A stretch of DNA of 64,000 nt from the NCBI GenBank assembly GCA_038207395.1, contig JBBQZW010000001.1, forward strand, positions 77,530 to 141,529. The letters are read 5' to 3'. The notes below the pieces were generated by a model. It worked only from the letters and a program-made list of their open reading frames with translations. It had not been told where the DNA came from and searched no databases. The position numbers were made by a program, and so were the translations under genes. This document shows, one piece after another, positions 1 through 64,000 of this stretch. Position 1 is the first letter of the stretch; every line of letters starts with the position of its first letter. Source of the stretch: Minisyncoccia bacterium (GTDB taxonomy: Bacteria > Patescibacteriota > Minisyncoccia > Phycocordibacterales > Phycocordibacteraceae).

Positions 1-149
1 TTCAGCACTAATTGATTGAATCCTAAACGCAGGGCGCCACAATCCGTAGACTGCACCAGCACAAAGCAGTGCTAGCAGAATGAGAAATATATATCGGTTT
101 GTCTGGCGAGTCTTCTTACGCCTTTTACTAAGCGCGCCAAGGGGTTGCG

Positions 150-305
150 GCGCTTCGCGCCGCGCTGCAGTCTGTACACGAGCTCGGACAGGAGCACTAA
201 CTTCAGGTCGACGGGAAGATACAGTACGTGTTGGTGCGGTACGCACCGGCACTACGCGTTCAGGTGAACGCGTAGGTGAAGTGTGCGGAGCAGGCGCACT
301 CCTTC
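150..305 (+). ncRNA. candidate structured RNA, possibly SRP RNA (ffs); boundaries uncertain
   Basis: GC-rich, hairpin-rich stretch near the serS 3' end with no credible ORF. Plus-strand segments CAGGTCGACGGGAAGATACAG and CAGGTGAACGCGTAGGTGAAG resemble the two strands of SRP RNA helix 8 (E. coli 4.5S: CAGGUCCGGAAGGAAGCAGC / CAGAUGACGCGUGUGCC). Ends and closing helix were not resolved. Confidence 0.25.
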
Positions 306-307
306 GC

Positions 308-1576
308 TTAGGCTGTACGTCCCAGGATTTCTTTTCCGACATACGGTATCAACGCTTCTGGTGTGCGCACGCGCCCGTCCTCCTGCTGGTAATTCTCCAC
401 GAGCATCGAAAGAATACGGGGCATTGCTGCGGCCGTGTTATTTAACGAGTGCGCAAAGAGAACTTTTCCTTCCCCATCCTTATAGCGAATATTTAGACGA
501 CGCGTCTGAAAATCATGGAAGTAAGAAGATGAGTGCGTTTCGCGGTACGTATTTTGTGAAGGCATCCATGCTTCGAGGTCATATTTCTTTACCTGTCCAA
601 GCCCCAAGTCTCCCCCACAGTTCACGACGACGTGATACGGAAGCCCCAAAAGCTGAAGGAACTCTTCTGCATTTTGTGTCAGTTCTTCGTGAAGGCGTAC
701 TGATGCTTCGTGAGAGGCTTCGGTTAGAACTACCTGTTCCCACTTGAAGAATTCATGCACTCGAATAAGACCCTTGGTGTCCTTGCTATGACTTCCCGCT
801 TCACGACGGAAGCACGGTGAATACGAAAGGAACTTAATAGGGAACTTGGTAGCGTCTACGATCTCATCCATGTAGTAGCCCATAGTCGCGACCTCTCCCG
901 TCCCCGCAAGATATTCATTGTCTTGTGTTCGATACAGATCATCTTCGCCCTGAGGGAGATAGCCTGTTCCAAGGAACATTTCGCGACGAAGCAGTGAAGG
1001 CACAATCATTGGCTCAAAGCCCTTTTTCATAAAATGCATGAGTGCAAGCTGAGAGACAGCATTGACAAGTAGTACACCATCACCTTTTAAGAAATAACCA
1101 CGGAAGCCAGCTACTTTCGTGCCTCGTTCAAAGTCTGCCATGCCATTTGCCGTCATAAGCTCAACGTGATCTTTTGGCGTGAAAGAAAATTGGGGGATAT
1201 CTCCCCACTTCTTTGTCTCTTGATTATCTTCGTCACTCTCGCCTTCAGGCACGGACATGTCCGGCATGTTGGGCACGGTGAGCATAAGTTTTTGCCACTC
1301 TTCCATTACGAGCGTGTATTTCGCTTCAAGCTCAACAGCCCCTTCTTTGACATGACGCATGCTTTCAATAAGTTTTTCGCGCTCATCATCTTTAGCTAGA
1401 CGAATAGAGTCGCTCATACGATTTTGCTCTGCTTTTCTATCATCGAGCTGCTGGCGAAGAGATTTGCGCTCATCATCCACCTGAAGGAGACGGTCAATAT
1501 CCACCTCTATATGTTTCTTTGCTGCCCCGGCTTTAACGAGATCAGCGTGTTCACGGATAAATCGAATATCAAGCAT
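308..1576 (-). CDS. serS: seryl-tRNA synthetase
   Basis: 422-aa ORF with an N-terminal coiled-coil tRNA-binding arm and a class II aaRS core (..SPCFRREAGS.., ..GLIRVHEF.., ..YRETHSSS..). Confidence 0.9.
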   Translation of the reverse strand: MLDIRFIREHADLVKAGAAKKHIEVDIDRLLQVDDERKSLRQQLDDRKAEQNRMSDSIRLAKDDEREKLIESMRHVKEGAVELEAKYTLVMEEWQKLMLTVPNMPDMSVPEGESDEDNQETKKWGDIPQFSFTPKDHVELMTANGMADFERGTKVAGFRGYFLKGDGVLLVNAVSQLALMHFMKKGFEPMIVPSLLRREMFLGTGYLPQGEDDLYRTQDNEYLAGTGEVATMGYYMDEIVDATKFPIKFLSYSPCFRREAGSHSKDTKGLIRVHEFFKWEQVVLTEASHEASVRLHEELTQNAEEFLQLLGLPYHVVVNCGGDLGLGQVKKYDLEAWMPSQNTYRETHSSSYFHDFQTRRLNIRYKDGEGKVLFAHSLNNTAAAMPRILSMLVENYQQEDGRVRTPEALIPYVGKEILGRTA

Positions 1577-1663
1577 GTTCCTACAACTATACGGTACGGA
1601 CGCTCATGATAAAAGGAGAGTGTTTTTATAATTCCTTGATGGCCCATATGGCAGGCTGTATTT

Positions 1664-2524
1664 ATGAAAACCTTTGATCAAACGTCCCCACTCTATCCTG
1701 AACGGTTACTGCACATTCCCTCTCCGCCAGAAAAGCTTTGGCTACTAGGCACACTACCTTCACCCTCTACTAAGACGCTTGCCGTAGTGGGCTCCCGCGC
1801 TCTTTCGAGCTACGGCCGCCATGCATGCGAATCATTACTCGAAGGGCTGCGCGGATATGACATTTCTATTATCTCAGGACTCGCCTTTGGCGCTGATGCC
1901 TGTGCGCACAAAGCTGCCATACGCGCAGATCTTCACACTATTGCGATTCCCGGATCAGGACTTTCCCAAGAAGCACTCTACCCGCGCTCACACCTCGGTC
2001 TTGCTAATGACATCTTACATTCAGGTGGTGCAGTTCTTTCAGAACATGAACCCCGTCACAAACCCTTTCCTTATGACTTTCCAAGCAGAAACCGCATTAT
2101 GGTCGGAATGGCAGATGCCGTGCTTATGATTGAATCAGCAGAACGCTCAGGAACCCTTATCACTGCGCGTATGGCAGGTGATTATAACCGTCAGCTTCTC
2201 TGTGTTCCGCATCGAATTGGAGACGCACATGGATATGGTGCACAAGTATTCTTACGCATTGGCGCAACCTACATAAGTGAGTCGAATCATATAGTAGAGG
2301 CGCTTGGCATTGAACCAAAGACATCCCAACCCACCAACGAGTTACCCTCCGATCTTTCTGACCATGAACTAGCTCTCCTTAAATTTCTCAATGAACCCAC
2401 ACCCCGCGACGAACTTTTACGAGCAAGCTCACTTCCTGTACATGAGGTACTAACGTTGCTTGGCATACTTGAATTAAAGGGTGTACTCAAAGAAGAATAC
2501 GGCGTATGGCGGAGAATAAAGTAG
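1664..2524 (+). CDS. dprA: DNA-processing protein DprA/Smf
   Basis: 286 aa with a Rossmann-like DprA core (LAVVGSRALSSYGRHA..ISGLAFGADACAHKAA..GSG). Lies immediately upstream of topA, the classic smf-topA arrangement. Confidence 0.8.
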   Translation: MKTFDQTSPLYPERLLHIPSPPEKLWLLGTLPSPSTKTLAVVGSRALSSYGRHACESLLEGLRGYDISIISGLAFGADACAHKAAIRADLHTIAIPGSGLSQEALYPRSHLGLANDILHSGGAVLSEHEPRHKPFPYDFPSRNRIMVGMADAVLMIESAERSGTLITARMAGDYNRQLLCVPHRIGDAHGYGAQVFLRIGATYISESNHIVEALGIEPKTSQPTNELPSDLSDHELALLKFLNEPTPRDELLRASSLPVHEVLTLLGILELKGVLKEEYGVWRRIK

Positions 2525-2604
2525 TGAGAAATGAAGAATGTAGTCAAACGCCGTACATGCTAAAACTTGACCATATATAGGTATACGAGGTATCTGTTAA
2601 TCAC

Positions 2605-5082
2605 ATGGCATCCACTCCAACACATACAGGTAAGAAACTGCTCATCGTCGAGTCACCGGCAAAAGCTCGTACAATCCAGCAGTACCTCGGCTCAGGCTAC
2701 GAAGTGCTTGCTTCGGTGGGTCACGTGCGCGATCTCCCAAAAACGAACAAAGACGCCGTGGATATAGAAGCTGGGTTTGTACCTCGCTACATTATCTCTC
2801 CAGATAAACGAGACGTTATTGAAAAGATCCAAGCGGCTTCAAAGCGTGCCTCAGAGATATTCCTTGCGACTGACCCCGACCGCGAAGGTGAAGCTATTGC
2901 CTGGCACATTAAAGAAGCGGTGGGTCTTAAAAGTCCTAAGCGTGTGGTCTTTCACGAGATCACTAAGGCAGCAGTAGAGGAAGCCCTTGCTCACCCTCGG
3001 CTTATTGATGAAAACCTCCGGGAAGCACAGGAGGCACGCAGAGTCTTAGACCGTATTGTTGGATATGATCTTTCGGGCCTTATTTGGAAGAAAGTTCGCT
3101 ATGGTCTTTCTGCCGGGCGCGTTCAGTCCCCAGCACTCCGTATCCTTGCTGAGCGCGAACGTGAAATCAAGGCGTTTATTCCCGTTACGTATTACGTTCT
3201 TGATGCATTGTTTAAAGCAAAAGGCGGCGAGTTCCCTGCAGTGTGTAGTGTCGAACCAGATTCGGCAGAAGAAGCAGAGCGGATTGTTACCCTTGGCCGT
3301 GCCGCGAAGTGGAAAGTAGCTGACATCACCACCCGCGAAGAGGATCGTAATCCTCGCCCTCCATTCACTACCTCAACTCTTCAGCAAGCAGGATCAACCC
3401 GCCTAGGCTTTTCTCCCTCACGCACCATGCGTGCAGCGCAAAAACTGTACGAAGCCGGGCATATCACCTATATGCGTACGGACTCAGTAAATCTTTCAAA
3501 AGAAGCTATTAGTGTTCTGGGAAAAACTATTGAATCTGAATTTGGTAAAGAATATGTTGCAACGCGGGCGTACGCCACTAAGAGTAAAAATGCACAGGAA
3601 GCACATGAGGCTGTTCGCCCCACGAACCCCGGTATAAAAAAAGCTGGAGCAAATGGCGACGAGGCTGAGCTCTACCAACTCATTCGAAACCGCACCCTCT
3701 CAAGTCAGATGGCTGCGGCACGCGTTGAGCGCACAAACGTTCGTTCAGAAGCTGAAGCGGTTATTCCTGCATTTAGTACAAACGGTTCTCGCGTCATATT
3801 CCCCGGATGGCTTGCATGCGACACAAAGGCACGTGGTGAAGACGTTGAACTCCCAAAGTTGAATATTGGTGACCCCCTCACCGTACTTTCACTGGGGAGC
3901 CTCGAGAAGCAAACCGAACCCCCTAACCGGTACACCGAGGCAGGATTAATTAAAGAGCTTGAAAAGCGTGGCATTGGACGCCCGTCTACCTATGCATCCA
4001 CCATGAAAACAATCCAGGATCGTGGGTACGCAGAAAAAACCGGGCGCACACTAACCCCCACCGCTACCGGCATGGTGGTGTCAGGTTGGTTGGAGGAACA
4101 TTTTGCCGAATATATTTCTGATGCCTTTACTGCTGAGATGGAAGACGAGCTGGATGAGATTGCTCGAGGCGAGCGCGGGTACCGCGCGACCCTTGAAGAT
4201 TTCTATGGTCCTTTTCAAAAAGCCGTTCAGAGTAAAGACTCACTTCCAAAAGCCACCTCGTTAGGAGCTGTGCCAGAAGAATTTACCTGCCCCGTGTGTG
4301 GAGCACCCATGGAGTTCAAACTTGGTCGTGGAGGCATATTCATGAGCTGTACGCGTTACCCAGAATGTACCGGTGCGCGTCAGGAGGATGGTTCGGTTAT
4401 TTCTGCAGATGAACCCCTAGGCATTCATCCTGATACTGGCTTCCCTATCTTTATTCGTACAGGGCGCTTTGGTCCCTATGTAGAAATGCCACTCGAAGAT
4501 ACTCCAGCAGAAGAACCTTCTGTGCCTGAAAGCGAGACGAGCAGTAACACTGAAGCCTCAGACGTTACGCCGGTAAAAAAGGGAACAAAGAAACCTACTA
4601 AGAGCGTGGCTAAAAAGAAGGTTGCGAAGAAGGCGAAGAAACCAAAAATTGCCGCAAAGCGCGCAAGTATTCCCGCAGGCACTGATCTAGGAAGTGTGAC
4701 TCTTGCTGATGCAATCAAATATCTTTCACTTCCTCGTGAACTCGGTATACACCCTGATACTGGCATGCCTGTTGCAGCAAACACAGGGCGCTTTGGGCCA
4801 TACGTCGCGCATAACGGAGAATTCCGTTCGATCAAAAAACTTGACCCCTACACCGTTACGTTTGAGGAAGCAGTTGCGGTGCTGGCTGAACCTAAACGCC
4901 CCCCTCGAGGAGTCGACATTGTTCGAGAGATTGGTGCGCATCCAAAGACTGGAAAAATGCTAACCCTCTATAAATCGAAACAGGGACATTTCCTCAAGAA
5001 AGGCCTGCGCCGCATCTATCTGCCTGAGAGTGAAAACCCTGAAGAGCTTTCGCCACTCGTAGCAGCTGACTATTTGAAATAG
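2605..5082 (+). CDS. topA: DNA topoisomerase I
   Basis: 825 aa with a Toprim N-terminus (LLIVESPAKARTIQQYLG), a topo IA core and a C4 zinc ribbon (CPVCGAPMEFKLGRGGIFMSCTRYPEC). Three C-terminal GIHPDTG..TGRFGPYV repeats are present, with a lysine-rich H1-like tail between them. Confidence 0.9.
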   Translation: MASTPTHTGKKLLIVESPAKARTIQQYLGSGYEVLASVGHVRDLPKTNKDAVDIEAGFVPRYIISPDKRDVIEKIQAASKRASEIFLATDPDREGEAIAWHIKEAVGLKSPKRVVFHEITKAAVEEALAHPRLIDENLREAQEARRVLDRIVGYDLSGLIWKKVRYGLSAGRVQSPALRILAEREREIKAFIPVTYYVLDALFKAKGGEFPAVCSVEPDSAEEAERIVTLGRAAKWKVADITTREEDRNPRPPFTTSTLQQAGSTRLGFSPSRTMRAAQKLYEAGHITYMRTDSVNLSKEAISVLGKTIESEFGKEYVATRAYATKSKNAQEAHEAVRPTNPGIKKAGANGDEAELYQLIRNRTLSSQMAAARVERTNVRSEAEAVIPAFSTNGSRVIFPGWLACDTKARGEDVELPKLNIGDPLTVLSLGSLEKQTEPPNRYTEAGLIKELEKRGIGRPSTYASTMKTIQDRGYAEKTGRTLTPTATGMVVSGWLEEHFAEYISDAFTAEMEDELDEIARGERGYRATLEDFYGPFQKAVQSKDSLPKATSLGAVPEEFTCPVCGAPMEFKLGRGGIFMSCTRYPECTGARQEDGSVISADEPLGIHPDTGFPIFIRTGRFGPYVEMPLEDTPAEEPSVPESETSSNTEASDVTPVKKGTKKPTKSVAKKKVAKKAKKPKIAAKRASIPAGTDLGSVTLADAIKYLSLPRELGIHPDTGMPVAANTGRFGPYVAHNGEFRSIKKLDPYTVTFEEAVAVLAEPKRPPRGVDIVREIGAHPKTGKMLTLYKSKQGHFLKKGLRRIYLPESENPEELSPLVAADYLK

Positions 5083-5107
5083 CTAGATCTAGCGGTACTG
5101 TATAGAG

Positions 5108-6760
5108 ATGACGACGGCTAAGGAGATCATCGCAGTACTGAACGCACCGACTCCGGAGGATATAGCCCTCATAGAAAAGGCATACGCTTTTTCTGAAAAC
5201 GCCCACAAAGATCATAAGCGATATTCAGGTGAACCTTATTTTCTTCATCCAGCCGCAGTTGGAAAGCATCTTGCCGTTATTGGTATGGACGCAGATACCA
5301 TCGCTGCAGGCCTTTTGCACGACTCGGTTGAAGATACCGGAGTGTCTGAGGAAACTATTGAGGCTGAATTTGGTCCTGAAGTTCGGTTTTTAGTTGAAGG
5401 GGTCACCAAACTTGGAAAGCATAAGTACCAAGGCGCTGAACGTCACGCAGAAAGTCTGCGTCGTCTTTTAGTCGCCACCTCTGCTGATGTACGGGTGCTC
5501 ATCATCAAACTTTGTGACCGGTACCACAACATGACGACCCTTGAGCATGTTCCTGAACATAAGCGAAGAAGAATTGCACTAGAGACGCTTGAGATTTATG
5601 CACCACTCGCTGACCGTTTAGGAATGGGAGGGCTTAAGAAAGAACTTGAAGATCTTGCTTTTCCGGCTGTAGACGCCGACGCGTACCAGCATGCTATCGA
5701 GGTACGCAAGCTGAAAACAAAGGAAACAGATGAGGGCTTAGCGCGGGTGCAAAAAGAGTTACAGCACGCACTTGCCCGTCGCGGCATTACGAATTTCAAA
5801 ACAGATATTCGCATGAAAGGATTGTGGAGTTTGCACCAGAAACTTAAGCGTAAGGATGATGATATTACGCGCATTCATGACATTGCCGCGCTCCGGGTTG
5901 TCGTACCTGCTATCGATTATTGCTACACGGCGCTCGGCGTCATTCATTCTCTTTGGAAACCCCTTCCCGGCGAATTTAAAGATTACATTTCATTTCCAAA
6001 ACCAAACGGCTATCAATCACTTCATACAACAGTACTAACGGCAGATGCCGGAATAGTTGAGATGCAGGTTCGTACTGAAGAAATGCATCATCGGGCACAG
6101 TATGGTATTGCTTCACACACGTCGTATAAACAGTTACCGAAGGAAGAGATGAAAAGACTGGGCGATGCAGCTCAAAAACAAGCCTATGAAAAACTATCTT
6201 TCTCTTGGATGCGGGGACTGGTGCCAACCCTCCTTCATTTGCGAAAACGCGACACCGATACCGCTCAGCCCGTAGGCGCGTCAAAAAAGAAGGTAGCAAA
6301 AGTAGCTCCAGCCTGGCTTTCTGAACTCGCTGACGCACATGCACCTGTTGCAGGCAGTGAAGATTTCGTACAAGGACTTCGCCAGGATTTCTTTTCCCAT
6401 CGACTCTTTGTATTTACTCCTCAAGGAGACGTTATCGATCTTCCCGTACACTCAACGCCCATTGATTTTGCCTATGCAATTCATAGCAAGCTCGGAGATC
6501 ATATGAACGGCGCTAAAGTGAATGGCAAACTAGTATCCTTTGATACCATGCTTCGTAATGGTGACGTTGTAGAGATACTTGAAAAAGCAACTGCTCGGCC
6601 AACACGAAAGTGGCTTGACTATGCGCGTACTAGTATGGCGCGAAGACATATTAAACTTATGCTTGACCAGTCTGAACGGGGAACGATTTCTGCACGGGGA
6701 GAACTTAGACCGGTAAAGATTCGAAAGAAGCGAGCGCCGAAAGATGATAAGAAAAAGTAA
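5108..6760 (+). CDS. rel: bifunctional (p)ppGpp synthetase/hydrolase RelA/SpoT family (short form)
   Basis: 550 aa with an HD hydrolase domain (HPAAVGKHL..GLLHDSVEDT), a RelA_SpoT synthetase domain and a TGS domain (FVFTPQGDVIDLP..). No long ACT-domain tail is present. Confidence 0.85.
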   Translation: MTTAKEIIAVLNAPTPEDIALIEKAYAFSENAHKDHKRYSGEPYFLHPAAVGKHLAVIGMDADTIAAGLLHDSVEDTGVSEETIEAEFGPEVRFLVEGVTKLGKHKYQGAERHAESLRRLLVATSADVRVLIIKLCDRYHNMTTLEHVPEHKRRRIALETLEIYAPLADRLGMGGLKKELEDLAFPAVDADAYQHAIEVRKLKTKETDEGLARVQKELQHALARRGITNFKTDIRMKGLWSLHQKLKRKDDDITRIHDIAALRVVVPAIDYCYTALGVIHSLWKPLPGEFKDYISFPKPNGYQSLHTTVLTADAGIVEMQVRTEEMHHRAQYGIASHTSYKQLPKEEMKRLGDAAQKQAYEKLSFSWMRGLVPTLLHLRKRDTDTAQPVGASKKKVAKVAPAWLSELADAHAPVAGSEDFVQGLRQDFFSHRLFVFTPQGDVIDLPVHSTPIDFAYAIHSKLGDHMNGAKVNGKLVSFDTMLRNGDVVEILEKATARPTRKWLDYARTSMARRHIKLMLDQSERGTISARGELRPVKIRKKRAPKDDKKK

Positions 6761-6797
6761 AAACTCCGCCACGGCGGAGTTTTTACTTTTTCTTAAA

Positions 6798-7817
6798 CTA
6801 CACCGTAAAACTACTGATTGAATATAAATCAGTATCCGACTCTGCAGCTTCTACAGGAGTAGAATTTTGTATCTCATCCGTAACGGGTGTTGATGTAATC
6901 TGAGACGAATTTACTGGAGATTGTGCGCGAACTTCTTCAACGCTCGCTACTGCCTGAGCAGAAAGCTCCGCTTCCTGCTCTCGGCGCTCAGCAAGGATGG
7001 TTGCGATATGTGAAAGATCTTCGGGTGAGAAAAACTCAATCATGACGCGTCCTCCGTTAGGCCGGTTCTCAATAAGAACGCGGGTACCGAGTGTTTCCGT
7101 GAGACTTCGCTCAAGCTCCATCATTTCTGGAGTCTTGTCATGCTTACGAATCTTATCGGTCGCTATGCGGCGCGCCAACTGCTCTACAACGCGCACGGTT
7201 GTCTTCTTAAGTACAATCTCCTTAAAGAGTGTGTCTTGCTCCTCAGGACGGTCAGAGAGCATGAGGAGCGCGCGTGCGTGGCCTTCCGTAATCTCTTTGC
7301 CCACAACGGCGTTTTGAATAGCCTCAGGGAGCGCTAAGAGGCGAATTGAGTTAGAAACATACTCACGACTCTTTCCAACCTTCGCCCCAATCTCTGCATG
7401 CGAAAGTCCGAAGTTTTCAGCGAGCTGTGCGAGCGCTTTAGCACGATCAATAGAGTTCAGATCTTCACGCTGAAGGTTCTCAATAATCGCAAGCTCGAGC
7501 TTCATACGGTCAGTCTGCTCACCAGCACGAATAACGACCGGTACTTCACGTAACCCAATCAAACGTGAGGCGCGAAGGCGGCGTTCGCCGGCGATAAGCT
7601 CATATGCTGTTTGAAGTCCTCCATCCTCCTTTTCAATATCTTTACGTGTCACCACCAGCGGCATAAGGACGCCATACTGACGGATTGATTCTGCAAGGCT
7701 CTTAAGATTTTCTTCGTTAAATTCAATACGTGGCTGGTACGGGTTGGCACTAATGCGGTCAACTTCGACCCAGTACACTGAATCGTATTTTGTAGGGAGG
7801 TAGGTTTGTTCACTCAT
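6798..7817 (-). CDS. parB: ParB/Spo0J-family partition protein
   Basis: 339 aa with a ParB N-domain (LIAGERRLRASRL) and an HTH, plus a divergent Ser/Thr-rich C-terminal tail. No parA is adjacent. Confidence 0.75.
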   Translation of the reverse strand: MSEQTYLPTKYDSVYWVEVDRISANPYQPRIEFNEENLKSLAESIRQYGVLMPLVVTRKDIEKEDGGLQTAYELIAGERRLRASRLIGLREVPVVIRAGEQTDRMKLELAIIENLQREDLNSIDRAKALAQLAENFGLSHAEIGAKVGKSREYVSNSIRLLALPEAIQNAVVGKEITEGHARALLMLSDRPEEQDTLFKEIVLKKTTVRVVEQLARRIATDKIRKHDKTPEMMELERSLTETLGTRVLIENRPNGGRVMIEFFSPEDLSHIATILAERREQEAELSAQAVASVEEVRAQSPVNSSQITSTPVTDEIQNSTPVEAAESDTDLYSISSFTV

Positions 7818-7882
7818 TTCTCTATTCTAGCATCGTGCTCTTCTTTGCGTGTAGTGAAATGGTTGTGTACGATGTGCAGAAC

Positions 7883-7963
7883 GCTGAAGTGGCGGAATGG
7901 TATACGCGGAGGTCTCAAAATCCTCTGCCGCAAGGCTTGTGGGTTCGAGTCCCACCTTCAGCA
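7883..7963 (+). tRNA. tRNA-Leu (anticodon CAA)
   Basis: Acceptor GCTGAAG/CTTCAGC, D arm GCG-GAATGGTATA-CGC, anticodon loop CTCAAAA, long variable arm (TGCCGCAAGGCTTGT) and T arm GTGGG-TTCGAGT-CCCAC. CCA is not encoded. Confidence 0.7.
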
Positions 7964-7980
7964 CTGAGTAGAAGTACGTA

Positions 7981-8014
7981 GAACGCGCAGGCTGATGCCT
8001 GCGCGTTCTTTATA
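7981..8014 (+). terminator. rho-independent terminator after tRNA-Leu
   Basis: Hairpin GAACGCGCAGGC-tgat-GCCTGCGCGTTC followed by a T-run (TTTATATT). Confidence 0.6.
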
Positions 8015-8405
8015 TTCAGAAAAGACATACGAAAGACCCCTGATAAGCATCCGGACTTCGCCCGTACAGTATCTAGCACACAGGCGCATGGATCACTTTC
8101 TGTGCCGATGAGTGCCATACACGCTGCAATACTTGAAACTCTAATACAAAGCGCAACGCCGATCTGCTCCTTATACCGTTTCAGAATATGTGCTCGTGCT
8201 TAGATATCCCTATGGTCGTAGAGTTCACCCATGAGCCGTGCGCAGCAAGAGGTTTTATAATGCAATACACTCGCATGTATTACCCTTTCCGTACCATCTA
8301 TCCTGAACAAGGTAATACTAGACATTCGTGGTTCAAATAAAGTTAAAGTCCGACTGATAATTTTCTGAGCTTTCTCTGGAGAAAAACCATGCTACTATCC
8401 GCGCA

Positions 8406-9248
8406 ATGCTCAAGAAACCAAACATTATTGCCGTTATAGGTCCCACTGCATCGGGAAAATCTGCGAAGGCAGTCGCGCTTGCGAAAGAACGAAATGGGGA
8501 GGTTATCTCTGTTGATTCACGTCAAGTGTATCGAACGCTTGATATTGGCACTGAAAAGACAAGTATTGAGGAAATGCAAGGAATTCCGCATCACCTTATT
8601 GATATTCGTGATCCTGAGGAAACGTATAGTGCTGGTGACTTTGTAACTGATGCGAGTGCGTTGATTGAAAAACTCAGCAGTGAAGGTAAAACTCCGATAC
8701 TTGCCGGCGGCACTCATTTCTATTTCGATGCTCTTTTGTATGGACTTCCAGGCGAGCCGATCCATCCTGAGCTGAGAACAGAGCTTGAAGCACGTTCAGA
8801 AGAGGATTTATTTAATGAAGTTGAAATCAAAGATCCTCGCCGTGCGGCTCGCATTGACCGGCATAACAAACGCCGCCTCGTGCGTGCGCTTGAAATAATC
8901 GCAACTCACGGAATCGTTCCCGAACGTGAACGTACAGAACTTGCATATGATGTTGAATGGGTAGTGATTGATCTACCAAAAAACGAACTATGCGCACGTA
9001 TTGATGCACGCCTAGTGCAGGCAATGGAGCGCGGACTCGTTCAGGAAGTGGAACGAACGCGGACGCGCGTCGGAGACGCGCGTCTTATTGAGCTCGGTCT
9101 AGAGTACCGTGTCATTGGAGAATTTCTTCGTGGTGAGCGCTCAGAGGCGTCACTCCTGCCTACCCTTTCAAGCCGTCTCTGGCAGTATGCTCGCCAGCAA
9201 AAGAAATGGCTTCGCAGACTTCCCGTTGCAAAAAGCATAGAGCTCTAA
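8406..9248 (+). CDS. miaA: tRNA dimethylallyltransferase
   Basis: 280 aa with a P-loop (IIAVIGPTASGKS), the SVDSRQVYR..LDIGT motif and the GGTHFY motif typical of MiaA/IPTase. Confidence 0.85.
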   Translation: MLKKPNIIAVIGPTASGKSAKAVALAKERNGEVISVDSRQVYRTLDIGTEKTSIEEMQGIPHHLIDIRDPEETYSAGDFVTDASALIEKLSSEGKTPILAGGTHFYFDALLYGLPGEPIHPELRTELEARSEEDLFNEVEIKDPRRAARIDRHNKRRLVRALEIIATHGIVPERERTELAYDVEWVVIDLPKNELCARIDARLVQAMERGLVQEVERTRTRVGDARLIELGLEYRVIGEFLRGERSEASLLPTLSSRLWQYARQQKKWLRRLPVAKSIEL

Positions 9249-9266
9249 CCATGCTACGATATCGCT

Positions 9267-9797
9267 ATGAAGCGCGTTCTCACCATTCTATTTGTGGTTG
9301 TATTTTTTCTCGTATTACTCGGTTTGGTATTATTCAAACTATTTTATACGCCAGAAACAAAAGTTAGTACGCAAGATCAAAAGGATGTTTTTGCTTCAGT
9401 AACAGTTTCAAATGTCCCGGCAATCGATGTATCCCCTGAAGAAATTACACGCCAGTGTTTCACTTCGTATATAAAGTATTACACTTCAGTGGATACCATC
9501 TCATACGAACTAGTTTCAAATAATCCTACTATCCAACGTTGTTTTACTAGTAGTCTAATTGCGTCATGGGAAGAGTCTTATGCAGTTTCAGAAACAGATC
9601 CTATTTTAATATCAGGTGAATATTACGATTCTTGGATAACTCAAATACGAGCCACTGTAGTGAGTCGTCTATCACAAACAAGTTCCGTAGAACTTGTTCT
9701 CGGTACAGGGTCTGAGGAACACCACCTCTTTGTGGGACTTCTATATACAAATACTGGCTGGCACATTAGTTCAGTATCGGCAGGAGAACAATTCTAA
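9267..9797 (+). CDS. hypothetical membrane-anchored protein
   Basis: 176 aa with an N-terminal TM (ILFVVVFFLVLLGLVLF) and an extracytoplasmic remainder. Sits in an AT-richer region, with no recognisable domain. Confidence 0.45.
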   Translation: MKRVLTILFVVVFFLVLLGLVLFKLFYTPETKVSTQDQKDVFASVTVSNVPAIDVSPEEITRQCFTSYIKYYTSVDTISYELVSNNPTIQRCFTSSLIASWEESYAVSETDPILISGEYYDSWITQIRATVVSRLSQTSSVELVLGTGSEEHHLFVGLLYTNTGWHISSVSAGEQF

Positions 9798-9807
9798 GAT
9801 ACACGGA

Positions 9808-10770
9808 CTAGATACTGCAGACTCCTTTGTTTATTGTTATATCCCAGTGTGATGACTCCCGCGCGTATTCGTTACCGCATCTATCTTTATACAATTTAGT
9901 ACCGTCCTTACGGCTTCCTGTTTGGTTTAGTGATTTTAGAAAAGCATCAAGCGCAGCATTAGGCTGCAGGTCAACCTTGTACCCGGTAGAGTGACTGACG
10001 GCACCCGTAGCCTTATGCGTTCCTCCTGTAGTGGAGTTGACTTGGACGGAACAGCCGCATGCTTTTTTAATAGCAATCACTTGGTTTACGGTGTCGGCTC
10101 TTGTATTTGCCATAGTCGCAGTTCCCGAAAACTTCGCAATACTTACGCCTCCAGAAGTTAAGGCACTTCTTGTTTGACTATCATTAAGTACCGTACCAGA
10201 GACTGATCCTGCAGATGGACCTACTGCAGTTGAACCAATATTTTTACCCAAAAGAATATCAATAGTTCCCTCAGCAAGCGAGGTTGGTGCCTTAGCAACG
10301 ATACACCTGTCGCTCTGATCTGCTTTACCACTAATTATAGAGTTCCATGGACCGAAAGAGCCTTCGTCGTACACCGTCTTCATTACGTAATCCACGATGA
10401 GCCACGAAAGGAGGAGTACCGCTAAGCCAATGATTACATTTGTGAGTCTCGTGCGTGCTTTGCTTATGGACTCAGGACTTCCACCACTGGTGAGAAATGA
10501 TAAACCTGCGATAAGCAGATATATCGTGAAAAGAATTATGGCAACAGTAACGGCAAAGTTAATGACGTTTTGAACCGTTTGCATAACGCAGCCAAAATCT
10601 GGTGCAGTTGAAATCGTCCCACCTCCATTTGGATTAGGCTGGTCATTGCAGTGACATTCCTGCGGAACAATAGGACCAAGGAATGTCGGATTTGAAGCTG
10701 CAAACGAGTACTGTGGCATTGCGAGCAGAAGAAGGCTCAAGAATGCTCCTGCTATGACAGTTCGCTTCAT
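9808..10770 (-). CDS. pilin-like 2-TM module (TrbC/VirB2-like) fused to a Cys-containing extracellular domain (paralog A)
   Basis: 320 aa. It has a signal peptide, a CHC..APDFGC Cys cluster, TM1, a charged SKARTR loop, TM2, an IVDYVMKTVY motif and an FGPWNSI motif. This N-terminal ~135-aa module is collinear with ORF 11308-12318 and with the five small ORFs at 24849-26934. The C-terminal ~170 aa have several Cys and no recognised fold. Confidence 0.6.
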   Translation of the reverse strand: MKRTVIAGAFLSLLLLAMPQYSFAASNPTFLGPIVPQECHCNDQPNPNGGGTISTAPDFGCVMQTVQNVINFAVTVAIILFTIYLLIAGLSFLTSGGSPESISKARTRLTNVIIGLAVLLLSWLIVDYVMKTVYDEGSFGPWNSIISGKADQSDRCIVAKAPTSLAEGTIDILLGKNIGSTAVGPSAGSVSGTVLNDSQTRSALTSGGVSIAKFSGTATMANTRADTVNQVIAIKKACGCSVQVNSTTGGTHKATGAVSHSTGYKVDLQPNAALDAFLKSLNQTGSRKDGTKLYKDRCGNEYARESSHWDITINKGVCSI

Positions 10771-10784
10771 GTCACTATTCTAAC

Positions 10785-11300
10785 TTATTGCGGAAGCTTT
10801 ACCGCCCCAGGACAAAAACTGAGTCCTAGATCCTGACCTGCATAGGTTTCATTCACACTAATACTGGTGAAGACTTGCACCTGGAGTTCACAGATCTGAG
10901 TAGTGCTAAGGCCGAGCTTCGCTTTCAATTCCTTTTCAGCAGCGAGCCGAGACGCACCAAGTGGTTCAGCAAGTAGCGATACAAGAAAGCCAGTAGTATT
11001 TGGGTAATAGAGGATTGAGTACGTAGTTTCCTCGTCAGTAGTAACTTGGTATCCATTAGTATCGCTCGCCCACTCTGGTTGCCCTGAGACAATAAATGGC
11101 TGTACCGCGGCGGAAGTTCCGTCTTTGAGTGTTAACGATACCGTCTCCCCTACCGCTACCGGTGTTCCAGTCGCAAAGGTAAAAGGATTATTTACCGGAA
11201 TGGCTTCAGGCGCAGGAGTAGGGAAAACGAAGATGCGTATTAGTGCTCCAATCACCAGTAGCGTGAGAATGATTGAAGAGAGTACTAGAAGTCGTTTCAT
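10785..11300 (-). CDS. hypothetical membrane-anchored/secreted protein
   Basis: 171 aa with an N-terminal TM/signal (LLVLSSIILTLLVIGALIRIF). Sits between the two pilin-like fusion genes. Confidence 0.5.
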   Translation of the reverse strand: MKRLLVLSSIILTLLVIGALIRIFVFPTPAPEAIPVNNPFTFATGTPVAVGETVSLTLKDGTSAAVQPFIVSGQPEWASDTNGYQVTTDEETTYSILYYPNTTGFLVSLLAEPLGASRLAAEKELKAKLGLSTTQICELQVQVFTSISVNETYAGQDLGLSFCPGAVKLPQ

Positions 11301-11307
11301 ACAGAAA

Positions 11308-12318
11308 TTATTTAAAGGGCACGCTACATTTATTTGATGAATATGACCACGGCTGAAAGCCTCTCGAATTAAATAACTTGCATGCCTCTGCAGTATTGTA
11401 CGTGGGATTCTGTGCGGCCTTCACGCATGAATTATACAATTCTTGATCTTTAACTGAGGCCGTACACCACCCTGGATGTGATTTTCCTACCAGCGCACTT
11501 CCCTGGCATGCGGTGGTAAACGCTGCCGGACAGTTTAAGCCCGCTACTTTACTTGTCGTTAGGTTTATCTGCCACAATCCAACCGAGTAACTTGGGCCCT
11601 TACCGCTGTTCAAAAGATCCGACCCAGATTTAATTGAAGAATTGCCGCCGGCACTTTCAAGATTACATACACGAGCAGCTTCGTTCGCGCGAGCTCCAAA
11701 GCAGGTACCCTGTAGTGCTGAAACAGAACAGGCGCCGTTGTTAGGAACTGAGCATGACCCTCCACCTCCTGTACCATTTCCAAACTGCGCGCTTGGAGAA
11801 CTTCCTGCTTCACCGAGTTTTAGTGGGATAGTACCGGTTGCAAGCGGTGATGGATCATGTTCTTTAATACATTCATCTCCAGGAGTCGGTGAAAGTATCG
11901 AGTTCCATGGACCAAATACCGTTCCTTCAAATGCAGTATCAGGGTTGTATACGGTCTTCAGTACAAAGTCGACAATTATCCACGAGCTGAGTATGACCGC
12001 AATACCAATGACGGCATTAAATATTCGTGTACGTGCCTTTGAAAGTGCTTCGGGATTTCCTTGACCAAGCATTAGTGAAAACCCAGCAATGATAATCCAA
12101 ATGACACTAAGAATAATGCCGAACTCTACCGCAGCATTAATTACGTTTTGTAACACTTGGAGAATACATCCGTAGTCAGGAGCAGATCCTGGGCAGTAGC
12201 AGGTACTACCGAGTTGAGGAACGATAGGGTTGGTTGCTCCAAAGGCAATGTACGGAAGGGTAAGGATTAAGAATCCAAACGCAGCTGCAGTGTAGGGTGC
12301 CAAGGGGAAACGCGTCAT
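11308..12318 (-). CDS. pilin-like 2-TM module fused to an Rpf/lytic-transglycosylase-like domain (paralog B)
   Basis: 336 aa. The N-terminal module is paralogous to 9808-10770 (CYC..APDYGC, SKARTR loop, IVDFVLKTVY, FGPWNSI). The C-terminal region (..CNLESAGGN..YSVGLWQIN..GFQPWSYSSNKC) matches the Rpf/transglycosylase-like signature (CESGGNW..GL(Y)Q..W..C), including the catalytic Glu. Confidence 0.6.
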   Translation of the reverse strand: MTRFPLAPYTAAAFGFLILTLPYIAFGATNPIVPQLGSTCYCPGSAPDYGCILQVLQNVINAAVEFGIILSVIWIIIAGFSLMLGQGNPEALSKARTRIFNAVIGIAVILSSWIIVDFVLKTVYNPDTAFEGTVFGPWNSILSPTPGDECIKEHDPSPLATGTIPLKLGEAGSSPSAQFGNGTGGGGSCSVPNNGACSVSALQGTCFGARANEAARVCNLESAGGNSSIKSGSDLLNSGKGPSYSVGLWQINLTTSKVAGLNCPAAFTTACQGSALVGKSHPGWCTASVKDQELYNSCVKAAQNPTYNTAEACKLFNSRGFQPWSYSSNKCSVPFK

Positions 12319-12439
12319 GAGATATCCTTATAGTACGTTATGGAGCAGCGAAAAAGGCACGATTCCCCCAGTACGCCTGTCTGTCTAAGGACCGTAAAAT
12401 CTGGTATCGTGCAAAGTAACGCACTGCGCGTTACCCCAA

Positions 12440-12510
12440 GGGCCTGTAGTTTAATGGTAGAACAATGGATTCCAAACCCATTAGCCGAGGTTCGATTCCT
12501 CGTGGGCCCG
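12440..12510 (+). tRNA. tRNA-Trp (anticodon CCA)
   Basis: Acceptor GGGCCTG/TGGGCCC (two G-U pairs), anticodon loop TTCCAAA and T arm CGAGG-TTCGATT-CCTCG. Confidence 0.65.
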
Positions 12511-12638
12511 CATCTAATCCGTGCTTTATTTTATAGATTTTAAAATTGAGAATTTATAGCTTGCCAAGGGTGAGTAATAGTTTGATTTATCTACTAAGTG
12601 TGATATAAACTTAGCGTAGATTAATTTGGAGAAGTTCC

Positions 12639-13055
12639 TTGCAAGAAAGCTCATTAGCCATTTTGGCAGAAATTCACAGCCGTCTTTCGCATCTTATTTC
12701 GGAACTTATTTCGGAAAATGAAATCTGTTTAATTCCTAAGCGACTACGGCTCACCAATCCCAATAGAGTTTTTCTAGGACAATCGTCACGAGAGCAGCAG
12801 GCAATAGCCAGGCTCTATGATCAAATCTGTACCGAACATACAGACACGCATGAAGATACTGGACTTCCTGAAGGAGTTAATCCCCGGGTAAGTTTCGATC
12901 ACTATTTCAACCACGTAGCAGCTCCACTGCTGTCAGAGCTGCTAATTTGGTCAGCTCACAGGGATTACCCTGATGTATCGGAAACAATATCCATCATTGC
13001 GATTCAGTTCGATGCTGACTGGAACATGTACGCAGTAAAGAAAGATCAGTATTGA
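12639..13055 (+). CDS. hypothetical protein
   Basis: 138-aa ORF downstream of tRNA-Trp in an AT-rich block. No recognisable domain. Confidence 0.4.
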   Translation: MQESSLAILAEIHSRLSHLISELISENEICLIPKRLRLTNPNRVFLGQSSREQQAIARLYDQICTEHTDTHEDTGLPEGVNPRVSFDHYFNHVAAPLLSELLIWSAHRDYPDVSETISIIAIQFDADWNMYAVKKDQY

Positions 13056-13070
13056 CCGCTCACCCAAATG

Positions 13071-13105
13071 AACCGCTCGACTCCTAGGTCGGGCGGTTTC
13101 TTTTT
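13071..13105. terminator. bidirectional rho-independent terminator between convergent ORFs
   Basis: Hairpin CCGCTCGAC-tcctag-GTCGGGCGG followed by TTTCTTTTT. Confidence 0.6.
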
Positions 13106-13208
13106 ATACTTTATTTATAGCTAATTCCGTTCGAACCTCGTCCCACAGTACCCGCAAAGAAAAGAGCGCCGTACCTTCCCGGTCGTGCGCTCGATTTAGT
13201 TGTTAACG

Positions 13209-13679
13209 TTAGCTAGCTTGGTCCCGCATCGCGAGCTTCACGATGATCTCCGCGTCTTCACGCGAAAGCGACTTGATTTGCTCTGCGAGCTCTTGGAGTG
13301 ACAGTAGGATTAGATTCTGACGCTCATGGAATTCGATGAAGAGCGCGCCATAGAACGCTGGCTGGGATCGCCATTGCGTACTCGACGAACTGAGGAGCTG
13401 ATCGCAGAACTGTTCGAAGGTATAGCCCCTAACGACCGGCCGTCTCAATACGAGACTTGGATCTGATTTTTTGTATTTAATGTCATCGAACAAATAGTTC
13501 GTCATCTGATCACCACGTAGGTGGGCATGCCAAACAGTCTCCAGGTGCGCGAGACAATATTGGACATCCTGTACGATATCCAACGAGTCACTTTGCTGCG
13601 GAACCGCGCCCAGCAGCGATTCCGTTTGCGGGGTCTTCCGACCCCCAAACGTAGGACGAATAACATTATCTTCTGACAC
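13209..13679 (-). CDS. hypothetical protein
   Basis: 156-aa ORF convergent with 12639-13055. No recognisable domain. Confidence 0.4.
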   Translation of the reverse strand: MSEDNVIRPTFGGRKTPQTESLLGAVPQQSDSLDIVQDVQYCLAHLETVWHAHLRGDQMTNYLFDDIKYKKSDPSLVLRRPVVRGYTFEQFCDQLLSSSSTQWRSQPAFYGALFIEFHERQNLILLSLQELAEQIKSLSREDAEIIVKLAMRDQAS

Positions 13680-13835
13680 TCGAACCTCCTTATTTTAAAG
13701 AACTTGCTTATATACTTTGTACTATGAAAAGACTAAAGTTCAAATTGTAGTCGAATTTAGTCTGATGGGATCATCAACAAGAAAGCCCCGCACAAAGTGC
13801 GGGGCTGCGGCGTGCGCACACTGCGCTGGTAAAGA

Positions 13836-14096
13836 TCAATGACCTCCATTTCCTTTCTTTTTCTTCGGCATAAAAGGACGAATCAGGAAATACCAGATGG
13901 CGTAAAAAACTCCAGCCAGCGTTCCCATAGTGATAGCGAAGTTAATCGCATCATCCGGATGCAAATATGCATCCCGCGCCAGACTGATGAGGATTACTGT
14001 CCCGATTATTCGAACCAGATTCCGTGGCGTAAACAGGAAGTGGAACCATTGGTCCACTAATGGTTCACGAGCAGGACGGTTCGGACGACGTGCCAT
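13836..14096 (-). CDS. small membrane protein (2 TM)
   Basis: 86 aa with two hydrophobic helices and a Lys-rich C-terminus. A consensus sigma-70 promoter lies upstream on the minus strand. Confidence 0.45.
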   Translation of the reverse strand: MARRPNRPAREPLVDQWFHFLFTPRNLVRIIGTVILISLARDAYLHPDDAINFAITMGTLAGVFYAIWYFLIRPFMPKKKKGNGGH

Positions 14097-14121
14097 GTTT
14101 TTCCCTTTCTATGACTGAATG

Positions 14122-14190
14122 TATTATAGTACATAAGCTTACACTTTGTCAAGTTTTACCTTGGATAGATAGTATGAAAAACTTGACAAA
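14122..14190. promoter_or_regulatory. divergent promoter region with a perfect 13-bp inverted repeat (operator-like)
   Basis: The inverted repeat is TTTGTCAAGTTTT (14145-14157) with AAAACTTGACAAA (14178-14190), and each arm embeds a TTGACA -35 on one strand. The minus-strand promoter is TTGACA, an 18-nt spacer and TATAAT (14123-14128), driving 13836-14096. A plus-strand TTGACA faces the small ORF at 14240. Confidence 0.55.
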
Positions 14191-14239
14191 AATAGAATAT
14201 AAGTATATGTTGTAAGCTGTTCAACTAAGGGGAACGTAG

Positions 14240-14380
14240 ATGCAGGATTTCAATCCAAACAGCTTCGCAGTTATCTTCTTCGCCATCATGTTCGCTGCCT
14301 GCGTCATTCGCCTCATTGTTTGGGGCGCGCGCGGCAACAACTTCCGCCGTCTGATAACGGTGCTACGCGAAAACTGGTAA
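14240..14380 (+). CDS. small hydrophobic protein (46 aa)
   Basis: ATG preceded by AAGGGGA 7 nt upstream. The product MQDFNPNSFAVIFFAIMFAACVIRLIVWGARGNNFRRLITVLRENW has one TM. It is followed by the hairpin terminator at 14455-14487. It is below the size cutoff of the supplied ORF track. Confidence 0.4.
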   Translation: MQDFNPNSFAVIFFAIMFAACVIRLIVWGARGNNFRRLITVLRENW

Positions 14381-14454
14381 TATACCAGCGTCGCACACAA
14401 ACCAATGAGGTTCCGAACATGCTTCGGGCCTCTTTTTTTACCTAGTAATGAAAT

Positions 14455-14487
14455 AAGAAAAGCGCTCCCTCTGGGAGCGCTTTTCTT
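14455..14487. terminator. bidirectional rho-independent terminator
   Basis: Hairpin AAGAAAAGCGCTCCC-tct-GGGAGCGCTTTTCTT flanked by A/T runs. Lies just downstream of rpmG (minus strand) and of the small plus-strand ORF. Confidence 0.65.
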
Positions 14488-14497
14488 ATTTGAAGAA

Positions 14498-14653
14498 TTA
14501 TTTCTTCACTTCCTTGAAGATCTCGCGCTTACGCGTTGTCTTGTCGAACTTCGTGAGTTCAAGCTTACGCTCTACTTTCTTCTTATTCTTACGGGTGAAG
14601 ATCACCTGCTCAGACGCTGTGGAGCGGAGCTTTATAAGGTTTACCTGGGTCAT
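14498..14653 (-). CDS. rpmG: 50S ribosomal protein L33 (Cys-less form)
   Basis: 51-aa minus-strand ORF MTQVNLIKLRSTASEQVIFTRKNKKKVERKLELTKFDKTTRKREIFKEVKK with the L33 signature (T.KNK....KLEL.K(F/Y)D....R.H..F.E.K). It lacks the Zn-ribbon cysteines. It is not in the supplied ORF track and is overlapped by the spurious plus-strand ORF 14405-14683. Confidence 0.75.
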   Translation of the reverse strand: MTQVNLIKLRSTASEQVIFTRKNKKKVERKLELTKFDKTTRKREIFKEVKK

Positions 14654-14677
14654 ACGTGCACTGTAGCATTTAGGCTG

Positions 14678-17365
14678 TTATGAGGCAACCGCCATTTTAG
14701 GGCTTTTCGCTCGTGGTTTGCGCGCCGCTGATTTCTTAACATCAAAGGTCAATTCCCCGTTTTTAACGCCTACTGAGACTGATCCTCCTTCCATAATGCC
14801 TTGATCAACCATGAGTGAGGCGATAGGCGTAAGTATCTTGTCCTGGATTGCCCGCTTTAGCGGACGAGCACCATACTGAGGGTTATATCCTTTCTCTGCG
14901 AGCCACACACGAGCTTCGGGAGTAATTGAAAGTTCAATACGCTTTCCACCAAGACGTTCAACGACTTCACGAACCTGATTCTCAACAATGTCCGCAAGCG
15001 CCATCTTACTAAGCGGATCGAAGATAATGATGTCATCCAGACGGTTAAGGAATTCCGGACGGAAATGATCCTTGAGCGATCCCATCACCTTATCTTTCAC
15101 CAGTTCATATTGCGCCATGTCGTCATGATCACCGGACACAAATCCAATGTTTGCTGCACGGTCCATATATTCTGCACCAATGTTAGAGGTGAGAATAATA
15201 ATAGTGTTCTTAAAGTTTACTTTACGTCCTTTCCCGTCGGTCAGATGTCCTGAATCAAGCACCTGAAGAAGAATATTGAATACCTCAGGATGAGCCTTCT
15301 CTACTTCGTCGAAAAGAACCACGGCGTATGGTCGGTGACGAATACGTTCAGTTAAGCTTCCTGACTCTTCGTATCCCACATATCCAGGGGGTGCACCAAT
15401 AAGTTTTGACACGGAATGCTTTTCCATAAACTCGCTCATATCAACACGCACGAGTGCATCACGGTCATTAAACATGAACTCTGCTAGACGGCGAGAGAGC
15501 TCGGTCTTTCCGACACCTGTGGGGCCGAGGAACAGGAATGAGCCGATAGGGCGGTTTGGATCCGCAATTCCCACACGGGAGCGTTTTACGGCGTCGGTGA
15601 CAATCTTAATTGCTGCATCCTGGCCGATGACTTCTGACTTGAGGTTTACTTCCATGCGAGCAAGCTTTGCGGCTTCTTCTTCGATCATTTTCGCAACAGG
15701 AACTCCCGTCCATCGAGAAACAACACCAGCCACTTCATGTTCCGTTACTTCTTCATGGAGAATACGGCGTGACTTCTGAAGTACCTTAAGACGTTTTGCC
15801 TTTGTCTCAAGATCTTTCTGGAGCATTGGTACTTTCCCGTAGTGAATTTCAGCTGCACGCGCAAGATCACCGGTGGACTCCGCATTTTCAGCCATCACCC
15901 GAAGTTTATCGAGCTCTTCTTTTATGGCACGAATAGCATGAATCACTTCGCGCTCATTTTTCCATTTAAGTTCCAGCTCTGCTGTCTTTTCCCGAAGATC
16001 AGCCACTTCAGCATCAATAGCTTTTACGCGTTCACGAATTTCTTTTGCGCGTTCACCCTGCTCATCTTTCTTAAGTGCTTCGCGTTCAATTTCAAGACGA
16101 CGGATCTTTCGGTCAGTCTCTTCCAAAAGGGGTGGCTTGTTCTCAAGTGCGATGCGGAGGCCTGAACCAGCTTCGTCGATGAGGTCAATGGCTTTGTCGG
16201 GTAGGAAGCGGTCAGTAATATAGCGTTCCGAAAGCTCAACGGCTGAAACGATTGCACCATCAGTAATACGTACTCCGTGGAAGAGTTCATATTTGTCACG
16301 AAGACCTCGAAGAATAGCCACAGCATCCTCGGTTGAAGGTTCGTTTACAAATACAGGTTGAAAGCGGCGCGTGAGTGCACCGTCTTTTTCAATATGCTGC
16401 TGGTATTCTTTTAAGGTTGTCGCGCCGATCATACGGATTTCTCCACGCGAGAGCGCAGGTTTTAACATATTCGTCGCGTCCAGTGATCCTTCTGCTGCGC
16501 CAGCTCCCACAAGCGTATGAAGCTCATCAACGAAAATAATGACCTTACCGCTCGCCTTCTCAACCTCCTTCATAACCGCTTTCATCCGCTCTTCGAATTC
16601 ACCGCGGTACTTTGTACCGGCGATCATAAGCCCAAGGTCGAGCGAAAGGAGTTCTTTACCCTTAAGTGAGTCAGGGACGTCTCCTGCACACAAGCGCTGA
16701 GCAAGTCCTTCAGCGATAGCCGTTTTGCCTACACCCGCTTCACCGATAAGGACGGGGTTATTTTTTGTACGGCGAGAAAGAATCTGAATGACACGATTAA
16801 TTTCAAGATCACGACCAATAACGGGATCAAGCGCATTGTCTGCAGCCATTTTGGTAAGATTGCGCGTGTACTTTGCGAGAGCACGAAATCGCTTTGGTTC
16901 AGTAACTTGGCCATCCTTTGAATTTTTTAATTCATGCAATACTGCCATTACCGTTTCCTCATCGATCTTAAAGCGGTTAATCGCATCAGCGGCTGGTCCA
17001 GGGTGCTCAAGAATAGCGGCGAACAGGTGCTCTGTTCCAATAAATGAGTCATTCATCTTTGCTGCCACCTTCCCTGCTGACTCAAGTACCTCCGCAAGCT
17101 CTGGGGTTAGATACAAATTAAACGAAGGTGAGAGTATGTTTGCCGTCTCAGGAGACTCAAGTGATTCCAAAAGGAGATCGGAAAACATCATCGTGTCCAC
17201 ATCCATGCGGTCGAGCACGGAAAAGACGAGACTTTCTTCTTGATGAATAAGTGCCGTTAAGAGGTGGAGTGGGCTGACATGATTCTGACCACGCTCAATG
17301 GCGAGTTCATGGGCTTTTTTGATAGCTTCTTTAGCTTTTGCAGTGAAATTTTTGAACGGTGACAT
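14678..17365 (-). CDS. clpB: ATP-dependent chaperone ClpB
   Basis: 895 aa with a Clp N-domain, two AAA+ modules (GEAGVGKTAIAEGLA.. and GPTGVGKTELSRRLA..) and a long coiled-coil middle domain typical of ClpB. Confidence 0.85.
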   Translation of the reverse strand: MSPFKNFTAKAKEAIKKAHELAIERGQNHVSPLHLLTALIHQEESLVFSVLDRMDVDTMMFSDLLLESLESPETANILSPSFNLYLTPELAEVLESAGKVAAKMNDSFIGTEHLFAAILEHPGPAADAINRFKIDEETVMAVLHELKNSKDGQVTEPKRFRALAKYTRNLTKMAADNALDPVIGRDLEINRVIQILSRRTKNNPVLIGEAGVGKTAIAEGLAQRLCAGDVPDSLKGKELLSLDLGLMIAGTKYRGEFEERMKAVMKEVEKASGKVIIFVDELHTLVGAGAAEGSLDATNMLKPALSRGEIRMIGATTLKEYQQHIEKDGALTRRFQPVFVNEPSTEDAVAILRGLRDKYELFHGVRITDGAIVSAVELSERYITDRFLPDKAIDLIDEAGSGLRIALENKPPLLEETDRKIRRLEIEREALKKDEQGERAKEIRERVKAIDAEVADLREKTAELELKWKNEREVIHAIRAIKEELDKLRVMAENAESTGDLARAAEIHYGKVPMLQKDLETKAKRLKVLQKSRRILHEEVTEHEVAGVVSRWTGVPVAKMIEEEAAKLARMEVNLKSEVIGQDAAIKIVTDAVKRSRVGIADPNRPIGSFLFLGPTGVGKTELSRRLAEFMFNDRDALVRVDMSEFMEKHSVSKLIGAPPGYVGYEESGSLTERIRHRPYAVVLFDEVEKAHPEVFNILLQVLDSGHLTDGKGRKVNFKNTIIILTSNIGAEYMDRAANIGFVSGDHDDMAQYELVKDKVMGSLKDHFRPEFLNRLDDIIIFDPLSKMALADIVENQVREVVERLGGKRIELSITPEARVWLAEKGYNPQYGARPLKRAIQDKILTPIASLMVDQGIMEGGSVSVGVKNGELTFDVKKSAARKPRAKSPKMAVAS

Positions 17366-17377
17366 AGAAAGTATTGA

Positions 17378-18154
17378 TTATTTCCCTGCAGCAGGAGCTT
17401 GTAAAAGTGCCGTAATGGAATCGGATGGAATGAGCAAACCTCCTGCTCCATTTCCTATGCCGATAACCATTCCGGAAAGGTCGACTACTCCACCGCCAAC
17501 CGGCACACTCGAAAGGCTGGTGTCGATCGAAGTGGCTGCGACCTTACTAATGATGCCGGTTAGCGCAGAGGAATCTTTCGTGAGTGCGAGTACGGTCTGT
17601 CCTTGTTTAAGCTTACTTGAAGGAACGAGTCCAGCGTCAGGAGCTTTTGGAAGGACTGCGCCATCGGCAAAGCCGTAGATGGAAAGAGACGCTGATGATT
17701 TTGAGAGCGAGGCCTTCTGAGAAGATCCGTCACTAAATGAGATGATTGCTTCCTTTGGAAGACCATCAACAGTAACCGTGACTATGGCGCGGGACTTTGG
17801 CAAATAAGTACCAAAAGCAATGGCGGGTGTGGTTGTGGACTCCTTGTATATAAGAACTGAGCGGGCTGCTGCGTCTCCAATGGCTGCAGTCATGAGCTGC
17901 TCTACACTCGGCGCACTTGGAGGCGCTGTAATTGACTTGATGGGATTAACCACTTGGATAGGTGTCGCTATGGTCTGTATCGTGTGTTCAACAATACGGT
18001 CTACCCCTTGCGAAACTTGGATAGGAGCGCGATCCAAGAGGGACACAGTGAGAATACCCGTAGCGATAGACACTACGAAGTTAACCATGACGGTGAGGAG
18101 CAGGAGTTGGGCTTTTGATAGATCCTCGATATCCATACCTATATAGTATAGCAA
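17378..18154 (-). CDS. membrane-anchored trypsin-like (S1C/HtrA-like) fold protein with a degenerate catalytic triad
   Basis: 258 aa with an N-terminal TM. The C-terminal half is collinear with the HtrA protease core (..QGQTVLALTKDSSALTGIISKVAAT..IDTSLSSVPVGGGVVDLSGMVIGIGN). The GNSGGP serine motif is GGGVV, and no His/Asp appear at the expected positions. Confidence 0.4.
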   Translation of the reverse strand: MLYYIGMDIEDLSKAQLLLLTVMVNFVVSIATGILTVSLLDRAPIQVSQGVDRIVEHTIQTIATPIQVVNPIKSITAPPSAPSVEQLMTAAIGDAAARSVLIYKESTTTPAIAFGTYLPKSRAIVTVTVDGLPKEAIISFSDGSSQKASLSKSSASLSIYGFADGAVLPKAPDAGLVPSSKLKQGQTVLALTKDSSALTGIISKVAATSIDTSLSSVPVGGGVVDLSGMVIGIGNGAGGLLIPSDSITALLQAPAAGK

Positions 18155-19351
18155 TCAAATGTTTTGAAGAAAGGTGGTGATTTCTTGTAGTGCAGGAATG
18201 AAACGCTCAAGGTCTAAAGCTGGTGTTTCGGGTCCCCAGGAAATACGCATGGTCGATTGTGCGAGTTCCTGATCCTGAGTATGTTCGTATACGGCGCGTG
18301 AACCGTCTTCTGAGTCAGTCTCGCAGGCACTCTTAGTTGATATGGCAAAACCCTCCGTATCAAGGAGTGTTATCGCATAGTCAGTATCCATTCCACGCAG
18401 TGAGATATTCAGAATATGCGGCGCTTGGCGCTTTCCTTGCGTGACATGAATGTTCGGGAGTAGTTCGGTTAGTGAAGCGATAAGATGCGCGCGCGCAGCG
18501 CGCGCATCTTCAGCAAAGTCTTCATATCCCCTCGCACACTCCGTTAGAGCTGCAGCGAATGCTGCAGCAAGTGCTACAGGCTCAGTACCAGGACGCAGAC
18601 CGGCCTCCTGACCTCCGCCAAACACAATTGGAGATATTGCTCGATGGTTCGGAACTATGAGAGCACCAATTCCTCGCACTCCTCCGACCTTCTGCGCATC
18701 GAGCGTCATAAGATCAGCTCCTAAGCGCGTTCGGTCTATCGATTCAATAAGGGGGAGCTGGCTTGCATCAACCTGTAATAACGCATGAGGCGCAGTATTC
18801 GTCAGAGTATCTAGCATTCTCTTCACTCGAAGAGTGTCATAGCGAATGCCTGTTTCTCCACACACGGCGTCAACACAGACGAGTACCGTCTGCGGACGAA
18901 TACGTGTTTCAAGTGCTTCGAGATCAATCGTATGATTACTAAGAGGTAGTGTCTCAATCTGTACTCCCTTTTTTGAAAAGGTGCGTAATGTTTCAATCAC
19001 TGAAGAGTGCATTGTTGGAAGATAGAGAATATGCATATCTTCGTACTTCATTCCTTTGTCGAAGCACGCCATGATTCTGCCTTGGATTGCGAGTGCATTT
19101 GCCTCTGTTGCCCCTGAAGTAAAAATGACTGCTCGAGACTTTACTCCAGCAAGGCGCGCGATATCAGTGCGTGAGGACTCAAGAAGGGCGCGCGCAGCGC
19201 GCCCTTCTTGATGGGGAGAAGAGGGATTACCAAAGTGATGCACTGCTTCAGAAAAAGCATTGAGCGCAGCGGTATGAACAGGCGCCGCTGAGGCCCAGTC
19301 AAGATATGCACGAGTATTCTTTTTAGCAGTAGTGAAAAGTCGGAATGCCAT
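18155..19351 (-). CDS. cysteine desulfurase (class V aminotransferase, IscS/NifS-like)
   Basis: 398 aa with a PLP-fold class V signature (..DLMTLDAQKVGGVRGIGALIV..) and the active-site Cys region (..STKSACETD..). Confidence 0.8.
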   Translation of the reverse strand: MAFRLFTTAKKNTRAYLDWASAAPVHTAALNAFSEAVHHFGNPSSPHQEGRAARALLESSRTDIARLAGVKSRAVIFTSGATEANALAIQGRIMACFDKGMKYEDMHILYLPTMHSSVIETLRTFSKKGVQIETLPLSNHTIDLEALETRIRPQTVLVCVDAVCGETGIRYDTLRVKRMLDTLTNTAPHALLQVDASQLPLIESIDRTRLGADLMTLDAQKVGGVRGIGALIVPNHRAISPIVFGGGQEAGLRPGTEPVALAAAFAAALTECARGYEDFAEDARAARAHLIASLTELLPNIHVTQGKRQAPHILNISLRGMDTDYAITLLDTEGFAISTKSACETDSEDGSRAVYEHTQDQELAQSTMRISWGPETPALDLERFIPALQEITTFLQNI

Positions 19352-19377
19352 AGAAGTATCTGTACTCTAACGCATAA

Positions 19378-20901
19378 TTGGTAAAAACTCATGTTTTGTG
19401 CCATAATTGCACCACTATGGCAGCATCTCCTCGTCCCCCTATCGTGGCCGTAATGGGTCACATTGACCATGGCAAATCTTCGCTATTGGATTATATCCGT
19501 AAGGCAAATGTCACTGCTGGTGAGGCTGGTGGTATTACTCAGCACGTTTCTGCATATGAAGCAGTTCACGAGCATGAGGGTCAAAGTCGTAGCATTACGT
19601 TTCTCGATACTCCAGGCCACGAGGCCTTTCGCGCACTCCGCGCTCGTGGTGCCGCTGCAGCAGATGTTGCCATTCTTGTTATTGCCGCTGAAGAAGGCGT
19701 AAAGCCGCAAACCCTCGAAGCGTATGAAGCGGCAACAGAAGCTGGCACACCTGTTATCGTTGCCTTTACTAAGATTGATAAGAATAGTGCTGACCTCGAG
19801 AAGGCAAAGTACTCTGCCGTTGAGCACGGTATTTACCTTGAAGGACTCGGTGGTTCAATCCCCTACACTGGTGTCTCAAGTAAATCAGGTGAAGGCGTTC
19901 CTGAACTTCTTGACCTAGTACTCCTTACGGCAGACCTCGCCGAACTCACCGCAGATACTGAGACCCTTGCAGATGGATTCATTCTTGAGTCATCACAGGA
20001 TCCAAAGCGCGGTCTCTCCGCAACATTGATTATTAAAAACGGTACGCTTCATACGGGAGAATTTGTAGTTGCTGGTAAGGCAATGGCGCCCGTTCGTTTT
20101 ATTGAGAACTTTCTTACTGCTCGCATTCCTGAAGCAACACTTTCTCAACCCGTTCGTATTTCAGGATGGAGTGATCTTCCGCCTGCAGGAACGCCCTTTA
20201 GTACCGTCGCCACAAAGAAAGAAGCTGAGTTCCTTGTCGAAACGAGTGTCCAAGGGGTAATGACGTCCTATGCGCTTTCTGAGGCTGCTGAAGGAAATGT
20301 TGAACTCCCACTCATTCTAAAGACCGATGTGAGTGGCAGTCTTGAGGCCATAAAGCACGAACTACGTAAAATTACTCACGATCGTGTTGGAATTCGCATA
20401 GTATCTGAAAGTATTGGTGCAGTATCGGAAGGTGATGTTAAGTCTGCAGCTGCTTCTGGAGCGCATATTATCGCCTTTACCGTCGGCACTGACAGTAACG
20501 CGCGTGATCTCGCTGAGCGTACCGGCATTTCCATAGAATCGTTCTCAATTATCTATGAACTCTTTGAGCGAGTAAAAACACTCGTTGATGAACGTGCTCC
20601 TCAGATTACCGTTGAGGAAATTCTTGGAGAAGCGAAAGTCCTTAAATCCTTTAGCGTAGCCGGAAATAAGCATGTGCTTGGAGCAAAGTGGGTCTCAGGA
20701 CTTCTCACCCCTGGAGACCTCGTGAAAGTTGACCGCCGTGGTATTCCTCTTGGAAACGGTAAGCTCACCAACCTTCAAGTAGCCCGTTCAGATGTAAAGG
20801 AAATAAAGATGGAAGGAGAATTTGGTCTCCAGGTAGAAACTAAAGCTGACATTGCTGCGGGTGATACATTAGTTGCCTTTAAGGTAGTAACGCGCAAATA
20901 G
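19378..20901 (+). CDS. infB: translation initiation factor IF-2 (short form)
   Basis: 507 aa with a GTPase G domain (VMGHIDHGKSSLLD..DTPGHEAF..TKIDK) and IF-2 C-terminal beta-barrels, followed by rbfA. The true start may be the internal Met at 19417. Confidence 0.85.
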   Translation: MVKTHVLCHNCTTMAASPRPPIVAVMGHIDHGKSSLLDYIRKANVTAGEAGGITQHVSAYEAVHEHEGQSRSITFLDTPGHEAFRALRARGAAAADVAILVIAAEEGVKPQTLEAYEAATEAGTPVIVAFTKIDKNSADLEKAKYSAVEHGIYLEGLGGSIPYTGVSSKSGEGVPELLDLVLLTADLAELTADTETLADGFILESSQDPKRGLSATLIIKNGTLHTGEFVVAGKAMAPVRFIENFLTARIPEATLSQPVRISGWSDLPPAGTPFSTVATKKEAEFLVETSVQGVMTSYALSEAAEGNVELPLILKTDVSGSLEAIKHELRKITHDRVGIRIVSESIGAVSEGDVKSAAASGAHIIAFTVGTDSNARDLAERTGISIESFSIIYELFERVKTLVDERAPQITVEEILGEAKVLKSFSVAGNKHVLGAKWVSGLLTPGDLVKVDRRGIPLGNGKLTNLQVARSDVKEIKMEGEFGLQVETKADIAAGDTLVAFKVVTRK

Positions 20902-20902
20902 T

Positions 20903-21295
20903 ATGGAACGTTCTCGTCCTTCGCGTGGAGCTAATTTCAAGGGTGTAAAGAAGTCACTTATGGTGACCGAGCTTGCTGCGCAGTACATTGCACGCGAAGC
21001 AGGCCGCACCACGCTCATCACTCCCACACGTACTGACCTTGGGCGCGACGGTAAGCATGCGACCATTTTCGTAAGTGTCTTCCCTGCAGAAGAGGCGGAT
21101 CATGCTATTACCTTTCTTATGCGTCATAAAGATCTTTTTCGTACCTGGTTAAAAACGCACGCACGCTTCCCTGTTCTTCCATACATCAAATTTGAAATTG
21201 ACTATGGAGAAAGGAATCGTCAACGTCTTGATGAGTTAGCTTCTGAAGTAGGTGAAATTAAGCCTGAGGAAGATTCTAGTTCTGAGGAAGAGTAA
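20903..21295 (+). CDS. rbfA: ribosome-binding factor A
   Basis: 130 aa with a KH-like RbfA fold signature (..TLITPTRTDLGRDGKHATIFVSV..). Shows the conserved infB-rbfA synteny. Confidence 0.8.
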   Translation: MERSRPSRGANFKGVKKSLMVTELAAQYIAREAGRTTLITPTRTDLGRDGKHATIFVSVFPAEEADHAITFLMRHKDLFRTWLKTHARFPVLPYIKFEIDYGERNRQRLDELASEVGEIKPEEDSSSEEE

Positions 21296-21432
21296 TCCCT
21301 GCAGTAGCCGCTAATAATCTAAACCGTTTCAATATTTCCAAGAAATCGGTCCATTTTGGTGATAAAGATCTCTTCGAGCTTTGTAATATCCCGATCTGTA
21401 ATCATTACAGAATATGCTACCATGCGCATATT

Positions 21433-21504
21433 GGCTCAGTGGCGAAGTAGAAACGCGGCGGATTGCAAACCCGCCATGCACGGATGCGATTTCCGTCTGG
21501 GCCT
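21433..21504 (+). tRNA. tRNA-Cys (anticodon GCA)
   Basis: Acceptor GGCTCAG/CTGGGCC (one G-U), anticodon stem GCGG/CCGC with loop TTGCAAA, and T arm ACGGA-TGCGATT-TCCGT (unusual T loop). Confidence 0.55.
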
Positions 21505-21607
21505 CAAAATAGTTTGAAGAATATAGGTCGAAAATGAAATAATTCTAAACCACTTCTTTTAAAGTGGGGGTAAAGCGAGTACTATTGCTTAGCAGGAGTA
21601 CGATATT

Positions 21608-21690
21608 GCCGGGGTGATGGAATGGTAGACATAAGGGACTTAAACTCCCTAGACAGCAATGTCGTGCGGGTTCGAGTCCCGCTCCCGGTA
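21608..21690 (+). tRNA. tRNA-Leu (anticodon UAA)
   Basis: Acceptor GCCGGGG/TCCCGGT, anticodon arm AGGGA-CTTAAAC-TCCCT, long variable arm (GACAGCAATGTC) and T arm GCGGG-TTCGAGT-CCCGC. Confidence 0.75.
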
Positions 21691-22605
21691 CTAAAATCGC
21701 GTGAGAAAATCCTTGTACTGCACTTTCTTTCCGTGTAGTACCTCAACATACAATTCCTGGAGTTGTTTCGTCGTGCCTCCAATCTTACCTTCTCCAACTA
21801 TTCGCCCATCGATCTCAATAATGGGCGTCAAAGACGCTGACGTGCCACACGCAAATACTTCGTCGGCGACATAGAGTTCAGTAAGATCAATACTTCGTTC
21901 AACGGTTTGTATACCCACGTCTTGAGCAAGCGTTAGAATAGTTGCTCGGCTAATACCTTCTAAGATGTCGTTTGCTTGGCCTGGCGTGTGTAGTACCCCA
22001 TCTCGTACGAGGAAGATGTTCGCAGCAGACAGTTCACAAACATGCCCAGCTACATCCAGAAATACGCAGTCATCATAGCCACTATCTAATGCATCCTGGC
22101 GTGCGAGTACTGAGTTTACGTACGCACCATTTACTTTTGCGCGGGAAGGGATGGAAAAATCCGGGACTCGACGCCATACACTTGTTTTCAAACGCGCCCC
22201 ATCTTTAGGTAGAATGTGTGCCGCTTCATATACAAAAATGCTTAGTTTCGTATTGAGTCCTCGTGAGCGTACTCCTGGTATTAGGTCCGTTACGTGTATC
22301 GTTACACGCACAAATACATTTTCGTTCACGCCATTTGCAGTAATTACTTCTTGCGCAGCATGGTACAAATCTTCCTCTGTTACTTTTGCATCTATACCGA
22401 TGATACGTGCAGAATTCGTTAGACGTGTAGCGTGTTCTCTAAGGCGAAATCCATACAACACATCACCGTTCTTACATACAGGGAATACGGTATACACGCT
22501 AAGACCGTATAGCACTGCTGAACTTGCAACACTTACATTCGCTTCTGAGAGCGGTACGATATTTCCGTCGAAATATGCCTTATCGTATATACGAGCCATG
22601 AGCAC
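21691..22605 (-). CDS. class IV PLP aminotransferase (branched-chain amino acid or D-amino acid aminotransferase)
   Basis: 304 aa with the BCAT/DAAT fold (..LYGLSVYTVFPV..GVRSRGLN..ELSAANIFLV..). Substrate specificity cannot be assigned from sequence alone. Its stop codon abuts the 3' end of tRNA-Leu. Confidence 0.75.
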   Translation of the reverse strand: MLMARIYDKAYFDGNIVPLSEANVSVASSAVLYGLSVYTVFPVCKNGDVLYGFRLREHATRLTNSARIIGIDAKVTEEDLYHAAQEVITANGVNENVFVRVTIHVTDLIPGVRSRGLNTKLSIFVYEAAHILPKDGARLKTSVWRRVPDFSIPSRAKVNGAYVNSVLARQDALDSGYDDCVFLDVAGHVCELSAANIFLVRDGVLHTPGQANDILEGISRATILTLAQDVGIQTVERSIDLTELYVADEVFACGTSASLTPIIEIDGRIVGEGKIGGTTKQLQELYVEVLHGKKVQYKDFLTRF

Positions 22606-22684
22606 TAGTGTAGCATCTGGCAGAACAGGCCTGTACGTGTCCCTGCATTGAAATGTTGGCGCATTTCCTATACTATTTTCAAAT

Positions 22685-22757
22685 GCACCTATAGCTCAGT
22701 CGGTAGAGCAACTGCCTCTTAAGCAGTGGGTCCCAGGTTCGAGCCCTGGTGGGTGCA
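22685..22757 (+). tRNA. tRNA-Lys (anticodon CUU)
   Basis: Acceptor GCACCTA/TGGGTGC, anticodon arm ACTGC-CTCTTAA-GCAGT and T arm CCAGG-TTCGAGC-CCTGG. Confidence 0.8.
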
Positions 22758-22829
22758 CCTGCAATCAATCTGAAAGCCGCAGCCGTGCGGCTTTCCTTGT
22801 TACCAATATTCGGCTATGCTGTGAGAAGC

Positions 22830-22910
22830 GCTGGAGTGGCGAAATGGTATACGCGCCTGCCTTAGGAGCAGGTGGGGCAACCCGTGGAGGTTCAAGTCCT
22901 CTCTCCAGCA
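22830..22910 (+). tRNA. tRNA-Leu (anticodon UAG)
   Basis: Acceptor GCTGGAG/CTCCAGC, anticodon arm CCTGC-CTTAGGA-GCAGG, long variable arm (TGGGGCAACCCGT) and T arm GGAGG-TTCAAGT-CCTCT. Confidence 0.75.
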
Positions 22911-22915
22911 CACTA

Positions 22916-22950
22916 TTGACTTTTGAGCAAATTTACTATATAGTAAATTT
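22916..22950 (+). promoter_or_regulatory. sigma-70-like promoter overlapped by a perfect 22-bp palindrome (operator-like)
   Basis: TTGACT (22916-22921), a 17-nt spacer and TATAGT (22939-22944). The -10 element lies inside the perfect palindrome AAATTTACTATATAGTAAATTT (22929-22950). An AGAGGAGA RBS precedes the ATG at 22994. Confidence 0.5.
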
Positions 22951-22993
22951 TAGATATATGGCCTTTGCCATACTTACATAGAGGAGAAATCGC

Positions 22994-24241
22994 ATGTCGA
23001 TTCAATCAGTTGTTGAAAGTGCCTTCGGGTACGAAGACGTAAGTAACTCGCTCTGGAATATCATTTATTCCCTATTTGCTGCAGGCGTTATGCTTGTGTG
23101 TTTTGGGGTGTGGGTGGCATTCAGCGAAAGTTCGTTGGTATGGTATTTCCATTTTGGAACTGCCGCCGCCTATGCGGCTATCGGCCTCGTGCTTATTTCC
23201 GCTGGATTATTTCTTGCGGAAACGGGACAGGTGACTGTTCCCGCGAACCCGGTTAGCGCTGCAATCCTCACTATCTGGGGGAAACGGCTTGAAGTCCTCG
23301 TTCGCGAGGGTAGAGTGTTGCGTTTTAATTTCTGGCCGTTCTACATCGACTACATCATTGTCGACGTGAGCGAGCAGAACCTTCCGTTTTGTTTCACCCA
23401 AGTACGTTGCGCAGCAACGTACGACTACAGTCTTTCTCCCGGGCAACGGCAAGCCGTTACCGGTGGTACGGTGTCTGTTTCGGTCTCAATGACCGTGACG
23501 CCAAACACCGATGACGCCAAAAGGATTATCAAGTATTTGAACTACGGCGGCATCGAGAAAATCAAACAAGTGCTCGAGGAAGTTACCAGCGAAGGGGTGC
23601 GCCACACGGCCATCAAATATGACTGGGAAACCTTTGTCGGCATGAAAGCAGCGCTTACCGTTATGCTGCTGGTAAAAATATCTGAAGTCGATTTCCGCAA
23701 CCTTAAGACGAATAGTCAAGGTTTGGTAGATGAATCGATGTACGATATTACCCCAGACGGGTACAAAGAGCTCGGCTATGTTACTGATCCGATCGCTTAT
23801 CTGTTTCCTGAACGAATTCAGGGTGCGGAGAAAACACCGGAGGAATTAATCGACGAAAAACGTAAGGAGCAAGAAATTGAAATATTCTTGCGAATCGCCC
23901 GTATTCAGGATCTCGCAGATATTATGGATTTGGGCGTGAAAATTGCCCGGCTCAACATTCCTGCTATTGAACCTGAAGGAGCTGCTGACGAAGGCGCTGA
24001 ACTCGCTGCACGTGAAGCAAAAGAACGTGAAGCAGAACTCGCCGATACTCGAACAACTACCATGCGTGCAGATGCGATCGTAGAAGCTTCAAAAGGAGAA
24101 GACAACAAGCCGACTATTTCTTATGAACGTGCGCTCGAAATTGTTCGTATTGGCAGAGGCCAAGCCAAGGAGATCATAATCCGTGGCGGTGGCGAACTTA
24201 CCGGTGCGGCTGCAATCGTCGCAGGCAACCTCAACAAATAG
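22994..24241 (+). CDS. SPFH/Band-7 (stomatin/flotillin-like) domain membrane protein
   Basis: 415 aa with N-terminal TM helices, an SPFH-like core (..GKRLEVLVREGRVLRFNFWPFYIDYIIVDVSEQNLPF..) and a long Ala/Glu-rich coiled-coil C-terminus. Confidence 0.5.
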   Translation: MSIQSVVESAFGYEDVSNSLWNIIYSLFAAGVMLVCFGVWVAFSESSLVWYFHFGTAAAYAAIGLVLISAGLFLAETGQVTVPANPVSAAILTIWGKRLEVLVREGRVLRFNFWPFYIDYIIVDVSEQNLPFCFTQVRCAATYDYSLSPGQRQAVTGGTVSVSVSMTVTPNTDDAKRIIKYLNYGGIEKIKQVLEEVTSEGVRHTAIKYDWETFVGMKAALTVMLLVKISEVDFRNLKTNSQGLVDESMYDITPDGYKELGYVTDPIAYLFPERIQGAEKTPEELIDEKRKEQEIEIFLRIARIQDLADIMDLGVKIARLNIPAIEPEGAADEGAELAAREAKEREAELADTRTTTMRADAIVEASKGEDNKPTISYERALEIVRIGRGQAKEIIIRGGGELTGAAAIVAGNLNK

Positions 24242-24250
24242 GAGAAACCT

Positions 24251-24793
24251 ATGTCTTCAGGAAAATCAACTCCCTGGTATAAACGTATTCTTGTTACGGT
24301 TATCCCAGTGGTGATATTCGTCCTGCTTATCATTGTCGCTATTAACTCCCTCTCTTCGAGCTTCGGCTCAGGCGGCGCGGAAACTTCCGCGCGCACTCAG
24401 TCTGACTCGATGAGAAAAGGAGGAGGTGCTGCAACGGCGTCGCCGCAAGCAGCATCTAACGCGCTCAATACCATGTGCGCGGCGTACAGTCTGGCACCCC
24501 AGCACTGCACGCTCAAACCATTCGTGCATGGACAGGGATATATCGGATTCGTTCGTGACGCCCCTGATCATGCACGCATGTGCACATCGCTTGCCGATGA
24601 CCTTCCATCCACTCCGGTTGAGAAAAGGGTTATCAAGGAAACTTGGTACCTGCTCACTGACGGAAAAGAAGTGAAGGTTGAACCAGGACAAGCAAAGCCG
24701 GAAAATATCTTCGCGATTGAAACGATTCCGACCCAAGAAGTCAGTTTCGTATACTATCTGGCAGAAAGTGACTGCAAGATGGTTCCCTCGTAA
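24251..24793 (+). CDS. hypothetical membrane-anchored protein
   Basis: 180 aa with a single N-terminal TM (ILVTVIPVVIFVLLIIVAI) and an extracytoplasmic Cys-containing domain. Immediately downstream of the SPFH gene, so possibly a partner protein. Confidence 0.45.
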   Translation: MSSGKSTPWYKRILVTVIPVVIFVLLIIVAINSLSSSFGSGGAETSARTQSDSMRKGGGAATASPQAASNALNTMCAAYSLAPQHCTLKPFVHGQGYIGFVRDAPDHARMCTSLADDLPSTPVEKRVIKETWYLLTDGKEVKVEPGQAKPENIFAIETIPTQEVSFVYYLAESDCKMVPS

Positions 24794-24815
24794 GATCTTT
24801 CGTGAACAACTATAC

Positions 24816-24850
24816 ACCGGCCCCTTTCTACTAAGGGGCCGGTTTTCTTT
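24816..24850. terminator. bidirectional rho-independent terminator
   Basis: Hairpin CCGGCCCCTT-tctact-AAGGGGCCGG followed by TTTTCTTT. Separates the convergent plus-strand SPFH pair from the minus-strand pilin array. Confidence 0.65.
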
Positions 24851-25124
24851 ATCCCCCTACAACCTTCCTTAGTATCTCTACAATCGTTCGTGCTCCAAAG
24901 AGTATCGTAAGCCCCACAAGACCATATATGAGGTGCTGCTGGCCTGTTTTTCGCTTCTCTTCATTATCGGCACCGCGTATAAACTCAAACACTCCATAGG
25001 CAAAAAGAATGAAGGCGAGTAAGGCCAAAACGGTTATTGCCGGGTTAATAATTTGATCTTGAACTTTTGTGACAAAGGCGTGAAAGGAATCCATTAGGGT
25101 AATAATAGCAGAAGCCCGCGGCAT
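24849..25124 (-). CDS. small 2-TM pilin-like protein (TrbC/VirB2-like), paralog 1 of 5
   Basis: 91 aa with TM1, the loop GADNEEKRKTGQQ and TM2. The last gene of the tandem array. Confidence 0.6.
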   Translation of the reverse strand: MPRASAIITLMDSFHAFVTKVQDQIINPAITVLALLAFILFAYGVFEFIRGADNEEKRKTGQQHLIYGLVGLTILFGARTIVEILRKVVGG

Positions 25125-25161
25125 TGCCGCGGGCTTCTGGTGGAGAATACTGAATCTTCAG

Positions 25162-25548
25162 CTAGTTAGAAACGCGTATGTTATCAGCGCTAGGCAAACC
25201 GTTTCCTGGAACAGGACGGTTGTTGTTAAGTCCTACGGTTCCCGTAAGAATACGAACAAGTCCCCATACTGAAACCATAACAAAGAAACCAATAATGCCA
25301 TAAATCATTACCTGCTTTCCCTTATCACGCTTCTCTGCATCTGCTGCTCCCGCAATGAAGTACATGAAGATACCAACAATGAACACAATGAAGGCGAGCG
25401 CGAAGACGAGAGGAACGGCAATGTTGTTAATGAAGTCAACAACAAACTTTGAGAGATCCTGGATGCTGTTAATTGACTGGCCTGGCGCCTGCGCAAACGC
25501 AAGAGCGGGAACGAAGAGCGAAAGGCCTGCTAGGGCAAACTTTTTCAT
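25162..25548 (-). CDS. small 2-TM pilin-like protein, paralog 2 of 5
   Basis: 128 aa with a signal peptide (..ALAFAQA), TM1, the loop AGAADAEKRDKGKQ, TM2 (..VWGLV) and a short C-terminal tail. Confidence 0.6.
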   Translation of the reverse strand: MKKFALAGLSLFVPALAFAQAPGQSINSIQDLSKFVVDFINNIAVPLVFALAFIVFIVGIFMYFIAGAADAEKRDKGKQVMIYGIIGFFVMVSVWGLVRILTGTVGLNNNRPVPGNGLPSADNIRVSN

Positions 25549-25646
25549 ACGATAAGTAGGGATTCAATAAGTAGTACTTGTTAAGCATAAACCTCTGAGG
25601 CGTAGCGTCAATGCATGCCTGGGGACGGAGCCCTGGCAAGAATGAA

Positions 25647-26093
25647 CTAATTTTTGATTTGTCCTCCGTACGCACTACAGTCTGCAGCACTCACTTTTAC
25701 TGAGCTGCCTGAAGACAGCACACAGGTAATGCCTGTTTGACCAGGGGCGGTGAAGTCATTTGGTAGTCCACGGGTGTCAGAGGCGCCCGTTCCTGAACAA
25801 TTACTTGTCTCACTGAACGTAGGGAGACACGGACGATTCGTATTATCAAATCCAAAAGTGTTTACCACTAAGTTTACGAGTCCCCATACTGACATCATGA
25901 CCGCAAAGCCAATCACTGAGTACAGAATAATCTGCCCCCCCGTGGCGCGCTTCTCAGGATTGTCTGCGCCCGCAATCATGTAGCGGAACACGCCGAACAA
26001 GAAGATGATGAAGGCAACAGCAAATACGAGTGGCACCAATACGTTATTAATAAAATCAATGAATGAGACTATGATTGCCGTGATCTTTGCCAT
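25647..26093 (-). CDS. small 2-TM pilin-like protein, paralog 3 of 5
   Basis: 148 aa with TM1, the loop AGADNPEKRATGGQ, TM2 (..VWGLV) and a Cys-containing C-terminal tail of about 70 aa. Confidence 0.6.
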   Translation of the reverse strand: MAKITAIIVSFIDFINNVLVPLVFAVAFIIFLFGVFRYMIAGADNPEKRATGGQIILYSVIGFAVMMSVWGLVNLVVNTFGFDNTNRPCLPTFSETSNCSGTGASDTRGLPNDFTAPGQTGITCVLSSGSSVKVSAADCSAYGGQIKN

Positions 26094-26110
26094 ACAAAAA
26101 GTATACCGTG

Positions 26111-26437
26111 TTAGGTGTTAAAACTTCCGAGAATGCCGAGCATTACGCGCACAAATCCCCACACCGCAAAGAGTGCTACAAAACCGATAATTCCGTATAT
26201 AGCAAAATACTTCCCCTTTTCTCGATTTTCAGGGTTTGCTGAAAAGAAAAGTCGCACCATGCCGATGAGAAATACGATAAATGAGAGTGCATATAGGAGC
26301 GTGATAATAGTGTTCCCAAAAGGCACTACTTGCGTGTCAACAATTTCTTTAAAGGATTTTGCGTAGGTAGTCACTGGGATCAGTGCTGCTGACACGACGG
26401 GCAATGCGCCAAGTGAAAGATTCGATATCCTACTCAT
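26111..26437 (-). CDS. small 2-TM pilin-like protein, paralog 4 of 5
   Basis: 108 aa with TM1, the loop SANPENREKGK and TM2 (..VWGFV). Confidence 0.55.
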   Translation of the reverse strand: MSRISNLSLGALPVVSAALIPVTTYAKSFKEIVDTQVVPFGNTIITLLYALSFIVFLIGMVRLFFSANPENREKGKYFAIYGIIGFVALFAVWGFVRVMLGILGSFNT

Positions 26438-26934
26438 GGTCGTAGCGAGGTAACGGTTGAAGTAATTACTTCTTTGATGGCTGCAGCTCCAAGGATTATC
26501 AGCCCTCCAATAATCGTGAACATGAGTGCTCTTCGTGCCTTACTAATATTTTCTTCATTACCTCGTGCAGCAACGAATAGAAAACCCGTATAGATAAGTG
26601 CGAGCGTAAGAATGATGCTTCCGAGCTCAATAGCGGCAGCTAGCAGACCGTCGAGTAGTTCATTAAGTGAATTGAATTTGAGTGGATTTGCAAGCCTACC
26701 AGCATTTGAGGTTTCTCCCTGGTCTGTTGGATTATTGTTAGTTACTCCTTGCCCAGTTGGAGAGCCTATATTTCCATTAGTAGAAGGAGTGTTTGAGATT
26801 CCTCCTTTACCATTTTCCGCATGAGTCACTGTGGGCAAAGAACTTATACTTACGCCTAGGGTAAGAAGTACCGCAATTGTTAGGCCGGCAATCTTTGTTA
26901 CAAGATGTGCAGATCGATAATTAGAATGAGGCAT
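26434..26934 (-). CDS. small 2-TM pilin-like protein, paralog 5 of 5, with a Gly/Asn/Thr-rich N-terminal extension
   Basis: 166 aa with a signal/TM, a low-complexity G/N/T-rich spacer, TM1, the loop ARGNEENISKARR and TM2. The SKAR loop matches the loops of the large paralogs A and B. Overlaps the upstream SBP-like gene by a few nucleotides. Confidence 0.55.
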   Translation of the reverse strand: MPHSNYRSAHLVTKIAGLTIAVLLTLGVSISSLPTVTHAENGKGGISNTPSTNGNIGSPTGQGVTNNNPTDQGETSNAGRLANPLKFNSLNELLDGLLAAAIELGSIILTLALIYTGFLFVAARGNEENISKARRALMFTIIGGLIILGAAAIKEVITSTVTSLRP

Positions 26935-28210
26935 TGATAGCTTGGTTAGCGGCGTCGAGTGCTTGCCCTACTGCACTACGTCCGCTCGTTATACTACTAA
27001 TCATAGTACTGAAGATGCGGTCAGTCGTTGCTGGTGATGGGGATAGCCACCCTTTTGCAATAAGTGCTTGTGGGTAATATACCGGAGCGTACCGGTCATT
27101 ATTAGCAGGCGTAAGAGCAGCACGCGTTGCAGGCGCCATAAAGAGAGTCTGTGAGACTACGGGCGCATAGGCGGTATCAGCAAGCGCAAATGCCACCGCC
27201 ACTGCTCCAGCGGCATTAGTTGAGGCTTTTGGCACCGAGAAAGCATATGCCTTTGCGTACGTTACTTTTTGTGCACTTGTCTGCGGCTGGGGTATGGCTG
27301 TCATATCAAAATCCAGGTTTGGATTCGAGGCTTTAAGGAATGGGAGCTCTGACGCAAAACCAGGATAGAAGACTAAACTGCCTGCAATAAATGCCTGACG
27401 TGCAGAGGGAATGGCACGGTTCCAGGAATACACCGTACGTGCAGGGTCAGCGAATTGAGTATAAAAACTCAGCGCTGACTGAGCTGGAGACGTCTTAGAA
27501 GTGCTTGTACCCCCTTCATTAAGGGTTGCTCGGAGACCATTAGTGCTTACTCCGGTAATGGTACTTCCGGCCTGGAGGAGAAGGAGCGAGACAGCCGCAC
27601 GTGCATTCTCAACATTCTCATACACTCCAAACGGCACCGTACTTTGAGAAACAGTCCCTCCAGACGTACGGGAGAGCTGCTCTGCAAGGCTAGTCACCGC
27701 TTCCCAGGATGTTGGCGGAGATGCGATACCTGCAGAGGTAAGAATACTGCGGTTGTAATACAACACGAGCGGATCAACGGTAAACGGCACTCCATACGTT
27801 CCATTAGCAGCTAAGAAGAGTTCGTCTATAGGAAGATAGGTATTTAAATACGTACGCTCAGAAATAGTTGAGAACGGTATGACTGAAAGCTTATTCTGCT
27901 GTGTTACTAATTCCTCTTGAGAGACAAGGATGAGATCGGGGCCATTGCCTGCGGCAATGGCCTGCGCAAGATCAACATCAAACGTATTCTCCGACTTCTC
28001 CTGGTAACTTACCCCTTGATACTCTTGGTTTGAAGAGCGAAGCGTATTTAAGATCTGCTCCATACTACTTTGTGGAAGTGTCCCCCAGATCGTAACTGCC
28101 CCAACCTTTGTACTAGCACTTCCAAAGCCTCCAAAATTTGAGAACAGCACAAGCCCAAGCACAATAAGAAAGCCGAAGATGGCGAGAAGTATGATCTGGA
28201 ACGGTTTCAT
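26921..28210 (-). CDS. extracellular solute-binding protein family 1-like (membrane-anchored, orphan)
   Basis: 429 aa with an N-terminal TM anchor followed by ..VGAVTIWGTLPQ..GVSYQEK..GNGPDLILVSQEEL..YGVPFTVDPLVLYYNRSIL.., collinear with sugar-type ABC SBP_bac_1. No permease or ATPase genes are nearby. Co-oriented and tightly spaced with the pilin array. Confidence 0.55.
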   Translation of the reverse strand: MKPFQIILLAIFGFLIVLGLVLFSNFGGFGSASTKVGAVTIWGTLPQSSMEQILNTLRSSNQEYQGVSYQEKSENTFDVDLAQAIAAGNGPDLILVSQEELVTQQNKLSVIPFSTISERTYLNTYLPIDELFLAANGTYGVPFTVDPLVLYYNRSILTSAGIASPPTSWEAVTSLAEQLSRTSGGTVSQSTVPFGVYENVENARAAVSLLLLQAGSTITGVSTNGLRATLNEGGTSTSKTSPAQSALSFYTQFADPARTVYSWNRAIPSARQAFIAGSLVFYPGFASELPFLKASNPNLDFDMTAIPQPQTSAQKVTYAKAYAFSVPKASTNAAGAVAVAFALADTAYAPVVSQTLFMAPATRAALTPANNDRYAPVYYPQALIAKGWLSPSPATTDRIFSTMISSITSGRSAVGQALDAANQAINASF

Positions 28211-28228
28211 ATACTAAGTTGTTACGGG

Positions 28229-28765
28229 TTAACGTTCAGGGGATGTAAAAACGATAGCATAGTGATGCGCACCCGCTCTAAAGTCTTTACCTTTATGGAA
28301 ACCTCCTGTAATGAAAAGTTCTTCTGCCGAATGTTCAGAAACTACATGCTGTGCATCGGGACCCATACCTCCATACGCACCCGCCCAATCAACCACCAGT
28401 ACTTTTCCTCCGGGTTTACTAATACGCAAACACTCAGCAACCATATTCTCTTTGTGTTCAATCTGAAATAGTACATTTGAGATAATGACTGCATCCATGG
28501 ACTGATCACGAAGTTTTGTACCTCCCTTGTTCTCAATGTTTCCCCACAGTGTTTCTATATTTCGGAGCCCACGCGCATGTGCTGAATCAAGTACATGCGT
28601 AAGTATGTCTTTCTGAATATCAATAGCGTACACGCGTCCGTCATGACCAACTGCTGCAGCTGCAGCTAGAGAATAGTGTCCGGTACCTGCGCCAAGATCA
28701 GCGACCTTCATCCCTTCACGAACTCCAAGCTGGAGTATGTTATTTTTTGGATCGGCAAAGTTCAT
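28229..28765 (-). CDS. class I SAM-dependent methyltransferase
   Basis: 178 aa with motif I (VADLGAGTGHYSL) and a post-I acidic residue (AIDIQ). A small Rossmann-fold MTase. Confidence 0.75.
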   Translation of the reverse strand: MNFADPKNNILQLGVREGMKVADLGAGTGHYSLAAAAAVGHDGRVYAIDIQKDILTHVLDSAHARGLRNIETLWGNIENKGGTKLRDQSMDAVIISNVLFQIEHKENMVAECLRISKPGGKVLVVDWAGAYGGMGPDAQHVVSEHSAEELFITGGFHKGKDFRAGAHHYAIVFTSPER

Positions 28766-28820
28766 TACTATAAAAATAGCACGGGTCGCCCTAAGGCGGC
28801 CCGTGCATCAACAATATCTT

Positions 28821-28982
28821 TTAGCAGACGCAACCCAAGGTGTTCATTGCTCGGGCTTGATCAAGCTCATGACGATTATCCCTGCCCATTGTGCGCATGT
28901 TGCTTGGAAGTCCGAATGGCATCACGCACTTTTTAACGACTGAGTGCGTAGGCGCAGAGGTATTCCGTTCTGGCGTATTCAT
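28821..28982 (-). CDS. small Cys-containing peptide (53 aa), first ORF of the MTase/SBP/pilin operon
   Basis: ATG preceded by AGGGGAAA 6-8 nt upstream. The product MNTPERNTSAPTHSVVKKCVMPFGLPSNMRTMGRDNRHELDQARAMNTLGCVC is directly downstream of a near-consensus promoter. It lies in an otherwise 300-nt non-coding gap and is below the ORF-track size cutoff. Confidence 0.3.
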   Translation of the reverse strand: MNTPERNTSAPTHSVVKKCVMPFGLPSNMRTMGRDNRHELDQARAMNTLGCVC

Positions 28983-29016
28983 GCTGATTTCCCCTGTACT
29001 GTGTTGACCAAGATAG

Positions 29017-29045
29017 GTTATACCACCGTATTTAAACAGTTACAA
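29017..29045 (-). promoter_or_regulatory. sigma-70-like promoter for the peptide-MTase-SBP-pilin operon
   Basis: On the minus strand: TTGTAA (29045-29040), a 17-nt spacer and TATAAC (29022-29017). It sits about 30 nt upstream of the small-peptide RBS and immediately downstream of the gyrA stop. Confidence 0.45.
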
Positions 29046-29072
29046 CACACAAACTTACTTGCGGTATAAAAA

Positions 29073-31541
29073 CTAAAGCGCAACCATCGAAGCAATTGAA
29101 TCGCCTTCACGCATTTTCATAATGCGCACACCCTGAGTAGCGCGTGAGAGACTTGGGATCTCTCCTGCTGAAACGCGGATAACCTGCCCCTTCTTCGAAA
29201 TAACGACAATCTCTTCTTCCTTTGCTTCGTCTCCAATAAGCACGCGTGCGCCGATAATTTCACCCGTCTTTGGCGTGACGTCAGCAGTCTTAATACCGGA
29301 GCCCCCTCGTCCTTGAATCTTATACTCAGTAAGCGGCGTTTTCTTTCCGTAGCCGTTCGCCATAATGATAAGGAGTGACGCGTTCTTAGGGTCAGCATTC
29401 ACGACTTCAGCGGAAACAATGCGGTCATCACCCTTAAGAGCCATTCCACGAACACCAGCCGCCGTGCGTCCCATTGCGCGCGTCTCAGCTTCTTCAAAAC
29501 GAATACTCTGTCCCTTTGAAGTAACGATAGAGATACTATCTTCAGCAGCCGTAAGATGTGCAGCCACAAGACGGTCATCTCCCTTGAGGTTAATAGCAAT
29601 GATTCCTGAGCGTCGAACATCTGCGAATGCCTTTGCCTCCACCTTCTTAATAGTTCCCTGATCGGTTACAAGGAATACGGAAAGCGCATCGCGTGCCGCT
29701 CCCTTTGGAGTTGCAAGTACACTTGTAACTTTTTCGTCAGAGGTCATTGAAAGGAAGTTCATAATGGACTTTCCTTTCGTCGCACGCTTTCCTTCAGGAA
29801 TTTCGTACATTTTTGTCTGATATACCTTTCCTTTATCTGTAAAGAAAAGAAGGTCACTGTGTGCAGATGCTTTAAGGAAATGCGTCACCACGTCTTCTTC
29901 CTTTGTTGAAATATCGATAACACCAACTCCCCCACGCTTCTGCGCTTTGAATTCGTCGGGATTATTGCGCTTTACGTATCCGCCTGCCGTAAGTACCAAA
30001 ACGCTATCTTCGTCAGGAACGAGGTCTTCTACAGAAATATTTTTCACGCCACCCTTCACGATCTTAGTGCGTCGTGCGTCAGAATATTTATCCGCAAACT
30101 CAGAGAGTTCACTTCGTACCACAGCAAGGATATTCTTTGCAGAAGAAAGAATCTTCTTGAGCTTAGCGATAAGAATCTGGAGCTCGGCAAGTTCGTCTTC
30201 AATTTTCTTACGCTCAAGACCCGCAAGCGTCTGAAGACGCATGGCGAGAATAGCGGCTGTCTGGCGCTCTGAGAACGCGAACTTTTTAATAAGATTCTTT
30301 GATGCCTCAGGAACATCCTTAGACTTCTTTATGATTGCGATCACCTCATCAATGTGATCAAGCGCTTTTGAAAGGCCGAGGAGGATGTGTTCACGTTCTT
30401 CTGCTTTTCGAAGCTCGTATTCAGTTCGACGCTTTACGACAAGCTGGCGGTGCTTTACGAACTCTTCGAGCATTCCCTTAAGAGAAAGGGTTTGCGGCAC
30501 GCCGTCCACGAGCGCGAGCATGTTGTAGTGGAACGTGCTCTCAAGTTCTGTGTGTTTGTAGAGGGTATTTAAAACAGCCTGAGGATGCGCCGTTCCTTTG
30601 AGCTCAACCACTACGCGAATGTCCGCAGTTGACTCGTCCCGAAGATCCTTAATACCTTCAATCTTTTTGTCTCGTACCAAATCAGCGATGCGAGTAATAA
30701 GATCCGACTTATTAACGCGGAATGGAATGGAGGTGATGATAATGTTTGTACCCTTTTTATCTTCAATGATTTCCGCTTCACCACGAACTACCACGCCGCC
30801 ACGCCCACCCGTGTACGCGTGTTTAATATCAGCCTGATTAAAGGCAATACCACCCATTGGGAAATCCGGTCCTTTAACAAACTGAAGAAGGTCGTCGGTG
30901 GTAGCTTCTGAGTTATCTATCAAATGCATGGTCGCGTCAGCAACCTCGCGCAGGTTATGAGGCGGAATGTTCGTCGCCATACCCACTGCAATGCCGAGTG
31001 CACCATTAAGGAGGAGGTTCGGTGCTGCCGCAGGCAGCACCGTTGGCTCCTGCTTTGAACCATCAAAGTTCGGTGCCCAGTCCACGGTTTCCTTTTCAAG
31101 ATCACGAAGCATTTCGTCCGCAACGCGTGACATACGTGCTTCGGTATAACGATACGCAGCGGCAGGATCTCCATCGATAGAACCGAAGTTTCCCTGACCT
31201 TGAACGAGCGGGTAGCGCGTCGTGAAGTCCTGCGCGAGTTTTACCATTGCCTCATACACGGAAGAGTCTCCGTGTGGGTGGTACGAACCGAGCACTTCTC
31301 CGACTACGGTCGCTGACTTACGGAACTTAGCGGTAGGGGTGAGACCGGTCTGACGCATCGCGAACAAAATACGACGATGCACAGGCTTCAAACCGTCACG
31401 CACATCAGGAAGCGCGCGCGAAGTAATAACGGACATCGCATAGTCCAAATACGAAGATCGCATCTCAGTCGTGATTGACTGGTCAATTATATTTTCGATA
31501 GCCTTAGGCTCTCCTGGTACGGGTGCTTCGTTCTTTGCCAT
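29073..31541 (-). CDS. gyrA: DNA gyrase subunit A
   Basis: 822 aa with a GyrA N-terminal breakage-reunion domain (..[21 protein letters not shown].., active-site Tyr region) and C-terminal beta-pinwheel repeats. No gyrB is adjacent. Confidence 0.9.
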
Positions 31542-31550
31542 GATGAAAAA

Positions 31551-31919
31551 CTAAAAAGGAATGATTGTTGCGGATTGATTGGTAGCGTTTGAGTTTGTTT
31601 TAAACGAGGACGAAGTACCTCCATCTATGATGACGAGCGCTGGCTTCGACGTAGTGCTATTTGTCGCGGCACCTACGGCGCCGAGTAGCTGAGAAAAGTT
31701 AGATTGTACATTAGTACCCGAAAGAGCGAATGAGTCGGTCTTAGGTGCGGTGTCCGCAGGAACAGGTACACCACTTCCAAGCGCGAGCGTTCCAGACGAA
31801 ACCATTGTTCCCGCCCAGATAACTCCAACAAGCCCAGTAATACCAGCGCTCGTACCCACAGCCACACGCTTACGAATGTGCTCTGGTTTCTCCTTTAGAT
31901 TGGCGATGAAATCTTTCAT
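31551..31919 (-). CDS. hypothetical membrane-anchored protein
   Basis: 122 aa with an N-terminal TM (GITGLVGVIWAGTMV) and a Ser/Thr/Asn-rich tail. Confidence 0.4.
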   Translation of the reverse strand: MKDFIANLKEKPEHIRKRVAVGTSAGITGLVGVIWAGTMVSSGTLALGSGVPVPADTAPKTDSFALSGTNVQSNFSQLLGAVGAATNSTTSKPALVIIDGGTSSSFKTNSNATNQSATIIPF

Positions 31920-31935
31920 AGATATTTATCAGCAC

Positions 31936-32577
31936 TTAAGAGCTTATTACTATGATAGCACCATCTTTATCTGCAACGTCTTTCTTCTTGAGCGTAAGTT
32001 TGTCCACTTTTTCAGCTTCTCCACCCTCTTCCTTAAGAAACGCTTCTAGTGCTTTTGGCTCACCCATTCCACTCCAGTGCATGGGAATAATTATTTTTGG
32101 TTCAAGCATCGTGGCAAGCTTGCTCGCTTCCGCCGCATCAAGAACGCCGTCTCCTCCAACCGGTACAAAAAGTACGTCAATCTCATCAATCGCTTCTTTT
32201 GCGTTTGCAGGAAGTGTTGTTCCGGACATTGCGCCAAGATGTACGAGCGTCATTCCTTCAAGCTTGACGGAGTATATTGTGTTCACTGCTTCAGTCTGTC
32301 CCTTCCCAAGCGCATATTCACTTTTCGTTAGAAAACCTTGAATAGTCACCCCTTCTTTCTCATATTCACCAGGTCCGTTAATCACGAAAGGGTCCTTCCC
32401 TCCAAATGAAACTTCACTCGTTCCATTCATATCAGGATGATTACGGGACACAAGAGCAATATCAGCACCAAAGCGAACAGGAGGAAGCGTGCCTGACTTT
32501 GAGATTGGATCAAAAACCAAGGTAAAGTCGCCAAAGGTGACTTTGAAGCACTGTCCTGCGTGATGCGTAATAACCAT
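31936..32577 (-). CDS. metallo-beta-lactamase-fold metal-dependent hydrolase
   Basis: 213 aa (MVITHHAGQCFKV..DIALVSRNHPDM..IIIPMHW) with the small UPF0173-like MBL-fold pattern. Confidence 0.65.
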   Translation of the reverse strand: MVITHHAGQCFKVTFGDFTLVFDPISKSGTLPPVRFGADIALVSRNHPDMNGTSEVSFGGKDPFVINGPGEYEKEGVTIQGFLTKSEYALGKGQTEAVNTIYSVKLEGMTLVHLGAMSGTTLPANAKEAIDEIDVLFVPVGGDGVLDAAEASKLATMLEPKIIIPMHWSGMGEPKALEAFLKEEGGEAEKVDKLTLKKKDVADKDGAIIVISS

Positions 32578-32760
32578 GTTCTCTATATTCTACCATTTCT
32601 CCCCATACCTGTCGCTTTCATGAACAGATAAAATCACTGTCCCCACCTACCCTCTAGTACTTGACAATATTTTGTGTGTGTGATAACTTTATTTTTGTTA
32701 GGCCTGCGTAATTCGTACGTAGGAACGATCCTGACATGATCAATGAAAAGGAGAATTGCT

Positions 32761-33075
32761 ATGCGGAATCTTCGCATATTCGCAATCGCGGCGCTCGCAT
32801 GCACCGCGCTCTCGACGCCGGCGTTCGCGACCGAACACATCGACCCGGGGCGCTCGGTGAATAATCTCGATTCGAACAACATCTCGGCCGACAACCGCGC
32901 GACCACGCTGGTCGGCGCGCTGAACACGCAACCGATGTCGAACGACTCGCCGACCGCGACGCGCCCGGAGGTGCGTATGCTCCCTGCTGGCTCGTTGTCG
33001 GCTTCGAACGGCATGTACACATTGGGCGCAGATCGTCTCAACTCGAACGGCAATGCCGGCGGCGCGCTGACCTGA
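32761..33075 (+). CDS. small secreted protein encoded in a high-GC mini-island
   Basis: 104 aa with an AAAGGAG RBS 7 nt upstream and a signal peptide (MRNLRIFAIAALACTALSTPAFA). The mature part is Asn/Ser/Ala/Gly-rich. The segment is roughly 65% GC with a strong G/C third-position bias, unlike the flanks. A TTGACA -35 lies about 75 nt upstream and a hairpin terminator downstream. Confidence 0.5.
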   Translation: MRNLRIFAIAALACTALSTPAFATEHIDPGRSVNNLDSNNISADNRATTLVGALNTQPMSNDSPTATRPEVRMLPAGSLSASNGMYTLGADRLNSNGNAGGALT

Positions 33076-33121
33076 CCGGTCGGCCGCGGCTATAAACGAA
33101 CCAGGCGTTTCCTGGTAACAA

Positions 33122-33166
33122 TGGGCCCGACTATGACAAAAGCAGATGCTTTGTCTGGTCGGGCCC
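33122..33166 (+). terminator. hairpin terminator after the GC-rich gene
   Basis: GGGCCCGAC (33122-33130) pairs with GTCGGGCCC (33158-33166) around a 27-nt loop, followed by TAACTATTTTCT. Confidence 0.4.
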
Positions 33167-33263
33167 TAACTATTTTCTAACGTAATTATCTTATACACTT
33201 CCTTCATCTGATGGTCAGCGTTAGGATAGTGTCTGGCGCTCATGCCAAAAAGGAGTAACCGTA

Positions 33264-33446
33264 ATGAGTGATAGTGATCTTTCAACCACAAATGCATCCG
33301 CCACAAACGAAGAGTCTGGACAGAATTCGCCACGAATTCTGTTCCCGGGTCAGTTCCGATTATTCGACCCAATGGTCGATGTTCCAGAGAATCAAATCTG
33401 TTTTGATGGCTTTGATGAGCACTTGTGTGGTGGTGGATACAATTAG
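33264..33446 (+). CDS. small acidic hypothetical protein (60 aa)
   Basis: AAAAGGAG RBS 8 nt upstream of the ATG. Acidic and Ser/Thr-rich, and followed directly by a rho-independent terminator. Confidence 0.4.
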   Translation: MSDSDLSTTNASATNEESGQNSPRILFPGQFRLFDPMVDVPENQICFDGFDEHLCGGGYN

Positions 33447-33466
33447 GGTATCCAAAGATATGAAAA

Positions 33467-33497
33467 TGGGTGGGTCCTTTGGACCCACCTTTTACTA
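33467..33497 (+). terminator. rho-independent terminator
   Basis: Hairpin GGGTGGGTCC-ttt-GGACCCACC followed by TTTTACTATTATTTT. Confidence 0.65.
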
Positions 33498-33659
33498 TTA
33501 TTTTATGAGATATCTTTCTTTTTACGCTGTTTATGGTACATTTCCGGTATCGCGAGGGCGTATATAAGCCGCGAGCAGGCTATCCCTGGTTACCGGTTTC
33601 TTTGATTAAAGGAACCTGGCCAGTACCTGCCGCGTACCACGCCCCGTTTCATTTATTAT

Positions 33660-34802
33660 ATGCATGAAGAAACTTCTGCAGAAACTCCGGTTGCTGCACC
33701 AGTCCCCCTTTCCTTTACGCTTGATGCAAGCCACCCAATGGCGAAGCACCTTGATGCAATAAAGAACCCGCCTCTGGCTGGGGACGTTGTTGAAGGAACT
33801 ATTATTGAACTCGTTCGTGGACGCCTTTATGTAGATCTTCCTCCATGGGGATCCGGTATCATTTATGGTCGCGAATACCTCAACGCTGCCGACGTTCTCC
33901 GAAAGGTGAATCCAGGAGACACTATCACGGCAAAGGTTGTTGATCCCGCTGGTATTGATGGCTACATCGAACTTTCTCTCAAGGAAGCTCGCCAGGCAGC
34001 TATCTGGGGCGAAGCTGAAGCTGCTATTCTTAACGCCAACACCTTCAACCTTACCGTTGAAGAAGCTAACAAAGGTGGCCTCATCCTTTCGTGGCAGGGT
34101 ATCAAAGGATTCCTTCCCGCATCCCAGCTCTCGAAGGATCACTATCCACGCGTTCCTGAGGGAGACAAAGATAAGATCTTTGGTGAACTTCTAAAACTCC
34201 AGGGTACTCAGCTTGCCGTTCGTATCATCACTGCTGACGCGAAGGAAGGTAAGCTCATCTTCTCAGAGAAGAGTGGTGAAGAAGAGACGGAAAAGACAAA
34301 TCTTATTGATAAGTACCAGGTTGGCGATGTTGCACTTGGTGAAGTGACTGGAGCCGTTGACTTTGGCGTCTTCGTTAAACTTGAGCAGGGTCTTGAAGGA
34401 CTCGTTCACATTAGTGAACTTGACTGGGGACTCGTTGAAGATCCTCGTACCATGTACACCGTAGGTGACCGTGTTGAGGTGAAGGTTATCGAAATCAAAG
34501 AAGGTAAGGTTTCTCTCTCAATCAAGGCACTTAAGGACAATCCTTGGAAGACCGCTTCTGAGCAGTACAAGAAAGGTCAGGAAGTTACGGGTGTCATCAT
34601 TAAGTACAACAAGCACGGAGCACTCGCTTCTATCGAAGAAGGTGTTGCAGGACTCGTTCACATTAGTGAATTTGCCACCCCTGCAGAACTTCGTGAGACC
34701 CTTGAACTTGGTAAGACGTACCCATTCACAATCACGCTCTTTGAGCCTAAGGATCAGCGTATGACCCTTACGTTCACTGGGCCAAAGGGAGCGAAGAAAT
34801 AA
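33660..34802 (+). CDS. rpsA: 30S ribosomal protein S1 (four S1 domains)
   Basis: 380 aa with repeated S1 OB-fold motifs (GDVVEGTIIEL.., GFLPASQLS.., GDVALGEVTGAVDFGVFVKL.., GQEVTGVIIKYNKHGALASI..). Confidence 0.85.
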   Translation: MHEETSAETPVAAPVPLSFTLDASHPMAKHLDAIKNPPLAGDVVEGTIIELVRGRLYVDLPPWGSGIIYGREYLNAADVLRKVNPGDTITAKVVDPAGIDGYIELSLKEARQAAIWGEAEAAILNANTFNLTVEEANKGGLILSWQGIKGFLPASQLSKDHYPRVPEGDKDKIFGELLKLQGTQLAVRIITADAKEGKLIFSEKSGEEETEKTNLIDKYQVGDVALGEVTGAVDFGVFVKLEQGLEGLVHISELDWGLVEDPRTMYTVGDRVEVKVIEIKEGKVSLSIKALKDNPWKTASEQYKKGQEVTGVIIKYNKHGALASIEEGVAGLVHISEFATPAELRETLELGKTYPFTITLFEPKDQRMTLTFTGPKGAKK

Positions 34803-34826
34803 GACAAATAAACGGTTAAAGAAATA

Positions 34827-34856
34827 GGGCCCCGCTTGCTACGCAAGCGGGGCCCT
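34827..34856. terminator. bidirectional hairpin terminator
   Basis: AGGGCCCCGCTTGC-ta-GCAAGCGGGGCCCT between convergent rpsA and ORF 34855-35625. Confidence 0.6.
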
Positions 34857-35625
34857 AGCCGTTTACCTTAACTGGGTAGCTCATGTCGTTTTCATCGACT
34901 GGCACCCATTCAAAATAATGATTTGTTTTAGGTTCATGGTATCCAGCAGGATTGAAGTACTCATCAGGCATGGCCCAAATGAAATGCTCCAGCCGATTTC
35001 TCGTAAGAGTCCCCGGATACCGCTTCGTCCATCGAACATCAGGGAGTGAGGGTAGTGCCCTCTCACACACCGACATCTCTTTTATGTCTTGTACCATTGG
35101 GTAGTCAGACATCGGAAAAAGATGTGGTGAGATAAGATGTTCAGGCGAAGGATGAAGGGTTAGTTCTTGCTGAAGTGCGCGAATCGCAGCCTGCAAAAAC
35201 GTTTCGTGCACAAGATTTCGTTTCTCACTCATAGAGTTACGGTAGGTCCTGCGCACCGCTTCATTTCCTTCAAGATGGTATTCGCGAAGCCACTTTTTAC
35301 TAATATGTCGCGGATTCAGTAGCGTCGGCTGATGAACATTTGCCGTGACATACAGCGTAGCGGTTTCAATGTCTCGCAGAATATATTTTGTACCCTGGTA
35401 CTCAATGACACTCAGGACACATTCGTGTTCTCGAAACTCTTTTAGAAGTACCGCTACGGACTTAGAGCCTTTCGCTGTTCCCCACTCTCTAAATCCTGGA
35501 ACATATAGCTCCAGAAATATGAGCAGACTCTCTTCAGAATCAATACGCAATGGCTCTTCTGAGAGATTGAATAGCTCGTGTAATACATGTATAAGCCCTT
35601 CAGGAAGGGCGTTCATGGTGGTCAT
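34855..35625 (-). CDS. hypothetical cytoplasmic protein
   Basis: 256-aa ORF with no TM segments and no motif I can assign. Wedged between rpsA and pth. Confidence 0.45.
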   Translation of the reverse strand: MTTMNALPEGLIHVLHELFNLSEEPLRIDSEESLLIFLELYVPGFREWGTAKGSKSVAVLLKEFREHECVLSVIEYQGTKYILRDIETATLYVTANVHQPTLLNPRHISKKWLREYHLEGNEAVRRTYRNSMSEKRNLVHETFLQAAIRALQQELTLHPSPEHLISPHLFPMSDYPMVQDIKEMSVCERALPSLPDVRWTKRYPGTLTRNRLEHFIWAMPDEYFNPAGYHEPKTNHYFEWVPVDENDMSYPVKVNG

Positions 35626-35715
35626 GAGGTCCTCCTAATGAACCGGAACTAAATACCTGGCCGTACTATGCAACGAATAGACTTAAAGCACAATCCGTAT
35701 TCTTCATGAAGAATA

Positions 35716-36315
35716 CTACTTGGTATTCGCGAAGAGCATGGCCGCCTCAATGTTTTCAGTAATGAAAAGCTGAATAGCGTCATTAGTTTTCTCATATACC
35801 TTCTTAAGGAGTTCCGCTTCTTTTGGAGAAAACTTCCCTATCACATGACCAACGACTTCTTCACCTGCCTCTGGTTTACGAATCTTTCCTTTGGGTGTTG
35901 CGCCTGAGATACCCACTTTGAGCTGTGCAAATTCCTTAGTCTTTAGAGTGCGCATGATACTTTCCACCCCTTTGTGTCCACCACTTCCTCGTCCATGCAT
36001 TGTGAGTTTTATGGTTCCAATCGGCAAATCAAGATCATCACGTACGACCAGCAATTTCTTTGCCGCTTTTACCGATTTTACAAATGACGTCACTCCTTTA
36101 CCTGACTGATTCATAAATACTTCGGGAAGTATGAGCTGGACTTTCTCAGCATCTATTACTCCTTCAGTCACTGACGCATGTGCCGATTTGCGAAGTGCGA
36201 ATTCATCAAACTCTGCATGTGCTGCATATGCTTCCACCACCATACGGCCGGCGTTGTGTCGTGTTTTTGCATATTCTCCACCGGGATTTCCGAGTCCTAC
36301 TATTACGCTTGTCAT
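35716..36315 (-). CDS. pth: peptidyl-tRNA hydrolase
   Basis: 199 aa with the Pth N-terminal signature VIVGLGNPGGEYAKTRHNAG and the catalytic His and Asp. Confidence 0.85.
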   Translation of the reverse strand: MTSVIVGLGNPGGEYAKTRHNAGRMVVEAYAAHAEFDEFALRKSAHASVTEGVIDAEKVQLILPEVFMNQSGKGVTSFVKSVKAAKKLLVVRDDLDLPIGTIKLTMHGRGSGGHKGVESIMRTLKTKEFAQLKVGISGATPKGKIRKPEAGEEVVGHVIGKFSPKEAELLKKVYEKTNDAIQLFITENIEAAMLFANTK

Positions 36316-36481
36316 TATTTCGAGTATAGCAGAAACAGGCGTTCAGAATTAGTACGTGAAGTACCGCTAGCTCCTTGAATGCCTGCCATACTTCTGTGTT
36401 TGTACATCACTTATCTAAAGACATTCAAGGAGGTAGGGGTACAAAACTTGCGCAGGAAAACAGTGCGCGTACAATGCACGT

Positions 36482-37033
36482 ATGAAGCTCTTAGGAAGCG
36501 CGCTAAAAGAGATTGCGATCTTCCTTGTTCTGGCCGTTATCATCGTCCTCCCCATCCGTTTGTTCGTTGCACAACCATTCGTTGTTGAAGGCGAAAGCAT
36601 GCACCCTACATTTGAAAGTGGCGACTACCTCATCGTTGATGAACTTTCATATCACTTTCACGAACCTCGCCGCGGTGATGTCGTCGTATTTCGCTACCCT
36701 GGTGATCCAAAAGTCTTTTATATAAAGCGCGTTATCGGACTTCCGGGCGAAACTATTAGCATTACTGAAGGGAAAGTAACTATTACAAAAGAAGATGGTA
36801 CAAGCGTGACTCTTTCTGAATCATATGTTGTTAACGAAGACGCCACGTACACACAAAGCACACACATAGGCGCAGGTGAACTCTTTGTTATGGGAGATAA
36901 CCGTCCAAAAAGTTCTGACTCGCGCGTATGGGGACTCCTTCCTGAAAAGAATATTATTGGCCATGCCTTCGTCCGACTCTTCCCTGCGAATGAATTCGGA
37001 CTTAATCCTGGCGCAACCACCCAACCACAATGA
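36482..37033 (+). CDS. lepB: signal peptidase I
   Basis: 183 aa with an N-terminal TM, the catalytic Ser box (GESMHPTF), the Lys box (YIKRVIGLPGE) and the GDNRPKSSDSRVWG box. Confidence 0.85.
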   Translation: MKLLGSALKEIAIFLVLAVIIVLPIRLFVAQPFVVEGESMHPTFESGDYLIVDELSYHFHEPRRGDVVVFRYPGDPKVFYIKRVIGLPGETISITEGKVTITKEDGTSVTLSESYVVNEDATYTQSTHIGAGELFVMGDNRPKSSDSRVWGLLPEKNIIGHAFVRLFPANEFGLNPGATTQPQ

Positions 37034-38163
37034 TCACTTCACTTCGACCCGATGAGGTAGTAAAACGTGCCGCCGCTATAGGTAGTTACTACGGATTTAC
37101 TTCTCTTTCATCGCTCACCGTAAAAAAGACAGCATCACGTGCACCGTATCCTGAGGGAGTTAATCCTGATGCACTTGACCCGGCAGCACGTGAAGTAGCA
37201 GGATTTCTTAAGCATGTACGTGATGCGAATCTAACACCTTCCATCGCCCAACCTCTTTTTGTATGGCACACGAATGCTGCGCCAGGGCGTCCTGCTCCTA
37301 AGCAAATAATCATACAGTTCCATGCACTAGGAACTGAACGCGCCATAGCTGACGCCGTACTTATGCGTGCCGTGCGTGCATTTATGCAGGATCTCACCAA
37401 AGATGACCTGACGCTTCGTATTAACAGCATGGGTGACAAAGAGACTCGCAGTCGCTTCGCACGAGAGCTTGGTACTTTTTTCCGTAAGCACGGAGCCGCG
37501 CTTCCTGAACCCTGCGTAACCAGTGCAAAGAACGATGTATTTGAAGGAGCCGAACTCCTCGCAGCAATGGACTCAGGGAGTCTTCCAGCACCCACAGATC
37601 ACCTAAGCGAAGCTAGCCGTAAACATTTTGAGAGTGTTATCGAGTACCTTGAGGCAAGCGATACTGGGTATGAGCTTGCTCCTGAACTTCTTTCACGTGG
37701 ACCGTCATGGGCAGAGACCTGTTTTGAAATAAAGGGAGGCGATTCACTGCGCGCCTGGGGCTCACGCTATAACGAACTGTCCCGTCCATTCTTCGGTTCT
37801 GCAGTTCCAGGAGTTGGTGCAGTTATTCGTATCACCACTGACGTACGGGACACTCTTCCTGCACTGAAGCCTGCAGGAAGTCCTCGGTTTGTGTTCGTAC
37901 ATATTGGTGACGAAGCTAAACGCGAAAGTATGAAAATGGCTGACACGCTTCGTAAGGCTCGAATTTCTCTGACACAAAACATTGGTATTGAATCTCTCAC
38001 CGAACAAATGCGTCATGCAGAGACTATTAATCCTCCGTATCTTTTAATCATGGGCCGCAAAGAAGCCCTTGAACGTTCAGTTATCCTTCGTCACCGTGCA
38101 AGCTATACGGAAACCTTTATTCCGTTTGATTCACTTATTGAGCATTTGAAGAGTGTTGTATAA
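37030..38163 (+). CDS. histidyl-tRNA synthetase-like protein (divergent; class II motifs degenerate)
   Basis: 377 aa. The C-terminal ~100 aa form a class IIa anticodon-binding domain (..RFVFVHIGDEAKRESMKMADTLRKARISL..LLIMGRKEALERSVILRH..). The catalytic-core region is collinear with HisRS but motif 2 and motif 3 are degenerate (..GGDSLRAWGSRYNEL in place of GGRYD.L). The start overlaps the lepB stop (ATGA). Confidence 0.5.
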   Translation: MITSLRPDEVVKRAAAIGSYYGFTSLSSLTVKKTASRAPYPEGVNPDALDPAAREVAGFLKHVRDANLTPSIAQPLFVWHTNAAPGRPAPKQIIIQFHALGTERAIADAVLMRAVRAFMQDLTKDDLTLRINSMGDKETRSRFARELGTFFRKHGAALPEPCVTSAKNDVFEGAELLAAMDSGSLPAPTDHLSEASRKHFESVIEYLEASDTGYELAPELLSRGPSWAETCFEIKGGDSLRAWGSRYNELSRPFFGSAVPGVGAVIRITTDVRDTLPALKPAGSPRFVFVHIGDEAKRESMKMADTLRKARISLTQNIGIESLTEQMRHAETINPPYLLIMGRKEALERSVILRHRASYTETFIPFDSLIEHLKSVV

Positions 38164-38188
38164 AGATGTATCGAGTAAGTCATATTAT

Positions 38189-38217
38189 TTGACATATTTA
38201 GATATACGACATATAAT
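38189..38217 (+). promoter_or_regulatory. consensus sigma-70 promoter
   Basis: TTGACA (38189-38194), a 17-nt spacer and TATAAT (38212-38217). It drives the small membrane protein gene whose RBS-preceded start is at 38265. Confidence 0.6.
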
Positions 38218-38264
38218 ATATTCAGTACTATTTGCTTTTTTGCTTCACGATAGGAGAACACCTA

Positions 38265-38543
38265 ATGCGTATTCTTAATGTTCTATATGCAATTATCGGC
38301 ACTGTTTTCATCACTCTGAGCTTCTACAGCACCTGGGTGTTGAAGGAAATGTTCGATCGAAATACCGAATATCAAGAGCGTGTGACGTCTATGTCGCCAC
38401 ATAATTTCGAAACACTTCCTACTCCGCCTCATGCACTTTGGTTTGGGGATGACCTTTTGGGCATCCTGCTGCCAACGATCCTCGCGATCATTGGTACGTT
38501 TTGCCTCTTCATGGCAATAACCAAATCTTCGGCTCGAAATTAG
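38265..38543 (+). CDS. small membrane protein (2 TM)
   Basis: 92 aa starting at the ATG with AGGAGAA 7 nt upstream; the 38232 ATG of the ORF track lacks an RBS. Two hydrophobic helices. Followed by a hairpin terminator. Confidence 0.5.
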   Translation: MRILNVLYAIIGTVFITLSFYSTWVLKEMFDRNTEYQERVTSMSPHNFETLPTPPHALWFGDDLLGILLPTILAIIGTFCLFMAITKSSARN

Positions 38544-38553
38544 TATTTCTCTG

Positions 38554-38587
38554 CGCCCGCGAATCCTAAGATTCGCGGGCGCTTTTG
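38554..38587 (+). terminator. rho-independent terminator
   Basis: GCGCCCGCGAATC-cta-GATTCGCGGGCGC followed by TTTTG. Confidence 0.65.
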
Positions 38588-38631
38588 CCTATAGATAAAA
38601 AGAACCGACGCGTTTCCGCGTCGGTATAAGT

Positions 38632-39540
38632 TTAGCCAATTTGTGTAACGGCACACTCGTGCAATGCGGCAAGTCCCGCTAAAAGCGAAAGTTGCTGTGG
38701 AGCACTGTCCAAGTTATGACAGCTGAAGTTTGCAGTTTCATCAGGATCGTCATTCATTGTTTCGGGATACATCGAAAGATCACACGCATTACCAAAACAT
38801 ACGAGGGTAAATCGACCATCAGAGGAAATACGCGCACAACATTCAGAGCCGTACTTTCTAAGGTCTTTATCACTCAGTGCTTTCCATACCGATTGAATCG
38901 CCGTTGTTGCAGCTTTTTCTGCTGCGCGTCTTTTTTTATCATCCAATTCCATCAACCATCGCTTAAATGCTGGGTACACATAACCAGTGACCATATGTCC
39001 CCAACCGGCAGCAGGGTACTCAGTACGTGTGTAGATATCAAGGAACTGGAACGAATTCGATTTCCTGTTTTGATGCTCTTCTGTGCTCTCTAGGTGCCCA
39101 AGCATGATCAGAACAAGCTTAAAGGTAAGGGCAATCTGCTCAACACGATCAGCTACAAGTGGAAATCGATACTCAACGTCAGATCCTGAATCAACACGAT
39201 ATCCAGCTCGATCAAATCCAAACGTTGCTTCATCAGGGTGTGATAACGCAAGCTCTGGTTCTGCAGGTGAATGGTATCGATACGGGCGACGAAGATATTC
39301 ACTGGCTTTTAGCACACGATCAACCTCTGCCAAGGACTGATCTGCAAGCAAGGACTCTATTTGATGTGAGATATACTGAGATACCACAATACAAAGCTCG
39401 GGAGCATGCTTCAGCTTTCGGAATCGAAGGCTGAACATGCGCGCAGGGCGTTCATTAATCATGCCAACCTCTCTAAGAACTAGGGATACTGCTGCAATAC
39501 TGGGCGTAACCGTACCTGGTGTCAACAAACTGGACACCAA
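38632..39540 (-). CDS. hypothetical Cys-rich protein
   Basis: 302-aa ORF whose true start may be an internal Met. Several Cys are clustered near the C-terminus (..SECCARISS..LVCFGNACDL..FSCHNLD..HECA). No assignable domain. Divergent from rpsU. Confidence 0.45.
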   Translation of the reverse strand: MVSSLLTPGTVTPSIAAVSLVLREVGMINERPARMFSLRFRKLKHAPELCIVVSQYISHQIESLLADQSLAEVDRVLKASEYLRRPYRYHSPAEPELALSHPDEATFGFDRAGYRVDSGSDVEYRFPLVADRVEQIALTFKLVLIMLGHLESTEEHQNRKSNSFQFLDIYTRTEYPAAGWGHMVTGYVYPAFKRWLMELDDKKRRAAEKAATTAIQSVWKALSDKDLRKYGSECCARISSDGRFTLVCFGNACDLSMYPETMNDDPDETANFSCHNLDSAPQQLSLLAGLAALHECAVTQIG

Positions 39541-39570
39541 TCCCCTATTTGTGATACTCTTGGCTCTATT

Positions 39571-39831
39571 ATGCAGAAAGCAACACGTGTAGAAGTAGTC
39601 CGCAGTAAAAGCGAGAGCGCAGCCTCTCTTCTTCGTCGTTTTTCCCGCCGTTCACAGGGTCTTGGTCTCGTACGTGCAATGCGTACGCGCCGTTACCATG
39701 TTCGTATCAAATCTAAGAACGTGCAGCACATGCGCGCCATGGTTCGTGGCGAACGCATTGCCGAGTACAATGATCAGGTAAAGCTCGGCAAGATTGACCC
39801 AGCAGCCCGTAAGACTCGTGGCCGCAAGTAG
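39571..39831 (+). CDS. rpsU: 30S ribosomal protein S21
   Basis: 86 aa, basic, with the S21 pattern (VEV...ESAASLLRRFSRRSQGLGLVRAMRTRRYH...K). Confidence 0.7.
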   Translation: MQKATRVEVVRSKSESAASLLRRFSRRSQGLGLVRAMRTRRYHVRIKSKNVQHMRAMVRGERIAEYNDQVKLGKIDPAARKTRGRK

Positions 39832-39834
39832 ACC

Positions 39835-40263
39835 TTGAAGACGTCACTCGACATTCGGAATTTCACCAGGCGCCCTCCGGCGCCTGGTGTTTCCTTTGTA
39901 TCTATTGCTGAAGCCGTACTTCCGGGATGGGATATCTCGCTTGTGTTCGCAGGAGAAACACGTGCGCAGCATTTGAATATTACGCTACGAAACAAAGACT
40001 ACATTCCTAACGTACTTTCCTATGAGAGTGGAACAAAGTCAGGAGAAATAATTATTTGTCCGTCTATTGCAAAGAAACAAGCACCACGGTATGGCATGCC
40101 TTACAAGGATTTCATCGCCTATTTGTTTATCCACGGTCTTCTTCATTTGAAAGGACAGCCACACGGGGCTACAATGGAAAGATACGAGCGAGCGCACTTA
40201 GCGCGCTTTCATTTTAAATTACCTACTTTTACCAATGACACGAAGAATCGCAACAGGAATTGA
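39835..40263 (+). CDS. ybeY: rRNA maturation endoribonuclease YbeY
   Basis: 142 aa with the metal-binding motif HGLLHLKGQPHG (YbeY H..LH..G.DH with a one-residue insertion). Confidence 0.7.
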   Translation: MKTSLDIRNFTRRPPAPGVSFVSIAEAVLPGWDISLVFAGETRAQHLNITLRNKDYIPNVLSYESGTKSGEIIICPSIAKKQAPRYGMPYKDFIAYLFIHGLLHLKGQPHGATMERYERAHLARFHFKLPTFTNDTKNRNRN

Positions 40264-41401
40264 TATCGGAACTCACCAAACGAAGGTTGTTGTCGTTGAA
40301 GAAATCCATACTCCTGAAGGTTCATCTATTCACATCATCGGAACAGGTATGAGTGAGACGGCCGGCATGCGTCACGGGTATGTTGTTGACCTAGCTGATG
40401 CAACGGCAAGTATCGTTGCGGCTAAAAAGCAGGCTGAGTCGGTAGCACGTGTTCCAATCCGTTCAGGCTTCCTAGCTGTTGGAGGTGTTTCGCTCGACGA
40501 AACGCGGGGTACGGCTGACACCGTCATTTCTCGTGCTGATCAAGTGATCACTGACCTTGATATTCAGAAAGTGCGTGAGGGTGCTCGTCAGGCAGCAGAG
40601 CCTAACTTTCTTAACCGCAAAGTACTTCACGAAATTCCCCTTTCGTGGATCGTAGATGGTGCCAAAGTTATGGGCGAGCCTCTTGGATACAGAGGGACAA
40701 AGCTCGAGGGAGAATTCCTTTTTATAACCTGCCTCGAACAGCATGCGGACCTCCTCACGAACGCGGTCGAAAACGCTGACATCGAGGTTATTGACCGTAT
40801 GGCCTCCCCTCTAGCTGGCTCATATGTAACGCTCACTAAAGACCAGAAGATGAAAGGGTGTGTGCTCGCTAACATAGGCGCTGAAACCGTATCTATCGTT
40901 GTGTATGACGAAGGACTTCCTGTTTCTGCGAAAGTATTTCCTATTGGCTCAACAAATATCACCGATGACCTCGCTCTTGGTTTTAAGATCTCATTAGAGG
41001 ATGCCGAACGCATTAAACTCGGACGTCTTTCAGGAACTATGTACCCACGAAAGAAAGTGGACGAAATAATCTCATCTCGTTTCCGTACGATGTTTGAATT
41101 AATTGATAAACATCTCAAATCACTGGGACGTCGTCACTCTCTTCCTGCTGGAATTATTCTTACGGGCGGAGGAACCGGCACAGGCACCATCAGTGACATT
41201 GCAAAAGGATCGCTTAATCTTCCTTCACGTATTGCCGACATGCGCCTTAGTGCTGATACAAAAGTAAAAGATGCGACCTGGGCTGTTGCGTACGGTCTCG
41301 CACTTTGGGGACTCACGGGAGAAACTGAACCATCAAAAAAGAATCCAATGGGAGACATTATTCGCGCCTGCAAAGAATTTGTTGCGCAGTTCATGCCATA
41401 A
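40235..41401 (+). CDS. ftsA: cell division protein FtsA
   Basis: 388 aa with an actin-like ATPase fold (IATGIDIGTHQTKVVVVE..), immediately upstream of ftsZ. Confidence 0.85.
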   Translation: MTRRIATGIDIGTHQTKVVVVEEIHTPEGSSIHIIGTGMSETAGMRHGYVVDLADATASIVAAKKQAESVARVPIRSGFLAVGGVSLDETRGTADTVISRADQVITDLDIQKVREGARQAAEPNFLNRKVLHEIPLSWIVDGAKVMGEPLGYRGTKLEGEFLFITCLEQHADLLTNAVENADIEVIDRMASPLAGSYVTLTKDQKMKGCVLANIGAETVSIVVYDEGLPVSAKVFPIGSTNITDDLALGFKISLEDAERIKLGRLSGTMYPRKKVDEIISSRFRTMFELIDKHLKSLGRRHSLPAGIILTGGGTGTGTISDIAKGSLNLPSRIADMRLSADTKVKDATWAVAYGLALWGLTGETEPSKKNPMGDIIRACKEFVAQFMP

Positions 41402-41509
41402 TTGGTTTTTTCTTAGTTGAAACAAAAGCACGTTTACCCTTTACGTCAATATTGCGCGTATCCCTATTTACGTAGCATAATGCCAGTATTACCCACTTAG
41501 CAGTCCCCT

Positions 41510-42781
41510 ATGTCAAAGCGCGTCACTCCTGAGATTGAGACCTTCGCCCGCATCCGCGTCGTCGGAGTTGGAGGATCCGGTAACAATGCCGTGAATCACA
41601 TGGTCAATTCAAAGGTTAAGGGTGTTGAGTTCGTGGCCATCAACACTGATGCACAAGACCTTCACCGTTCACTCGCTAAGCGAAAGATCCATATTGGAAA
41701 GAATCTTACCAAGGGACTTGGTGCTGGAATGAACCCTGAGCTTGGACGTCGCGCTGCTGAAGAAACACGTCAGGAAATTCAGGAAGCTATTCAGGGATCT
41801 GACATGGTCTTCATCACTTGTGGAATGGGTGGCGGAACCGGAACTGGTGCAGCGGCCGTTGTTGCAAAGATTGCAAAGGAACAAGGTGCGCTCACTATCG
41901 CTGTTGTTACCAAGCCATTCTCATTTGAAGGAGCGCATCGCGGACAGATTGCAGAGCAGGGACTTGTGGAGCTTAAGAAAGAAGTTGATGCATACCTCAT
42001 CATCCCTAACGACAAACTTCTCGCAATCGTAGAAGCAAATACGTCAGCTAAGTCAGCGTTCGCACTCGCCGATGAAATCCTTCGTCAGGCAGTTGAAGGA
42101 GTGTCAGACATTATCACTACTCCCGGTGAAATCAACACTGACTTCAATGATATTAAAACCATCATGGAGGGGGCAGGTCCTGCGCTCATGGGGATTGGTA
42201 TCGCCGATGGTGAGAACCGTGCGAAAGACGCTGCTGCAATGGCGGTTAACTCTCCCCTTCTCGATGTATCTATCTCAGGTGCGAAAGGCATACTGTTCGT
42301 TGTTGCCGGTAACGAAGACCTTGGCATTGTAGAAGTACAAGAAGCAGCTAAGGTTATTAGTGAATCTGTTGATAAGTCAGCACGAGTGATCTTCGGTATC
42401 ATGCGTGACGAGAAACTTAAGAAGGGTCAGATCCGCATTATTGTTATCGCCACCGGTTTCCCTGACCAAGGACCAGATAGCGGAGGCGCGAGCGGCTTCG
42501 AACGGTCTCTTTTCTCAATGCCAAAGCCAGAGCAGGAAGAGACTCGTGGACGCATTTTTAACGACATGCTCGGACGAGGCGGATCACGCGAGGAAAGCCC
42601 GGCTCCCGCCGCGCCAGTTGAGGAATCAGTTGCACCATTGATCCCCGTAAAACGTGAAGAGCCTATCGTAACAGCAACACCACGCATCGACAGTGTTCGT
42701 CCTGTAGCGCCTCCTATTGTTGAGGAGGAAGAAGAGGCCTGGGGAGCTATTCCAAGTTTCCTTCGTCGCCACAAGAAGTAG
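41510..42781 (+). CDS. ftsZ: cell division protein FtsZ
   Basis: 423 aa with the tubulin signature GGGTGTGAA, an N-terminal IRVVGVGGSGNNAVNHM motif and a C-terminal disordered linker and tail. Confidence 0.9.
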   Translation: MSKRVTPEIETFARIRVVGVGGSGNNAVNHMVNSKVKGVEFVAINTDAQDLHRSLAKRKIHIGKNLTKGLGAGMNPELGRRAAEETRQEIQEAIQGSDMVFITCGMGGGTGTGAAAVVAKIAKEQGALTIAVVTKPFSFEGAHRGQIAEQGLVELKKEVDAYLIIPNDKLLAIVEANTSAKSAFALADEILRQAVEGVSDIITTPGEINTDFNDIKTIMEGAGPALMGIGIADGENRAKDAAAMAVNSPLLDVSISGAKGILFVVAGNEDLGIVEVQEAAKVISESVDKSARVIFGIMRDEKLKKGQIRIIVIATGFPDQGPDSGGASGFERSLFSMPKPEQEETRGRIFNDMLGRGGSREESPAPAAPVEESVAPLIPVKREEPIVTATPRIDSVRPVAPPIVEEEEEAWGAIPSFLRRHKK

Positions 42782-42792
42782 AAATAAAAAGA

Positions 42793-42839
42793 AAACCCCC
42801 TCCGGTTGCAAAAGCACTTAGGCAACCGGAGGGGGTTTT
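42793..42839. terminator. strong bidirectional rho-independent terminator after ftsZ
   Basis: AAAACCCCCTCCGGTTGC-aaaagcacttag-GCAACCGGAGGGGGTTTT with A/T runs on both sides. Confidence 0.75.
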
Positions 42840-42908
42840 CTTTTTATTCAGAAATTCTCACTAATTTAGTGAACTTTATTTTATCTCTTCTGCGTATAGT
42901 TACCCGTA

Positions 42909-43292
42909 ATGGGTAAAGATTTTAATGCCTGGAATACTGAGAAAAAATATCTTAACACTAAGTTACAGGGTAAATATGGTCACCCCGGTGAAATCTGGTG
43001 GTGTTCTTTAGGAATAAATATTGGAGTTGAAACTAACGGCAAACACAATTTGTTTGAACGACCTGTAATTATCCTAAAAGCATATAATACAAACAGTCTT
43101 CTTATGCTTCCGCTTACAAGCAAAGAAAAGCGTGATGCTTTTCACTACAGGGTTAGTTCCGAAATCGGTATAAGTTATGCAAAATTAACGCAGGTACGAG
43201 TTATAAGTACAAAAAGGTTATTACGAAAAGTGGGGAAAATTACTACAACTGAGTTCGAAAATTTAATCACTTGTTTCAAAAACAGCATATAA
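42909..43292 (+). CDS. PemK/MazF-family endoribonuclease toxin (solitary)
   Basis: 127 aa (GEIWWCSLGINIGVETNGKHNLFERPVIILKAYNTNSLLMLPLTSKEKRD..KLTQVRVISTKRLLRKVGKITTTEFENL), collinear with MazF/PemK (GDIW.VDF.P..G.E..G.RPA.VVS....N.....V.V.PLTS...R). The region is AT-rich, bracketed by two terminators, with no antitoxin ORF on either side. Confidence 0.65.
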   Translation: MGKDFNAWNTEKKYLNTKLQGKYGHPGEIWWCSLGINIGVETNGKHNLFERPVIILKAYNTNSLLMLPLTSKEKRDAFHYRVSSEIGISYAKLTQVRVISTKRLLRKVGKITTTEFENLITCFKNSI

Positions 43293-43296
43293 AACA

Positions 43297-43320
43297 AAAA
43301 CCCGCACTACTGCGGGTTTT
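43297..43320 (+). terminator. rho-independent terminator
   Basis: AAAACCCGCAC-tac-TGCGGGTTTT. Confidence 0.65.
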
Positions 43321-43434
43321 CTCGAGGCTCCGAAGCCATAATAGTCATATGATATCAGAGCCAGTTACTAGGTCAACATAGATTGTATTGTCCACAATTG
43401 TGAAGTTTCGTAATGTAAGGGATACTTTACGTAT

Positions 43435-44361
43435 ATGAATGACTTACTAATTATCGGAGGTGGGCCTGCAGGAGTATCAGCGGGAGTGTATGCATCAAGA
43501 AAGTTTTTGAAGACGGTGCTTGTGGCTGAAGAAATTGGCGGTCAGAGCACCGTATCTGAAGGTATCCAGAACTGGATAGGAACGGTGAATATCCCCGGTG
43601 TAGAGCTAATTTCAGCCTTCAAGGCCCATTTGAATGCGTATAAAGGAGAGAGTTTAACTATTCTTGAGGGAAAACGGGTGGAAGCTTTAGAAAAAACTGA
43701 CGGAGGCTTTACGGCCACACTAAAAAATGGAGATGAAATTACGGCAAAAGCAGTACTTATTGCTTCTGGGGCAGCACGCCGAAAGCTGACTATTCCTGGT
43801 GCTGACCTGTTTGAACACAAAGGTCTTACGTACTGCGCTTCCTGTGATGGTCCTTTGTTCAGCGAAATGGACGTAGCCGTTGTGGGTGGAGGAAATGCTG
43901 GGTTTGAATCAGCACTTCAACTCTTAGCCTACTGTAAGTCAGTGACCCTTATACATAAGTACGACACGTTTAAGGCGGATGAGATAACAGTACAAAAAGC
44001 ACTCGCTCACCCCAACATGAAGGTTATGACGTTGAGTGAACCGACAGAAGTGCACGGCGACAAATTTGTGAACGGACTTACCGTAAAGAACGTGCAAACG
44101 GGTGAAGAAACAACGCTTGCAGTAACAGGAATTTTTGTTGAAATTGGCGTTGTGCCAAACACGTCCTTTGCGAAAGACTTAGTCGCACTCGACCCTATTA
44201 ACCGAGTAATTACTGATTCAAAGAATCAGCATACAAGTATTGAAGGAGTATGGGCTGCAGGTGACTGTACTGATGAGCTTTACCACCAAAACAATATTGC
44301 AGCGGGAGACGCAGTGAAGGCGCTTGAGGATATTTATATTTGGGTTAAGACAAAGGCGTAA
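43435..44361 (+). CDS. trxB: thioredoxin-disulfide reductase
   Basis: 308 aa with an FAD motif (IIGGGPAGVSAGVYA), a redox-active CASC disulfide and an NAD(P)H motif (VAVVGGGNAG). Confidence 0.85.
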   Translation: MNDLLIIGGGPAGVSAGVYASRKFLKTVLVAEEIGGQSTVSEGIQNWIGTVNIPGVELISAFKAHLNAYKGESLTILEGKRVEALEKTDGGFTATLKNGDEITAKAVLIASGAARRKLTIPGADLFEHKGLTYCASCDGPLFSEMDVAVVGGGNAGFESALQLLAYCKSVTLIHKYDTFKADEITVQKALAHPNMKVMTLSEPTEVHGDKFVNGLTVKNVQTGEETTLAVTGIFVEIGVVPNTSFAKDLVALDPINRVITDSKNQHTSIEGVWAAGDCTDELYHQNNIAAGDAVKALEDIYIWVKTKA

Positions 44362-44380
44362 GAGAAGATAGACTAAATAA

Positions 44381-44412
44381 AAAAAAGCCCGCACGAGTGC
44401 GGGCTTTTTTTA
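44381..44412. terminator. bidirectional rho-independent terminator
   Basis: AAAAAAAAGCCCGCAC-gag-TGCGGGCTTTTTTT. Confidence 0.7.
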
Positions 44413-44422
44413 TTTCAGTGAC

Positions 44423-44572
44423 TTACGCAGCTGAAACTTCTTCTTCGCCTTCAGTAACAGGCATGTGCTCCATAGGAGCTGCTTCTGTTTCTGGAGTCAT
44501 TTCTGGAGTCTCTGGCATTGCCGTCGCCTCATCTCCCATCTCGTCGTGGGTCTTTACTTCTTCTGAATCCAT
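44423..44572 (-). CDS. possible small acidic protein (49 aa)
   Basis: The internal Met of ORF 44423-44674 gives the product MDSEEVKTHDEMGDEATAMPETPEMTPETEAAPMEHMPVTEGEEEVSAA. No clear RBS, so this is low confidence. Confidence 0.2.
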   Translation of the reverse strand: MDSEEVKTHDEMGDEATAMPETPEMTPETEAAPMEHMPVTEGEEEVSAA

Positions 44573-44694
44573 AGCGTAAATGGTTAGGACACAAAGGCTA
44601 AAGCCTTTGGTCTGTAGTAATGATTCAACGGGTCGAATCAAGGTAACTATAGCGCACTTAGATGGAAATAGCATGAAGTGCGTTTCAAGTATTC

Positions 44695-45942
44695 ATGAGA
44701 ATTAGATATACTTTCCTTACTATTGATATGGACACGCAAAAACGCCCTTCAGCCAAATGCGTGTATTGTGGCGATACTCCGGTAAATCACACCTTTCATT
44801 TTATAGACTCAAGTCTTTCACTACTGTTAGGAGGAAATCGCACCCCTCGTGAGAAACCACTTCCACGCCTTTTTCGGTTGGAAAACTCTGAAATTATTCG
44901 ATGGATCATACGTAGCCTTCTTGCCGCACTAGTACTAGTAAAGATAGTTACATTCAGTACTGATAAGGAACTGGCGCGCACTACTCGCACAAAGAGCATT
45001 TGGGCAGAGGCACTTCGTCGTGGAATCCCCATCCAGGAAGTTCTTATTTTTGGTGCACGACGTGATCAGTTACGTGCGTGGCTTCCGACAAAGAAGGGTG
45101 GGAAGAAATATCGTTGGCATTATTTTGATAGTATCCCCACTCGCCCTTGGGTCCCGCAGTACGGACTTTCGTGGGTTGATGATAAGCAGAGCTTAAAGAA
45201 GGTCTTTTCTGGCCACAACCTTCCGGTAGCACGGGGCGGCTCTGTCTGGACTGCAGCAGGTGCTCGAAACATACATGAAAAAGTAGGCGTGCCTGTAATT
45301 ACGAAGCCTCGCGAAGGCTCTCGAGGCCGACACACAACCGTTGCCATCAGTAGCCCAGATGAGCTTACTGAGGCATTCAAACGAGCTCAACAACTTTGTC
45401 TATATGTACTGGTTGAAGAATATGTTGAGGGTCGGATATATCGAGCAACCTGTGTTGACTCGAAGGTAATCGGCATTATGGAACTCGTTCGCCCCAGTAC
45501 ACTCGCTGACGGTGTTAAGACCATTACAGAGCTACGCGAGCACCATAACGCGCACGGTAAGGCATATGCGCACTTAACCGATGTTGAGGATTCAACGCTT
45601 TTCCGCGATGCTATTAGTCACCAAGGATACACTCCTGAAAGTATTCCTCCTGCAGGCACCCGTATTCTTCTAGCTGAATTAGAGGAGCGGACAAATGGAG
45701 GGTACTTTGTTGACTGTACTGATGATATCCCTAAAGAAACCATACAGACGATTGAACGCGCTGCAGACCTTTGCGGTATTGATGTGGTTGGATTCGATAT
45801 TATTTCAAAAGATCTCGCAGATCCTGATGAACGGTTCGTCTTTCTTGAAGCAAACTCTTTGCCGTATATTGAGATTCATGACATGCCGTACGCAGGTACG
45901 GTTCGAAATGTCTCTTCGGCAGTATTTGACCTATGGTTTTAA
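44695..45942 (+). CDS. ATP-grasp ligase (cyanophycin-synthetase-N-domain-like / D-Asp-ligase-like), membrane-anchored
   Basis: 415 aa. The N-terminal third has a TM (IIRWIIRSLLAALVLVKIVTF). The ATP-grasp core is ..PVITKPREGSRGRHTTV..VLVEEYVEGRIYRATCV..NGGYFVDCTDDIPKETIQTIERAADLCGIDVVGFDIISKDL..FVFLEANSLPYIEIH.. The true start may be an internal Met. Confidence 0.6.
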   Translation: MRIRYTFLTIDMDTQKRPSAKCVYCGDTPVNHTFHFIDSSLSLLLGGNRTPREKPLPRLFRLENSEIIRWIIRSLLAALVLVKIVTFSTDKELARTTRTKSIWAEALRRGIPIQEVLIFGARRDQLRAWLPTKKGGKKYRWHYFDSIPTRPWVPQYGLSWVDDKQSLKKVFSGHNLPVARGGSVWTAAGARNIHEKVGVPVITKPREGSRGRHTTVAISSPDELTEAFKRAQQLCLYVLVEEYVEGRIYRATCVDSKVIGIMELVRPSTLADGVKTITELREHHNAHGKAYAHLTDVEDSTLFRDAISHQGYTPESIPPAGTRILLAELEERTNGGYFVDCTDDIPKETIQTIERAADLCGIDVVGFDIISKDLADPDERFVFLEANSLPYIEIHDMPYAGTVRNVSSAVFDLWF

Positions 45943-46661
45943 AAATCCCAACAGCACCCAAACATATTGGAATCATTGGTGGTATGGGTCCATTCGCAGG
46001 ACAGCGCTTTATTCAGCACATTCTTGAATACGCGCGCGACACCTACGGCGCGCGCGTAGACGAAGACTACCCTCAAATGAGTATTGAAAACATCGCACTT
46101 CCTGCACTCACGGCTCAAGGCGTTACTGACGGTATGCAGTATGTTCCACTACTTAGTTCTGTTCTAAAAAGGATTGAGACGTACGGCGCACAGATGATAG
46201 CGATTCCCTGCAATACTATTCACTCTATCCACGCTGAACTCCAAAAATCAGTTGCAGTTCCTCTATTTAATATTATCGAAGAAACAGTAAGGCGAGCAGT
46301 ATCTCAAGACTATAAACGTACATATATACTCGGCACTGGTTCAACTATTTCTGACGGTCTATATCACTCAGCGCTTCGTGCTCAGAGTATTGAGCCACTG
46401 CAGCCTACGGGTGAACATCAAGAACAGGTGGGGGCACTCATTACTATTCTTGAGCAAGGGTGCAGTACTCCCGAAGCATGCGAACTCTATGACTTACTTG
46501 TTAAAGAGGCTATGGCTCAAGGCGCTGATTCGATCATTCTTGGCTGTACCGAACTTTCGTATCTTTGCAATGAGCCCACGCCGGGCATCAGTGTCATAGA
46601 CAGTTCCCGCATTCTCGCCGAAGCAGTCGTGAACGCAGCGTACGGTGCATCGTTGTCCTAG
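45933..46661 (+). CDS. aspartate/glutamate racemase family protein (aspartate-racemase-like)
   Basis: 242 aa with HIGIIGGMGPFAGQRF (the GGMGP motif of aspartate racemases), IPCNTIHSI and ILGCTELS. Overlaps the ATP-grasp stop by 10 nt, suggesting translational coupling. Confidence 0.7.
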   Translation: MVLKIPTAPKHIGIIGGMGPFAGQRFIQHILEYARDTYGARVDEDYPQMSIENIALPALTAQGVTDGMQYVPLLSSVLKRIETYGAQMIAIPCNTIHSIHAELQKSVAVPLFNIIEETVRRAVSQDYKRTYILGTGSTISDGLYHSALRAQSIEPLQPTGEHQEQVGALITILEQGCSTPEACELYDLLVKEAMAQGADSIILGCTELSYLCNEPTPGISVIDSSRILAEAVVNAAYGASLS

Positions 46662-46672
46662 CCTATTATTTT

Positions 46673-47578
46673 CTAGGATAACTGTAGCGCAAATAGCAGC
46701 ATTAAGAGTCCGAGTATCGTCAAAAAGAAGCGTGTCGTTCGTGGAAGACCCGTAAGAATTGTTGCGACTAGGCGAAATTCAAGTCGAATACTTCCATAGG
46801 GATACAGGCCTGTGTAGAAAGGAGTACGTGTTTCGCGCCACGGGTCAGTCGTGGTGAGTAATCGCAGCGAGTCAGCTTTGAAGAGTTTCTTTAACAGCGT
46901 GCTTTTTGGGTCCTCTACCCACTCCTGTCCACTCCAAAATAAAAGTGGCTGGAAGTGAGTCTTGTATGACATCCATTTGCCATACGTAACACCGAGGTAT
47001 AGATACGCTATTTCCTTACGTTTCAATTCCTCAAGAATAGCGAGGTACACATATAGTCCGAGGTATGAACTTTCAAACTTCTTTGCGTATGCGTGATACC
47101 AGGTATGGACAAAGCCCTCACCATGAACCTCAAGCACATATGCGGCTGGCACATCATTGATACAAAACTCGCGTATATGCGTAACAAAACCTGAGTCAAG
47201 GATTGCTCGGAGGCGTGCTTCAGGCATCGCATCTTTTCCAAATCTGAATGCAAAGTAGCTGAGGAAAAACGATATAAAATCGTTTGTTATAGAAAAAGTC
47301 TCAATGTCATGAAGTTTCGAGGTAATGGGGCCGAGCGCTGACACTCTCCTTCGGACGCGTGCATGATAGTGCCGTTCGTGAAAGTCAGGGACGCGTACCC
47401 GCGTCCCTCGCGCCATATATACCATTCGATCTGGTTGCTCCTTTGCGCCTACGAAAGGCAGAAATCCTTTCTCGTATACATCATCTAGTGAATCAACTTC
47501 TTCCAATTCGCCATACACCGAATACCCAAACGAATAGAGTGCAGGGTTAGCTGAGAGTTCAGAATAAAAGATTCGCAT
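46673..47578 (-). CDS. hypothetical protein with a C-terminal TM
   Basis: 301 aa and aromatic-rich (..HGEGFVHTWYHAYAKKFESSYLGLYVYLAILEEL..), with a C-terminal hydrophobic helix. No family assigned. Confidence 0.45.
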   Translation of the reverse strand: MRIFYSELSANPALYSFGYSVYGELEEVDSLDDVYEKGFLPFVGAKEQPDRMVYMARGTRVRVPDFHERHYHARVRRRVSALGPITSKLHDIETFSITNDFISFFLSYFAFRFGKDAMPEARLRAILDSGFVTHIREFCINDVPAAYVLEVHGEGFVHTWYHAYAKKFESSYLGLYVYLAILEELKRKEIAYLYLGVTYGKWMSYKTHFQPLLFWSGQEWVEDPKSTLLKKLFKADSLRLLTTTDPWRETRTPFYTGLYPYGSIRLEFRLVATILTGLPRTTRFFLTILGLLMLLFALQLS

Positions 47579-47593
47579 GATACGAGTAGTGTA

Positions 47594-48136
47594 TCAAAAA
47601 GTATATACGTACAACTTCCTACCGAGTTTTTTAGGGTCACCGGTTGAGAGCGCGACCTCCCTATCTTCTTTTCGCTTACTAAATACAAAATCAAGCGAGT
47701 AGACCGAAGCTCCTGGCTTTAACTCTTTCTCTACCTTCGCAAGTAAGGCATCCATGACCTGCGGATACAAATAGGTGTACACATGCGTTGCATCCGCAAG
47801 ACTATGAGTTTCAAACATGCCATGACGTATCTGGATGGATGTTCCGCGTGTACGGTATCGTGCAATAAAATATGGGATGAATTGAAACTCAATTCCAACG
47901 AATTTCGCCTGAGGATTCTGTTTTGCAATTTCTATGAGCATTCGTGCGTCTCCGCATCCAAGATCGTAGAAGACGCTTCCTTTCGGAAGCGTCCCGATAA
48001 GCGAGACAATCTCATGCATGACTTCAGTACGCGTTGGAACAAAGGGAGCACGTGAGGGTAGAAGCACCATCATGCGTATGAAAAGAACGCAGTAGGTTAT
48101 GACTACCAAGTCGAGGAGCAGAATAAGCCAAGTCAT
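47594..48136 (-). CDS. class I SAM-dependent methyltransferase, membrane-anchored
   Basis: Start trimmed to the Met of MTWLILLLDLVVITYCVLF because the longer ORF overlaps tRNA-Ser. Motif I is FYDLGCGDARMLIEIA. Confidence 0.6.
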   Translation of the reverse strand: MTWLILLLDLVVITYCVLFIRMMVLLPSRAPFVPTRTEVMHEIVSLIGTLPKGSVFYDLGCGDARMLIEIAKQNPQAKFVGIEFQFIPYFIARYRTRGTSIQIRHGMFETHSLADATHVYTYLYPQVMDALLAKVEKELKPGASVYSLDFVFSKRKEDREVALSTGDPKKLGRKLYVYTF

Positions 48137-48144
48137 ATTTTGTG

Positions 48145-48232
48145 TGGCGGAGGCGGAGAGATTTGAACTCTCGATGCCTTGCGACATGCCGGTTTTCGAA
48201 ACCGGTGGAATAAACCACTATCCGACGCCTCC
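48145..48232 (-). tRNA. tRNA-Ser (anticodon CGA)
   Basis: Acceptor GGAGGCG/CGCCTCC, anticodon arm CCGGT-TTCGAAA-ACCGG, long variable arm and T arm GAGAG-TTCAAAT-CTCTC. CCA is encoded. Confidence 0.75.
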
Positions 48233-48297
48233 AAGGCCTTCAGTACTGCACATCCTATCATTTTTCGCATAAAATGATATCGTAATTTAGTTCATAT

Positions 48298-48369
48298 GGT
48301 CCCATCGTCTAACGGTTAGGACGCCCGCCTTTCACGCAGGAAATCGGGGTTCGATTCCCCGTGGGATCA
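48298..48369 (+). tRNA. tRNA-Glu (anticodon UUC)
   Basis: Acceptor GGTCCCA/TGGGATC, anticodon loop CTTTCAC and T arm CGGGG-TTCGATT-CCCCG. Confidence 0.75.
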
Positions 48370-48403
48370 CATTGGAATTCAAGATGGTAAACCGACCATT
48401 TTA

Positions 48404-48439
48404 AAGAAAAGACACCTCATGAGAGGTGTCTTTTCTTTA
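48404..48439 (+). terminator. rho-independent terminator after tRNA-Glu
   Basis: AAAGAAAAGACACCTC-atga-GAGGTGTCTTTTCTTT. Confidence 0.7.
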
Positions 48440-48530
48440 ATACATTTCGGCAAGAGGTAGTTCTGCCGAAACGGTGGATTATGCAATATCGTTTGAAAGC
48501 ACTTCATAAGTAAGGTATTCTGCAATAAAT

Positions 48531-48603
48531 GCGCGGTTAGCTCAGTTGGTAGAGCGCGTCATTGACGTTGACGATGTCGGGGGTTCGAATCCCTCACCGC
48601 GCA
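48531..48603 (+). tRNA. tRNA-Val (anticodon GAC)
   Basis: Acceptor GCGCGGT/ACCGCGC, D arm GCTC-AGTTGGTA-GAGC, anticodon arm CGTCA-TTGACGT-TGACG and T arm GGGGG-TTCGAAT-CCCTC. Confidence 0.8.
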
Positions 48604-48606
48604 CCC

Positions 48607-49473
48607 ATGGAAACTCCCCGAACAATCATCCTCTATCACGGCAACTGTCCGGATGGTTTTGGAGGTGCCTATGCTGCGTGGAAGAAGTTTGGAGATTCTG
48701 CCGAATACTACGCACTCTCCCGCACCATGCCAGAGCCTGAGTCACTTCATGGCGCAACGCTGTACTTCATTGATTTCTGCTATCCGCAGGAAATTATGGA
48801 CACGTATGTAGCTCAAGCAGGAAAGCTGGTCATGCTTGATCACCATGAGGGGGTTGAAGATATTGTTCGTTCTATGCCGGAATTTGTATATGACTCAAAT
48901 CGTTCAGGTGCCTCTATCGCCTGGGACTATTTCCATCCTGGTGTCCCTATGCCGAATCTTCTTCGGTATGTTGAAGATGATGATCTTTTCCGTTTTGCAC
49001 TTCCTGATACCAAAGCAGTACTCGCCTACCTTGCGGTACAGCCTCATACTTTTGAACTTTGGGACGCAATAGCGGTTGACCTTGATAATCCAGAACACTC
49101 AGTAACGTTCATGGAGAAACTCCACACCTACCGCGAATATTTTGATCTTCTCGTAGAGTACACCGCATCACGTGCAAAACCGGTTATGTTTGAAGGTCAC
49201 GAAGTGTATTTGGTAACGGTGAATCCGCTTAAACCATTCGTATCAGCGGTCGGTGCGTCACTTCGTCAGAAGCACCCTCCCTTTGCACTCATGGCACATG
49301 CCTTTGCAGGAGGAATGCGTATATCCATGCGCGGGGACGGATCGATAGACCTTACGAAAATTGCTCAGAAGTATGGAGGAAATGGACACCCTAACTCTGC
49401 AGCATTCTCTCTTGAATGGGGGTCACCACTTCCCTGGACGCCTGTTGAACAAGATGAAACTTCTAGCCATTGA
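48607..49473 (+). CDS. DHH-family phosphoesterase (NrnA-like)
   Basis: Start trimmed to the ATG immediately after tRNA-Val (METPRTIILYHGNCPDGFGG..). Has the DHH motif (LVMLDHHEG). 289 aa. The 3' end overlaps the tsaD start. Confidence 0.55.
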   Translation: METPRTIILYHGNCPDGFGGAYAAWKKFGDSAEYYALSRTMPEPESLHGATLYFIDFCYPQEIMDTYVAQAGKLVMLDHHEGVEDIVRSMPEFVYDSNRSGASIAWDYFHPGVPMPNLLRYVEDDDLFRFALPDTKAVLAYLAVQPHTFELWDAIAVDLDNPEHSVTFMEKLHTYREYFDLLVEYTASRAKPVMFEGHEVYLVTVNPLKPFVSAVGASLRQKHPPFALMAHAFAGGMRISMRGDGSIDLTKIAQKYGGNGHPNSAAFSLEWGSPLPWTPVEQDETSSH

Positions 49474-50671
49474 GACGAGCTGCGACGAAACCGCAGTTTC
49501 CATACTTGAAGGAGTAATGAACGGTACGGGCAGTTCAGCAACGTTTACCGTACTCGGCAATGCACTTCTTTCACAGATTGATATTCACAGGGAATTCGGG
49601 GGCGTCTTTCCTATGGTCGCAAAGCGCGAACATGCCAAACACCTCTTAAGCCTTACCTACAAAGCATTAAATGACGCTGACCTTTTGGATGAAGATGCTC
49701 AAATCATTCCTCCTAAGATGTATATGGATGTCGCAGATTTGCTTGTACGTGAAGAAGGTATGGCAACCAGTCTCCTTATGCTGGCTGAAACAGTAAATCC
49801 TCCGGAAATTGATGCAATAGCAGTAACTGCCGGTCCCGGACTTGAGCCCGCGTTATGGGTTGGAGTTAATTTCGCAAAAGCGCTTTCGTTACTTTGGAAT
49901 AAACCAATCGTTTCTGTAAACCACATGGAAGGGCATATTTGCGCAGCACTTGCTCAAATACATGGTTCGCACGAACAAGATAATGGAACTATCGCACAGG
50001 ACATATCTCTCCCCGAAATCGAACTCCCTCTCCTTTCACTCCTTATTTCTGGTGGACACACAGAACTCGTTCTTTCAAAAACATGGGGAGAGTTTGAGCT
50101 CATAGGCGCAACCCGCGATGATGCTGTCGGTGAAGCGTTTGATAAAGTGGCGCGCATGCTTGGTCTTCCGTATCCAGGTGGTCCTGAAGTTTCTAAACTA
50201 GCGGAGATTGCGCGTGAGATTGGCAGTACTGAAGAAGTGCCGCTACCCCGCCCTATGATTCACGAACCGCACTGTGATTTTTCATTCAGCGGACTCAAAA
50301 CATCCGTCCTCTACCGTATTAAAGATCTGGAACTAACGGAAGAAAAGAAACAATCCATCGCGCGTGAGTTTGAAGACGCAGCGGGAGATGTGCTCTATGC
50401 AAAAACAAAACGAGCGCTCGAAGAGTCAGGGGCAAAGACGCTCGCGCTTGGTGGCGGTGTTTCTGCCAACACTCACATAAAGCGTATGTTCCGTGCTCGG
50501 CTTGCCGAAGACTTCCCCGATGTATACCTCGCCATCCCTGAACCGATACTCACGACTGATAACGCGATAATGATTGGTCTTGCTGGTTTTTACCATGCAG
50601 AACGTGGCGACTTTACCGATTCAGCCATCCTCAAAGCTGACGGGAACCGCAAACTTGCTTCTAAAAAATAG
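49454..50671 (+). CDS. tsaD: tRNA N6-adenosine threonylcarbamoyltransferase TsaD/Kae1 family (extended)
   Basis: Begins MKLLAIETSCDETAVSIL. Has the metal-binding HMEGH motif and a C-terminal ..GGGVSAN.. segment. About 406 aa, with insertions relative to typical 340-aa TsaD. Confidence 0.75.
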   Translation: MKLLAIETSCDETAVSILEGVMNGTGSSATFTVLGNALLSQIDIHREFGGVFPMVAKREHAKHLLSLTYKALNDADLLDEDAQIIPPKMYMDVADLLVREEGMATSLLMLAETVNPPEIDAIAVTAGPGLEPALWVGVNFAKALSLLWNKPIVSVNHMEGHICAALAQIHGSHEQDNGTIAQDISLPEIELPLLSLLISGGHTELVLSKTWGEFELIGATRDDAVGEAFDKVARMLGLPYPGGPEVSKLAEIAREIGSTEEVPLPRPMIHEPHCDFSFSGLKTSVLYRIKDLELTEEKKQSIAREFEDAAGDVLYAKTKRALEESGAKTLALGGGVSANTHIKRMFRARLAEDFPDVYLAIPEPILTTDNAIMIGLAGFYHAERGDFTDSAILKADGNRKLASKK

Positions 50672-50711
50672 CCCGAGCATCTGCGGCCTATATTTGCTAT
50701 AGTCTAGATAA

Positions 50712-52862
50712 ATGGACGACAAATTCCTCAAGCCATATGACCCAGCAATTACTGAGAACCGCATCTACAGGATGTGGGAGGAGAGTGGGTTTTTTAACCC
50801 AGACAACCTTCCTGACGAACTAGTGTCTGAAAATGGAAAGCCGTACACGATAGTAATGCCGCCGCCAAATGCAAACGGTGATTTGCATGCGGGACACGCC
50901 TTGTTTGTCTCACTTCAGGATCTTTTGACACGCTTCAAGCGTATGCAAGGGTATCGCGCCCTTTGGATTCCCGGAGCAGACCACGCAGGGTTTGAGACGC
51001 AAGTCGTATATGAGAAGAAACTTGAAAAAGAAGGGCGTTCTCGTTTCGGAATGGATCCAAAAGAATTGTATGAAGAAATACTTGCATTTACCCTGGCGAA
51101 TAAATCAACCATGGAGAATCAGGTACGCGCGCTTGGAGCATCATGTGACTGGTCACGTGAGAAGTTTACGCTTGATCCTGATGTTGTTGAGCGAGTACAG
51201 GATACGTTCATAAAAATGTTTAATGACGAACTCGTATATCGTGGAAAGCGCACCGTTAACTGGTGTCCAAAGCATCAGACATCTCTCTCGGATATTGAAA
51301 CGACCAGTGTAGAAGAACAAACTCCTTTCTACACCTTTAAATATGGGCCATTTGAGATTGGTACGGTGCGCCCTGAGACTAAGTTTGGAGATAAGTACGT
51401 GGTCATGCACCCAGAAGATGAACGGTATGCGCAGTACGCCCACGGGGACACGTTTGATCTTGAATGGATTAACGGTCCAATCACTGCGACGGTAATCAAA
51501 GATACTTCCGTTGATCCTGATTTTGGAACGGGGGTTATGACTATTACTCCTTGGCATAGTGGTATCGACTTTGAAATTGCCAAGCGTCATAATTTGGATT
51601 TTGAACAGATTATCGACTGGCGAGGAAAATTACTCCCTATCGCCGGTGAATTTACGGAGATGAAGATAACGGACGCTCGCCAGAAGATTGTCGAGAAGCT
51701 TGAGGCAAAGGGATTACTTGTATCAACCAATACTGACTACAAGAACGTAGTGAAGCGCTGTTATAAATGCAACTCAATGATTGAGCCTCAGGTTAAAGAT
51801 CAGTGGTTTGTTAAAATGGCTCCCCTTGCTGAAAAAGCAATCGAGGCAGTTAACGCAGGTGATATTCGTTTTATTCCTGAGCACGAAGAAAAGATATTTC
51901 GTCATTGGATGGAAGATACATTGGATTGGAACATCTCTCGTCAGATTATTTGGGGTATTCCAATCCCCGCGTGGTTCAAGGATGGCGAAGCACGAGCCAG
52001 CCGAGTATGTCCTGGTGAAGGATGGGTACAAGATATTGATACCTTTGATACCTGGTTTTCCTCAGGTCAGTGGCCGCTCATGACCACAAGGTACCCAGAT
52101 GGAAAAGATTTTGAGACACACTATCCAACAGACGTGATGGAAACCGGAAGAGATATTATCTTCTTCTGGGTTGCGCGAATGATTTGTTTTGGTCTGTATC
52201 TCACGGGTAAGGCGCCCTTCCATACCGTATATCTTCACGGTCTCGTGAATGACGCACAGAATAAAAAGATGTCTAAATCAAAAGGGAATGTTATTAATCC
52301 TCTGGAACTAACTGACAAGTATGGTACTGATGCCCTTCGTATGGCGCTTATCGTTGGCAATACTCCCGGAACTGACCTTGCATTGCGTGAAGATAAGATC
52401 AAGGGGTATAAAAACTTCGCCAATAAGCTTTGGAATATTACCAGATTCATTCTTGAAAATACTGAAGATGTAGACAGTGGTGTGCCACTCACTGCTGACG
52501 ATTACGCAATGCGTAGTGAACTTACGGCTCTCATATCCGACATCACCAAAGATATGGATGCATATCGTTTGTACCTTGCTGCTGAAAAGATATATCACTA
52601 TATCTGGGATCGCCTTGCATCGGAGATTCTTGAAGATTCGAAAAAGATATTTGCAAACGAATCAGAAACTGAAGCGATTGCATCACGCAAAGCACTTCTG
52701 CGTTCTCTTCTGCGCGACATACTCACCATCCTTCATCCGTTCATGCCATTCATAACTGAGGAAATCTGGCAGTCAATACCTGAAACTCAAGGTATGCTAC
52801 TAGTATCGCCGTGGCCACAGGTTTCTGTAGCTGCATCAGATACTACGCATGCACCTTCTTGA
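50712..52862 (+). CDS. valS: valyl-tRNA synthetase (short form)
   Basis: 716 aa, class I, with a HIGH-region variant (PPPNANGDLHAGHAL), KMSKS (KKMSKSKGNVINP) and TGRDIIFFWVARMI characteristic of ValRS. It lacks the long C-terminal coiled coil. Confidence 0.7.
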   Translation: MDDKFLKPYDPAITENRIYRMWEESGFFNPDNLPDELVSENGKPYTIVMPPPNANGDLHAGHALFVSLQDLLTRFKRMQGYRALWIPGADHAGFETQVVYEKKLEKEGRSRFGMDPKELYEEILAFTLANKSTMENQVRALGASCDWSREKFTLDPDVVERVQDTFIKMFNDELVYRGKRTVNWCPKHQTSLSDIETTSVEEQTPFYTFKYGPFEIGTVRPETKFGDKYVVMHPEDERYAQYAHGDTFDLEWINGPITATVIKDTSVDPDFGTGVMTITPWHSGIDFEIAKRHNLDFEQIIDWRGKLLPIAGEFTEMKITDARQKIVEKLEAKGLLVSTNTDYKNVVKRCYKCNSMIEPQVKDQWFVKMAPLAEKAIEAVNAGDIRFIPEHEEKIFRHWMEDTLDWNISRQIIWGIPIPAWFKDGEARASRVCPGEGWVQDIDTFDTWFSSGQWPLMTTRYPDGKDFETHYPTDVMETGRDIIFFWVARMICFGLYLTGKAPFHTVYLHGLVNDAQNKKMSKSKGNVINPLELTDKYGTDALRMALIVGNTPGTDLALREDKIKGYKNFANKLWNITRFILENTEDVDSGVPLTADDYAMRSELTALISDITKDMDAYRLYLAAEKIYHYIWDRLASEILEDSKKIFANESETEAIASRKALLRSLLRDILTILHPFMPFITEEIWQSIPETQGMLLVSPWPQVSVAASDTTHAPS

Positions 52863-53610
52863 GTCTTCTACACTACAAACTATTGGATACGCATTCATAG
52901 GCGGGCTTATGCCCGCCTTAGTGTGGCTCTACTTTCTTCTCAAGGAAGACTACCGCCACCCTGAACCACGCTCTATTCTCTTTCTCGCATTTATTGCAGG
53001 AATGATTGCCGTACCTATTGCGATACCGCTTGAGTCGTTAGCCCGCAATTATCTCTTTACGACAGTCGCAACCTGTTCACCTTACCTTCCACTTTGTCTC
53101 CCGGTAATTGCCGCTTGGGCGGTTATTGAAGAAGTTCTTAAGTATGGCTTGTGTGCTGCGTTTATCCTCTGGCGCAAAGATGTGGATGAGCCTATCGACC
53201 TGGTAATTTATATGCTTACGACTGCGCTTGGTTTTGCCGCTCTTGAAAACGCACTCTTTCTTATCGAACCGCTCGCCGCTCGTAATTTTCTTTCTGCACT
53301 TGCAACAGATAATTTACGTTTTGTCGGTTCTACGCTTCTTCATATTATTGCAACAAGTATCATTGGATTTACACTCGCTCTTGCACACACGATGCCGCGC
53401 GCTTCGCGCGCGTTCATATCTTCATGCGGACTTATCCTCGCCATTTCGTTGCACACCACCTTTAACTTCCTTATAATTCCACGAGGCGACACGCACAGCA
53501 TCCTCAGCGCATTCTTATTCGTCTGGAGTGGTGCAATAATCTTCTTCGGCCTCTTTGAAGTGTTAAAATACTTCGAGTATCGAGCGCCTAGTAATCCGTA
53601 TACCTACTAA
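52849..53610 (+). CDS. PrsW-family intramembrane metalloprotease-like protein
   Basis: 253 aa and polytopic, with EExxK (IEEVLKYG) and downstream FxxxH/H-containing helices. The N-terminal ..YRHPEP.. resembles PrsW. Confidence 0.5.
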   Translation: MHLLESSTLQTIGYAFIGGLMPALVWLYFLLKEDYRHPEPRSILFLAFIAGMIAVPIAIPLESLARNYLFTTVATCSPYLPLCLPVIAAWAVIEEVLKYGLCAAFILWRKDVDEPIDLVIYMLTTALGFAALENALFLIEPLAARNFLSALATDNLRFVGSTLLHIIATSIIGFTLALAHTMPRASRAFISSCGLILAISLHTTFNFLIIPRGDTHSILSAFLFVWSGAIIFFGLFEVLKYFEYRAPSNPYTY

Positions 53611-53624
53611 CTTTTCTTTTATCC

Positions 53625-54146
53625 ATGAAAAAACGATCTTTCTTTGAGCGCCTCTCCGGTTCGGTACCGGTGAATGACGACTATGATGCTTTTGAGGAAG
53701 ACATGCCTCTTCCCCGACGCCAGGCTGCTATTCCCGCAATGCCTATGGCACAGACTGCACCAGCTCCAACACAACAGCCTCAGACAGCATTTCTTCATCA
53801 AGAAGATGAACCTGCTGAAGGACAGCTTCCGGTAGACGTATATCAAACTCCTAGTGAAATTGTTATTCGTACATTTATCGCCGGTGTTCGCCCTGACGAA
53901 ATTAATCTTTCAATAAGCCGGGATATGGTTGTAATCGAAGGCGCTCGCGCAGAACGAGAAACTATTGCTGACTCAGAATATTTTAACCGTGAACTTTTCT
54001 GGGGTTCATTCTCGCGTACAATTCTTCTTCCTCAGGAAGTTGATGTGGAGAATTCCTCAGCAAGTGCAAAGGATGGTCTCTTAACACTTATCCTTCCAAA
54101 GCTTGATAAGGCACGTCAAACCAAACTTCGTGTAAAGGCAGGGTAA
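53625..54146 (+). CDS. small heat-shock protein (Hsp20/alpha-crystallin family)
   Basis: 173 aa with an alpha-crystallin domain (PVDVYQTPSEIVIRTFIAGVRPDEINLSI..GSFSRTILLPQEVDVENSSASAKDGLLTLILPK). Confidence 0.8.
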   Translation: MKKRSFFERLSGSVPVNDDYDAFEEDMPLPRRQAAIPAMPMAQTAPAPTQQPQTAFLHQEDEPAEGQLPVDVYQTPSEIVIRTFIAGVRPDEINLSISRDMVVIEGARAERETIADSEYFNRELFWGSFSRTILLPQEVDVENSSASAKDGLLTLILPKLDKARQTKLRVKAG

Positions 54147-54166
54147 AGAAAACAGGTCCCTTTGTA

Positions 54167-54199
54167 ACAAAGTCTCTAGGCGCTCCTAGAGACTTTGTT
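54167..54199. terminator. bidirectional hairpin terminator
   Basis: ACAAAGTCTCTAGG-cgct-CCTAGAGACTTTGT between convergent hsp20 and the minus-strand membrane protein gene. It overlaps that gene's stop. Confidence 0.55.
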
Positions 54200-55283
54200 C
54201 GATTAATACTGGCGCTGAATCTGCCGCTACAATAGTAACGTTAAATTTACCTATCGTTTGCCCGTTCAAGGTCTTAACAAGTACGCGCCACGTTCCGGGA
54301 TCAGGATCGCTTATAAGAGAATATCCTCGATACCCTTCTGCACGTCCGCCCGAAAGCCCGAAAGCGACCGTAGATTTAGTGTTCCAAGAGCGGGTAGTTT
54401 CGTTATATCGCTGCCATTCATGTACAACACTGGTGGTAAAGGCTCCTGGTGCAAAAATAGCGCTGTATGCGTACAGTGGAGTGCCTTTAAGATGATGTAC
54501 AACGGGAGATCGAAGGTCCCACCAATCCGGTGCCTTCTCACCCTGTACCACGTACGCCGCACCTTCGTGAGTCAGAGAATGATAGATACCCCCCGATTTA
54601 AGGGTTAGCGGGATTGGTGGCAAAAGACCAGCAACATATGACCCTACCACTGCTCCTGTAATGAGTATCGTACTTATAAGTATGACGGTCAGTGCGCTCA
54701 TAAGACGCTTTCTATCGGCAAGCGAAAGTACAAACAGATATAGTCCGAACACCGTAAGTGTTATACCGGTGCTTCCTAGAAATATGTTCGTACCGATTTC
54801 ATGTACATACAGTGGAAGTGCAAAAATAAAGAATGCATACAGTGAGAAATATACGAGGAGTGTTTGAAATATTAAATGTTCGCGGTAGTTACGAAAAACT
54901 TCGTTACCAAAGAAGATAAGAAGCAGAAGTATGAGAAACGGCCACGAAACCGAAAATACAGCACTCTTGGTATAGAAAATAACGAACCCTGACAAAAGGC
55001 TACCGAACATGAATTGCGCAAACAGCGGTGCAAGAATTGAAATAGGGCGCGTTATAGCTCCCCTACTCCCGTGGAGACGGTGGGCAACGACCGTTGTTAT
55101 AAGTACGGCTACCAAATAGAGTGCAAACAAAAAGGTAACTGAGGGTAAATCAAGTAACCCAAAGGTAAGCAAATCTGTTATGAATCCCGTAATAAACAGA
55201 GTTGTAGCGAGTGATCGTTCATTCCGTTTTAGAAATGTCAGTATCGTATCGTATGAGCGCGAAGCCATACGCATATAGTACAC
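54186..55283 (-). CDS. polytopic membrane protein with a C-terminal extracytoplasmic domain (hypothetical)
   Basis: 365 aa with about 8 N-terminal TM helices followed by a ~150-aa soluble domain. No family assigned. Confidence 0.5.
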   Translation of the reverse strand: MYYMRMASRSYDTILTFLKRNERSLATTLFITGFITDLLTFGLLDLPSVTFLFALYLVAVLITTVVAHRLHGSRGAITRPISILAPLFAQFMFGSLLSGFVIFYTKSAVFSVSWPFLILLLLIFFGNEVFRNYREHLIFQTLLVYFSLYAFFIFALPLYVHEIGTNIFLGSTGITLTVFGLYLFVLSLADRKRLMSALTVILISTILITGAVVGSYVAGLLPPIPLTLKSGGIYHSLTHEGAAYVVQGEKAPDWWDLRSPVVHHLKGTPLYAYSAIFAPGAFTTSVVHEWQRYNETTRSWNTKSTVAFGLSGGRAEGYRGYSLISDPDPGTWRVLVKTLNGQTIGKFNVTIVAADSAPVLIEQSL

Positions 55284-55318
55284 GAAACACTACTCGTCCA
55301 TCCCTTAGTACCCCTATC

Positions 55319-55394
55319 TGGTGCTTGGAGCCGGATTCGAACCGGCGACCCTTCCCTCTTCAGGGGAATGCTCTACCAACTGAGCTATCCAAGC
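55319..55394 (-). tRNA. tRNA-Phe (anticodon GAA)
   Basis: Acceptor GCTTGGA/TCCAAGC, D arm GCTC-AGTTGGTA-GAGC, anticodon arm TTCCC-CTGAAGA-GGGAA and T arm GCCGG-TTCGAAT-CCGGC. CCA is encoded. Confidence 0.8.
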
Positions 55395-55482
55395 AAATAC
55401 CCTTGTAGGGTATGGCTATCGTACCACAATCACCTTATTTCTTCACCTCTTTCAAGCGTAGACCTGGACCGGTAAAACACTC

Positions 55483-55791
55483 CTATGGTGTAGTAGTGGC
55501 CGCTGCTTCTGGACGATATGCCTTAATGAGACTTTGCAGCTGATCAGCTGATGGCAATCCAAAAAGGTTCTTTGCGTTCCCTTCGGAATAGGAAACCGGT
55601 AGTATCGAATTAATGAGAGGGCCAAGTACAAAGAACGGCAGAATAAGTACCACAGCCCAGAGAACTATTTTGCCCCAGAATGACCATCGAAGCGTGCGCT
55701 GAATACCGGTAAGTACTCTATTATTCTCTTCGGCCAGCTCAAGCGTCTCTTCCATCATCTGCTCAAGTCGATCGATTGTTTTTTCGTCCAT
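55483..55791 (-). CDS. small membrane protein
   Basis: 102 aa with one central TM (IVLWAVVLILPFFVLGPLI) and an acidic N-terminus. Confidence 0.45.
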   Translation of the reverse strand: MDEKTIDRLEQMMEETLELAEENNRVLTGIQRTLRWSFWGKIVLWAVVLILPFFVLGPLINSILPVSYSEGNAKNLFGLPSADQLQSLIKAYRPEAAATTTP

Positions 55792-55797
55792 ACAGAA

Positions 55798-56346
55798 TTA
55801 TATCGCTGACTTTACAGTAAAGGTAAAACGGTACGCACCTAGCTCAGGAGCTCCTGACATACGACGCTCTGGATCAACTGACTCAAAGCTGATGTTTGTT
55901 CCAAATATCGTCATCGATTTTCCTAGATCAATGGTACGTGTCTCACTGGTACCCATTCCACTTACGCGTAACGAAAGAGAAACCGTTCCTGCTTGTATAC
56001 AGCGAACGTCCACAGGACAGCGACTATCCGTAAGAATAGCGACTGGACGAATAGATACTGCATTTTTAAAACCAGCTACTTGGTTTAATGACAGAGTCGT
56101 CGAACCGTAAGGATAGTAGTGCGTTACACCCGTTGAGGTCGGCTTGGGGCCAGTTCCTTCCGAGTATGTTTCTGACTGACTTGAAGTAGGAGTGGTGGAT
56201 GGCTCTGAAACGGGAGAGGTGCTTGTTGCAAGACCATCAGTACGGAGCACCGGTGCCTCAGGTGACTGAGTTATGATAAGTCCAATGGCGATAATAAGCA
56301 CAATACCCAGGATTGTACCCGGGAAAATAAATTCTTTCTTGTCCAT
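55798..56346 (-). CDS. membrane-anchored exported protein (hypothetical)
   Basis: Start trimmed to the Met of MDKKEFIFPGTILGIVLIIAIGLIITQ, a TM anchor. Followed by a Ser/Thr/Pro-rich linker and a beta-rich domain. Confidence 0.45.
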   Translation of the reverse strand: MDKKEFIFPGTILGIVLIIAIGLIITQSPEAPVLRTDGLATSTSPVSEPSTTPTSSQSETYSEGTGPKPTSTGVTHYYPYGSTTLSLNQVAGFKNAVSIRPVAILTDSRCPVDVRCIQAGTVSLSLRVSGMGTSETRTIDLGKSMTIFGTNISFESVDPERRMSGAPELGAYRFTFTVKSAI

Positions 56347-56426
56347 ACCTACAGTATACCTGGCATTTCCAGCCCGTAAAATAGGAGACTCGAGAAACTT
56401 ATTTCTCTTAAACCTCCTAAACAAAG

Positions 56427-56498
56427 TGTCCTCGCCAGGAGTCGAACCTGGATTACCGCGTTAGGAGTGCGGAGTTCTATCCATTGAACTACGAGGAC
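56427..56498 (-). tRNA. tRNA-Arg (anticodon CCU)
   Basis: Acceptor GTCCTCG/CGAGGAC, anticodon loop CTCCTAA (stem has one A-C mismatch) and T arm CCAGG-TTCGACT-CCTGG. Confidence 0.6.
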
Positions 56499-56598
56499 AA
56501 GTGAGACATCAAGCAAAGGCTTTGATTTGCTTGATTGTCGAACGCAGTCCGGGCAAGCCGTATCGGCTTACGAGGACAAGTGAGACATCAAACAAGGG
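56491..56598. repeat. direct duplication of the tRNA-Arg 5' end plus leader, with a tRNA-like fragment between the copies
   Basis: ACGAGGACAAGTGAGACATCAAGCAAAGG (56491-56519) is repeated as ACGAGGACAAGTGAGACATCAAACAAGGG (56570-56598). The intervening 50 nt (read on the minus strand) contain D-arm-like and T-loop-like pieces: GTCCTCGTAAGCCGATACGGCTT..GTTCGACAATC. Confidence 0.6.
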
Positions 56599-56608
56599 TA
56601 CAGTACCA

Positions 56609-56640
56609 TAAAAGCCCCCCTCCGCAGGAGGGGGGCTTTT
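56609..56640. terminator. bidirectional rho-independent terminator
   Basis: AAAAGCCCCCCTCC-gca-GGAGGGGGGCTTTTAT, downstream of the glutaredoxin-like gene on the minus strand. Confidence 0.7.
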
Positions 56641-56653
56641 ATGTATGAACAAC

Positions 56654-56896
56654 TTACGCGGGAATTCCCACGAGTGCTGCAATCTTTTCCTTATCAAACC
56701 CGACGATTACTTCTCCGTCGATATCGAAGACTGGTACGGCCATTCCGCCACTCTTAGCTGCCATTTCTTGGCGCTTCTCAAGATCAGTCTGCACATTATA
56801 GTCCGTGAACGGAATATTATTCTCGGTAAACCAGTCCTTTGCTGCATGGCAGAAATGACACGTCGGGGTGCTGTAAATAGTAATGTTTGTAGCCAT
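56654..56896 (-). CDS. glutaredoxin-like protein (NrdH/Grx family)
   Basis: 80 aa with a thioredoxin fold and a CHFC active site (IYSTPTCHFCHAAKDWF..GGMAVPVF). Confidence 0.7.
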   Translation of the reverse strand: MATNITIYSTPTCHFCHAAKDWFTENNIPFTDYNVQTDLEKRQEMAAKSGGMAVPVFDIDGEVIVGFDKEKIAALVGIPA

Positions 56897-56955
56897 ATCG
56901 TAGATGATTAGATACGTAGTATATCATTTTGAGTTATCCCCACTACCCATAGGCG

Positions 56956-57324
56956 CTAGCGGAAGTGAAGAAAAGTCTTTACCCTATCCCAAAATGTTGG
57001 TAGGGGCGGAGGCGCTAGATCTTTTTTTGGCACGATAATAATAACTTCTTCTCCGGGCTTTGCCACGCCAAAGGTCTCACGCATGGAGGCCTCCTGACCG
57101 CGCTCCGTGTCTAAGTCAGTAACCGTTGCCGAAAGCACTGCCTTTCGTGCATCAAGTGCAGCTAGCTGAGCGCGAGTATCTGCTACCGTAATTCGCGCCG
57201 TTTGTTCTTTATGGAAAATACCGATTACTAAAAAAGAAAGCCAAAGTACGAGCGCTGCCAGCACGGCAATAACTCCTAACTCACGAGGCGTTATTGGTGC
57301 GCTACGTGTTTTGCGTCGAGCCAT
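56956..57324 (-). CDS. septum formation initiator (FtsB/DivIC-like)
   Basis: 122 aa with a basic N-terminus, one TM, a coiled coil and ..RETFGVAKPGEEVIIIV.., typical of FtsB/DivIC. Confidence 0.5.
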   Translation of the reverse strand: MARRKTRSAPITPRELGVIAVLAALVLWLSFLVIGIFHKEQTARITVADTRAQLAALDARKAVLSATVTDLDTERGQEASMRETFGVAKPGEEVIIIVPKKDLAPPPLPTFWDRVKTFLHFR

Positions 57325-57347
57325 CCTTCAACTATAGCAAACCCTGG

Positions 57348-59141
57348 TTAACGATCACTATCCTGAACCATTTTCATGAATACATCCTGGGGAATATCCA
57401 TTTTTGCGTGCGCTCCTCGGCGCTTTTTTCCTTTCTTTTGTTTTTCCAAAAGCTTCATTTTTCGCGTAATATCACCGCCGTATAGATATCCCGTAACATC
57501 CTTACGCATAGCGGAGATAGATTTAGAAGCAACAATGCGACCCAGAGCATGTGCTTGAATCTTAAGTACGAACATCTGCTTAGGAAGAATTTGCTGGAGT
57601 TTTTCTACCATACGCTCCCCTTCTTCAACCACACGACGTGCTGAAACTACTCGTGAAAACGCTGGTACTGGCTCTTCTGCTACGAATATTTCAAGCTTCA
57701 CCACATCAGCTGAACGTTCATCAAGAAATTCATACGCGAGAGATGCATACCCTGAAGATGCATTCTTTACCTTATCGAAGAATCCACGCATAAGTTCACG
57801 GAGTGGCATTTCAACCGTTAGTTCAATTCGCCCATCCATATGAGCGTCAGTACTTTTCACATCACCTTCGTGATCGTGGAAGAGTTGAATCATTCCAGAG
57901 AGGGTATCGGCAGGAGTTATCAAAATAACCTTTACCCAAGGCTCTTCAATCTTCAGTGTCTCTCCAAACGCAGGGAATTTAGAAGGCGTATAGATAGTTT
58001 CACGTTTCCCTTGCTTATCCGTAACGATGTACGCAATAGTTGGAATAGTAATAATAAGTTCAAGATCAAACTCACGCTTCAAACGCTCAGTAACAATCTC
58101 AAGATGGAGCATACCAAGGAAACCACAGCGGAATCCGCGCCCAAGCATGCCGGACGATTCTTCTTCAAATGAAAGTGAAGAATCTGAAAGACGGAGCCGT
58201 TCAAGCGCCTGTCGCAGTTCAGTAAGATCATCCTGACTTTCAGGGTAGACGGAGGCCCATACCACTGGGCGAGGTCTTTCAAAACCTTCGAGTCCTTCCG
58301 TTGAGCCTTGATTACTAATAACCGTGTCTCCTACGTTCACGATTCCTGCTTCTTTAACGCCTGTTACCAAATACCCAATCTCTCCCGCTGAGAGAGTGTC
58401 CATAGTTTTTTCATCTGGCATAAAAATACCCGTCTCAAGGGCCGTAAAACGCTCTCCTGCAGCAGCAAACCGTAGTACGTCACCCTTTTTAAAGGAACCG
58501 TCGAATACGCGCATAAAGACGGTAATACCGCGATGTGTTGAATAGGAAAAGTCGAAAATAAGTGCGCGACCATTTCCAGCACTCGGGCGAGGAGCCGGCA
58601 CTCGCTTCACGATAGACTCAAGGAGGTCTTCAACCCCTTCTCCCGTACGCCCAGAAACACGCAGTACGCTGTCCGGGTCAACCGACAAAAGTTCAGCAAG
58701 CTCGAGAGATACGTCATCAGGACGCGCCGCAGGCGCGTCTATCTTTGAAATAACAGGAATAATCACACATCCAGCGTCGAGCGCCATACGCAGTGTGGTG
58801 AGCGTCTGTGCCTGTATACCTTGCGTTGAGTCCACCAAAAGAAGGACACCCTCAACGGCTTGAAGTGAACGGGAAACTTCGTACGCAAAATCTATGTGCC
58901 CAGGCGTATCAATAAGGTTCATGATATACGACTCCCCTTCCTTACTCGTATATTCCATACGCACCGGCTGCATCTTTATCGTAATACCGCGCTCACGTTC
59001 CAGATCCATCTTATCTAATACCTGATCACGCATTTTTCGCGCTTCGATAGTTCCAGTACGCTCAAGAAGCCGGTCCGCAAGGGTCGACTTTCCATGATCA
59101 ACATGGGCAATAATACTGAAATTACGAATCTTGGTGGTCAT
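57348..59141 (-). CDS. lepA: elongation factor 4
   Basis: 597 aa with a GTPase domain (IIAHVDHGKSTLADRLL..DTPGHIDF) and a LepA-specific C-terminal domain. Confidence 0.9.
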   Translation of the reverse strand: MTTKIRNFSIIAHVDHGKSTLADRLLERTGTIEARKMRDQVLDKMDLERERGITIKMQPVRMEYTSKEGESYIMNLIDTPGHIDFAYEVSRSLQAVEGVLLLVDSTQGIQAQTLTTLRMALDAGCVIIPVISKIDAPAARPDDVSLELAELLSVDPDSVLRVSGRTGEGVEDLLESIVKRVPAPRPSAGNGRALIFDFSYSTHRGITVFMRVFDGSFKKGDVLRFAAAGERFTALETGIFMPDEKTMDTLSAGEIGYLVTGVKEAGIVNVGDTVISNQGSTEGLEGFERPRPVVWASVYPESQDDLTELRQALERLRLSDSSLSFEEESSGMLGRGFRCGFLGMLHLEIVTERLKREFDLELIITIPTIAYIVTDKQGKRETIYTPSKFPAFGETLKIEEPWVKVILITPADTLSGMIQLFHDHEGDVKSTDAHMDGRIELTVEMPLRELMRGFFDKVKNASSGYASLAYEFLDERSADVVKLEIFVAEEPVPAFSRVVSARRVVEEGERMVEKLQQILPKQMFVLKIQAHALGRIVASKSISAMRKDVTGYLYGGDITRKMKLLEKQKKGKKRRGAHAKMDIPQDVFMKMVQDSDR

Positions 59142-60819
59142 GTACGTGGACGGGATCGAAGGGAGAGAGCGATTTAAATGACGTTAGGCGACGCAAAGAA
59201 TCAATCAAATCGCTAAATTCTTTGTTCTCTAGGAGCCATAGCACGCCTGCAGCAACGAATAACCCAACCATACCAGCAAGGAGACCATCCGCAAACACCG
59301 TGGTCAGATTCGTAAGGGGAGCTATGATCCCCACAACCGCTAATGTGGCGTAACTCGCGGCACCTCCCAGTATGGCTGCTCCAAGACCTTCAGCTAACGG
59401 GCGCATCAATGAACGCGCAACCCCTGGCGCCACACTTCCTAACGTGGCTAAGGCAATCACTAACATGACAAACTGGCCGATCGTATATCCAAGTGCGATG
59501 AAAAGTACTGATGAACCAGGAACATTCTCAACGCGTAGAAGCGACTCCATAAAGTACGTAAGCATCGGCCATTCCCGGGCGGCATGAATAAGACCATATG
59601 CAGCAGCCACTGAAACACCTGCATCCCCAAGCTGCACAAACAGTGGATTCCAGGAACGTCCTGCTGCATAGAACGCGCGTGCGCAAAGAAGGATAATGCC
59701 CTGCGCCAAAAGCGCCATAACCAGTACGGCAAGAATAGCAGCAGTAAGACGTGTATCATCCCAATTAAAGGCTCCTGTGCCAAGAATTATACGCACAATA
59801 TGAGCACGCAGTACCATCGTAAGAACGGTAATAACTGAAGACCAGAAAACAATATGTCTGGCAGCTACAGTTACTGTTGCTTTAAAGGCTTCATATTTAC
59901 GTGCTCCTGCCTGTTCTGCAAGTACTGGAAACGCTGCAGTGGCATAGGAAGCTGCGATGAGTGAAAGAGGTACTGCCTGTAAGTTCGCTGCGAGTGTGTA
60001 GACTGCCACCCCCCCTTCGCCTGACCGAGAAGCAAACGCTATTAGGATGAGTGTCGTGAGTGAACTCATCGCGAGCGCGAGCGAACGCGGAAGTGAGTGC
60101 GCAAACAGATTCATGAGTTCTGCACGCCGAGGCAGTGCAAACCGAGGCAATAACCCTGCGTGCAAAACAATAGGTATATGAAGCGATACGTGTAATACCG
60201 CGCCGAACAATACACCTACTCCTATGCCCACGAGTCCAAACCGTGGGTAGAGGAGTACCGTACCCGCGATAATTGCCAGATTATACAGAACGGGTGAAAT
60301 CGCGAACAGCATAAAGCGTCGTTCAATCTGAGTTACGCTCGAGAGCACACTAGAGAGCCCGAGGAGTATCGGCTGAATAAGGAGCATACGTGTTAAGAAC
60401 ACAAATTCACTCTGATGCGCACCTGCCATGAGCGCGGGGAAAAGAATTCTAAGGAACTGTGGCGCAAACAAGGCAAGTACCGCGCACACTAAACCACCGA
60501 ATATAAGAAGGAACGTGGCTGCTTGAGAAAGCAGCCGACGCGCATTCTCTTTGCCGTAATTCTCAATGCGTTCAGTGATACTTGGAATTAGCACATACGC
60601 AGAAACTAATGACACCACGAGCGCGTACACGAAGTCCGGAACCTTGAATGCCGCATAGTAAACATCCAGAACTTCTCCGGCTCCAAACATGTGCGCAAAA
60701 ATACGGTCGCGTATAAGTGCCAATATTTGTGACGCTAGCGTTAGACCAGCAAGCAGATACGCGGCCTGGTGAAGGCCGCGTATCGGTGCCGTAAGGCGGG
60801 AGAGGATGTTTCGCACCAT
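59122..60819 (-). CDS. murJ: lipid II flippase MurJ/MviN
   Basis: 565 aa, polytopic (about 14 TM) with the MurJ N-terminal signature (..LIRDRIFAHMFGAGEVLDVYYAAFKVPDF..). Followed by a basic C-terminal tail. Confidence 0.8.
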   Translation of the reverse strand: MVRNILSRLTAPIRGLHQAAYLLAGLTLASQILALIRDRIFAHMFGAGEVLDVYYAAFKVPDFVYALVVSLVSAYVLIPSITERIENYGKENARRLLSQAATFLLIFGGLVCAVLALFAPQFLRILFPALMAGAHQSEFVFLTRMLLIQPILLGLSSVLSSVTQIERRFMLFAISPVLYNLAIIAGTVLLYPRFGLVGIGVGVLFGAVLHVSLHIPIVLHAGLLPRFALPRRAELMNLFAHSLPRSLALAMSSLTTLILIAFASRSGEGGVAVYTLAANLQAVPLSLIAASYATAAFPVLAEQAGARKYEAFKATVTVAARHIVFWSSVITVLTMVLRAHIVRIILGTGAFNWDDTRLTAAILAVLVMALLAQGIILLCARAFYAAGRSWNPLFVQLGDAGVSVAAAYGLIHAAREWPMLTYFMESLLRVENVPGSSVLFIALGYTIGQFVMLVIALATLGSVAPGVARSLMRPLAEGLGAAILGGAASYATLAVVGIIAPLTNLTTVFADGLLAGMVGLFVAAGVLWLLENKEFSDLIDSLRRLTSFKSLSPFDPVHVHDHQDS

Positions 60820-60862
60820 CCCTCTATTCTACAGTATTGATCTGCTGTAGTCCTGCTATTTC

Positions 60863-63295
60863 TTACTTAGTTAGCGCTGGCGTGGCTACTGGTGCCTTAC
60901 CGTCACTAACGGTTGTCTGAGGAATTCCTAACTGACCCTGGCGCGCAGGAGGAAAGGGATTCTTTCCAATCTTAAGAAGCGCGATATCAGCCTCCACCGC
61001 TTTTGCGTTCTCTGCTGAAATATTAGAGATTGCCGTTAGCTGATCGAGAGCTTGAGGGAACTGACCCTTATTTGCATACCCTACCGCAAGGAAGAATCGT
61101 GCATTTGAGTACTGCGTATTCTGCTGGACAGCAGCACTAAGGGCAGCAATTGCTCCGTCCGTATTTCCTGTTCCAAGTCGAAGAATACCTACCTGGAAGA
61201 GAACGTTTGGATCGTTAGGAGCGAAGTACAGTGCAGCTTCAGCTGCCTGCAATGCTTCCTTTGCCTTACCTTCCTGAACCTGAAGCTGTGAGAGGAGGAG
61301 CGTTGCCTGTGTGTAATCACGCTTCAATCCTATAGCCTTAGTAAGCTCTGCTTCCGCAGCTGCTCCGTTACCCTGCGCAATTTCAAGCTGTGCAAGAGCA
61401 AATGGAAGCGTTGGGTTTGTTGGGTTAAGCGCTATAGCTTTAGCGTACGCAGCCTTTGCGTTGTCATAAGCTCCCTGAATTTTGAGGGGTACAACAGCCT
61501 GGTACACATTTCCGAGCACTACCCAGTTGCGATAGTTGTTCGGTGCAATCTGTGTGGCAAGCGTTGAGGCCTGGATACCCGTAGAAAGGGCGGCCTGGAA
61601 CTGCTGCTGTGCCTGAGATGCAGAGAGGGTTGTATCGTTCGCTATGGTTTGCATCTGTGAGATGCTTGCCGCAGCTGCTAACTGATAGGCGCGATCAGAA
61701 GGAGCAAACAAGAGTGAACGGTTTATGTCAGCAGATCCCTTTTGAAGGTTCCCTGCATTCAAGCTTTGTACTGCTTGTGCGTAGGCAACACTACCTAAGT
61801 AGCGCTCAACCACTACGTATGCGGCTACCACTGAAGCTAGGAGCAAAAGAGTAAGGCCGAATACAATTACGAATCCAAGTCGTGGATTACGGCTGAAGAT
61901 AATTCCCCATTCACGACGACTTCCGCCGTAGCGAAGTGAAGATACGAACAATCCAGCCAAGAAGAATCCTGAGACAAGCACTACGGGGCCAGGATTGGTT
62001 GCAAGCGCAAGGACCAGTACGTAACTTGCTCCTACGAATGAGGCAATTGATACGAATCGAGCGTACGACTCTTCAGGAGCACGGAAGAGAAGCGTACGGA
62101 TACCAATGAAGAAGAACAAGCCAAGGAAGCCGAGCCACGCAAGTAGTCCAACAATACCTGTTGTTATGGCTGATGTTGGAATGACACCAATGCCTGAGGT
62201 GAAATCAATGTTCCAGAAGACCGTATCATTAAGCGTTCGGTCACGGAATGCGAGCCACTGAGAACCAAACGTTCCTGGACCAGATCCGAAGAGTGGTGAG
62301 GATGCGTAGGTGTGACTCCCCACGTCAAACGTAGACTGCCACGATGGACGAACATCAAGATAATTCGTACCGACAGCATTAACGAGTGATGCGCCAATAG
62401 TACTTCCTCCAATAAGGAAGAAGAGAGAGACGACGAGTACTGCAAGAGGCGCAGCAAGATTCTTCGTTTCTGAACTTTGAATCGGTTCTGCATCAAGTGA
62501 TACTTCTGATACTCCGTCGAAATCTTCATCAGCAGACATCGGAGCGCGACGCATGATTGCTTCGATAAAGAGTCCAAGCGCTGTAAGTGCAACAAGTGCC
62601 CAGATAAAACCTGAGTTCACGAGTGCGATAGCAATAAGCGCAATTGCCCCTGTAATCCAAACAAAACGCTTCGTTAGTGTTTTGAGTGAAAGAAAACGGA
62701 GCGCAAGAAGTGAGATGGTAATACCAAGACCTGCAAGCATGCCGAGGTCAGAGAATGTTCCAACTACGTTTGCGGTTGGTGAGAACTTTCCACTTGCAAC
62801 ATGTCCCAAGATAAGGAATACCACCTGGGCAGCAAGTAGGAGTGCGTACACAATACTCGCAACTTTAAAGAAGATGCGGTACTGCGCTGAGCGGCGGAAC
62901 GTAAGCGCAACGATAGTAGCGAATGCAGCGAGAATAACCATGAAGCCAAGAGTGTCGGTTTCAAGTTCAGTACCTAAGAGTCCTGCGCGAAGACCTCCTC
63001 CAGAGAAGAGACTTGAGAGCAGGTATGCTGCAGGCACAAGCCAGAACGCTCCAAGGAGTGTTGCTGGCGGAACGATAATGTTCCCGCGCGTAAGGCGCGC
63101 GAGTATATACAGCGCAAGCGCAATGATGCCGCCAATGGCGACGATTGATACTTTGCTATATATGAACGGGATCGTCGCTGACGGTATAAATGCCAGCGCC
63201 GCGACTGCACCAGTAAGGACTAACGCCCATACGGCGAGTGTGTCGAACGTTACGCGTCGTGGGTTTGACGCTGAGGGGACGGTTTGTATGTCCAT
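60863..63295 (-). CDS. O-antigen-ligase/Wzy-like polytopic membrane protein with C-terminal TPR repeats
   Basis: 810 aa. There are about 12 TM helices in the N-terminal 480 aa, including a large periplasmic-loop region. The C-terminal ~300 aa are TPR-like (..AYDNAKAAYAKAIALNP.., ..LLSQLQVQEGKAKEALQAAEAALYFAPNDP..). Confidence 0.45.
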   Translation of the reverse strand: MDIQTVPSASNPRRVTFDTLAVWALVLTGAVAALAFIPSATIPFIYSKVSIVAIGGIIALALYILARLTRGNIIVPPATLLGAFWLVPAAYLLSSLFSGGGLRAGLLGTELETDTLGFMVILAAFATIVALTFRRSAQYRIFFKVASIVYALLLAAQVVFLILGHVASGKFSPTANVVGTFSDLGMLAGLGITISLLALRFLSLKTLTKRFVWITGAIALIAIALVNSGFIWALVALTALGLFIEAIMRRAPMSADEDFDGVSEVSLDAEPIQSSETKNLAAPLAVLVVSLFFLIGGSTIGASLVNAVGTNYLDVRPSWQSTFDVGSHTYASSPLFGSGPGTFGSQWLAFRDRTLNDTVFWNIDFTSGIGVIPTSAITTGIVGLLAWLGFLGLFFFIGIRTLLFRAPEESYARFVSIASFVGASYVLVLALATNPGPVVLVSGFFLAGLFVSSLRYGGSRREWGIIFSRNPRLGFVIVFGLTLLLLASVVAAYVVVERYLGSVAYAQAVQSLNAGNLQKGSADINRSLLFAPSDRAYQLAAAASISQMQTIANDTTLSASQAQQQFQAALSTGIQASTLATQIAPNNYRNWVVLGNVYQAVVPLKIQGAYDNAKAAYAKAIALNPTNPTLPFALAQLEIAQGNGAAAEAELTKAIGLKRDYTQATLLLSQLQVQEGKAKEALQAAEAALYFAPNDPNVLFQVGILRLGTGNTDGAIAALSAAVQQNTQYSNARFFLAVGYANKGQFPQALDQLTAISNISAENAKAVEADIALLKIGKNPFPPARQGQLGIPQTTVSDGKAPVATPALTK

Positions 63296-63501
63296 ATTTT
63301 TACTCCGTTATTACGGGATTAACCCAGATATACATGATGAATTCTTGGCGCTACTTATTTTCGCAATCAAGGCCATACATGCGTATCGACTATTAAGAAC
63401 GCACCTTATTAGTATACGTTGGACGTGCGGTCTGAAGTTGATGTATACGCACGCGGTGTGGATAATAAAAAAGGAAACATACTATATTTGTAAGGCAAAT
63501 G

Positions 63502-63529
63502 AAAAAACCACGCGTGAGCGTGGTTTTTT
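63502..63529. terminator. rho-independent terminator downstream of rnpB
   Basis: AAAAAACCACGCG-tga-GCGTGGTTTTTT. Confidence 0.7.
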
Positions 63530-63537
63530 CATTTGAT

Positions 63538-63915
63538 TGACTGGTACGATAAGCCGAATTCTGTACGAACTACCCCCAAAGGAATCTTTCGTGACGACCA
63601 TCTATCTGGGATGACTGTTACCAGCCACCTCGAGCGGCGCTCATCGTGTAGTGCATTGCTGCAAAACATGAAGCACGGCCTTGCACAGAAGTAAGGATTT
63701 GGCCGTTTCAGCCTGACGTCACCGTCAGGACGCTCTCAAGCCGAGACCTGAGAACACCTAGCTTTTCAGCATCAGTCGTTTCTGTTCGCACCTCGCAGAT
63801 CACTCTGGACGGGAATTACCCGCTACCCTTCTGCTAAAAGCAGAGCTTTTAGCCTGTGTTCGGACTTTCCTCTCCAAGAACGGTGTTCAGGAGCGATCGT
63901 CTGTACCAGTCAGAG
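63538..63915 (-). ncRNA. rnpB: RNase P RNA (bacterial type A)
   Basis: The minus-strand read contains GGAGAGGAAAGTCCGAACACAGG (the P4 strand GGAAAGTCCG..ACAG), GGGTAGCGGGTAATTCCCG, GGTGGCTGGTAACAG and the 3' conserved ACAGAATTCGGCTTA (ACAGAANCCGGCTTA consensus). P1 pairs GACTGGTACAGACG (5') with CGTACCAGTCA (3'). Confidence 0.8.
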
Positions 63916-63916
63916 C

Positions 63917-63927
63917 GTATTATACCA
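63917..63927 (-). promoter_or_regulatory. extended -10 promoter for rnpB
   Basis: The minus strand reads TGGTATAAT (TGnTATAAT) 7-8 nt upstream of the inferred 5' end of the RNase P RNA. Confidence 0.5.
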
Positions 63928-64000
63928 CGTTTTAGAGGATTTCGCAGGATCCCGCCACACAGGCAAGCTCTTTCTTAAGCTCAGTCTCATCGGACCGTTC

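Follow-up and report, generated by a model that had tools for sequence, protein, structure and literature searches.

The T4SS and its VirB2-like pilins are essential in the one genetically tractable patescibacterium. In S. epibionticum, SEML1_0006 and SEML1_0007 flank virB4 in the neighbourhood of six pilin genes, and a PF18895 row is printed for five pilins (SEML1_0014-0016, SEML1_0018 and SEML1_0019) in the part of the PMC10633639 supplement available to us. The Tn-seq columns in that part (GD/ES/ES) have as their scope SEML1_0006-0008 and, among the pilins, SEML1_0018 and SEML1_0019 only. Both SEML1_0006 (643 aa), with two lysozyme-like domains and a cysteine proteinase, and SEML1_0007 (1,113 aa), with a C-terminal Hedgehog/DD-peptidase domain, are scored as essential there (PMC10633639). 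Fusions between pilins and hydrolases are not described in the literature that was searched; the architecture is visible in precomputed Pfam annotations, for example as PF18895+PF18896 and PF18895+PF02557.

The window analysed here, i.e. the whole stretch of 64,000 nucleotides, carries two pilin fusions of this kind, termed paralogs A and B. In the reading that we favour and consider fairly probable, their operon encodes a pilin-tethered, Sec-exported pair of peptidoglycan-degrading enzymes together with a membrane-anchored accessory protein, and serves to open the wall at the site of the T4SS or pilus.

Operon layout and genomic context

The open reading frames 9808-10770 and 11308-12318 of the initial annotation are confirmed at these coordinates and lie on the minus strand, which had not been given. 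The minus-strand genes from 12318 to 9808 form a three-gene operon, and the gaps flanking the middle gene amount to merely 7 nt and 14 nt in the ORF list:

11308..12318, minus strand: first gene, encoding paralog B (336 aa), in which a signal peptide is followed by a VirB2-like hairpin, a linker and a predicted lysozyme-fold domain (ORF; PF18895 at 26.5 bits, and SLT_3)
10785..11300, minus strand: middle gene, about 171-172 aa; N-terminal TM anchor and extracytoplasmic domain of ~140 aa (ORF)
9808..10770, minus strand: third gene, encoding paralog A (320 aa), with signal peptide, VirB2-like hairpin and linker arranged as in B, followed by a putative LAS-like domain (ORF; PF18895 at 36.3 bits, above cutoff)
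24849..26934, minus strand, outside the operon: five small genes for VirB2-like pilins, forming an array (all five match PF18895)

A scan for sigma-70 promoters and terminators around the operon yielded no more sites than shuffled sequences. The order of the cassette (pilin-lysozyme fusion, anchored middle protein, pilin-peptidase fusion) is strictly syntenic across the clade, and its position at the clpB/miaA/parB locus recurs in all examined loci with enough flanking sequence, the housekeeping neighbours being clpB, miaA, parB, relA and topA. The cassette occurs as one copy and is inherited vertically as part of the core genome, and its locus is the same one down to about 30% identity. That A and B belong to such a conserved operon of three genes with a fixed place in the core genome had been overlooked initially. 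Source names are not on record for the window's own proteins. The window also encodes MurJ, and the organism therefore builds its own peptidoglycan.

The third gene is the variable element of the cassette, with at least five types of enzyme module at one locus: A-type, VanY and three or more further ones. A pilin+VanY fusion takes this position in at least six sister species; the VanY domains match M15B structures (E 2e-10) and have intact motifs. The other C-terminal types are those of loci L007/L020, L010/L011/L026 and L014/L025, for which Pfam and PDB searches gave NLPC_P60 (E 0.16, for L014) as the sole hint, and LAS-like or NlpC-like readings of these C-termini are possible at the level of motifs. 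Rosetta-stone fusions occur as well: P0165 (pilin+SLT+A-domain) and P0199 (pilin+A-domain+SLT) both have a canonical SLT domain in the place of B, and P0165 replaces the cassette as a single protein in one genome, at the same miaA-parB-relA-topA locus.

The small-pilin array is flanked by an SBP-like ORF (26921-28210) and gyrA (29073-31541). The earlier statement that A and B contain the same hairpin as these small ORFs is correct because all five tandem ORFs match the same family, PF18895, as the module does. Neither VirB4 nor VirB6 nor VirD4 was detected, whether in the 64 kb of the window or, in the examined loci, up to 10 kb on either side of the cassette; the ORFs of 550 aa or more in the window all encode housekeeping proteins or a TPR protein, leaving no unassigned ORF of VirB4 size. 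Nor does the cassette ever adjoin T4SS core genes in the examined loci, as a VirB1-type hydrolase encoded with its T4SS would. As no T4SS core gene is nearby, the link to T4SS rests on the pilin fold, on analogy and on a distant relative (L022), where a pilin-lysozyme fusion and a gene resembling the middle gene lie inside a gyrA-SBP-pilin array syntenic with that of the window. An 812-aa ORF beside the L022 array was considered as VirB4 and identified as gyrA. The initial comparison of the fusions with VirB1 joined to VirB2 is reasonable as an analogy and has a parallel in the essential T4SS locus of S. epibionticum (PMC10633639 supplement).

Domains of the three proteins

A and B are paralogues with similarity far beyond chance (BLASTP, 39% identity over 251 aa, E 4e-41). 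The collinearity of their N-terminal modules was recognized from the outset, but the similarity is not confined to the ~135 aa then assumed and extends to about residue 170. Within the pilin module A and B share 55% identity, as compared to 20-28% between the module and the small pilins. Both contain the motifs CxC (CHC at 39-41 in A, CYC at 40-42 in B), APD(F/Y)GC, QNVIN, SKARTR, IVD(Y/F)V(M/L)KTVY and FGPWNSI. All motifs reported initially were recovered, one of them, LQ(T/V)VQNVIN, having been miswritten for MQTVQNVIN (A) and LQVLQNVIN (B). The proposed signal peptide and two TM helices around SKARTR agree with hydropathy, which reveals a signal-like N-terminus and two long hydrophobic segments flanking the basic loop (5-23, 62-97 and 107-134 in A; 10-29, 52-87 and 97-124 in B). 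Cysteines are even in total number and occur on both outer flanks, three before TM1 and one after TM2, and both ends of the hairpin probably lie outside the membrane.

12238..12318, minus strand: B signal peptide, residues 1-27, putative cleavage at IAFG/AT judged from sequence (hydrophobic segment 10-29)
11869..12237, minus strand: B pilin-like module, residues 28-150, with CxC/GC N-extension, TM1, SKARTR loop, TM2, FGPWNSI and Cys150 (T4SS_pilin, TrbC, NCBIfam, hydropathy)
11758..11868, minus strand: B linker, residues 151-187, Gly/Ser/Pro-rich (low conservation; pLDDT <50 at the start of the model)
11311..11757, minus strand: B predicted lysozyme-fold domain, residues 188-336, 10 Cys (candidate catalytic Glu221-Ser222, nt 11653-11658; GLWQIN, nt 11563-11580)
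10303..10698, minus strand: A pilin-like module, residues 25-156 (T4SS_pilin, hydropathy, motifs)
9811..10194, minus strand: A-type C-terminal domain, residues 193-320 (putative metal/catalytic His252, His260 and Asp267 in SHSTGYKVD, nt 9970-9996, and Glu305, His308 and Asp310 in ESSHWD, nt 9841-9858)

Profile matches support the assignment of the module to the VirB2/TrbC-type pilin hairpins. PF18895 (T4SS_pilin, cutoff 26.6 bits) scores 36.3 bits for A (residues 65-129) and 26.5 bits for B (residues 54-119), TrbC/VirB2 (PF04956) matches more weakly, and the B module is found by the NCBIfam model for a pilin-like conjugal transfer protein (E 1e-5). With its score B falls 0.1 bit below the PF18895 cutoff. 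The family is assigned in precomputed annotation to most B homologues, including the entry with the exact sequence of B (P0001). Mean identity among B orthologues is 45% for the hairpin, 48% for the catalytic domain, 29% for the signal peptide and 25% for the linker; among A orthologues it amounts to 48% for the pilin module and 27% for signal peptide and linker. The hairpin is conserved like the catalytic domains and far above the signal peptides, which is unexpected for a generic anchor.

Homologues of B (n=107, about 81 of them with the same architecture) are all from Patescibacteria. The motifs CNLESAGGN, YSVGLWQIN and GFQPWSYSSNKC, to which attention had been drawn, are present with conserved core residues: E-S, G-L-W-Q-x-N and W recur without exception among 28 aligned relatives, and E221-S222, found in 28/28, is conserved to at least 90% in 81 sequences. 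The lysozyme-like muralytic fold postulated initially is matched by the predicted fold, in which helix 33-46 terminates at the candidate catalytic Glu; conservation of this residue suggests activity. Modelling supports a lysozyme fold, extracytoplasmic and disulfide-rich, for the C-terminus of B. Pfam matches of the domain are below cutoff for both SLT_3 (21.9 against 27 bits) and SLT (12.9 against 21.3 bits); 26 out of the 28 relatives match SLT_3 with E values up to 0.1, the best being 1.4e-5. PDB sequence and profile searches with the domain returned chance-level matches.

The Rpf signature originally read into B did not withstand scrutiny. PF06737 matched neither the B domain (E up to 10) nor the 28 relatives (E up to 0.1), and c-type lysozyme, alpha-lactalbumin (the second-best match) and Slt all rank above Rpf in fold comparison; with RpfB as a mid-ranking fold match, an Rpf identity was rejected. 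The associated scenario of an actinobacterial host found no link, all relatives being environmental Paceibacteria/Parcubacteria. A sequence-level relationship with c-type lysozyme likewise gained no support: local and global hhalign comparisons of the B family profile with HEWL were out of register and not above shuffles, 3/60 of which reached the score, and the same alignment established no equivalent of Asp52. GLWQIN resembles GILQIN by eye, and an invariant Ser would then occupy the Asp52 position.

The middle protein (63 homologues) is well conserved and without source name. Two Cys and, close to its C-terminus, a GLSFC motif are invariant; the protein matches nothing in Pfam, NCBIfam or PDB, and yielded chance-level matches in a PDB profile search. 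Its gene comes after the lysozyme fusion in every locus with readable downstream sequence.

The C-terminal halves of A and B, both rich in Cys, diverge, as initially described: there is no significant similarity between them, and their folds differ. CHAP or NlpC/P60, raised at the time as candidates for A, were looked for and gave neither a CHAP or NLPC_P60 match nor a papain-like fold match. Paralog A itself has 44 homologues; its C-terminal domain belongs to a family comprising 1,865 or more sequence clusters, which matched no Pfam-A model (searches with 18 members to E 1 and with 144 to E 0.01) and gave chance-level matches in PDB sequence and profile searches. Across 144 diverse members, little or no variation is seen at H252, H260, D267, E305, H308, W309 and D310, which belong to the motifs H..G...D and E..HWD; H260-x6-D267 and E305-x2-H308-W-D310 are in register with NH..G.A.D / [DE]xxHW of the VanY fusions and with H141/D148/E177/H181 of ShhN. 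In hhalign the A profile scores 22.1 against the VanY profile (shuffles 12.2 +/- 2.3) and 20.7 against ShhN (shuffles 12.2 +/- 2.2), with 0/100 shuffles reaching the score in either case; as profile matches these are not significant (E 0.007-0.014, probability <6%). Foldseek placed ShhN at the highest TM-score against PDB, with nothing significant; LAS folds recur among the matches, Hedgehog N domains being the best ones. Together these converging observations weakly indicate a zinc-peptidase fold of the LAS type (Hedgehog/DD-peptidase, M15-like). The A protein of the window lacks the Glu of the motif TGGTE.GH, which is about 90% conserved elsewhere in the family. The same pilin module is present in 96 of the 144 diverse A-domain proteins, and the association is therefore persistent and specific; other partners are WXG100, eCIS_core and Peptidase_C39, and the domain is also part of a 2,312-aa protein.

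Proposed function of the operon and alternative explanations

In the mechanism that we propose, B would be a lytic transglycosylase or muramidase that cuts glycan strands, and A a LAS-type zinc peptidase acting on the peptide stem or cross-link. The pilin module would be a targeting device and not a passive anchor, and would place both enzymes where VirB2-like pilins are handled, i.e. at the T4SS/pilus assembly site or on the pilus itself. Jointly, A and B could open the wall locally, with labour split as in PrgK and TraG (SLT plus CHAP), the two-domain VirB1-type hydrolases of monoderm T4SSs. The wall that is cut is most likely the cell's own, such that a pilus or channel can pass; the wall of a host is a possible target.

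To our knowledge, no VirB2-type pilin with a globular domain of 130-150 aa has been studied experimentally, and incorporation of the fusions into a pilus is therefore speculative. We accordingly treat as a long shot a more far-reaching version, in which both fusions would be minor pilins that bear enzymes and assemble together with the small VirB2-like pilins: a pilus that cuts glycan and peptide, whether at the tip or along the shaft, would drill through peptidoglycan, that of the host included, for epibiotic feeding contact, and the A-type domains would constitute a new, widespread LAS branch also found with T7SS/WXG100 and eCIS.

Minor or tip pilins that digest the wall of a host or prey at contact, with the middle protein as immunity protein or inhibitor, would also account for several findings, and yet we consider them unlikely. 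The C-terminus of a VirB2-type pilin is outside the membrane by topology, exchange of the third-gene module among at least five types is expected of host-interaction genes, WXG100, eCIS_core, Peptidase_C39 and the 2,312-aa protein are typical contexts of secreted effectors, and the anchored protein behind every lysozyme fusion with readable downstream sequence is comparable to the immunity partner of an effector. Furthermore, the T4SS cluster and pilin series of Saccharibacteria are reported to be essential for epibiotic growth, the Tn-seq rows for pilins in the available part of that source being those of SEML1_0018 and SEML1_0019 only. Variable effector loci, however, do not typically look like a single-copy, vertically inherited cassette at a fixed core locus; lysozyme domain and middle protein are well conserved and not diversifying, the steric fit of a 15-kDa domain on a helical VirB2 filament is doubtful, and no evidence points to actinobacterial hosts for the clade.

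A T4SS-independent role of A and B as housekeeping autolysins in growth, division or daughter-cell separation, with the pilin-derived hairpin as mere membrane anchor, appears improbable. It would agree with the fixed place among clpB, miaA, parB, relA and topA in every locus with enough flank, the absence of T4SS genes nearby, the presence of murJ in the window and the need of reduced genomes for at least one glycosidase and one peptidase in wall turnover. It does not explain why conservation of the hairpin matches that of the catalytic domains, why the L022 lysozyme fusion and its middle-like gene are found within a small-pilin array or why 96 of 144 diverse A-domain proteins have the pilin module. 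Loss of catalysis in both domains, which would then serve as adhesins for peptidoglycan or glycans at the end of a pilin stalk, is highly improbable: it would fit with the non-enzymes alpha-lactalbumin and Hedgehog N as second-best fold match of B and best LAS matches of A, with an Asp52 equivalent not established in B and with the missing TGGTE.GH Glu in A, but Glu-Ser of B and His/Asp/Glu/His of A are invariant over hundreds of millions of years of divergence, as is characteristic of active enzymes, the genes at the equivalent position carry true VanY domains with intact motifs, and canonical SLT takes B's place in the triple fusions.

An operon that welds a pilin hairpin to a lysozyme-fold enzyme and a peptidase is a concrete candidate for the missing wall-opening function, and the cassette may show how Patescibacteria pass a pilus through the cell wall. 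It also brings to light the A-type family of at least 1,865 clusters, usually fused to pilins and probably a part of the Hedgehog/DD-peptidase superfamily. The repeated exchange of the third-gene module can be regarded as a natural experiment on which peptidoglycan bonds need cutting.

Comparison with known systems

With the VirB2/TrbC T4SS pilins of Patescibacteria (PMC12102498, PMC10633639) A and B share the signal peptide, two TM helices, the short basic loop and the HMM match, and a tandem array of small members is present in the same genome. The described pilins comprise roughly 90-170 aa, whereas A and B add an enzyme domain of 130-150 aa via a flexible linker; their modules have 45-55% identity, as opposed to 25% on average for array pilins (PMC12102498), and their genes do not adjoin virB4.

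B resembles family-1 lytic transglycosylases (SLT_3, SLT) in its predicted fold, in the E-S motif followed by G-L-x-Q and in sub-threshold HMM matches, and differs from Rpf (PF06737) in domain size, which is about twice as large. A is similar to LAS proteins (VanX/VanY M15, MepA, Streptomyces Zn DD-peptidase, Hedgehog N) in H-x2-G-x3-D and E-x2-H(-W-D), with a motif spacing identical to that of VanX/VanY and ShhN (GH-x6-H-x6-D). It is set apart from LAS by TGGTE.GH and CGNEY, which are specific to the A-type family, and by the lack of a Pfam or PDB sequence match at any threshold; statistical support for the relationship is moderate.

PrgK (pCF10) and TraG (pIP501), in which SLT and CHAP would provide glycan and peptide cleavage for a T4SS-type apparatus (summarised in PMC12102498), offer a functional analogy, and both activities are likewise predicted in one polypeptide in the relatives P0165 and P0199. 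A and B use a pilin hairpin as anchor instead of an ordinary TM helix, are encoded by two paralogous genes outside a T4SS cluster, and have a LAS/M15-like or VanY peptidase in place of CHAP. SEML1_0006 and SEML1_0007 are large, lie beside virB4 and have no PF18895 match listed, in contrast to the small pilin fusions A and B at another locus. The likeness is one of fold: the same pair, lysozyme-like and Hedgehog/DD-peptidase, is associated with VirB2-like pilins in that patescibacterium too.

Two pilin-fused paralogues in one operon

The two open reading frames for which the initial annotation had proposed a fusion of a pilin-like module to extracellular domains are both present on the minus strand and enclose a further gene. 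This cassette and the features discussed with it are:

7883-7964, plus: tRNA-Leu (CAA), adjoining parB
9808-10770, minus: paralog A, third gene, 320 aa
10785-11300, minus: middle gene, 171 aa, between B and A
11308-12318, minus: paralog B, first gene, 336 aa
12440-12511, plus: tRNA-Trp (CCA), divergent, ~120 nt upstream of B
24849-26934, minus: array of five small VirB2-like pilin genes in tandem, encoding 91-166 aa, pairwise identity 11-55%

Since the gaps between B, the middle gene and A amount to just 7 and 14 nt, the three genes are regarded as one operon.

The paralogy of A and B was confirmed by protein-protein comparison (39% identity over 251 residues, E 4e-41). Both start with a signal-like hydrophobic segment and a short extension containing cysteines (CxC...GC), followed by two long hydrophobic segments linked by the basic loop SKARTR, the conserved stretch IVD(Y/F)V.KTVY...FGPWNSI with a fourth cysteine, and a Gly/Ser/Pro-rich linker. 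The latter leads to a Cys-rich C-terminal domain that, as noted previously, is a different one in A and B. All motifs listed earlier are present, with the correction that LQ(T/V)VQNVIN reads MQTVQNVIN in A and LQVLQNVIN in B. Pfam T4SS_pilin matches the module of A with 36.3 bits and that of B with 26.5 bits (cutoff 26.6), and weaker matches are found to TrbC/VirB2 and an NCBIfam family of pilin-like conjugal transfer proteins. The hairpin is indeed shared with the five small pilin-like proteins, which match T4SS_pilin as well; the modules of A and B are 55% identical to each other and 20-28% identical to these pilins.

The two C-terminal domains

The C-terminal domain of B (residues 188-336) is lysozyme-like, as proposed from the sequence, and carries a conserved candidate catalytic residue, Glu221. 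Its fold matches Bombyx c-type lysozyme (score 8.8), alpha-lactalbumin (7.6), Slt (6.2), RpfB (5.9), DslA (5.8), EtgA (5.6), MltC (5.6) and phiKZ gp144 (5.5). In family scans Pfam SLT_3 reached 21.9 bits with B, under the cutoff of 27, and SLT scored weaker still; 26 of 28 relatives matched SLT_3. The Rpf model matched neither B nor any of these relatives, and the suggested membership in the Rpf family is therefore abandoned. In the alignment of 28 sequences, E-S, S..D, Y-S-x-G-L-W-Q-x-N-L-T, a C-terminal Trp and ten cysteines are invariant or nearly so. A profile alignment of the B family with hen lysozyme was not significant; judged by eye, an invariant Ser would stand where lysozyme has Asp52, and this would speak for an SLT-like mechanism with a single carboxylate. 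B may be either a lytic transglycosylase or a hydrolytic muramidase. The full B architecture is present in ~81 of 107 homologues, whose source names, where given, are Paceibacterota, Patescibacteria or simply "bacterium".

The C-terminal domain of A (residues 193-320, A-type domain) had no sequence match in Pfam or the PDB, either as single sequence or as 18-sequence profile. CHAP and NlpC/P60, to which a resemblance had been considered, were rejected. An exhaustive profile search collected 1,865 cluster representatives at E <=1e-3 (1,097 at E <=1e-10). Among the 144 top representatives the domain is joined to T4SS_pilin in 96 and to TrbC in 16, and a few carry SLT, Lysozyme_like, WXG100, eCIS_core or Peptidase_C39 instead. 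His252, Gly256, His260, Gly263, Lys265, Asp267, Arg287, Glu305, His308, Trp309 and Asp310 show almost no variation, if any, across these 144 proteins, yielding the motifs GH-x3-G-x2-SH-x2-GYK-x-D and E-x2-HWD. VanX and VanY are characterized by H-x6-D plus E-x2-H and the Hedgehog N domain by GHH-x5-H-x6-D; measured against these reference motifs, the A-type spacing is that of the LAS zinc peptidases. A 141-sequence A-type profile aligned collinearly and with motifs in register to a bona fide VanY profile (score 22.1) and to the Sonic Hedgehog N domain (ShhN; score 20.7), while column- or residue-shuffled controls gave 12.2 +/- 2.3 and none of 100 shuffles reached either value. The core of the AF2 model is confident (pLDDT 84-96), the loop bearing His260 is not; a Foldseek search of the PDB returned nothing significant with this model, the sole match of sensible TM-score being ShhN. 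We consider a divergent domain of LAS type probable for A.

Outside pilin fusions the A-type domain occurs in the proteins P0178, P0242, P0262, P0286, P0288, P0290 and P0252, the last a giant protein of 2,312 aa (domain at 1739-1891). Combinations with WXG100, eCIS_core and Peptidase_C39 are single cases, known as counts over the 144 representatives. This distribution suggests that other secretion systems use the domain as an effector module.

Conserved locus and exchange of the enzyme module

The order clpB ... pilin-lysozyme, ~170-200-aa protein, second pilin fusion, miaA, parB, relA, topA is kept in every locus with enough flanking sequence, that is in the genomes representing 16 species together with several metagenomic contigs, and the cassette order persists down to ~30% identity. 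The middle protein is clade-specific and N-terminally anchored, with two invariant cysteines and a GLSFC motif; no relative with a known function could be recognised. In the related locus L011 its gene is duplicated in tandem (4880-5413 and 5435-5959), the second copy being 31% identical to the window protein.

Convergent with A runs an ORF of 176 aa (9267-9797, plus) that has a TM segment at its N-terminus and shows a weak DUF3828-like match (E 0.0055). L002 and L017 keep it in the same place, and it may thus be a fourth member of the cassette neighbourhood. Between cassette and clpB, ORFs 12639-13055 (plus) and 13209-13679 (minus) match no family, and a mechanically called ORF at 12340-12543 overlaps tRNA-Trp and is probably spurious. 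Farther away, 60863-63295 (minus) encodes an 810-aa protein with TPR repeats in the last ~200 residues only and ~600 N-terminal residues without assignment. Elsewhere, a LAGLIDADG homing-endonuclease-like ORF absent from the window lies between miaA and parB in two relatives (L002 12386-12811, L026 11781-12428), and in L027 (3839-6196) a gene located a few kb upstream of the cassette codes for a 785-aa protein in which the D-Ala-D-Ala ligase unit (Dala_Dala_lig_N/C) occurs twice in succession.

The first gene ends in a lysozyme/SLT-like domain in all loci read, and at this one locus the third gene has repeatedly swapped its enzyme module. L002, L027 and the window have the A-type module, and at least six species (L005/L019, L008, L012, L013, L016, L017) have VanY (M15B), which matches the M15B structures YodJ, VanY and LdcB with E down to 2e-10. 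Three further types, "SCHYGGR..AVDF..NHLHV" (L007/L020), "CHxxGTCxD..HFSVY" (L010/L011/L026) and "ACAW..GDL..NHVG" (L014/L025; faint NlpC/P60 match, E 0.16), look LAS-like or NlpC/P60-like by motif only; VanY is the only securely assigned type. The third-gene module is missing in L003 and L004. At the cassette locus of L023, a single 485-aa protein (P0165) unites pilin, canonical SLT (E 2.6e-17) and A-type domains, and in the pilin fusion P0199 the order of the two enzyme domains is reversed. Through these triple fusions and positional replacements, the A-type domain is linked in function to a partner that cleaves glycan and to peptidases of peptidoglycan.

Already known are the pilin family, the folds of lysozyme and VanY and the concept of a VirB1-type hydrolase, and automated annotations contain the combinations PF18895+PF18896 and PF18895+PF02557. 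In the literature searched we found no description of the conserved operon pilin-lysozyme / accessory / pilin-peptidase, of module swapping at its locus, of the triple fusions or of the A-type family, which matches no Pfam-A model.

Possible function and relation to type IV secretion

A VirB4-like gene was found neither in the 64-kb window nor near the cassette in any locus examined. Between orthologues the pilin module is about as conserved as the catalytic domains (45-48% identity), compared with 25-29% for signal peptides and linkers. The window's pilin array is preceded by an SBP-like ORF of 429 aa (26921-28210), a methyltransferase gene and gyrA (29073-31541). The gyrA-SBP-pilin array of the distant relative L022 is syntenic with this region and encloses the pilin-lysozyme fusion together with a mid-like gene. 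In S. epibionticum, a T4SS locus reported as essential encodes a lysozyme-like protein and a Hedgehog/DD-peptidase-domain protein directly next to virB4, with six pilin genes nearby (PMC10633639), the same pair of folds as in the cassette but unfused. Hairpin conservation, the L022 array and this parallel speak for a role of the pilin module beyond anchoring.

The topology and the lysozyme-like fold of B are well supported, and a LAS-type fold of A is probable. In the best-supported model, A and B would be two extracytoplasmic peptidoglycan hydrolases, a peptidase and a glycosidase. A host-directed weapon displayed on a pilus, in which the clade-specific middle protein would confer immunity, appears unlikely. 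Slightly less probable still is that A and B are ordinary housekeeping autolysins which have borrowed the hairpin as their anchor. That the two domains, with their conserved candidate catalytic residues, are non-catalytic binding modules is very improbable. In the two-hydrolase model, we infer that both enzymes are catalytically active and that the VirB2-type hairpin would target them to the site of pilin handling, where they would open the wall, be it the cell's own or that of a host, locally, in analogy to the VirB1-type enzymes (SLT+CHAP) that belong to monoderm T4SSs.

Follow-up and report, generated by a model that had tools for sequence, protein, structure and literature searches.

Tandem arrays of VirB2-like pilin genes are a published hallmark of the type IV secretion systems (T4SSs) of Patescibacteria, in which 441 arrays of 2-11 such genes have been described. 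Ca. Southlakia has six such genes in tandem (PF18895, 103-185 aa), all of them essential, beside the genes for VirB4, VirB6 and PrgI. Here we describe an array of five small pilin-like genes, numbered ranks 1 to 5, within a 64,000-nt window (the whole stretch of DNA analysed). Whereas the Ca. Southlakia array sits inside a T4SS cluster and lacks SBP-like and methyltransferase neighbours, the array here adjoins genes for a methyltransferase and a solute-binding-protein-like (SBP-like) protein and has no linked T4SS gene. An earlier note on this DNA considered the combination not to be a described system; this cannot be maintained for the array core, which is of a known kind because tandem VirB2-like arrays have been published and are essential in Ca. 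Southlakia. The coupling of a pilin array to an SBP-like gene and a methyltransferase found no description in the literature searched. New here are the conserved gyrA-methyltransferase-SBP-like-pilin x5 block, five pilin groups in fixed order, the absence of ABC genes within 10 kb and an apparent division into several transcription units.

All eight minus-strand ORFs listed in the earlier note were present at their coordinates, and its five loop motifs occur verbatim in the translations (Table 1). Pfam searches matched PF18895 (T4SS_pilin) to all five small proteins and to both larger proteins at 9808-12318. E-values for the five ranged from 2.6e-6 to 4.4e-11, with four above the 26.6-bit cut-off and rank 1 below it, a likeness that, judged by profile scores, exceeds chance. 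Among the orthologues of ranks 1 and 5, all 58 hit PF18895 and 52 also hit TrbC/VirB2 PF04956 (best E 3.5e-8). A pilin-like family from Mycoplasma ICEs, NF045849, was matched below threshold by all five small proteins. When the pilin-like domains of the seven proteins are aligned, TM1, the short charged loop and TM2 line up. The Pfam matches, with the TrbC matches of the orthologues, bear out the proposed TrbC/VirB2 type for all seven proteins and support the five small genes as encoding VirB2/TrbC-superfamily membrane hairpin proteins ('T4SS pilins').

Table 1. Positions of the genes and putative regulatory features in the window
Feature	Position	Strand	Description
320-aa protein	9808..10770	-	signal peptide, rank-1-like pilin hairpin, C-terminal Cys-containing domain; PF18895 36.3 bits
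336-aa protein	11308..12318	-	pilin hairpin and Cys-rich C-terminal domain with lysozyme/SLT-like motifs NLES, GLWQINL; PF18895 26.5, TrbC 17.5, SLT_3 18.6 bits (SLT_3 below cut-off)
End-of-array hairpin	24816..24843	.	between convergent genes
Rank 5 pilin-like paralog	24849..25094	-	81 aa; no signal peptide; PF18895 27.9, TrbC 24.4 bits
Extended -10-like TGCTATTAT	25102..25110	-	7 nt before ATG 25094 (rank 5)
Hairpin after rank 4	25109..25139	-	14 pairs (11 GC)
Rank 4 pilin-like paralog	25162..25548	-	128 aa; signal peptide MKKFALAGLSLFVPALAFA|Q; PF18895 43.1 bits
Sigma-70-like promoter TTGACG-16-TATGCT	25584..25611	-	ahead of rank 4
Rank 3 pilin-like paralog	25647..26093	-	148 aa; no signal peptide; PF18895 40.5 bits
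-10-like TATACT	26100..26105	-	6 nt before rank 3 ATG
Rank 2 pilin-like paralog	26111..26437	-	108 aa; PF18895 36.7 bits
Rank 1 pilin-like paralog	26434..26934	-	166 aa; signal peptide, G/N/T/S-rich spacer, TrbC-like hairpin; PF18895 25.2, TrbC 20.3 bits
MalE-like membrane-anchored protein	26921..28210	-	family-1 solute-binding-protein homologue; one N-terminal TM helix
Methyltransferase	28229..28765	-	class I SAM-dependent, 178 aa, cytoplasmic; Methyltransf_31/25/11
Extended -10-like TGCTATTTT	28773..28781	-	7 nt before methyltransferase ATG; no Shine-Dalgarno
GC-rich hairpin GCACGGGCCGCC-TTAG-GGCGACCCGTGC, then TATTTTTAT	28779..28806	-	terminator-like
53-aa ORF, 3 Cys	28821..28982	-	orphan, not conserved
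Promoter-like TTGTAA-17-TATAAC, TG at -15/-14	29017..29045	-	ahead of 53-aa ORF

Hydropathy and an AF2 model of rank 4 (helical hairpin 29-66 + 71-104, pLDDT 80-91) support a hairpin topology. The note's signal/TM segment plus second TM in every pilin stands as two TM segments in each of the five, but the additional N-terminal signal-like segment is confined to ranks 1, 2 and 4 and is missing from rank 3 and from the last ORF (24849-25124). Fold searches cannot discriminate here, because unrelated structures by the thousand fit a two-helix hairpin, and none of the solved VirB2 or TraA structures comes near the top of the matches. By sequence, the rank-4 profile found no pilin among solved structures, and rank 5 found no match by tblastn in 72,556 plasmids.

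Identity within the array is 19-59% (mean 35%), comparable to published Patescibacterial VirB2-like arrays. Across 55 non-redundant loci, the same rank was kept in 270 of 275 best cross-locus hits (52 of 55 for rank 2), and in most arrays of six or seven genes the order is 1-2-3-4-(extra)-5; the pilins are thus five ancient orthologous groups in fixed order and not interchangeable copies. Rank 4 is the most conserved, with the highest within-rank score of the five, and rank 5 is the most TrbC-like. The C-terminal tail of rank 3 carries four cysteines and is predicted to be extracellular; among relatives this tail is hypervariable, ranging over 15-366 aa, and its cysteines are even in number. 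The start of rank 2 overlaps the rank 1 stop by 4 nt.

Judged by conserved motifs, on which all promoter and terminator assignments rest, the genes appear to form several transcription units rather than the single seven-gene operon, starting at about 29010, that had been proposed. Within the proposed operon, a conserved terminator-like hairpin (28806-28779) lies between the 53-aa ORF and the methyltransferase gene, conserved promoter-like motifs are found ahead of the latter and of pilins 3, 4 and 5, and pilin 4 is followed by a covarying hairpin. The in-frame pattern TGnTAnnnT-N5-9-ATG occurs at 71 of 80 methyltransferase genes, and we infer that TGCTATTTT is the promoter of a leaderless transcript spanning at least the methyltransferase, the SBP-like gene and the first two pilins. 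Of the 55 loci, 42 have the same pattern ahead of rank 3 and 45 have it after the rank-4 hairpin (spacing 6-8 nt), so that the methyltransferase, rank 3 and rank 5 appear to start leaderless. Rank 4 alone is preceded by TTGAC-N17-19-TAnnnT, in 50 of the 55 loci. Hairpins of -15 kcal/mol or stronger follow rank 4 in 96% of the 55 loci, compared with 7-20% after ranks 1-3, and follow rank 5 in 94% of loci. Compensatory changes in 9 of 11 consensus pairs of the rank-4 hairpin suggest an internal terminator or an mRNA-stabilising element. With its own TTGAC/-10 promoter and covarying hairpin, rank 4 is therefore a candidate major subunit. The last pilin ORF exists as the earlier note had it, except for its start and length: ATG 25124 sits inside the loop of this conserved hairpin and the conserved start is ATG 25094, giving 81 aa instead of 91 aa.

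The region upstream of the methyltransferase gene is hypervariable. For the 53-aa ORF, a promoter-like TTGTAA-17-TATAAC and a ribosome-binding site (AGGGG, 8 nt upstream of the start codon) can be read directly, as the note had it. A similar TGGTAyAAy motif occurs in loci L001, L007, L010 and L011 and not in all relatives, and this promoter-like site is part of the variable slot rather than of the conserved cluster. The ORF itself had no homologue among 5.8 billion proteins and no Pfam, NCBIfam or PHROG match; the same slot in relatives holds unrelated ORFs of 54-118 aa or none, with spacers of -11 to 2046 nt. Relatives have a hairpin of other sequence at the position of 28779..28806, including directly after gyrA (L003, L012), and it looks like a terminator of gyrA or of the variable-slot transcript. 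The 53-aa ORF and its promoter lie outside the system, and the peptide's proposed role as a component finds no support.

Of the two genes between this slot and the pilins, the MalE-like product is remotely akin to family-1 sugar-binding proteins (4r9f, E 4.7e-9). All 51 matches of its family profile in the PDB are family-1 sugar SBPs, and its relatives pass Pfam SBP_bac_1/SBP_bac_8 and are named sugar-transport binding proteins in their sources. Its TM anchor is conserved at 0.68, against 0.69 for the globular part. The methyltransferase has as its best PDB match 3dh0 (E 6.4e-20), itself of unknown function. Pfam, PDB profile matches and hydropathy thus confirm both as first described, a small class I methyltransferase and a membrane-anchored family-1 SBP-like protein, and the latter is indeed without transporter partners: in 87 loci, none of the ORFs within 10 kb combines Walker A with an ABC signature. 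Except in L086, all loci that cover the position have the methyltransferase gene upstream of the SBP-like gene, usually at a gap of -4 to +27 nt; the SBP-like gene end overlaps rank 1 by 14 nt, and no promoter-like motif occurs between the methyltransferase, SBP-like and rank 1 genes.

In 80 related species, all loci of sufficient length keep the gyrA-methyltransferase-SBP-like-pilin x5 block (the L086 methyltransferase excepted), and among informative loci the methyltransferase-SBP-pilin order persists down to 40% SBP identity. The conserved neighbourhood also takes in a beta-lactamase-fold gene, IF2, rbfA and aminotransferases. Because gyrA, the beta-lactamase-fold gene and IF2 are as syntenic in these loci as the methyltransferase and SBP-like genes, adjacency alone is no proof that methyltransferase, SBP-like protein and pilins cooperate.

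A Pfam scan of the 50 main ORFs of at least 99 aa across the window found no VirB4, VirB6, VirD4 or ABC transporter domain, as first noted for the three Vir proteins, and neither the window nor any of the 20-kb loci has a T4SS gene linked to the array. The suggestion that the machinery is encoded elsewhere fits the literature, because a published table lists VirB4 for Parcubacteria C7867-004, -007 and -008, which carry the same cluster (loci L022, L012 and L003, respectively).

We think it probable, with moderate confidence, that in the Paceibacteria (Parcubacteria) this array corresponds to the VirB2-like pilin array of the Patescibacterial monoderm-type (MPF-FATA-like) T4SS. After loss of a Sec signal peptide by three of the five, the array proteins would form helix-loop-helix hairpins in the membrane, their charged loops facing the cytoplasm. 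A VirB4-driven machine with its genes at another site on the chromosome would extract them and assemble them into a heteromeric pilus or conduit touching the host cell. Rank 4 would most likely be the abundant major subunit and ranks 1, 2, 3 and 5 minor or specialised ones, the hypervariable, disulfide-type extracellular tail of rank 3 being suited to surface contact. The genes for the methyltransferase and MalE-like protein would share a transcript with the first pilins and be coupled to them in translation, their ends overlapping or sitting a few nt apart. The MalE-like protein would most likely be a cell-surface sugar or glycan receptor of the apparatus and not part of a local ABC importer, and the methyltransferase may modify a subunit or ligand.

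These two genes could instead adjoin the pilins only because gene order in the clade is very stable, the pilins being part of a T4SS, the MalE-like protein the SBP of an ABC importer elsewhere and the methyltransferase a housekeeping enzyme. This reading, which we hold to be rather unlikely, draws on the conservation of the whole neighbourhood, the sugar-transport names and Pfam assignments of the SBP-like relatives, the lack of such neighbours in Ca. Southlakia and the undetectable methyltransferase in L086. It sits poorly with the overlapping or nearly abutting SBP-like gene in most loci, the lack of a promoter-like motif between methyltransferase and first pilin genes, adjacency kept down to 40% identity, the conserved TM anchor and the lack of nearby ABC ATPase signatures. 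The hairpins might also not be filament subunits but membrane parts of a secretion channel (stalk or lining), or small membrane proteins of a generic kind that have only the TrbC-like hairpin in common. To our knowledge, no filament built of such pilin proteins has been seen in any Patescibacterium. Monoderm T4SSs are generally without a pilus, the structural searches were uninformative and the two larger proteins use the hairpin merely to anchor extracellular domains; we nevertheless judge this unlikely given the family-level TrbC/VirB2 pilin matches, a member with its own strong promoter and hairpin, as expected of a bulk subunit, and a recent review that holds Patescibacterial T4SSs to be potentially piliated.

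Still more doubtful is a T4SS-independent surface module, in which the hairpins would form a short stalk or membrane platform displaying the sugar-binding protein, as a bindosome-like or new binding-protein-dependent uptake complex. The SBP-like gene, invariably just ahead of the array and translationally coupled to it, would suit such a module, as would the lack of a linked T4SS gene or ABC transporter. However, we know of VirB2-family assembly by VirB4-type machines only, VirB4 is tabulated for the relatives that could be checked and the homologous Southlakia arrays lie inside a T4SS cluster. The archaeal bindosome, in which small pilin-like proteins position sugar-binding proteins (PMC3047682), offers a precedent, but its pilins are type IV pilin-like, another family from the VirB2/TrbC-like proteins here. 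Very improbable is a RiPP-like operon, with the 53-aa peptide as the precursor, the methyltransferase as its modifying enzyme and the membrane proteins as exporters: the ORF, with its promoter-like site and ribosome-binding site, does lie upstream of the methyltransferase gene, but it has no homologue, its cysteine positions are not conserved, the nearest relatives have unrelated ORFs or none, a conserved terminator-like hairpin intervenes and no RiPP enzyme domains were found with Pfam or NCBIfam.

Of the two larger hairpin proteins at 9808-12318, the 320-aa protein has rank 1 as its closest paralog, and its C-terminal part had no sequence match in the PDB. Neither did the 336-aa protein, whose lysozyme/SLT-like motifs suggest that it is possibly a VirB1-like cell-wall hydrolase.

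The gene cluster downstream of gyrA represents, in Paceibacteria, a variant of the VirB2-like pilin array already known from Patescibacteria, unlinked from virB4 and marked by five fixed subunits, one of them a candidate major subunit, and by invariable coupling to an orphan, membrane-anchored MalE-like solute-binding protein (SBP) and a methyltransferase. All of the ORFs claimed in the earlier note were located on the minus strand, and the five loop motifs that it quoted occur verbatim in the translations of the five small pilin-like ORFs, here numbered ranks 1 to 5 in the direction of transcription. A pilin HMM of our own recognized exactly seven pilin-domain ORFs in the window, and a 2.4-kb Logan contig is identical to the array.

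Layout of the pilin-like gene cluster and its upstream neighbour (window positions).
Feature	Coordinates	Strand	Remark
gyrA	29073-31541	minus	upstream of cluster
53-aa ORF	28821-28982	minus	downstream of gyrA
Methyltransferase gene	28229-28765	minus	178 aa
SBP-like gene	26921-28210	minus	429 aa
Rank 1	26434-26934	minus	small pilin-like ORF
Rank 2	26111-26437	minus	small pilin-like ORF
Rank 3	25647-26093	minus	small pilin-like ORF
Rank 4	25162-25548	minus	small pilin-like ORF
Rank 5	24849-25124 as called	minus	true start inferred at ATG 25094

Family profiles and topology support the pilin reading of the five small ORFs. The profile HMM check named in the earlier note returned matches to PF18895 (T4SS_pilin) for all five, four of them above the cut-off of 26.6 bits (rank 1, 25.2; rank 2, 36.7; rank 3, 40.5; rank 4, 43.1; rank 5, 27.9). 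Pfam matches to PF04956 (TrbC/VirB2) were below threshold in three of the five, and all five gave sub-threshold NCBIfam matches to the 'pilin-like conjugal transfer protein' family of Mycoplasma ICEs. As a control against hydrophobic noise, 58 orthologues of ranks 1 and 5 were scanned individually; every one matched PF18895, and 52 of the 58 matched PF04956 at E <= 0.01 (best PF04956 E, 3.5e-8). Hydropathy indicated two TM stretches in each small protein, and an additional signal-like N-terminal segment in ranks 1, 2 and 4 and not in ranks 3 and 5; in rank 4 an AFA|Q site is conserved. The seven pilin-like domains align with their two hydrophobic helices and short charged loop in register, and the AF2 model of rank 4 comprises a signal helix and a helical hairpin (29-66 / 71-104; pLDDT 80-91). 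Structure searches were uninformative for these proteins, since a two-helix hairpin matches thousands of unrelated chains; the rank-4 profile found nothing relevant among PDB sequences, and rank-5 tblastn found no match among 72,556 plasmids. Because neither the PDB profile search nor the plasmid tblastn gave a classical pilin, the predicted membership of the TrbC/VirB2 superfamily is supported by profile-level sequence similarity together with topology.

The loop/TM geometry had also been noticed in two larger proteins (9808-10770 and 11308-12318), and here the in-register alignment and PF18895 matches (36.3 and 26.5 bits) agree. Both are rank-1-like hairpins fused to Cys-rich extracellular domains, and PDB sequence searches with the C-terminal domains of both gave nothing. 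The 11308-12318 protein carries lysozyme/SLT-like motifs (NLES and GLWQINL) and a PF18896 match below cut-off, and its sequence suggests a cell-wall hydrolase resembling VirB1 that uses a pilin-type hairpin as its anchor. Between the two larger proteins is encoded a 171-aa membrane-anchored protein of no known family.

Pfam scans of the 50 main ORFs of at least 99 aa found no VirB4, VirB6 or VirD4 in the window, in agreement with the earlier note, and no prepilin peptidase, and the annotated flanks of related loci contain no VirB4 or VirB6. VirB4 is listed as present in Parcubacteria C7867-004, -007 and -008 (Table S1, PMC12102498), and these three genomes carry the cluster (related loci L022, L012 and L003, respectively).

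The SBP-like protein has no Pfam match at E <= 1. Its residues 83-395 match PDB 4r9f (E 4.7e-9), its family profile gave 51 PDB hits, all of them sugar-binding proteins, and many of its orthologues pass PF13416 or PF01547 (SBP_bac_1 or SBP_bac_8). Judged by sequence, it is a distant MalE-type family-1 binding-protein homologue, with one N-terminal TM helix as its only TM segment by hydropathy, and 76 of its residues are invariant; its AF2 model, built with 27 close homologues, was poor (mean pLDDT 49.3), and an exact look-up found no identical sequence on record. The methyltransferase is a predicted small class I SAM enzyme with a Rossmann-type SAM-binding domain (Pfam Methyltransf_31, 60.4 bits; Methyltransf_25, 55.3; Methyltransf_11, 54.1), and its best solved relative, PDB 3dh0 (E 6.4e-20), is itself without an assigned function.

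More than 1,200 homologues of the SBP-like protein were found, all of them, where named, from Parcubacteria, Paceibacterota or Patescibacteria. A scan of one genome per species gave 340 species with a relative, from which the best 80 loci were kept (40-79% identity). Every locus of sufficient length showed the same order on one strand, namely a beta-lactamase-fold gene, a small unassigned gene, gyrA, the methyltransferase gene, the SBP-like gene and five (sometimes six or seven) pilin genes, and the methyltransferase went undetected in a single locus (L086). That the SBP-like gene stands without a transporter partner proved correct well beyond this stretch: Pfam detected no permease or ABC_tran domain among the 50 main ORFs (at least 99 aa) of the window, and across all 87 loci searched no ORF combining Walker A with the ABC signature LSGGQ was found within 10 kb, so that the gene is an orphan throughout the clade. 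Because housekeeping neighbours are conserved too, synteny alone does not prove shared function; the ends of the methyltransferase, SBP-like, rank-1 and rank-2 genes, which overlap or nearly abut, are the stronger argument. We infer that the SBP-like protein and the methyltransferase have roles alongside the pilins.

Published Patescibacterial arrays have been interpreted in terms of antigenic or host-range variation, whereas here the pilins fall into five fixed orthologous groups. Within the window the five are 19-59% identical to one another (mean 35%), and when the non-redundant loci that have exactly five pilin genes (55 in all) were compared, the best cross-locus hit of each domain kept its rank in 270 of 275 cases. 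This rank orthology speaks against recent duplication or antigenic variation, readings that we reject, and five subunits conserved one to one argue for what would be a defined heteromeric assembly. Ranks 2-4 are mutually closest and ranks 1 and 5 are the TrbC-like members; larger arrays, of six or seven genes, are mostly arranged as 1-2-3-4-(extra 4-like copy)-5. The C-terminal tail of rank 3 (window 25647-25860) is hypervariable among orthologues, a low-complexity stretch of 15-366 aa whose Cys count is even in all 55 loci (0, 2, 4, 6, 8 or 26; zero in 19), a pattern that would fit a fast-evolving region exposed at the surface and held by disulfide bonds.

The earlier note had further read the cluster as a single seven-gene operon headed by the 53-aa Cys peptide. 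The 53-aa ORF does have a promoter-like site and a ribosome-binding site; it matches no family in Pfam, NCBIfam or PHROGs and has no homologue, and PHROGs also returned nothing for the unassigned neighbours of the cluster. Among relatives the length of the gyrA-methyltransferase spacer (window 28766-29072) varies between -11 and 2046 nt, and the spacer either contains unrelated ORFs or lacks them altogether. The small ORFs in this slot (53, 54, 58, 60, 71 and ~118 aa, in the window and in related loci L001, L005, L007-L011 and L014) are mutually unrelated, L005 also has an uncalled Cys-rich ORF of ~190 aa there, and several spacer ORFs come with a TGGTAyAAy -10-like motif as well as a strong ribosome-binding site (GGGG/GGAGG). 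At its right border the spacer is conserved, running from (A)TGTTGA through a hairpin to TGnTATTTT, and in relatives without a small ORF the hairpin lies directly 3' of gyrA. Rfam gave no family at 24700-29200 even at E <= 1, with chance-level hits only, so the spacer contains no known riboswitch or leader. With no homologue, unrelated ORFs in its place in relatives and a conserved hairpin that splits off the methyltransferase gene, the Cys peptide drops out as a component, and on present comparisons the 53-aa ORF is placed outside the conserved system; the lack of a homologue and the unrelated ORFs also led us to reject its reading as a RiPP precursor. Small accessory or effector genes may insert preferentially in this slot.

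Conserved promoter-like motifs and hairpins inside the cluster likewise speak against one operon, which we reject in favour of several transcription units, our reading of motif conservation. Upstream of the methyltransferase gene, a GC hairpin (28806-28779) and T-run are followed by TGCTATTTT and, 7 nt on, by the ATG, with no Shine-Dalgarno sequence ahead of it; an in-frame TGnTAnnnT-N5-9-ATG occurs at 71 of 80 methyltransferase genes and also ahead of rank 3 in 42 of 55 loci. Of the five ranks, only rank 4 is preceded by TTGAC-N17-19-TAnnnT, in 50 of 55 loci. Hairpins of <= -15 kcal/mol are frequent behind rank 4 (96% of loci, median -27 kcal/mol) and rank 5 (94%) and much less so behind ranks 1-3 (7-20%), and the rank-4 hairpin shows compensatory changes in 9 of 11 pairs in an alignment of 45 loci. 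Right after this hairpin comes TGCTATnAT, with the rank-5 ATG 6-8 nt on, in 45 of 55 loci, and this conservation places the true rank-5 start in the window at 25094. We read these signals as marking rank 4 as a separately and strongly expressed member, and therefore as the likely major subunit.

In the methyltransferase, rank-3 and rank-5 genes, a -10-like element lies 6-7 nt ahead of the start codon and a Shine-Dalgarno sequence is missing (28763-28781, 26091-26105 and 25092-25110). Their mRNAs are probably leaderless or near-leaderless, and the pattern suggests that such mRNAs are common in this lineage; leaderless starts and terminator-promoter modules of this kind should be useful for annotating CPR genomes. 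Ranks 3 and 5, the two pilins with leaderless-type starts, are also the two without signal peptides. A pyrimidine-rich motif (TTCTCCAC / TGTCC(C)CAC) occurs at ~25147-25154 and ~25617-25625, and related loci have it at the same positions (34 and 52 of 55, respectively). The start points inferred for rank 4 and rank 5 each lie ~50 nt downstream of a copy, and a shared regulator may act there.

The cluster had been put forward as an undescribed system, a claim overtaken by the VirB2-like arrays of Patescibacteria already in print (PMC12102498, PMC10633639). VirB2-like pilins (PF04956 or PF18895) are reported in 1,948 Patescibacterial assemblies, with 441 arrays of 2-11 genes that are most abundant in Microgenomatia and Saccharimonadia and for which host-range versatility is the proposed reason (Quinonero-Coronel et al. 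2025, PMC12102498). The T4SS cluster of Ca. Southlakia, pilin series included, is essential for epibiotic growth by Tn-seq (Wang et al., PMC10633639), so far the only array for which this is shown, and its six tandem PF18895 genes (103-185 aa) adjoin VirB6, PrgI and VirB4 genes (supplementary tables, PMC10633639); a 2025 review regards Patescibacterial T4SSs as unique among monoderms for potential pili. The present cluster resembles such arrays (Ca. Southlakia epibionticum SEML1_0014-0019) in its tandem PF18895 genes of ~80-185 aa, some with PF04956, its low internal identity, its chromosomal location without relaxase context and its Patescibacteria host, and it belongs with them as five tandem genes of 19-59% mutual identity whose relatives are all Parcubacteria, Paceibacterota or Patescibacteria. 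Unlike the Southlakia series, it lies away from virB4, virB6 and prgI and is preceded by gyrA, methyltransferase and SBP-like genes, and, unlike the main groups of the survey, it comes from Paceibacteria. Coupling of an SBP or a methyltransferase to such arrays is mentioned neither in PMC12102498 or PMC10633639 nor in a full-text literature search. No T4SS other than the Patescibacterial one is known to be indispensable for the growth of the cell that carries it, and the pilin arrays are the strangest feature of this system; five subunits conserved one to one across a large clade of Paceibacteria, one of which bears regulatory marks of a major subunit, favour a defined heteromeric structure over antigenic variation. 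The invariably coupled MalE-like membrane protein and methyltransferase are concrete candidates for receptor and modification partner, and they offer testable leads on how ultrasmall episymbionts make contact with their hosts or draw food from them.

More distant systems share individual features. Diderm pilins (RP4 TrbC, Agrobacterium VirB2 and F TraA) have the same helix-loop-helix with a short charged loop and PF04956 profile similarity, and a leader peptide that is predicted in three of the five proteins here; unlike them, the window proteins are mostly below the Pfam cut-off, have no pairwise similarity to plasmid pilins, come from a monoderm host and comprise five distinct subunits instead of one, with no adjacent virB genes. 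The T4SSs of Bartonella, Anaplasma and Rickettsia also have several divergent virB2 copies in tandem, for which a role in antigenic variation or host range has been proposed, whereas the copies here correspond one to one across 55 species-level loci. Enterococcal conjugative plasmids encode PrgZ/TraC, an orphan SBP homologue that accompanies a monoderm T4SS with its permease borrowed or absent; PrgZ is a peptide-binding, OppA-like (family 5) lipoprotein, whereas the present protein is of the MalE-like type (family 1) and has a TM helix as its anchor. In the Sulfolobus bindosome (Bas), small pilin-like proteins are tied genetically and functionally to surface sugar-binding proteins (PMC3047682), but the Bas pilins resemble type IV pilins and carry class III signal peptides, have their own ATPase and platform protein, and work with binding proteins that serve ABC transporters; the likeness is one of analogy, not homology.

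In a further picture, one that we consider improbable, the anchored MalE-like protein and the five fixed VirB2-like subunits would form one T4SS-driven surface organelle. It would be a 'bindosome-like' device, a pilus or stalk built of VirB2-type subunits that bears or positions a receptor for sugars or glycans, by which Paceibacteria would recognize hosts or capture host-derived carbohydrates; the subunits would occupy distinct filament positions (for example, five protomers per layer, five-start VirB2 helix) and the co-transcribed methyltransferase would modify one of them.

Pfam otherwise found ordinary housekeeping genes among the 50 main ORFs of at least 99 aa in the window (serS, dprA, topA, relA/spoT, parB, miaA, clpB, IF2, gyrA, ftsA, ftsZ, murJ and lepA). 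A MazF/PemK-like toxin gene (42909-43292), a bacterial class A RNase P RNA (63534-63912) and 11 tRNA genes across the window are likewise ordinary chromosomal context. Convergent with the array, two plus-strand genes at 22994-24793 encode an SPFH/Band_7 membrane protein and a 180-aa TM-anchored, Cys-containing protein whose family is unassigned; a Band_7 gene lies at the matching position in the annotated loci L003 and L005 and was seen by sequence in few of the 80 loci.

Follow-up and report, generated by a model that had tools for sequence, protein, structure and literature searches.

Hypervariable loci that diversify by allelic replacement, such as those encoding capsule, O-antigen and the central region of flagellin, are characterized by conserved flanks enclosing unrelated or diverged content, by similarities that are incongruent with the genome tree, by an atypical composition and by a presumed diversifying selection on exposed molecules. 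Horizontally acquired islets, in turn, combine a sharp deviation in GC and GC3 with an orphan product and housekeeping neighbours. Prokaryotic accessory or recently acquired genes are usually AT-richer than the genome in which they reside, and diversity-generating retroelements (DGRs) are common in bacteria of the candidate phyla radiation (CPR). The locus described here resembles both the hypervariable loci and the acquired islets in the traits listed, selection again being presumed. It is a slot between the genes of an MBL-fold hydrolase and an S1-domain ribosomal protein in a Paceibacterota (CPR) bacterium (Paceibacteria being ultra-small), and literature searches returned no description of it.

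The analysed window comprises a 64-kb stretch of DNA. The left border of the slot is formed by the MBL-fold hydrolase gene (31936-32577, minus strand; Pfam Lactamase_B_3, E = 4.9e-29), which adjoins gyrA and a small gene, orf122, in 159 related loci. The right border is formed by the S1-domain gene (33660-34802, plus strand; Pfam S1, E = 2.8e-39), to which NCBIfam 30S ribosomal protein S1 models were also matched below their cut-offs. Between these borders, a GC-rich gene of 104 aa is followed by orf60 (33264-33490, plus strand), which encodes an acidic product of 60 aa, has its own RBS and a terminator at 33468-33490, and possesses a positional counterpart in the related locus L002 (MSD...LFDPM). 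The right anchor of the slot is a conserved non-coding element located 5' of the S1-domain gene (33511-33646, plus strand). This element produced blastn matches to the spacers of more than 30 relatives (79.5% identity over 132 nt in L002 and 71-96% in the shorter matches of the others), was not assigned to any Rfam family and is probably the S1 promoter or leader.

Mean GC across the window was 0.473, with an sd of 0.036 in 300-bp windows. The strongest outlier of the 64 kb was the tract from 32785 to 33115, at a GC of 0.65 against 0.473 (approximately +5 sd); the 300-bp profile reached its maximum of 0.653 at 32801, and the top eight windows all fell within 32701-32876. In the 30-bp profile, the tract was shown to cover the ORF body from approximately codon 9 onwards and approximately 40 nt of the 3' UTR, its left edge lying approximately 25 bp inside the ORF. 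The 104-aa gene itself (32761-33075, plus strand) exhibited GC1, GC2 and GC3 values of 0.55, 0.56 and 0.81, respectively, and thus a strong three-base periodicity, compared with a GC3 of 0.42 ± 0.03 (maximum of 0.50) for the 36 resident genes encoding 200 aa or more. The flanks are of ordinary composition (GC3 of 0.37 for the MBL gene, 0.44 for the S1-domain gene and 0.47 for gyrA), as had been proposed from the sequence before any GC profile was computed, and the anomaly is confined to the cassette, since orf122 and orf60, the small genes nearby, have ordinary GC3 values (0.41 for the latter). The abrupt compositional switch proposed in the same sequence-only reading is real, although it begins at approximately 32785 and not at 32755.

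Codon usage of the 104-aa gene is rich in NCG codons: all ten serine codons are TCG, with a tRNA-Ser(CGA) present, 9 of the 16 alanine codons are GCG, and asparagine, in which the product is rich, is encoded by AAC in 8 of 12 cases. For leucine, CTC is preferred over CTG, as in high-GC Paceibacteria, and when the codon tables of these bacteria and of the gene's own genome were compared, the former described its codon choice better by 55 bits. The earlier characterization of this usage as being of Actinobacteria type is a matter of interpretation.

An RBS read from the sequence (AAAGGAG, 32747-32753, plus strand) lies 7 nt 5' of the ATG at 32761. Residues 1-23 of the precursor (32761-32829) constitute a predicted signal peptide, which in the translation reads MRNLR (with two Arg), IFAIAALACTALS and then TPAFA↓TE, the arrow marking the predicted cleavage site (AFA↓TE). 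This layout, with a charged n-region, an h-region in the 7-15-residue range and small residues at positions -3 and -1, corresponds to that of a predicted Sec/signal-peptidase-I substrate, and a signal peptidase I gene is located at 36482-37033 (Pfam Peptidase_S26, E = 2.6e-49). The remaining 81 aa are of low complexity (68% N/S/T/G/A/D/P) with a pI of 4.9, and the AF2 model obtained from the single precursor sequence was uninformative (pLDDT of 52), with no confident fold. On the opposite strand, an antisense ORF of 139 aa (32634-33053, minus strand) is taken to be a by-product of the high GC3, because it has its third codon positions in common with the sense ORF, lacks an RBS and runs across the sense promoter. 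A structured non-coding RNA gene was considered for this tract and rejected, as no Rfam model matched, whether the gathering threshold or E ≤ 5 was applied, and codon periodicity is strong.

The 104-aa protein is an orphan. Neither this protein nor the products of orf60, orf122 and the antisense ORF matched a Pfam, NCBIfam or PHROG family. When 5.8 billion proteins were searched by word index, the self-match alone was obtained, and an exhaustive phmmer search of 1.84 billion proteins returned only two repeat proteins (E = 1e-4 to 7e-4), which were judged to be compositional matches. Against the spacers of all relatives, tblastn and phmmer gave a best E value of 0.046, confined to the signal peptide. 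An apparent likeness between its C-terminus and those of the slot proteins of L004 and L002 was not supported by BLASTP, which gave no significant match to either protein. The island DNA likewise had no match among plasmids, phages or IMG/VR.

The gene is embedded in a set of putative expression signals. Upstream, a predicted sigma-70-type promoter (32661-32689, plus strand) consists of a -35 element (TTGACA, 32661-32666), a 17-nt spacer with an extended TG (32681-32682) and a -10 element (TAACTT, 32684-32689). The window contains TTGACAA-N-TGTGATAA once only (0 occurrences expected by chance); a relaxed form of the motif was found nine times in the spacers of relatives, on the same strand, and not once in 1.12 Mb outside these spacers. 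The window promoter displays 88% identity over 34 nt to L058, and in 14 relatives the promoter is preceded by an ATTACGMCAYAT element that is absent from the window. At the other end of the gene lies a 3' module (33055-33090, plus strand), in which G/C-only runs at 33055-33067 and 33081-33090 bracket the stop codon and which also contains the motif GCGCTGACCTGAC at 33064-33076. Similar G/C runs of 10-22 nt, located 0-8 nt past the stop codon, were observed in approximately 17 slot genes of relatives, and, apart from the window, the 12-mer GCGCTGACCTGA is found only in L017 and L028, where its position is the same. Sequence and folding further revealed a small hairpin, ACCAGG-CGTTT-CCTGGT (33100-33116, plus strand), and a long imperfect hairpin (33123-33166) with arms GGGCCCGAC...GTCGGGCCC, which together with its T-rich tail (33123-33178, plus strand) is a probable intrinsic terminator. 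The predicted fold of the region 33076-33182 has an energy of -46 kcal/mol (z = -4.95), and none of 200 shuffled sequences was as stable. A 15-nt hairpin arm, GGGCCCGACTATGAC, is identical in L002, where it lies 3' of a gene for a secreted protein, the match on its own having E = 0.23.

The anatomical elements proposed from the sequence, i.e. the RBS, the signal peptide with its low-complexity remainder, the overlapping ORFs on both strands, the upstream TTGACA and the downstream long-stem hairpin, were all recovered. As no homolog of the 104-aa protein was found in the relatives, its gene is assigned to the slot family by its location, by its architecture and by short motifs in non-coding DNA, among which the 15-mer and the 12-mer are individually weak.

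The gene order gyrA-orf122-MBL-spacer-S1 is kept in relatives, with spacers of 126-2419 bp. In 33 of 53 non-redundant loci, this spacer was shown to contain the locus-wide GC maximum, compared with 5.3 expected (p = 2e-20). An RBS-preceded small ORF with a GC3 of at least 0.15 above that of its flanks was present in the spacer of 38 out of 87 loci, and 33 of these 38 ORFs are on the S1 (plus) strand. The GC3 of these slot ORFs ranges from 0.64 to 0.96 irrespective of host GC3, and over host flank GC3 values of 0.44-0.9 it is approximately 0.8-0.96. Among glycine codons, GGC makes up 84% and GGG 4%. Ten slot proteins of relatives yielded no Pfam match, and in many relatives a gene for a small single-pass membrane protein lies directly upstream of the slot gene, the window being without one. 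Homologs of normal composition in close relatives, which the sequence-only reading had named as grounds for refutation, were not encountered: the positional counterparts in the relatives are as abnormal in composition as the window gene, and this recurrence at the same position across the clade indicates that the anomaly belongs to the gene pool of the slot rather than to a single event. In three loci of low host GC3 (0.44-0.47; L039, L045 and L034), each with a peptide gene of GC3 0.84-0.91, the 3' half of this gene is almost invariant, synonymous sites included. The gene has apparently been kept here through speciation, which argues for an active force at work beyond recent import.

Comparison of individual relatives revealed exchange of the coding bodies. 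L017 and L099 are 93% identical in the MBL gene and gyrA and 95-100% identical in promoters and terminators, whereas their ORF bodies are only ~38% identical, one pair measuring 109 aa versus 44 aa. Conversely, the slot genes of L017 and L028 are 87% identical, compared with only 78.5% for their MBL genes. The L017/L028 slot gene has a pS of 0.10 and a pN of 0.12 (dN/dS ~1), compared with a pS of 0.68-0.72 in the MBL gene and gyrA and of 0.68-0.80 over four flanking genes. Among these relatives, the slot is a hypervariable locus, in which a conserved frame encloses unrelated content and the similarities of slot genes and flanks do not follow one tree. The window has promoter and 3' motifs in common with its relatives, which suggests that the coding body was replaced here as well; the closest relative available is only 79% identical in the flanking DNA, so that the breakpoints of such a replacement cannot be placed sharply. 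A search of metagenomes for closer relatives found none above 85%, and no genome was found with an MBL protein more than 87% identical to that of the window.

On balance, we favour, with moderate confidence, the explanation that the island is part of a native cassette, the coding part of which lineages exchange among themselves and the product of which is Sec-secreted and without a predicted fold. In the MBL-S1 hypervariable slot of a Paceibacterota clade, the island would be the coding body of a single expression cassette, set in a native frame consisting of a slot-specific promoter, a 5' UTR with RBS, a stop-codon module of G/C run and CTGACCTGA and, as terminator, a long hairpin. Divergent or unrelated alleles would be swapped through homologous recombination, for which the conserved regulatory flanks and the flanking core genes would provide the matching sequence, the window copy representing one allele of a pool that would be strongly GC3-rich (0.8-0.96) regardless of the composition of the recipient genome. 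The coding body has very probably not been long resident in the window genome, and its donor was most likely a relative of higher GC within this clade rather than an organism of another phylum. Import from high-GC relatives is not the full explanation, because nearly all sampled hosts fall below the pool (~0.9) in GC3. The 104-aa precursor would leave the cell by the Sec route, and signal peptidase I would cleave it behind residue 23, the last of AFA, thereby releasing an acidic protein of 81 aa that is rich in Asn, Ser, Thr, Gly and Ala. This protein probably functions on the cell surface or extracellularly, where it would recognize a host, phage or competitor and be under diversifying selection.

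A more far-reaching version of this exchange, which we put forward only tentatively, is that of a dedicated diversification locus beside the S1-domain gene. Bodies would be exchanged or regenerated in fixed frames, the G/C run and hairpin possibly serving as a recombination signal, and GC3 would be kept at ~0.9, against genome values of 0.44-0.9, by an active process directed towards GC, either conversion bias or selection. Such a GC-rich accessory pool would be the reverse of the AT-rich rule for accessory genes, and thus a natural test of what sets bacterial GC.

The strongest rival to the exchange of bodies is vertical inheritance, with selection for GC-ending codons in the slot genes only, be it through mRNA stability or structure, the translation kinetics of exported proteins or an overlapping nucleic-acid function. 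The persistence of high GC3 in L039, L045 and L034 alike despite a genome GC3 of 0.44-0.47 and their nearly invariant 3' halves would fit such selection, as would a bias that is codon-specific rather than plain G+C (the preference for GGC over GGG, and serine encoded by TCG throughout alongside the tRNA-Ser(CGA)) and the low synonymous divergence with dN/dS ~1 of the L017/L028 pair. However, a pS of 0.10 is far below the expectation for independent draws from one biased codon table, and a value that low indicates recent shared ancestry rather than constraint. Furthermore, the ORF bodies are wholly different between the 93%-identical genomes, none of the 36 resident genes of the window exceeds a GC3 of 0.50, and the highly expressed S1-domain gene has a reduced dS without any GC3 excess. 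We regard vertical inheritance under selection as rather unlikely. Two general rules were also considered and rejected: expression-linked codon bias, as the S1-domain gene is no more GC3-rich than gyrA, and a GC3 richness common to all small exported proteins, as the GC3 of orf122 lies 0.05 below that of its flanks.

Less probable than selection is GC-biased gene conversion, in which recombination between divergent alleles would generate mismatches in the variable body only, GC-biased repair of which would raise GC3. The slot is demonstrably recombinogenic, the enrichment is confined to the variable part, and an increase in GC3 associated with recombination has reportedly been described for bacteria (PMC4450053). 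Against this, no GC3 gradient into, or rise at, the ends of the MBL and S1-domain genes facing the slot was found, by which a regional form of conversion is rejected; the non-coding UTRs of the cassettes are not GC-rich; and a pure W-to-S bias would not be expected to avoid GGG and CGG so strongly. We consider biased conversion an improbable cause.

The sequence-only reading had preferred a single recent acquisition of a gene for a secreted effector from a distant high-GC organism, for which Actinobacteria, Burkholderiales or the host of the symbiont may be considered. A GC3 of 0.81 against 0.42, NCG-rich codons, an orphan protein and a slot that tolerates insertions are in keeping with this proposal. 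Yet the promoter is specific to the slot, the 3' motif is common to its relatives and both are native; dozens of relatives carry the same anomaly in the same slot, in line with the 33 of 53 GC maxima; no donor homolog was found in either protein collection or among plasmids, phages and viruses; neither mobility genes nor a tRNA gene nor direct repeats were found at the slot borders; and the preference of CTC over CTG is that of high-GC Paceibacteria. Horizontal acquisition therefore stands insofar as the body is in all probability not a long-standing resident, whereas a one-off import from a distant donor is unsupported and, in our estimation, decidedly improbable.

That the gene could be the target of a DGR located elsewhere in the genome, with the G/C run and hairpin as homing signal, is very unlikely. 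The slot gene has an architecture that we presume to be akin to DGR target anatomy, in that the variable 3' part of the coding sequence gives way at the stop codon to 10-22 nt consisting of G and C alone and then to a hairpin, and the Asn-rich product with its AAC codons (8 of 12) would also be compatible. Nevertheless, the Pfam-scanned ORFs of at least 150 aa in the 64-kb window (a scan exclusive of ORFs 13209-13679, 55798-56424 and 62553-63536 and of the intervals 12.3-14.7 kb and 24.8-26.4 kb) include no reverse transcriptase, and no tyrosine recombinase was found among them either. No template-like repeat of the island occurs in the window, nor does one for 52 of 54 slot genes in their own loci (up to 16.6 kb); the L017/L028 differences affect all codon positions and are not adenine-specific, and close relatives differ in whole ORFs, not just in 3' segments. 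An integron cassette was rejected as well, as the hairpin at 33123-33166 lacks the RYYYAAC...GTTRRRY cores of attC and each cassette has its own promoter. An assembly chimera of Paceibacteria DNA and a fragment of a GC-rich organism, raised earlier and in keeping with the abrupt switch, is the least credible explanation, given that the independent Logan de Bruijn contig SRR19962014_3481560 equals window positions 32260-33769 at 100% identity (1,510 bp) across both junctions, that the 5' switch falls inside an intact signal-peptide coding sequence, that Paceibacteria slot motifs occur within the GC-rich part and that relatives from many unrelated samples exhibit the same feature.

The slot offers, across dozens of CPR species, small genes for predicted exported proteins that turn over fast, are far GC-richer than their hosts and are similarly GC-rich whatever the composition of the host. 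If this picture is correct, the slot would be a compact natural system in which selection, biased conversion and transfer could be separated as causes of GC3. It would also supply candidate surface or secreted molecules for the interactions of Paceibacteria with their hosts. As a caution, an 'atypical GC island' by itself does not equate to import from a distant phylum.

Among known systems, DGR targets resemble the slot genes in having a G/C-only run and a hairpin behind a variable coding sequence, yet they differ from the slot, where no reverse transcriptase, template repeat or adenine-specific pattern was found in the window or the related loci. By analogy, we liken the slot product to class II microcins, small secreted bacteriocins rich in Gly, Ser and Asn that are paired with small membrane immunity proteins, with which it has in common a precursor of approximately 100 aa, a mature part that is rich in small residues and acidic to neutral, hypervariable alleles and, in many relatives, the membrane protein gene directly upstream. 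It differs from these microcins in showing no sequence similarity to them, in having a Sec signal peptide instead of a double-glycine leader and, in the window, in being without an exporter, modification genes or a membrane-protein partner. Compared with acquired islets, the slot is devoid of mobility genes, a tRNA target and border repeats, its frame is native, and its anomaly is clade-wide. Compared with hypervariable allelic-replacement loci such as those of capsule and O-antigen, the unit of the slot is one small ORF body (40-140 aa, sometimes ~350 aa) enclosed by a conserved frame of promoter and terminator rather than a multi-gene biosynthetic cluster, and, unlike the usually AT-rich accessory DNA, its content is GC-richer than the genome and resides in a CPR host.

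The G+C content of the whole window was calculated to be 47.3 %, with 300-bp windows across it displaying a mean of 0.473 (sd 0.036). The maximum of 0.653 was located at 32801, the top eight 300-bp windows all falling within 32701–32876, and a 30-bp profile placed the bounds of the GC-rich tract (the island) at ~32785–33115. The ORF at 32761–33075 (+) exhibited GC1, GC2 and GC3 values of 0.55, 0.56 and 0.81, respectively, a strong three-base periodicity that marks it as coding DNA; the GC3 of 36 resident genes (≥200 aa) was 0.42±0.03 (maximum 0.50), and that of the flanking MBL-hydrolase, gyrA and S1 genes was 0.37, 0.47 and 0.44, respectively. The abrupt switch to GC-rich composition described in the sequence-only reading is thus real, its label of foreign composition is correct for the island, and the RBS, TTGACA box and long hairpin were all found at the positions it had given. 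The overlapping ORFs that it noted on both strands are also present; the third codon positions of the antisense ORF (139 aa) coincide with those of the sense ORF; it lacks an RBS, extends into the sense promoter, and was therefore regarded as a side effect of the high GC3. The second-highest GC stretch (0.57–0.59 in 300-bp windows) was observed at the left edge of the window (26–400), where it overlaps the 3′ end of the seryl-tRNA synthetase gene and the DNA beyond; no Rfam match was obtained for it at the gathering threshold.

The deduced product carries a predicted Sec signal of textbook form (MRNLR, a 13-residue hydrophobic core and TPAFA, with cleavage before TE), and a signal peptidase I gene lies 3.4 kb from the island. 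The mature part of 81 aa consists for 68 % of N, S, T, G, A, D and P, has a pI of 4.9 and lacks Lys, Cys, Trp and Phe. Single-sequence AlphaFold prediction (pLDDT 52, pTM 0.17) was compatible with, but no proof of, disorder. We presume that the protein functions outside the cell or at its surface, subject to diversifying selection.

The window represents a housekeeping stretch, in which Pfam identified SerRS, DprA, TopA, RelA/SpoT, ParB, MiaA, ClpB, IF-2, GyrA, S1, Pth, LepB, FtsA, FtsZ, TsaD, LepA, MurJ, a class I aminoacyl-tRNA synthetase (PF00133) and several type-IV-secretion-pilin-like proteins. Three of its proteins carry a type IV secretion pilin (PF18895/TrbC-like) domain (9808–10770, 11308–12318 and 26434–26934), and ORFs adjoining the pilin-like genes (9267–9797, 10785–11300 and 26921–28210) had no family match. 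Eleven tRNA genes are dispersed across the window, and a bacterial class A RNase P RNA is located at 63534–63912 (−; 117.8 bits).

Relatives collected via the MBL protein (79 loci from genomes and 80 from metagenomes) were all Paceibacterota/Parcubacteria MAGs, the best with 87 % protein identity. The gene order gyrA, orf122 (a small membrane-protein gene), MBL, spacer, S1 is kept in these relatives, with an MBL–S1 spacer of 126–2,419 bp; that of the window, which houses the island, is 1,082 bp. A 256-aa ORF directly 3′ of S1 (34855–35625) showed only 25–30 % identity matches in 4 of the 159 related loci, which makes it another poorly conserved position, and matched nothing in Pfam, NCBIfam or PHROG.

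In 33 of 53 non-redundant loci (≥8 kb), the 240-bp window with the highest GC of the entire locus fell in the MBL–S1 spacer, as compared with 5.3 expected from its share of length (p=2e-20). Of the 87 loci whose spacer measures 400 bp or more, 38 contain an RBS-preceded ORF with a GC3 at least 0.15 above that of the flanking genes, 33 of these ORFs being on the S1 strand. Slot-gene GC3 was ~0.8–0.96 at a host flank GC3 of 0.44 as at 0.9; the anomaly is thus a property of the slot rather than of the window's genome alone. It is, moreover, specific to the cassettes, since the GC3 of orf122 sits 0.05 below that of its flanks, that of orf60 (the second small gene of the window's slot) is an ordinary 0.41, and no GC3 rise toward the spacer was found in the adjoining parts of MBL or S1. 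Across relatives, slot genes form several unrelated groups, encoding D-, G-, S-, T- and N-rich proteins with a signal peptide (95–137 aa), single-pass membrane proteins (78–112 aa), peptides (40–55 aa) and a protein of ~350 aa; none of ten slot proteins of relatives compared with Pfam matched a family. The largest slot protein (334–363 aa, GC3 0.73–0.86, lysine-rich C-terminus, without Pfam match) is found in the slot of some relatives (spacer coordinates L130 285–1376, L058 785–1375, L101 698–1738 and L015 1058–2062); identity between L058 and L130 is 92 % for this protein and 84 % for the MBL gene.

The regulatory frame of the island recurs in these spacers. Its promoter, TTGACAATATTTTGTGTGTGTGATAA (32661–32686), occurs once in the window, while the promoter motif has nine occurrences in relatives' spacers, all on the same strand, and none in 1.12 Mb outside them; the L058 copy is 88 % identical to that of the window over 34 nt. 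The ORF ends in GCGCTGACCTGA, a 12-mer whose only other occurrences directly follow the signal-peptide genes in L017 and L028, and ~17 slot genes, including the island gene, are followed 0–8 nt past the stop codon by G/C-only runs of 10–22 nt. The closest relative, L002, has an identical copy of the terminator hairpin's 5′ arm (GGGCCCGACTATGAC) after its secreted-protein gene, a match not significant by itself; L002 harbours two such cassettes in tandem and an orf60 counterpart. Based on these shared motifs, the cassette frame around the island appears to be native. The 60-aa acidic orf60 (33264–33490; MSDSDL...LFDPM...) has its own RBS, a clean terminator (33468–33490) and a positional counterpart in L002 (MSDTEND...LFDPM), and lacks a family match. 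Directly 5′ of S1, a non-coding element (33511–33646) aligned by blastn with >30 relatives, at 79.5 % identity over 132 nt in L002 and at 71–96 % in the shorter matches. No other part of the spacer is as well conserved, and the element probably represents an S1 promoter or autoregulatory leader; it had no Rfam match, a weak L20_leader score (E=0.34) falling on the opposite strand. In relatives' spacers, the last cassette is preceded by the motif (T)TATTACG[AC]CA[TC]ATCC, situated ~10 nt before its −35 box (e.g. L017 605–640, L058 1435–1470 and L130 1437–1470, in window orientation). With 14 occurrences in spacers and a single one in 1.1 Mb outside, this motif is a candidate binding site for a regulator; the window does not carry it.

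Comparison of related loci was indicative of exchange of ORF bodies. Between L017 and L099, MBL and gyrA are 93 % identical and the promoters, 5′ UTRs and terminators of both spacer cassettes 95–100 % identical, while the ORF bodies are ~38 % identical, which is random level (one pair being 109 versus 44 aa); similarity is lost immediately past the start codon or −10 box, and the other boundary coincides with the stop codon. Point mutation cannot have scrambled an ORF beside an intact promoter in genomes 7 % apart. Conversely, L017 and L028 share a signal-peptide gene at 87 % identity, with MBL at only 78.5 %. Synonymous differences in that gene amount to 0.10 per site (dN/dS ~1.2), as compared with 0.68–0.72 in MBL and gyrA and 0.68–0.80 over all four flanking genes. 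Codon bias cannot keep pS at 0.10, because two sequences that drew their codons independently under an identical bias would differ at ~30–50 % of conserved codons, as we estimate from observed codon frequencies. The simplest account of slot variation is that ORF bodies would be replaced through recombination in a conserved frame, with alleles common to several lineages. The island coding body itself had no detectable relative in protein database searches or relatives' spacers. In relative pairs (e.g. L036/L105 and L045/L034), S1 dS was 0.2–0.5 and that of MBL, gyrA and orf122 0.95–2.3, a two- to five-fold difference within the same genome pairs without a GC3 shift, reflecting either strong codon constraint on S1 or its co-transfer with the slot.

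Regarding the cause of high GC3, the slot-gene pool (~0.9) exceeds nearly all sampled hosts, and L039, L045 and L034 (host GC3 0.44–0.47) keep a peptide gene of GC3 0.84–0.91 with a nearly invariant 3′ half; some active force therefore probably contributes, which could be selection on slot mRNAs or conversion bias limited to mismatched allele bodies. For the window's copy, a donor among higher-GC members of the same clade is plausible given its codon fit: the log2 likelihood of its synonymous codons was −146 under high-GC Paceibacteria relatives, −155 under pooled slot genes and −201 under its own genome, and it shares with those relatives CTC over CTG and a preference for TCG and GCG. The island gene uses TCG for each of its ten Ser residues, a codon that accounts for 11 % of Ser codons in resident genes; a tRNA-Ser(CGA), reader of UCG only, is located at 48145–48232. 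Expression-linked codon bias is unlikely, since S1 has reduced dS (0.2–0.5) yet no GC3 excess (mean S1 minus gyrA difference −0.007 across 83 loci) and GC3 never exceeds 0.50 among resident window genes. Regional biased conversion was not supported, as the MBL and S1 parts adjoining the spacer show no GC3 rise.

The island is, then, one allele in a hypervariable slot for GC3-rich small genes that adjoins S1 across a clade of Paceibacteria; many related loci harbour a GC3-rich small ORF in the same spacer. A single import from Actinobacteria, whose type of codon usage the sequence-only reading had pointed to, was rejected, and a distant-phylum source was considered unlikely, given the lack of a donor homolog and of mobility signatures and the apparently native frame. 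The alternative named in that reading, an assembly chimera, was also discarded: the sole protein identical to the island product sits on a 1,510-bp Logan contig (run SRR19962014) that is 100 % identical to window 32260–33769, so that a second, independent assembly method joined the MBL end, island, orf60 and S1 start alike, and the low-to-high GC switch lies within intact signal-peptide coding sequence, an unlikely product of a chance join. A non-coding RNA (no Rfam match, strong codon periodicity) and an integron cassette (no attC cores, no integrase among the scanned ORFs of ≥150 aa) were likewise rejected.

The G/C run and hairpin after a variable coding end resemble the homing signals of diversity-generating retroelements (DGRs); a DGR target is considered very unlikely, as no reverse transcriptase was found among the scanned window ORFs of ≥150 aa, the window contains no template repeat of the island, and the L017/L028 alignment showed no adenine-specific pattern. 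The small membrane-protein gene paired upstream in many relatives recalls bacteriocin/immunity pairs, by analogy only, and the window cassette differs from these in lacking a membrane-protein partner. A targeted full-text literature search did not find such a slot described. The slot belongs to the known class of allelic-replacement loci, among which it is unusual in being GC-richer than its hosts and in exchanging single ORF bodies within fixed regulatory frames.
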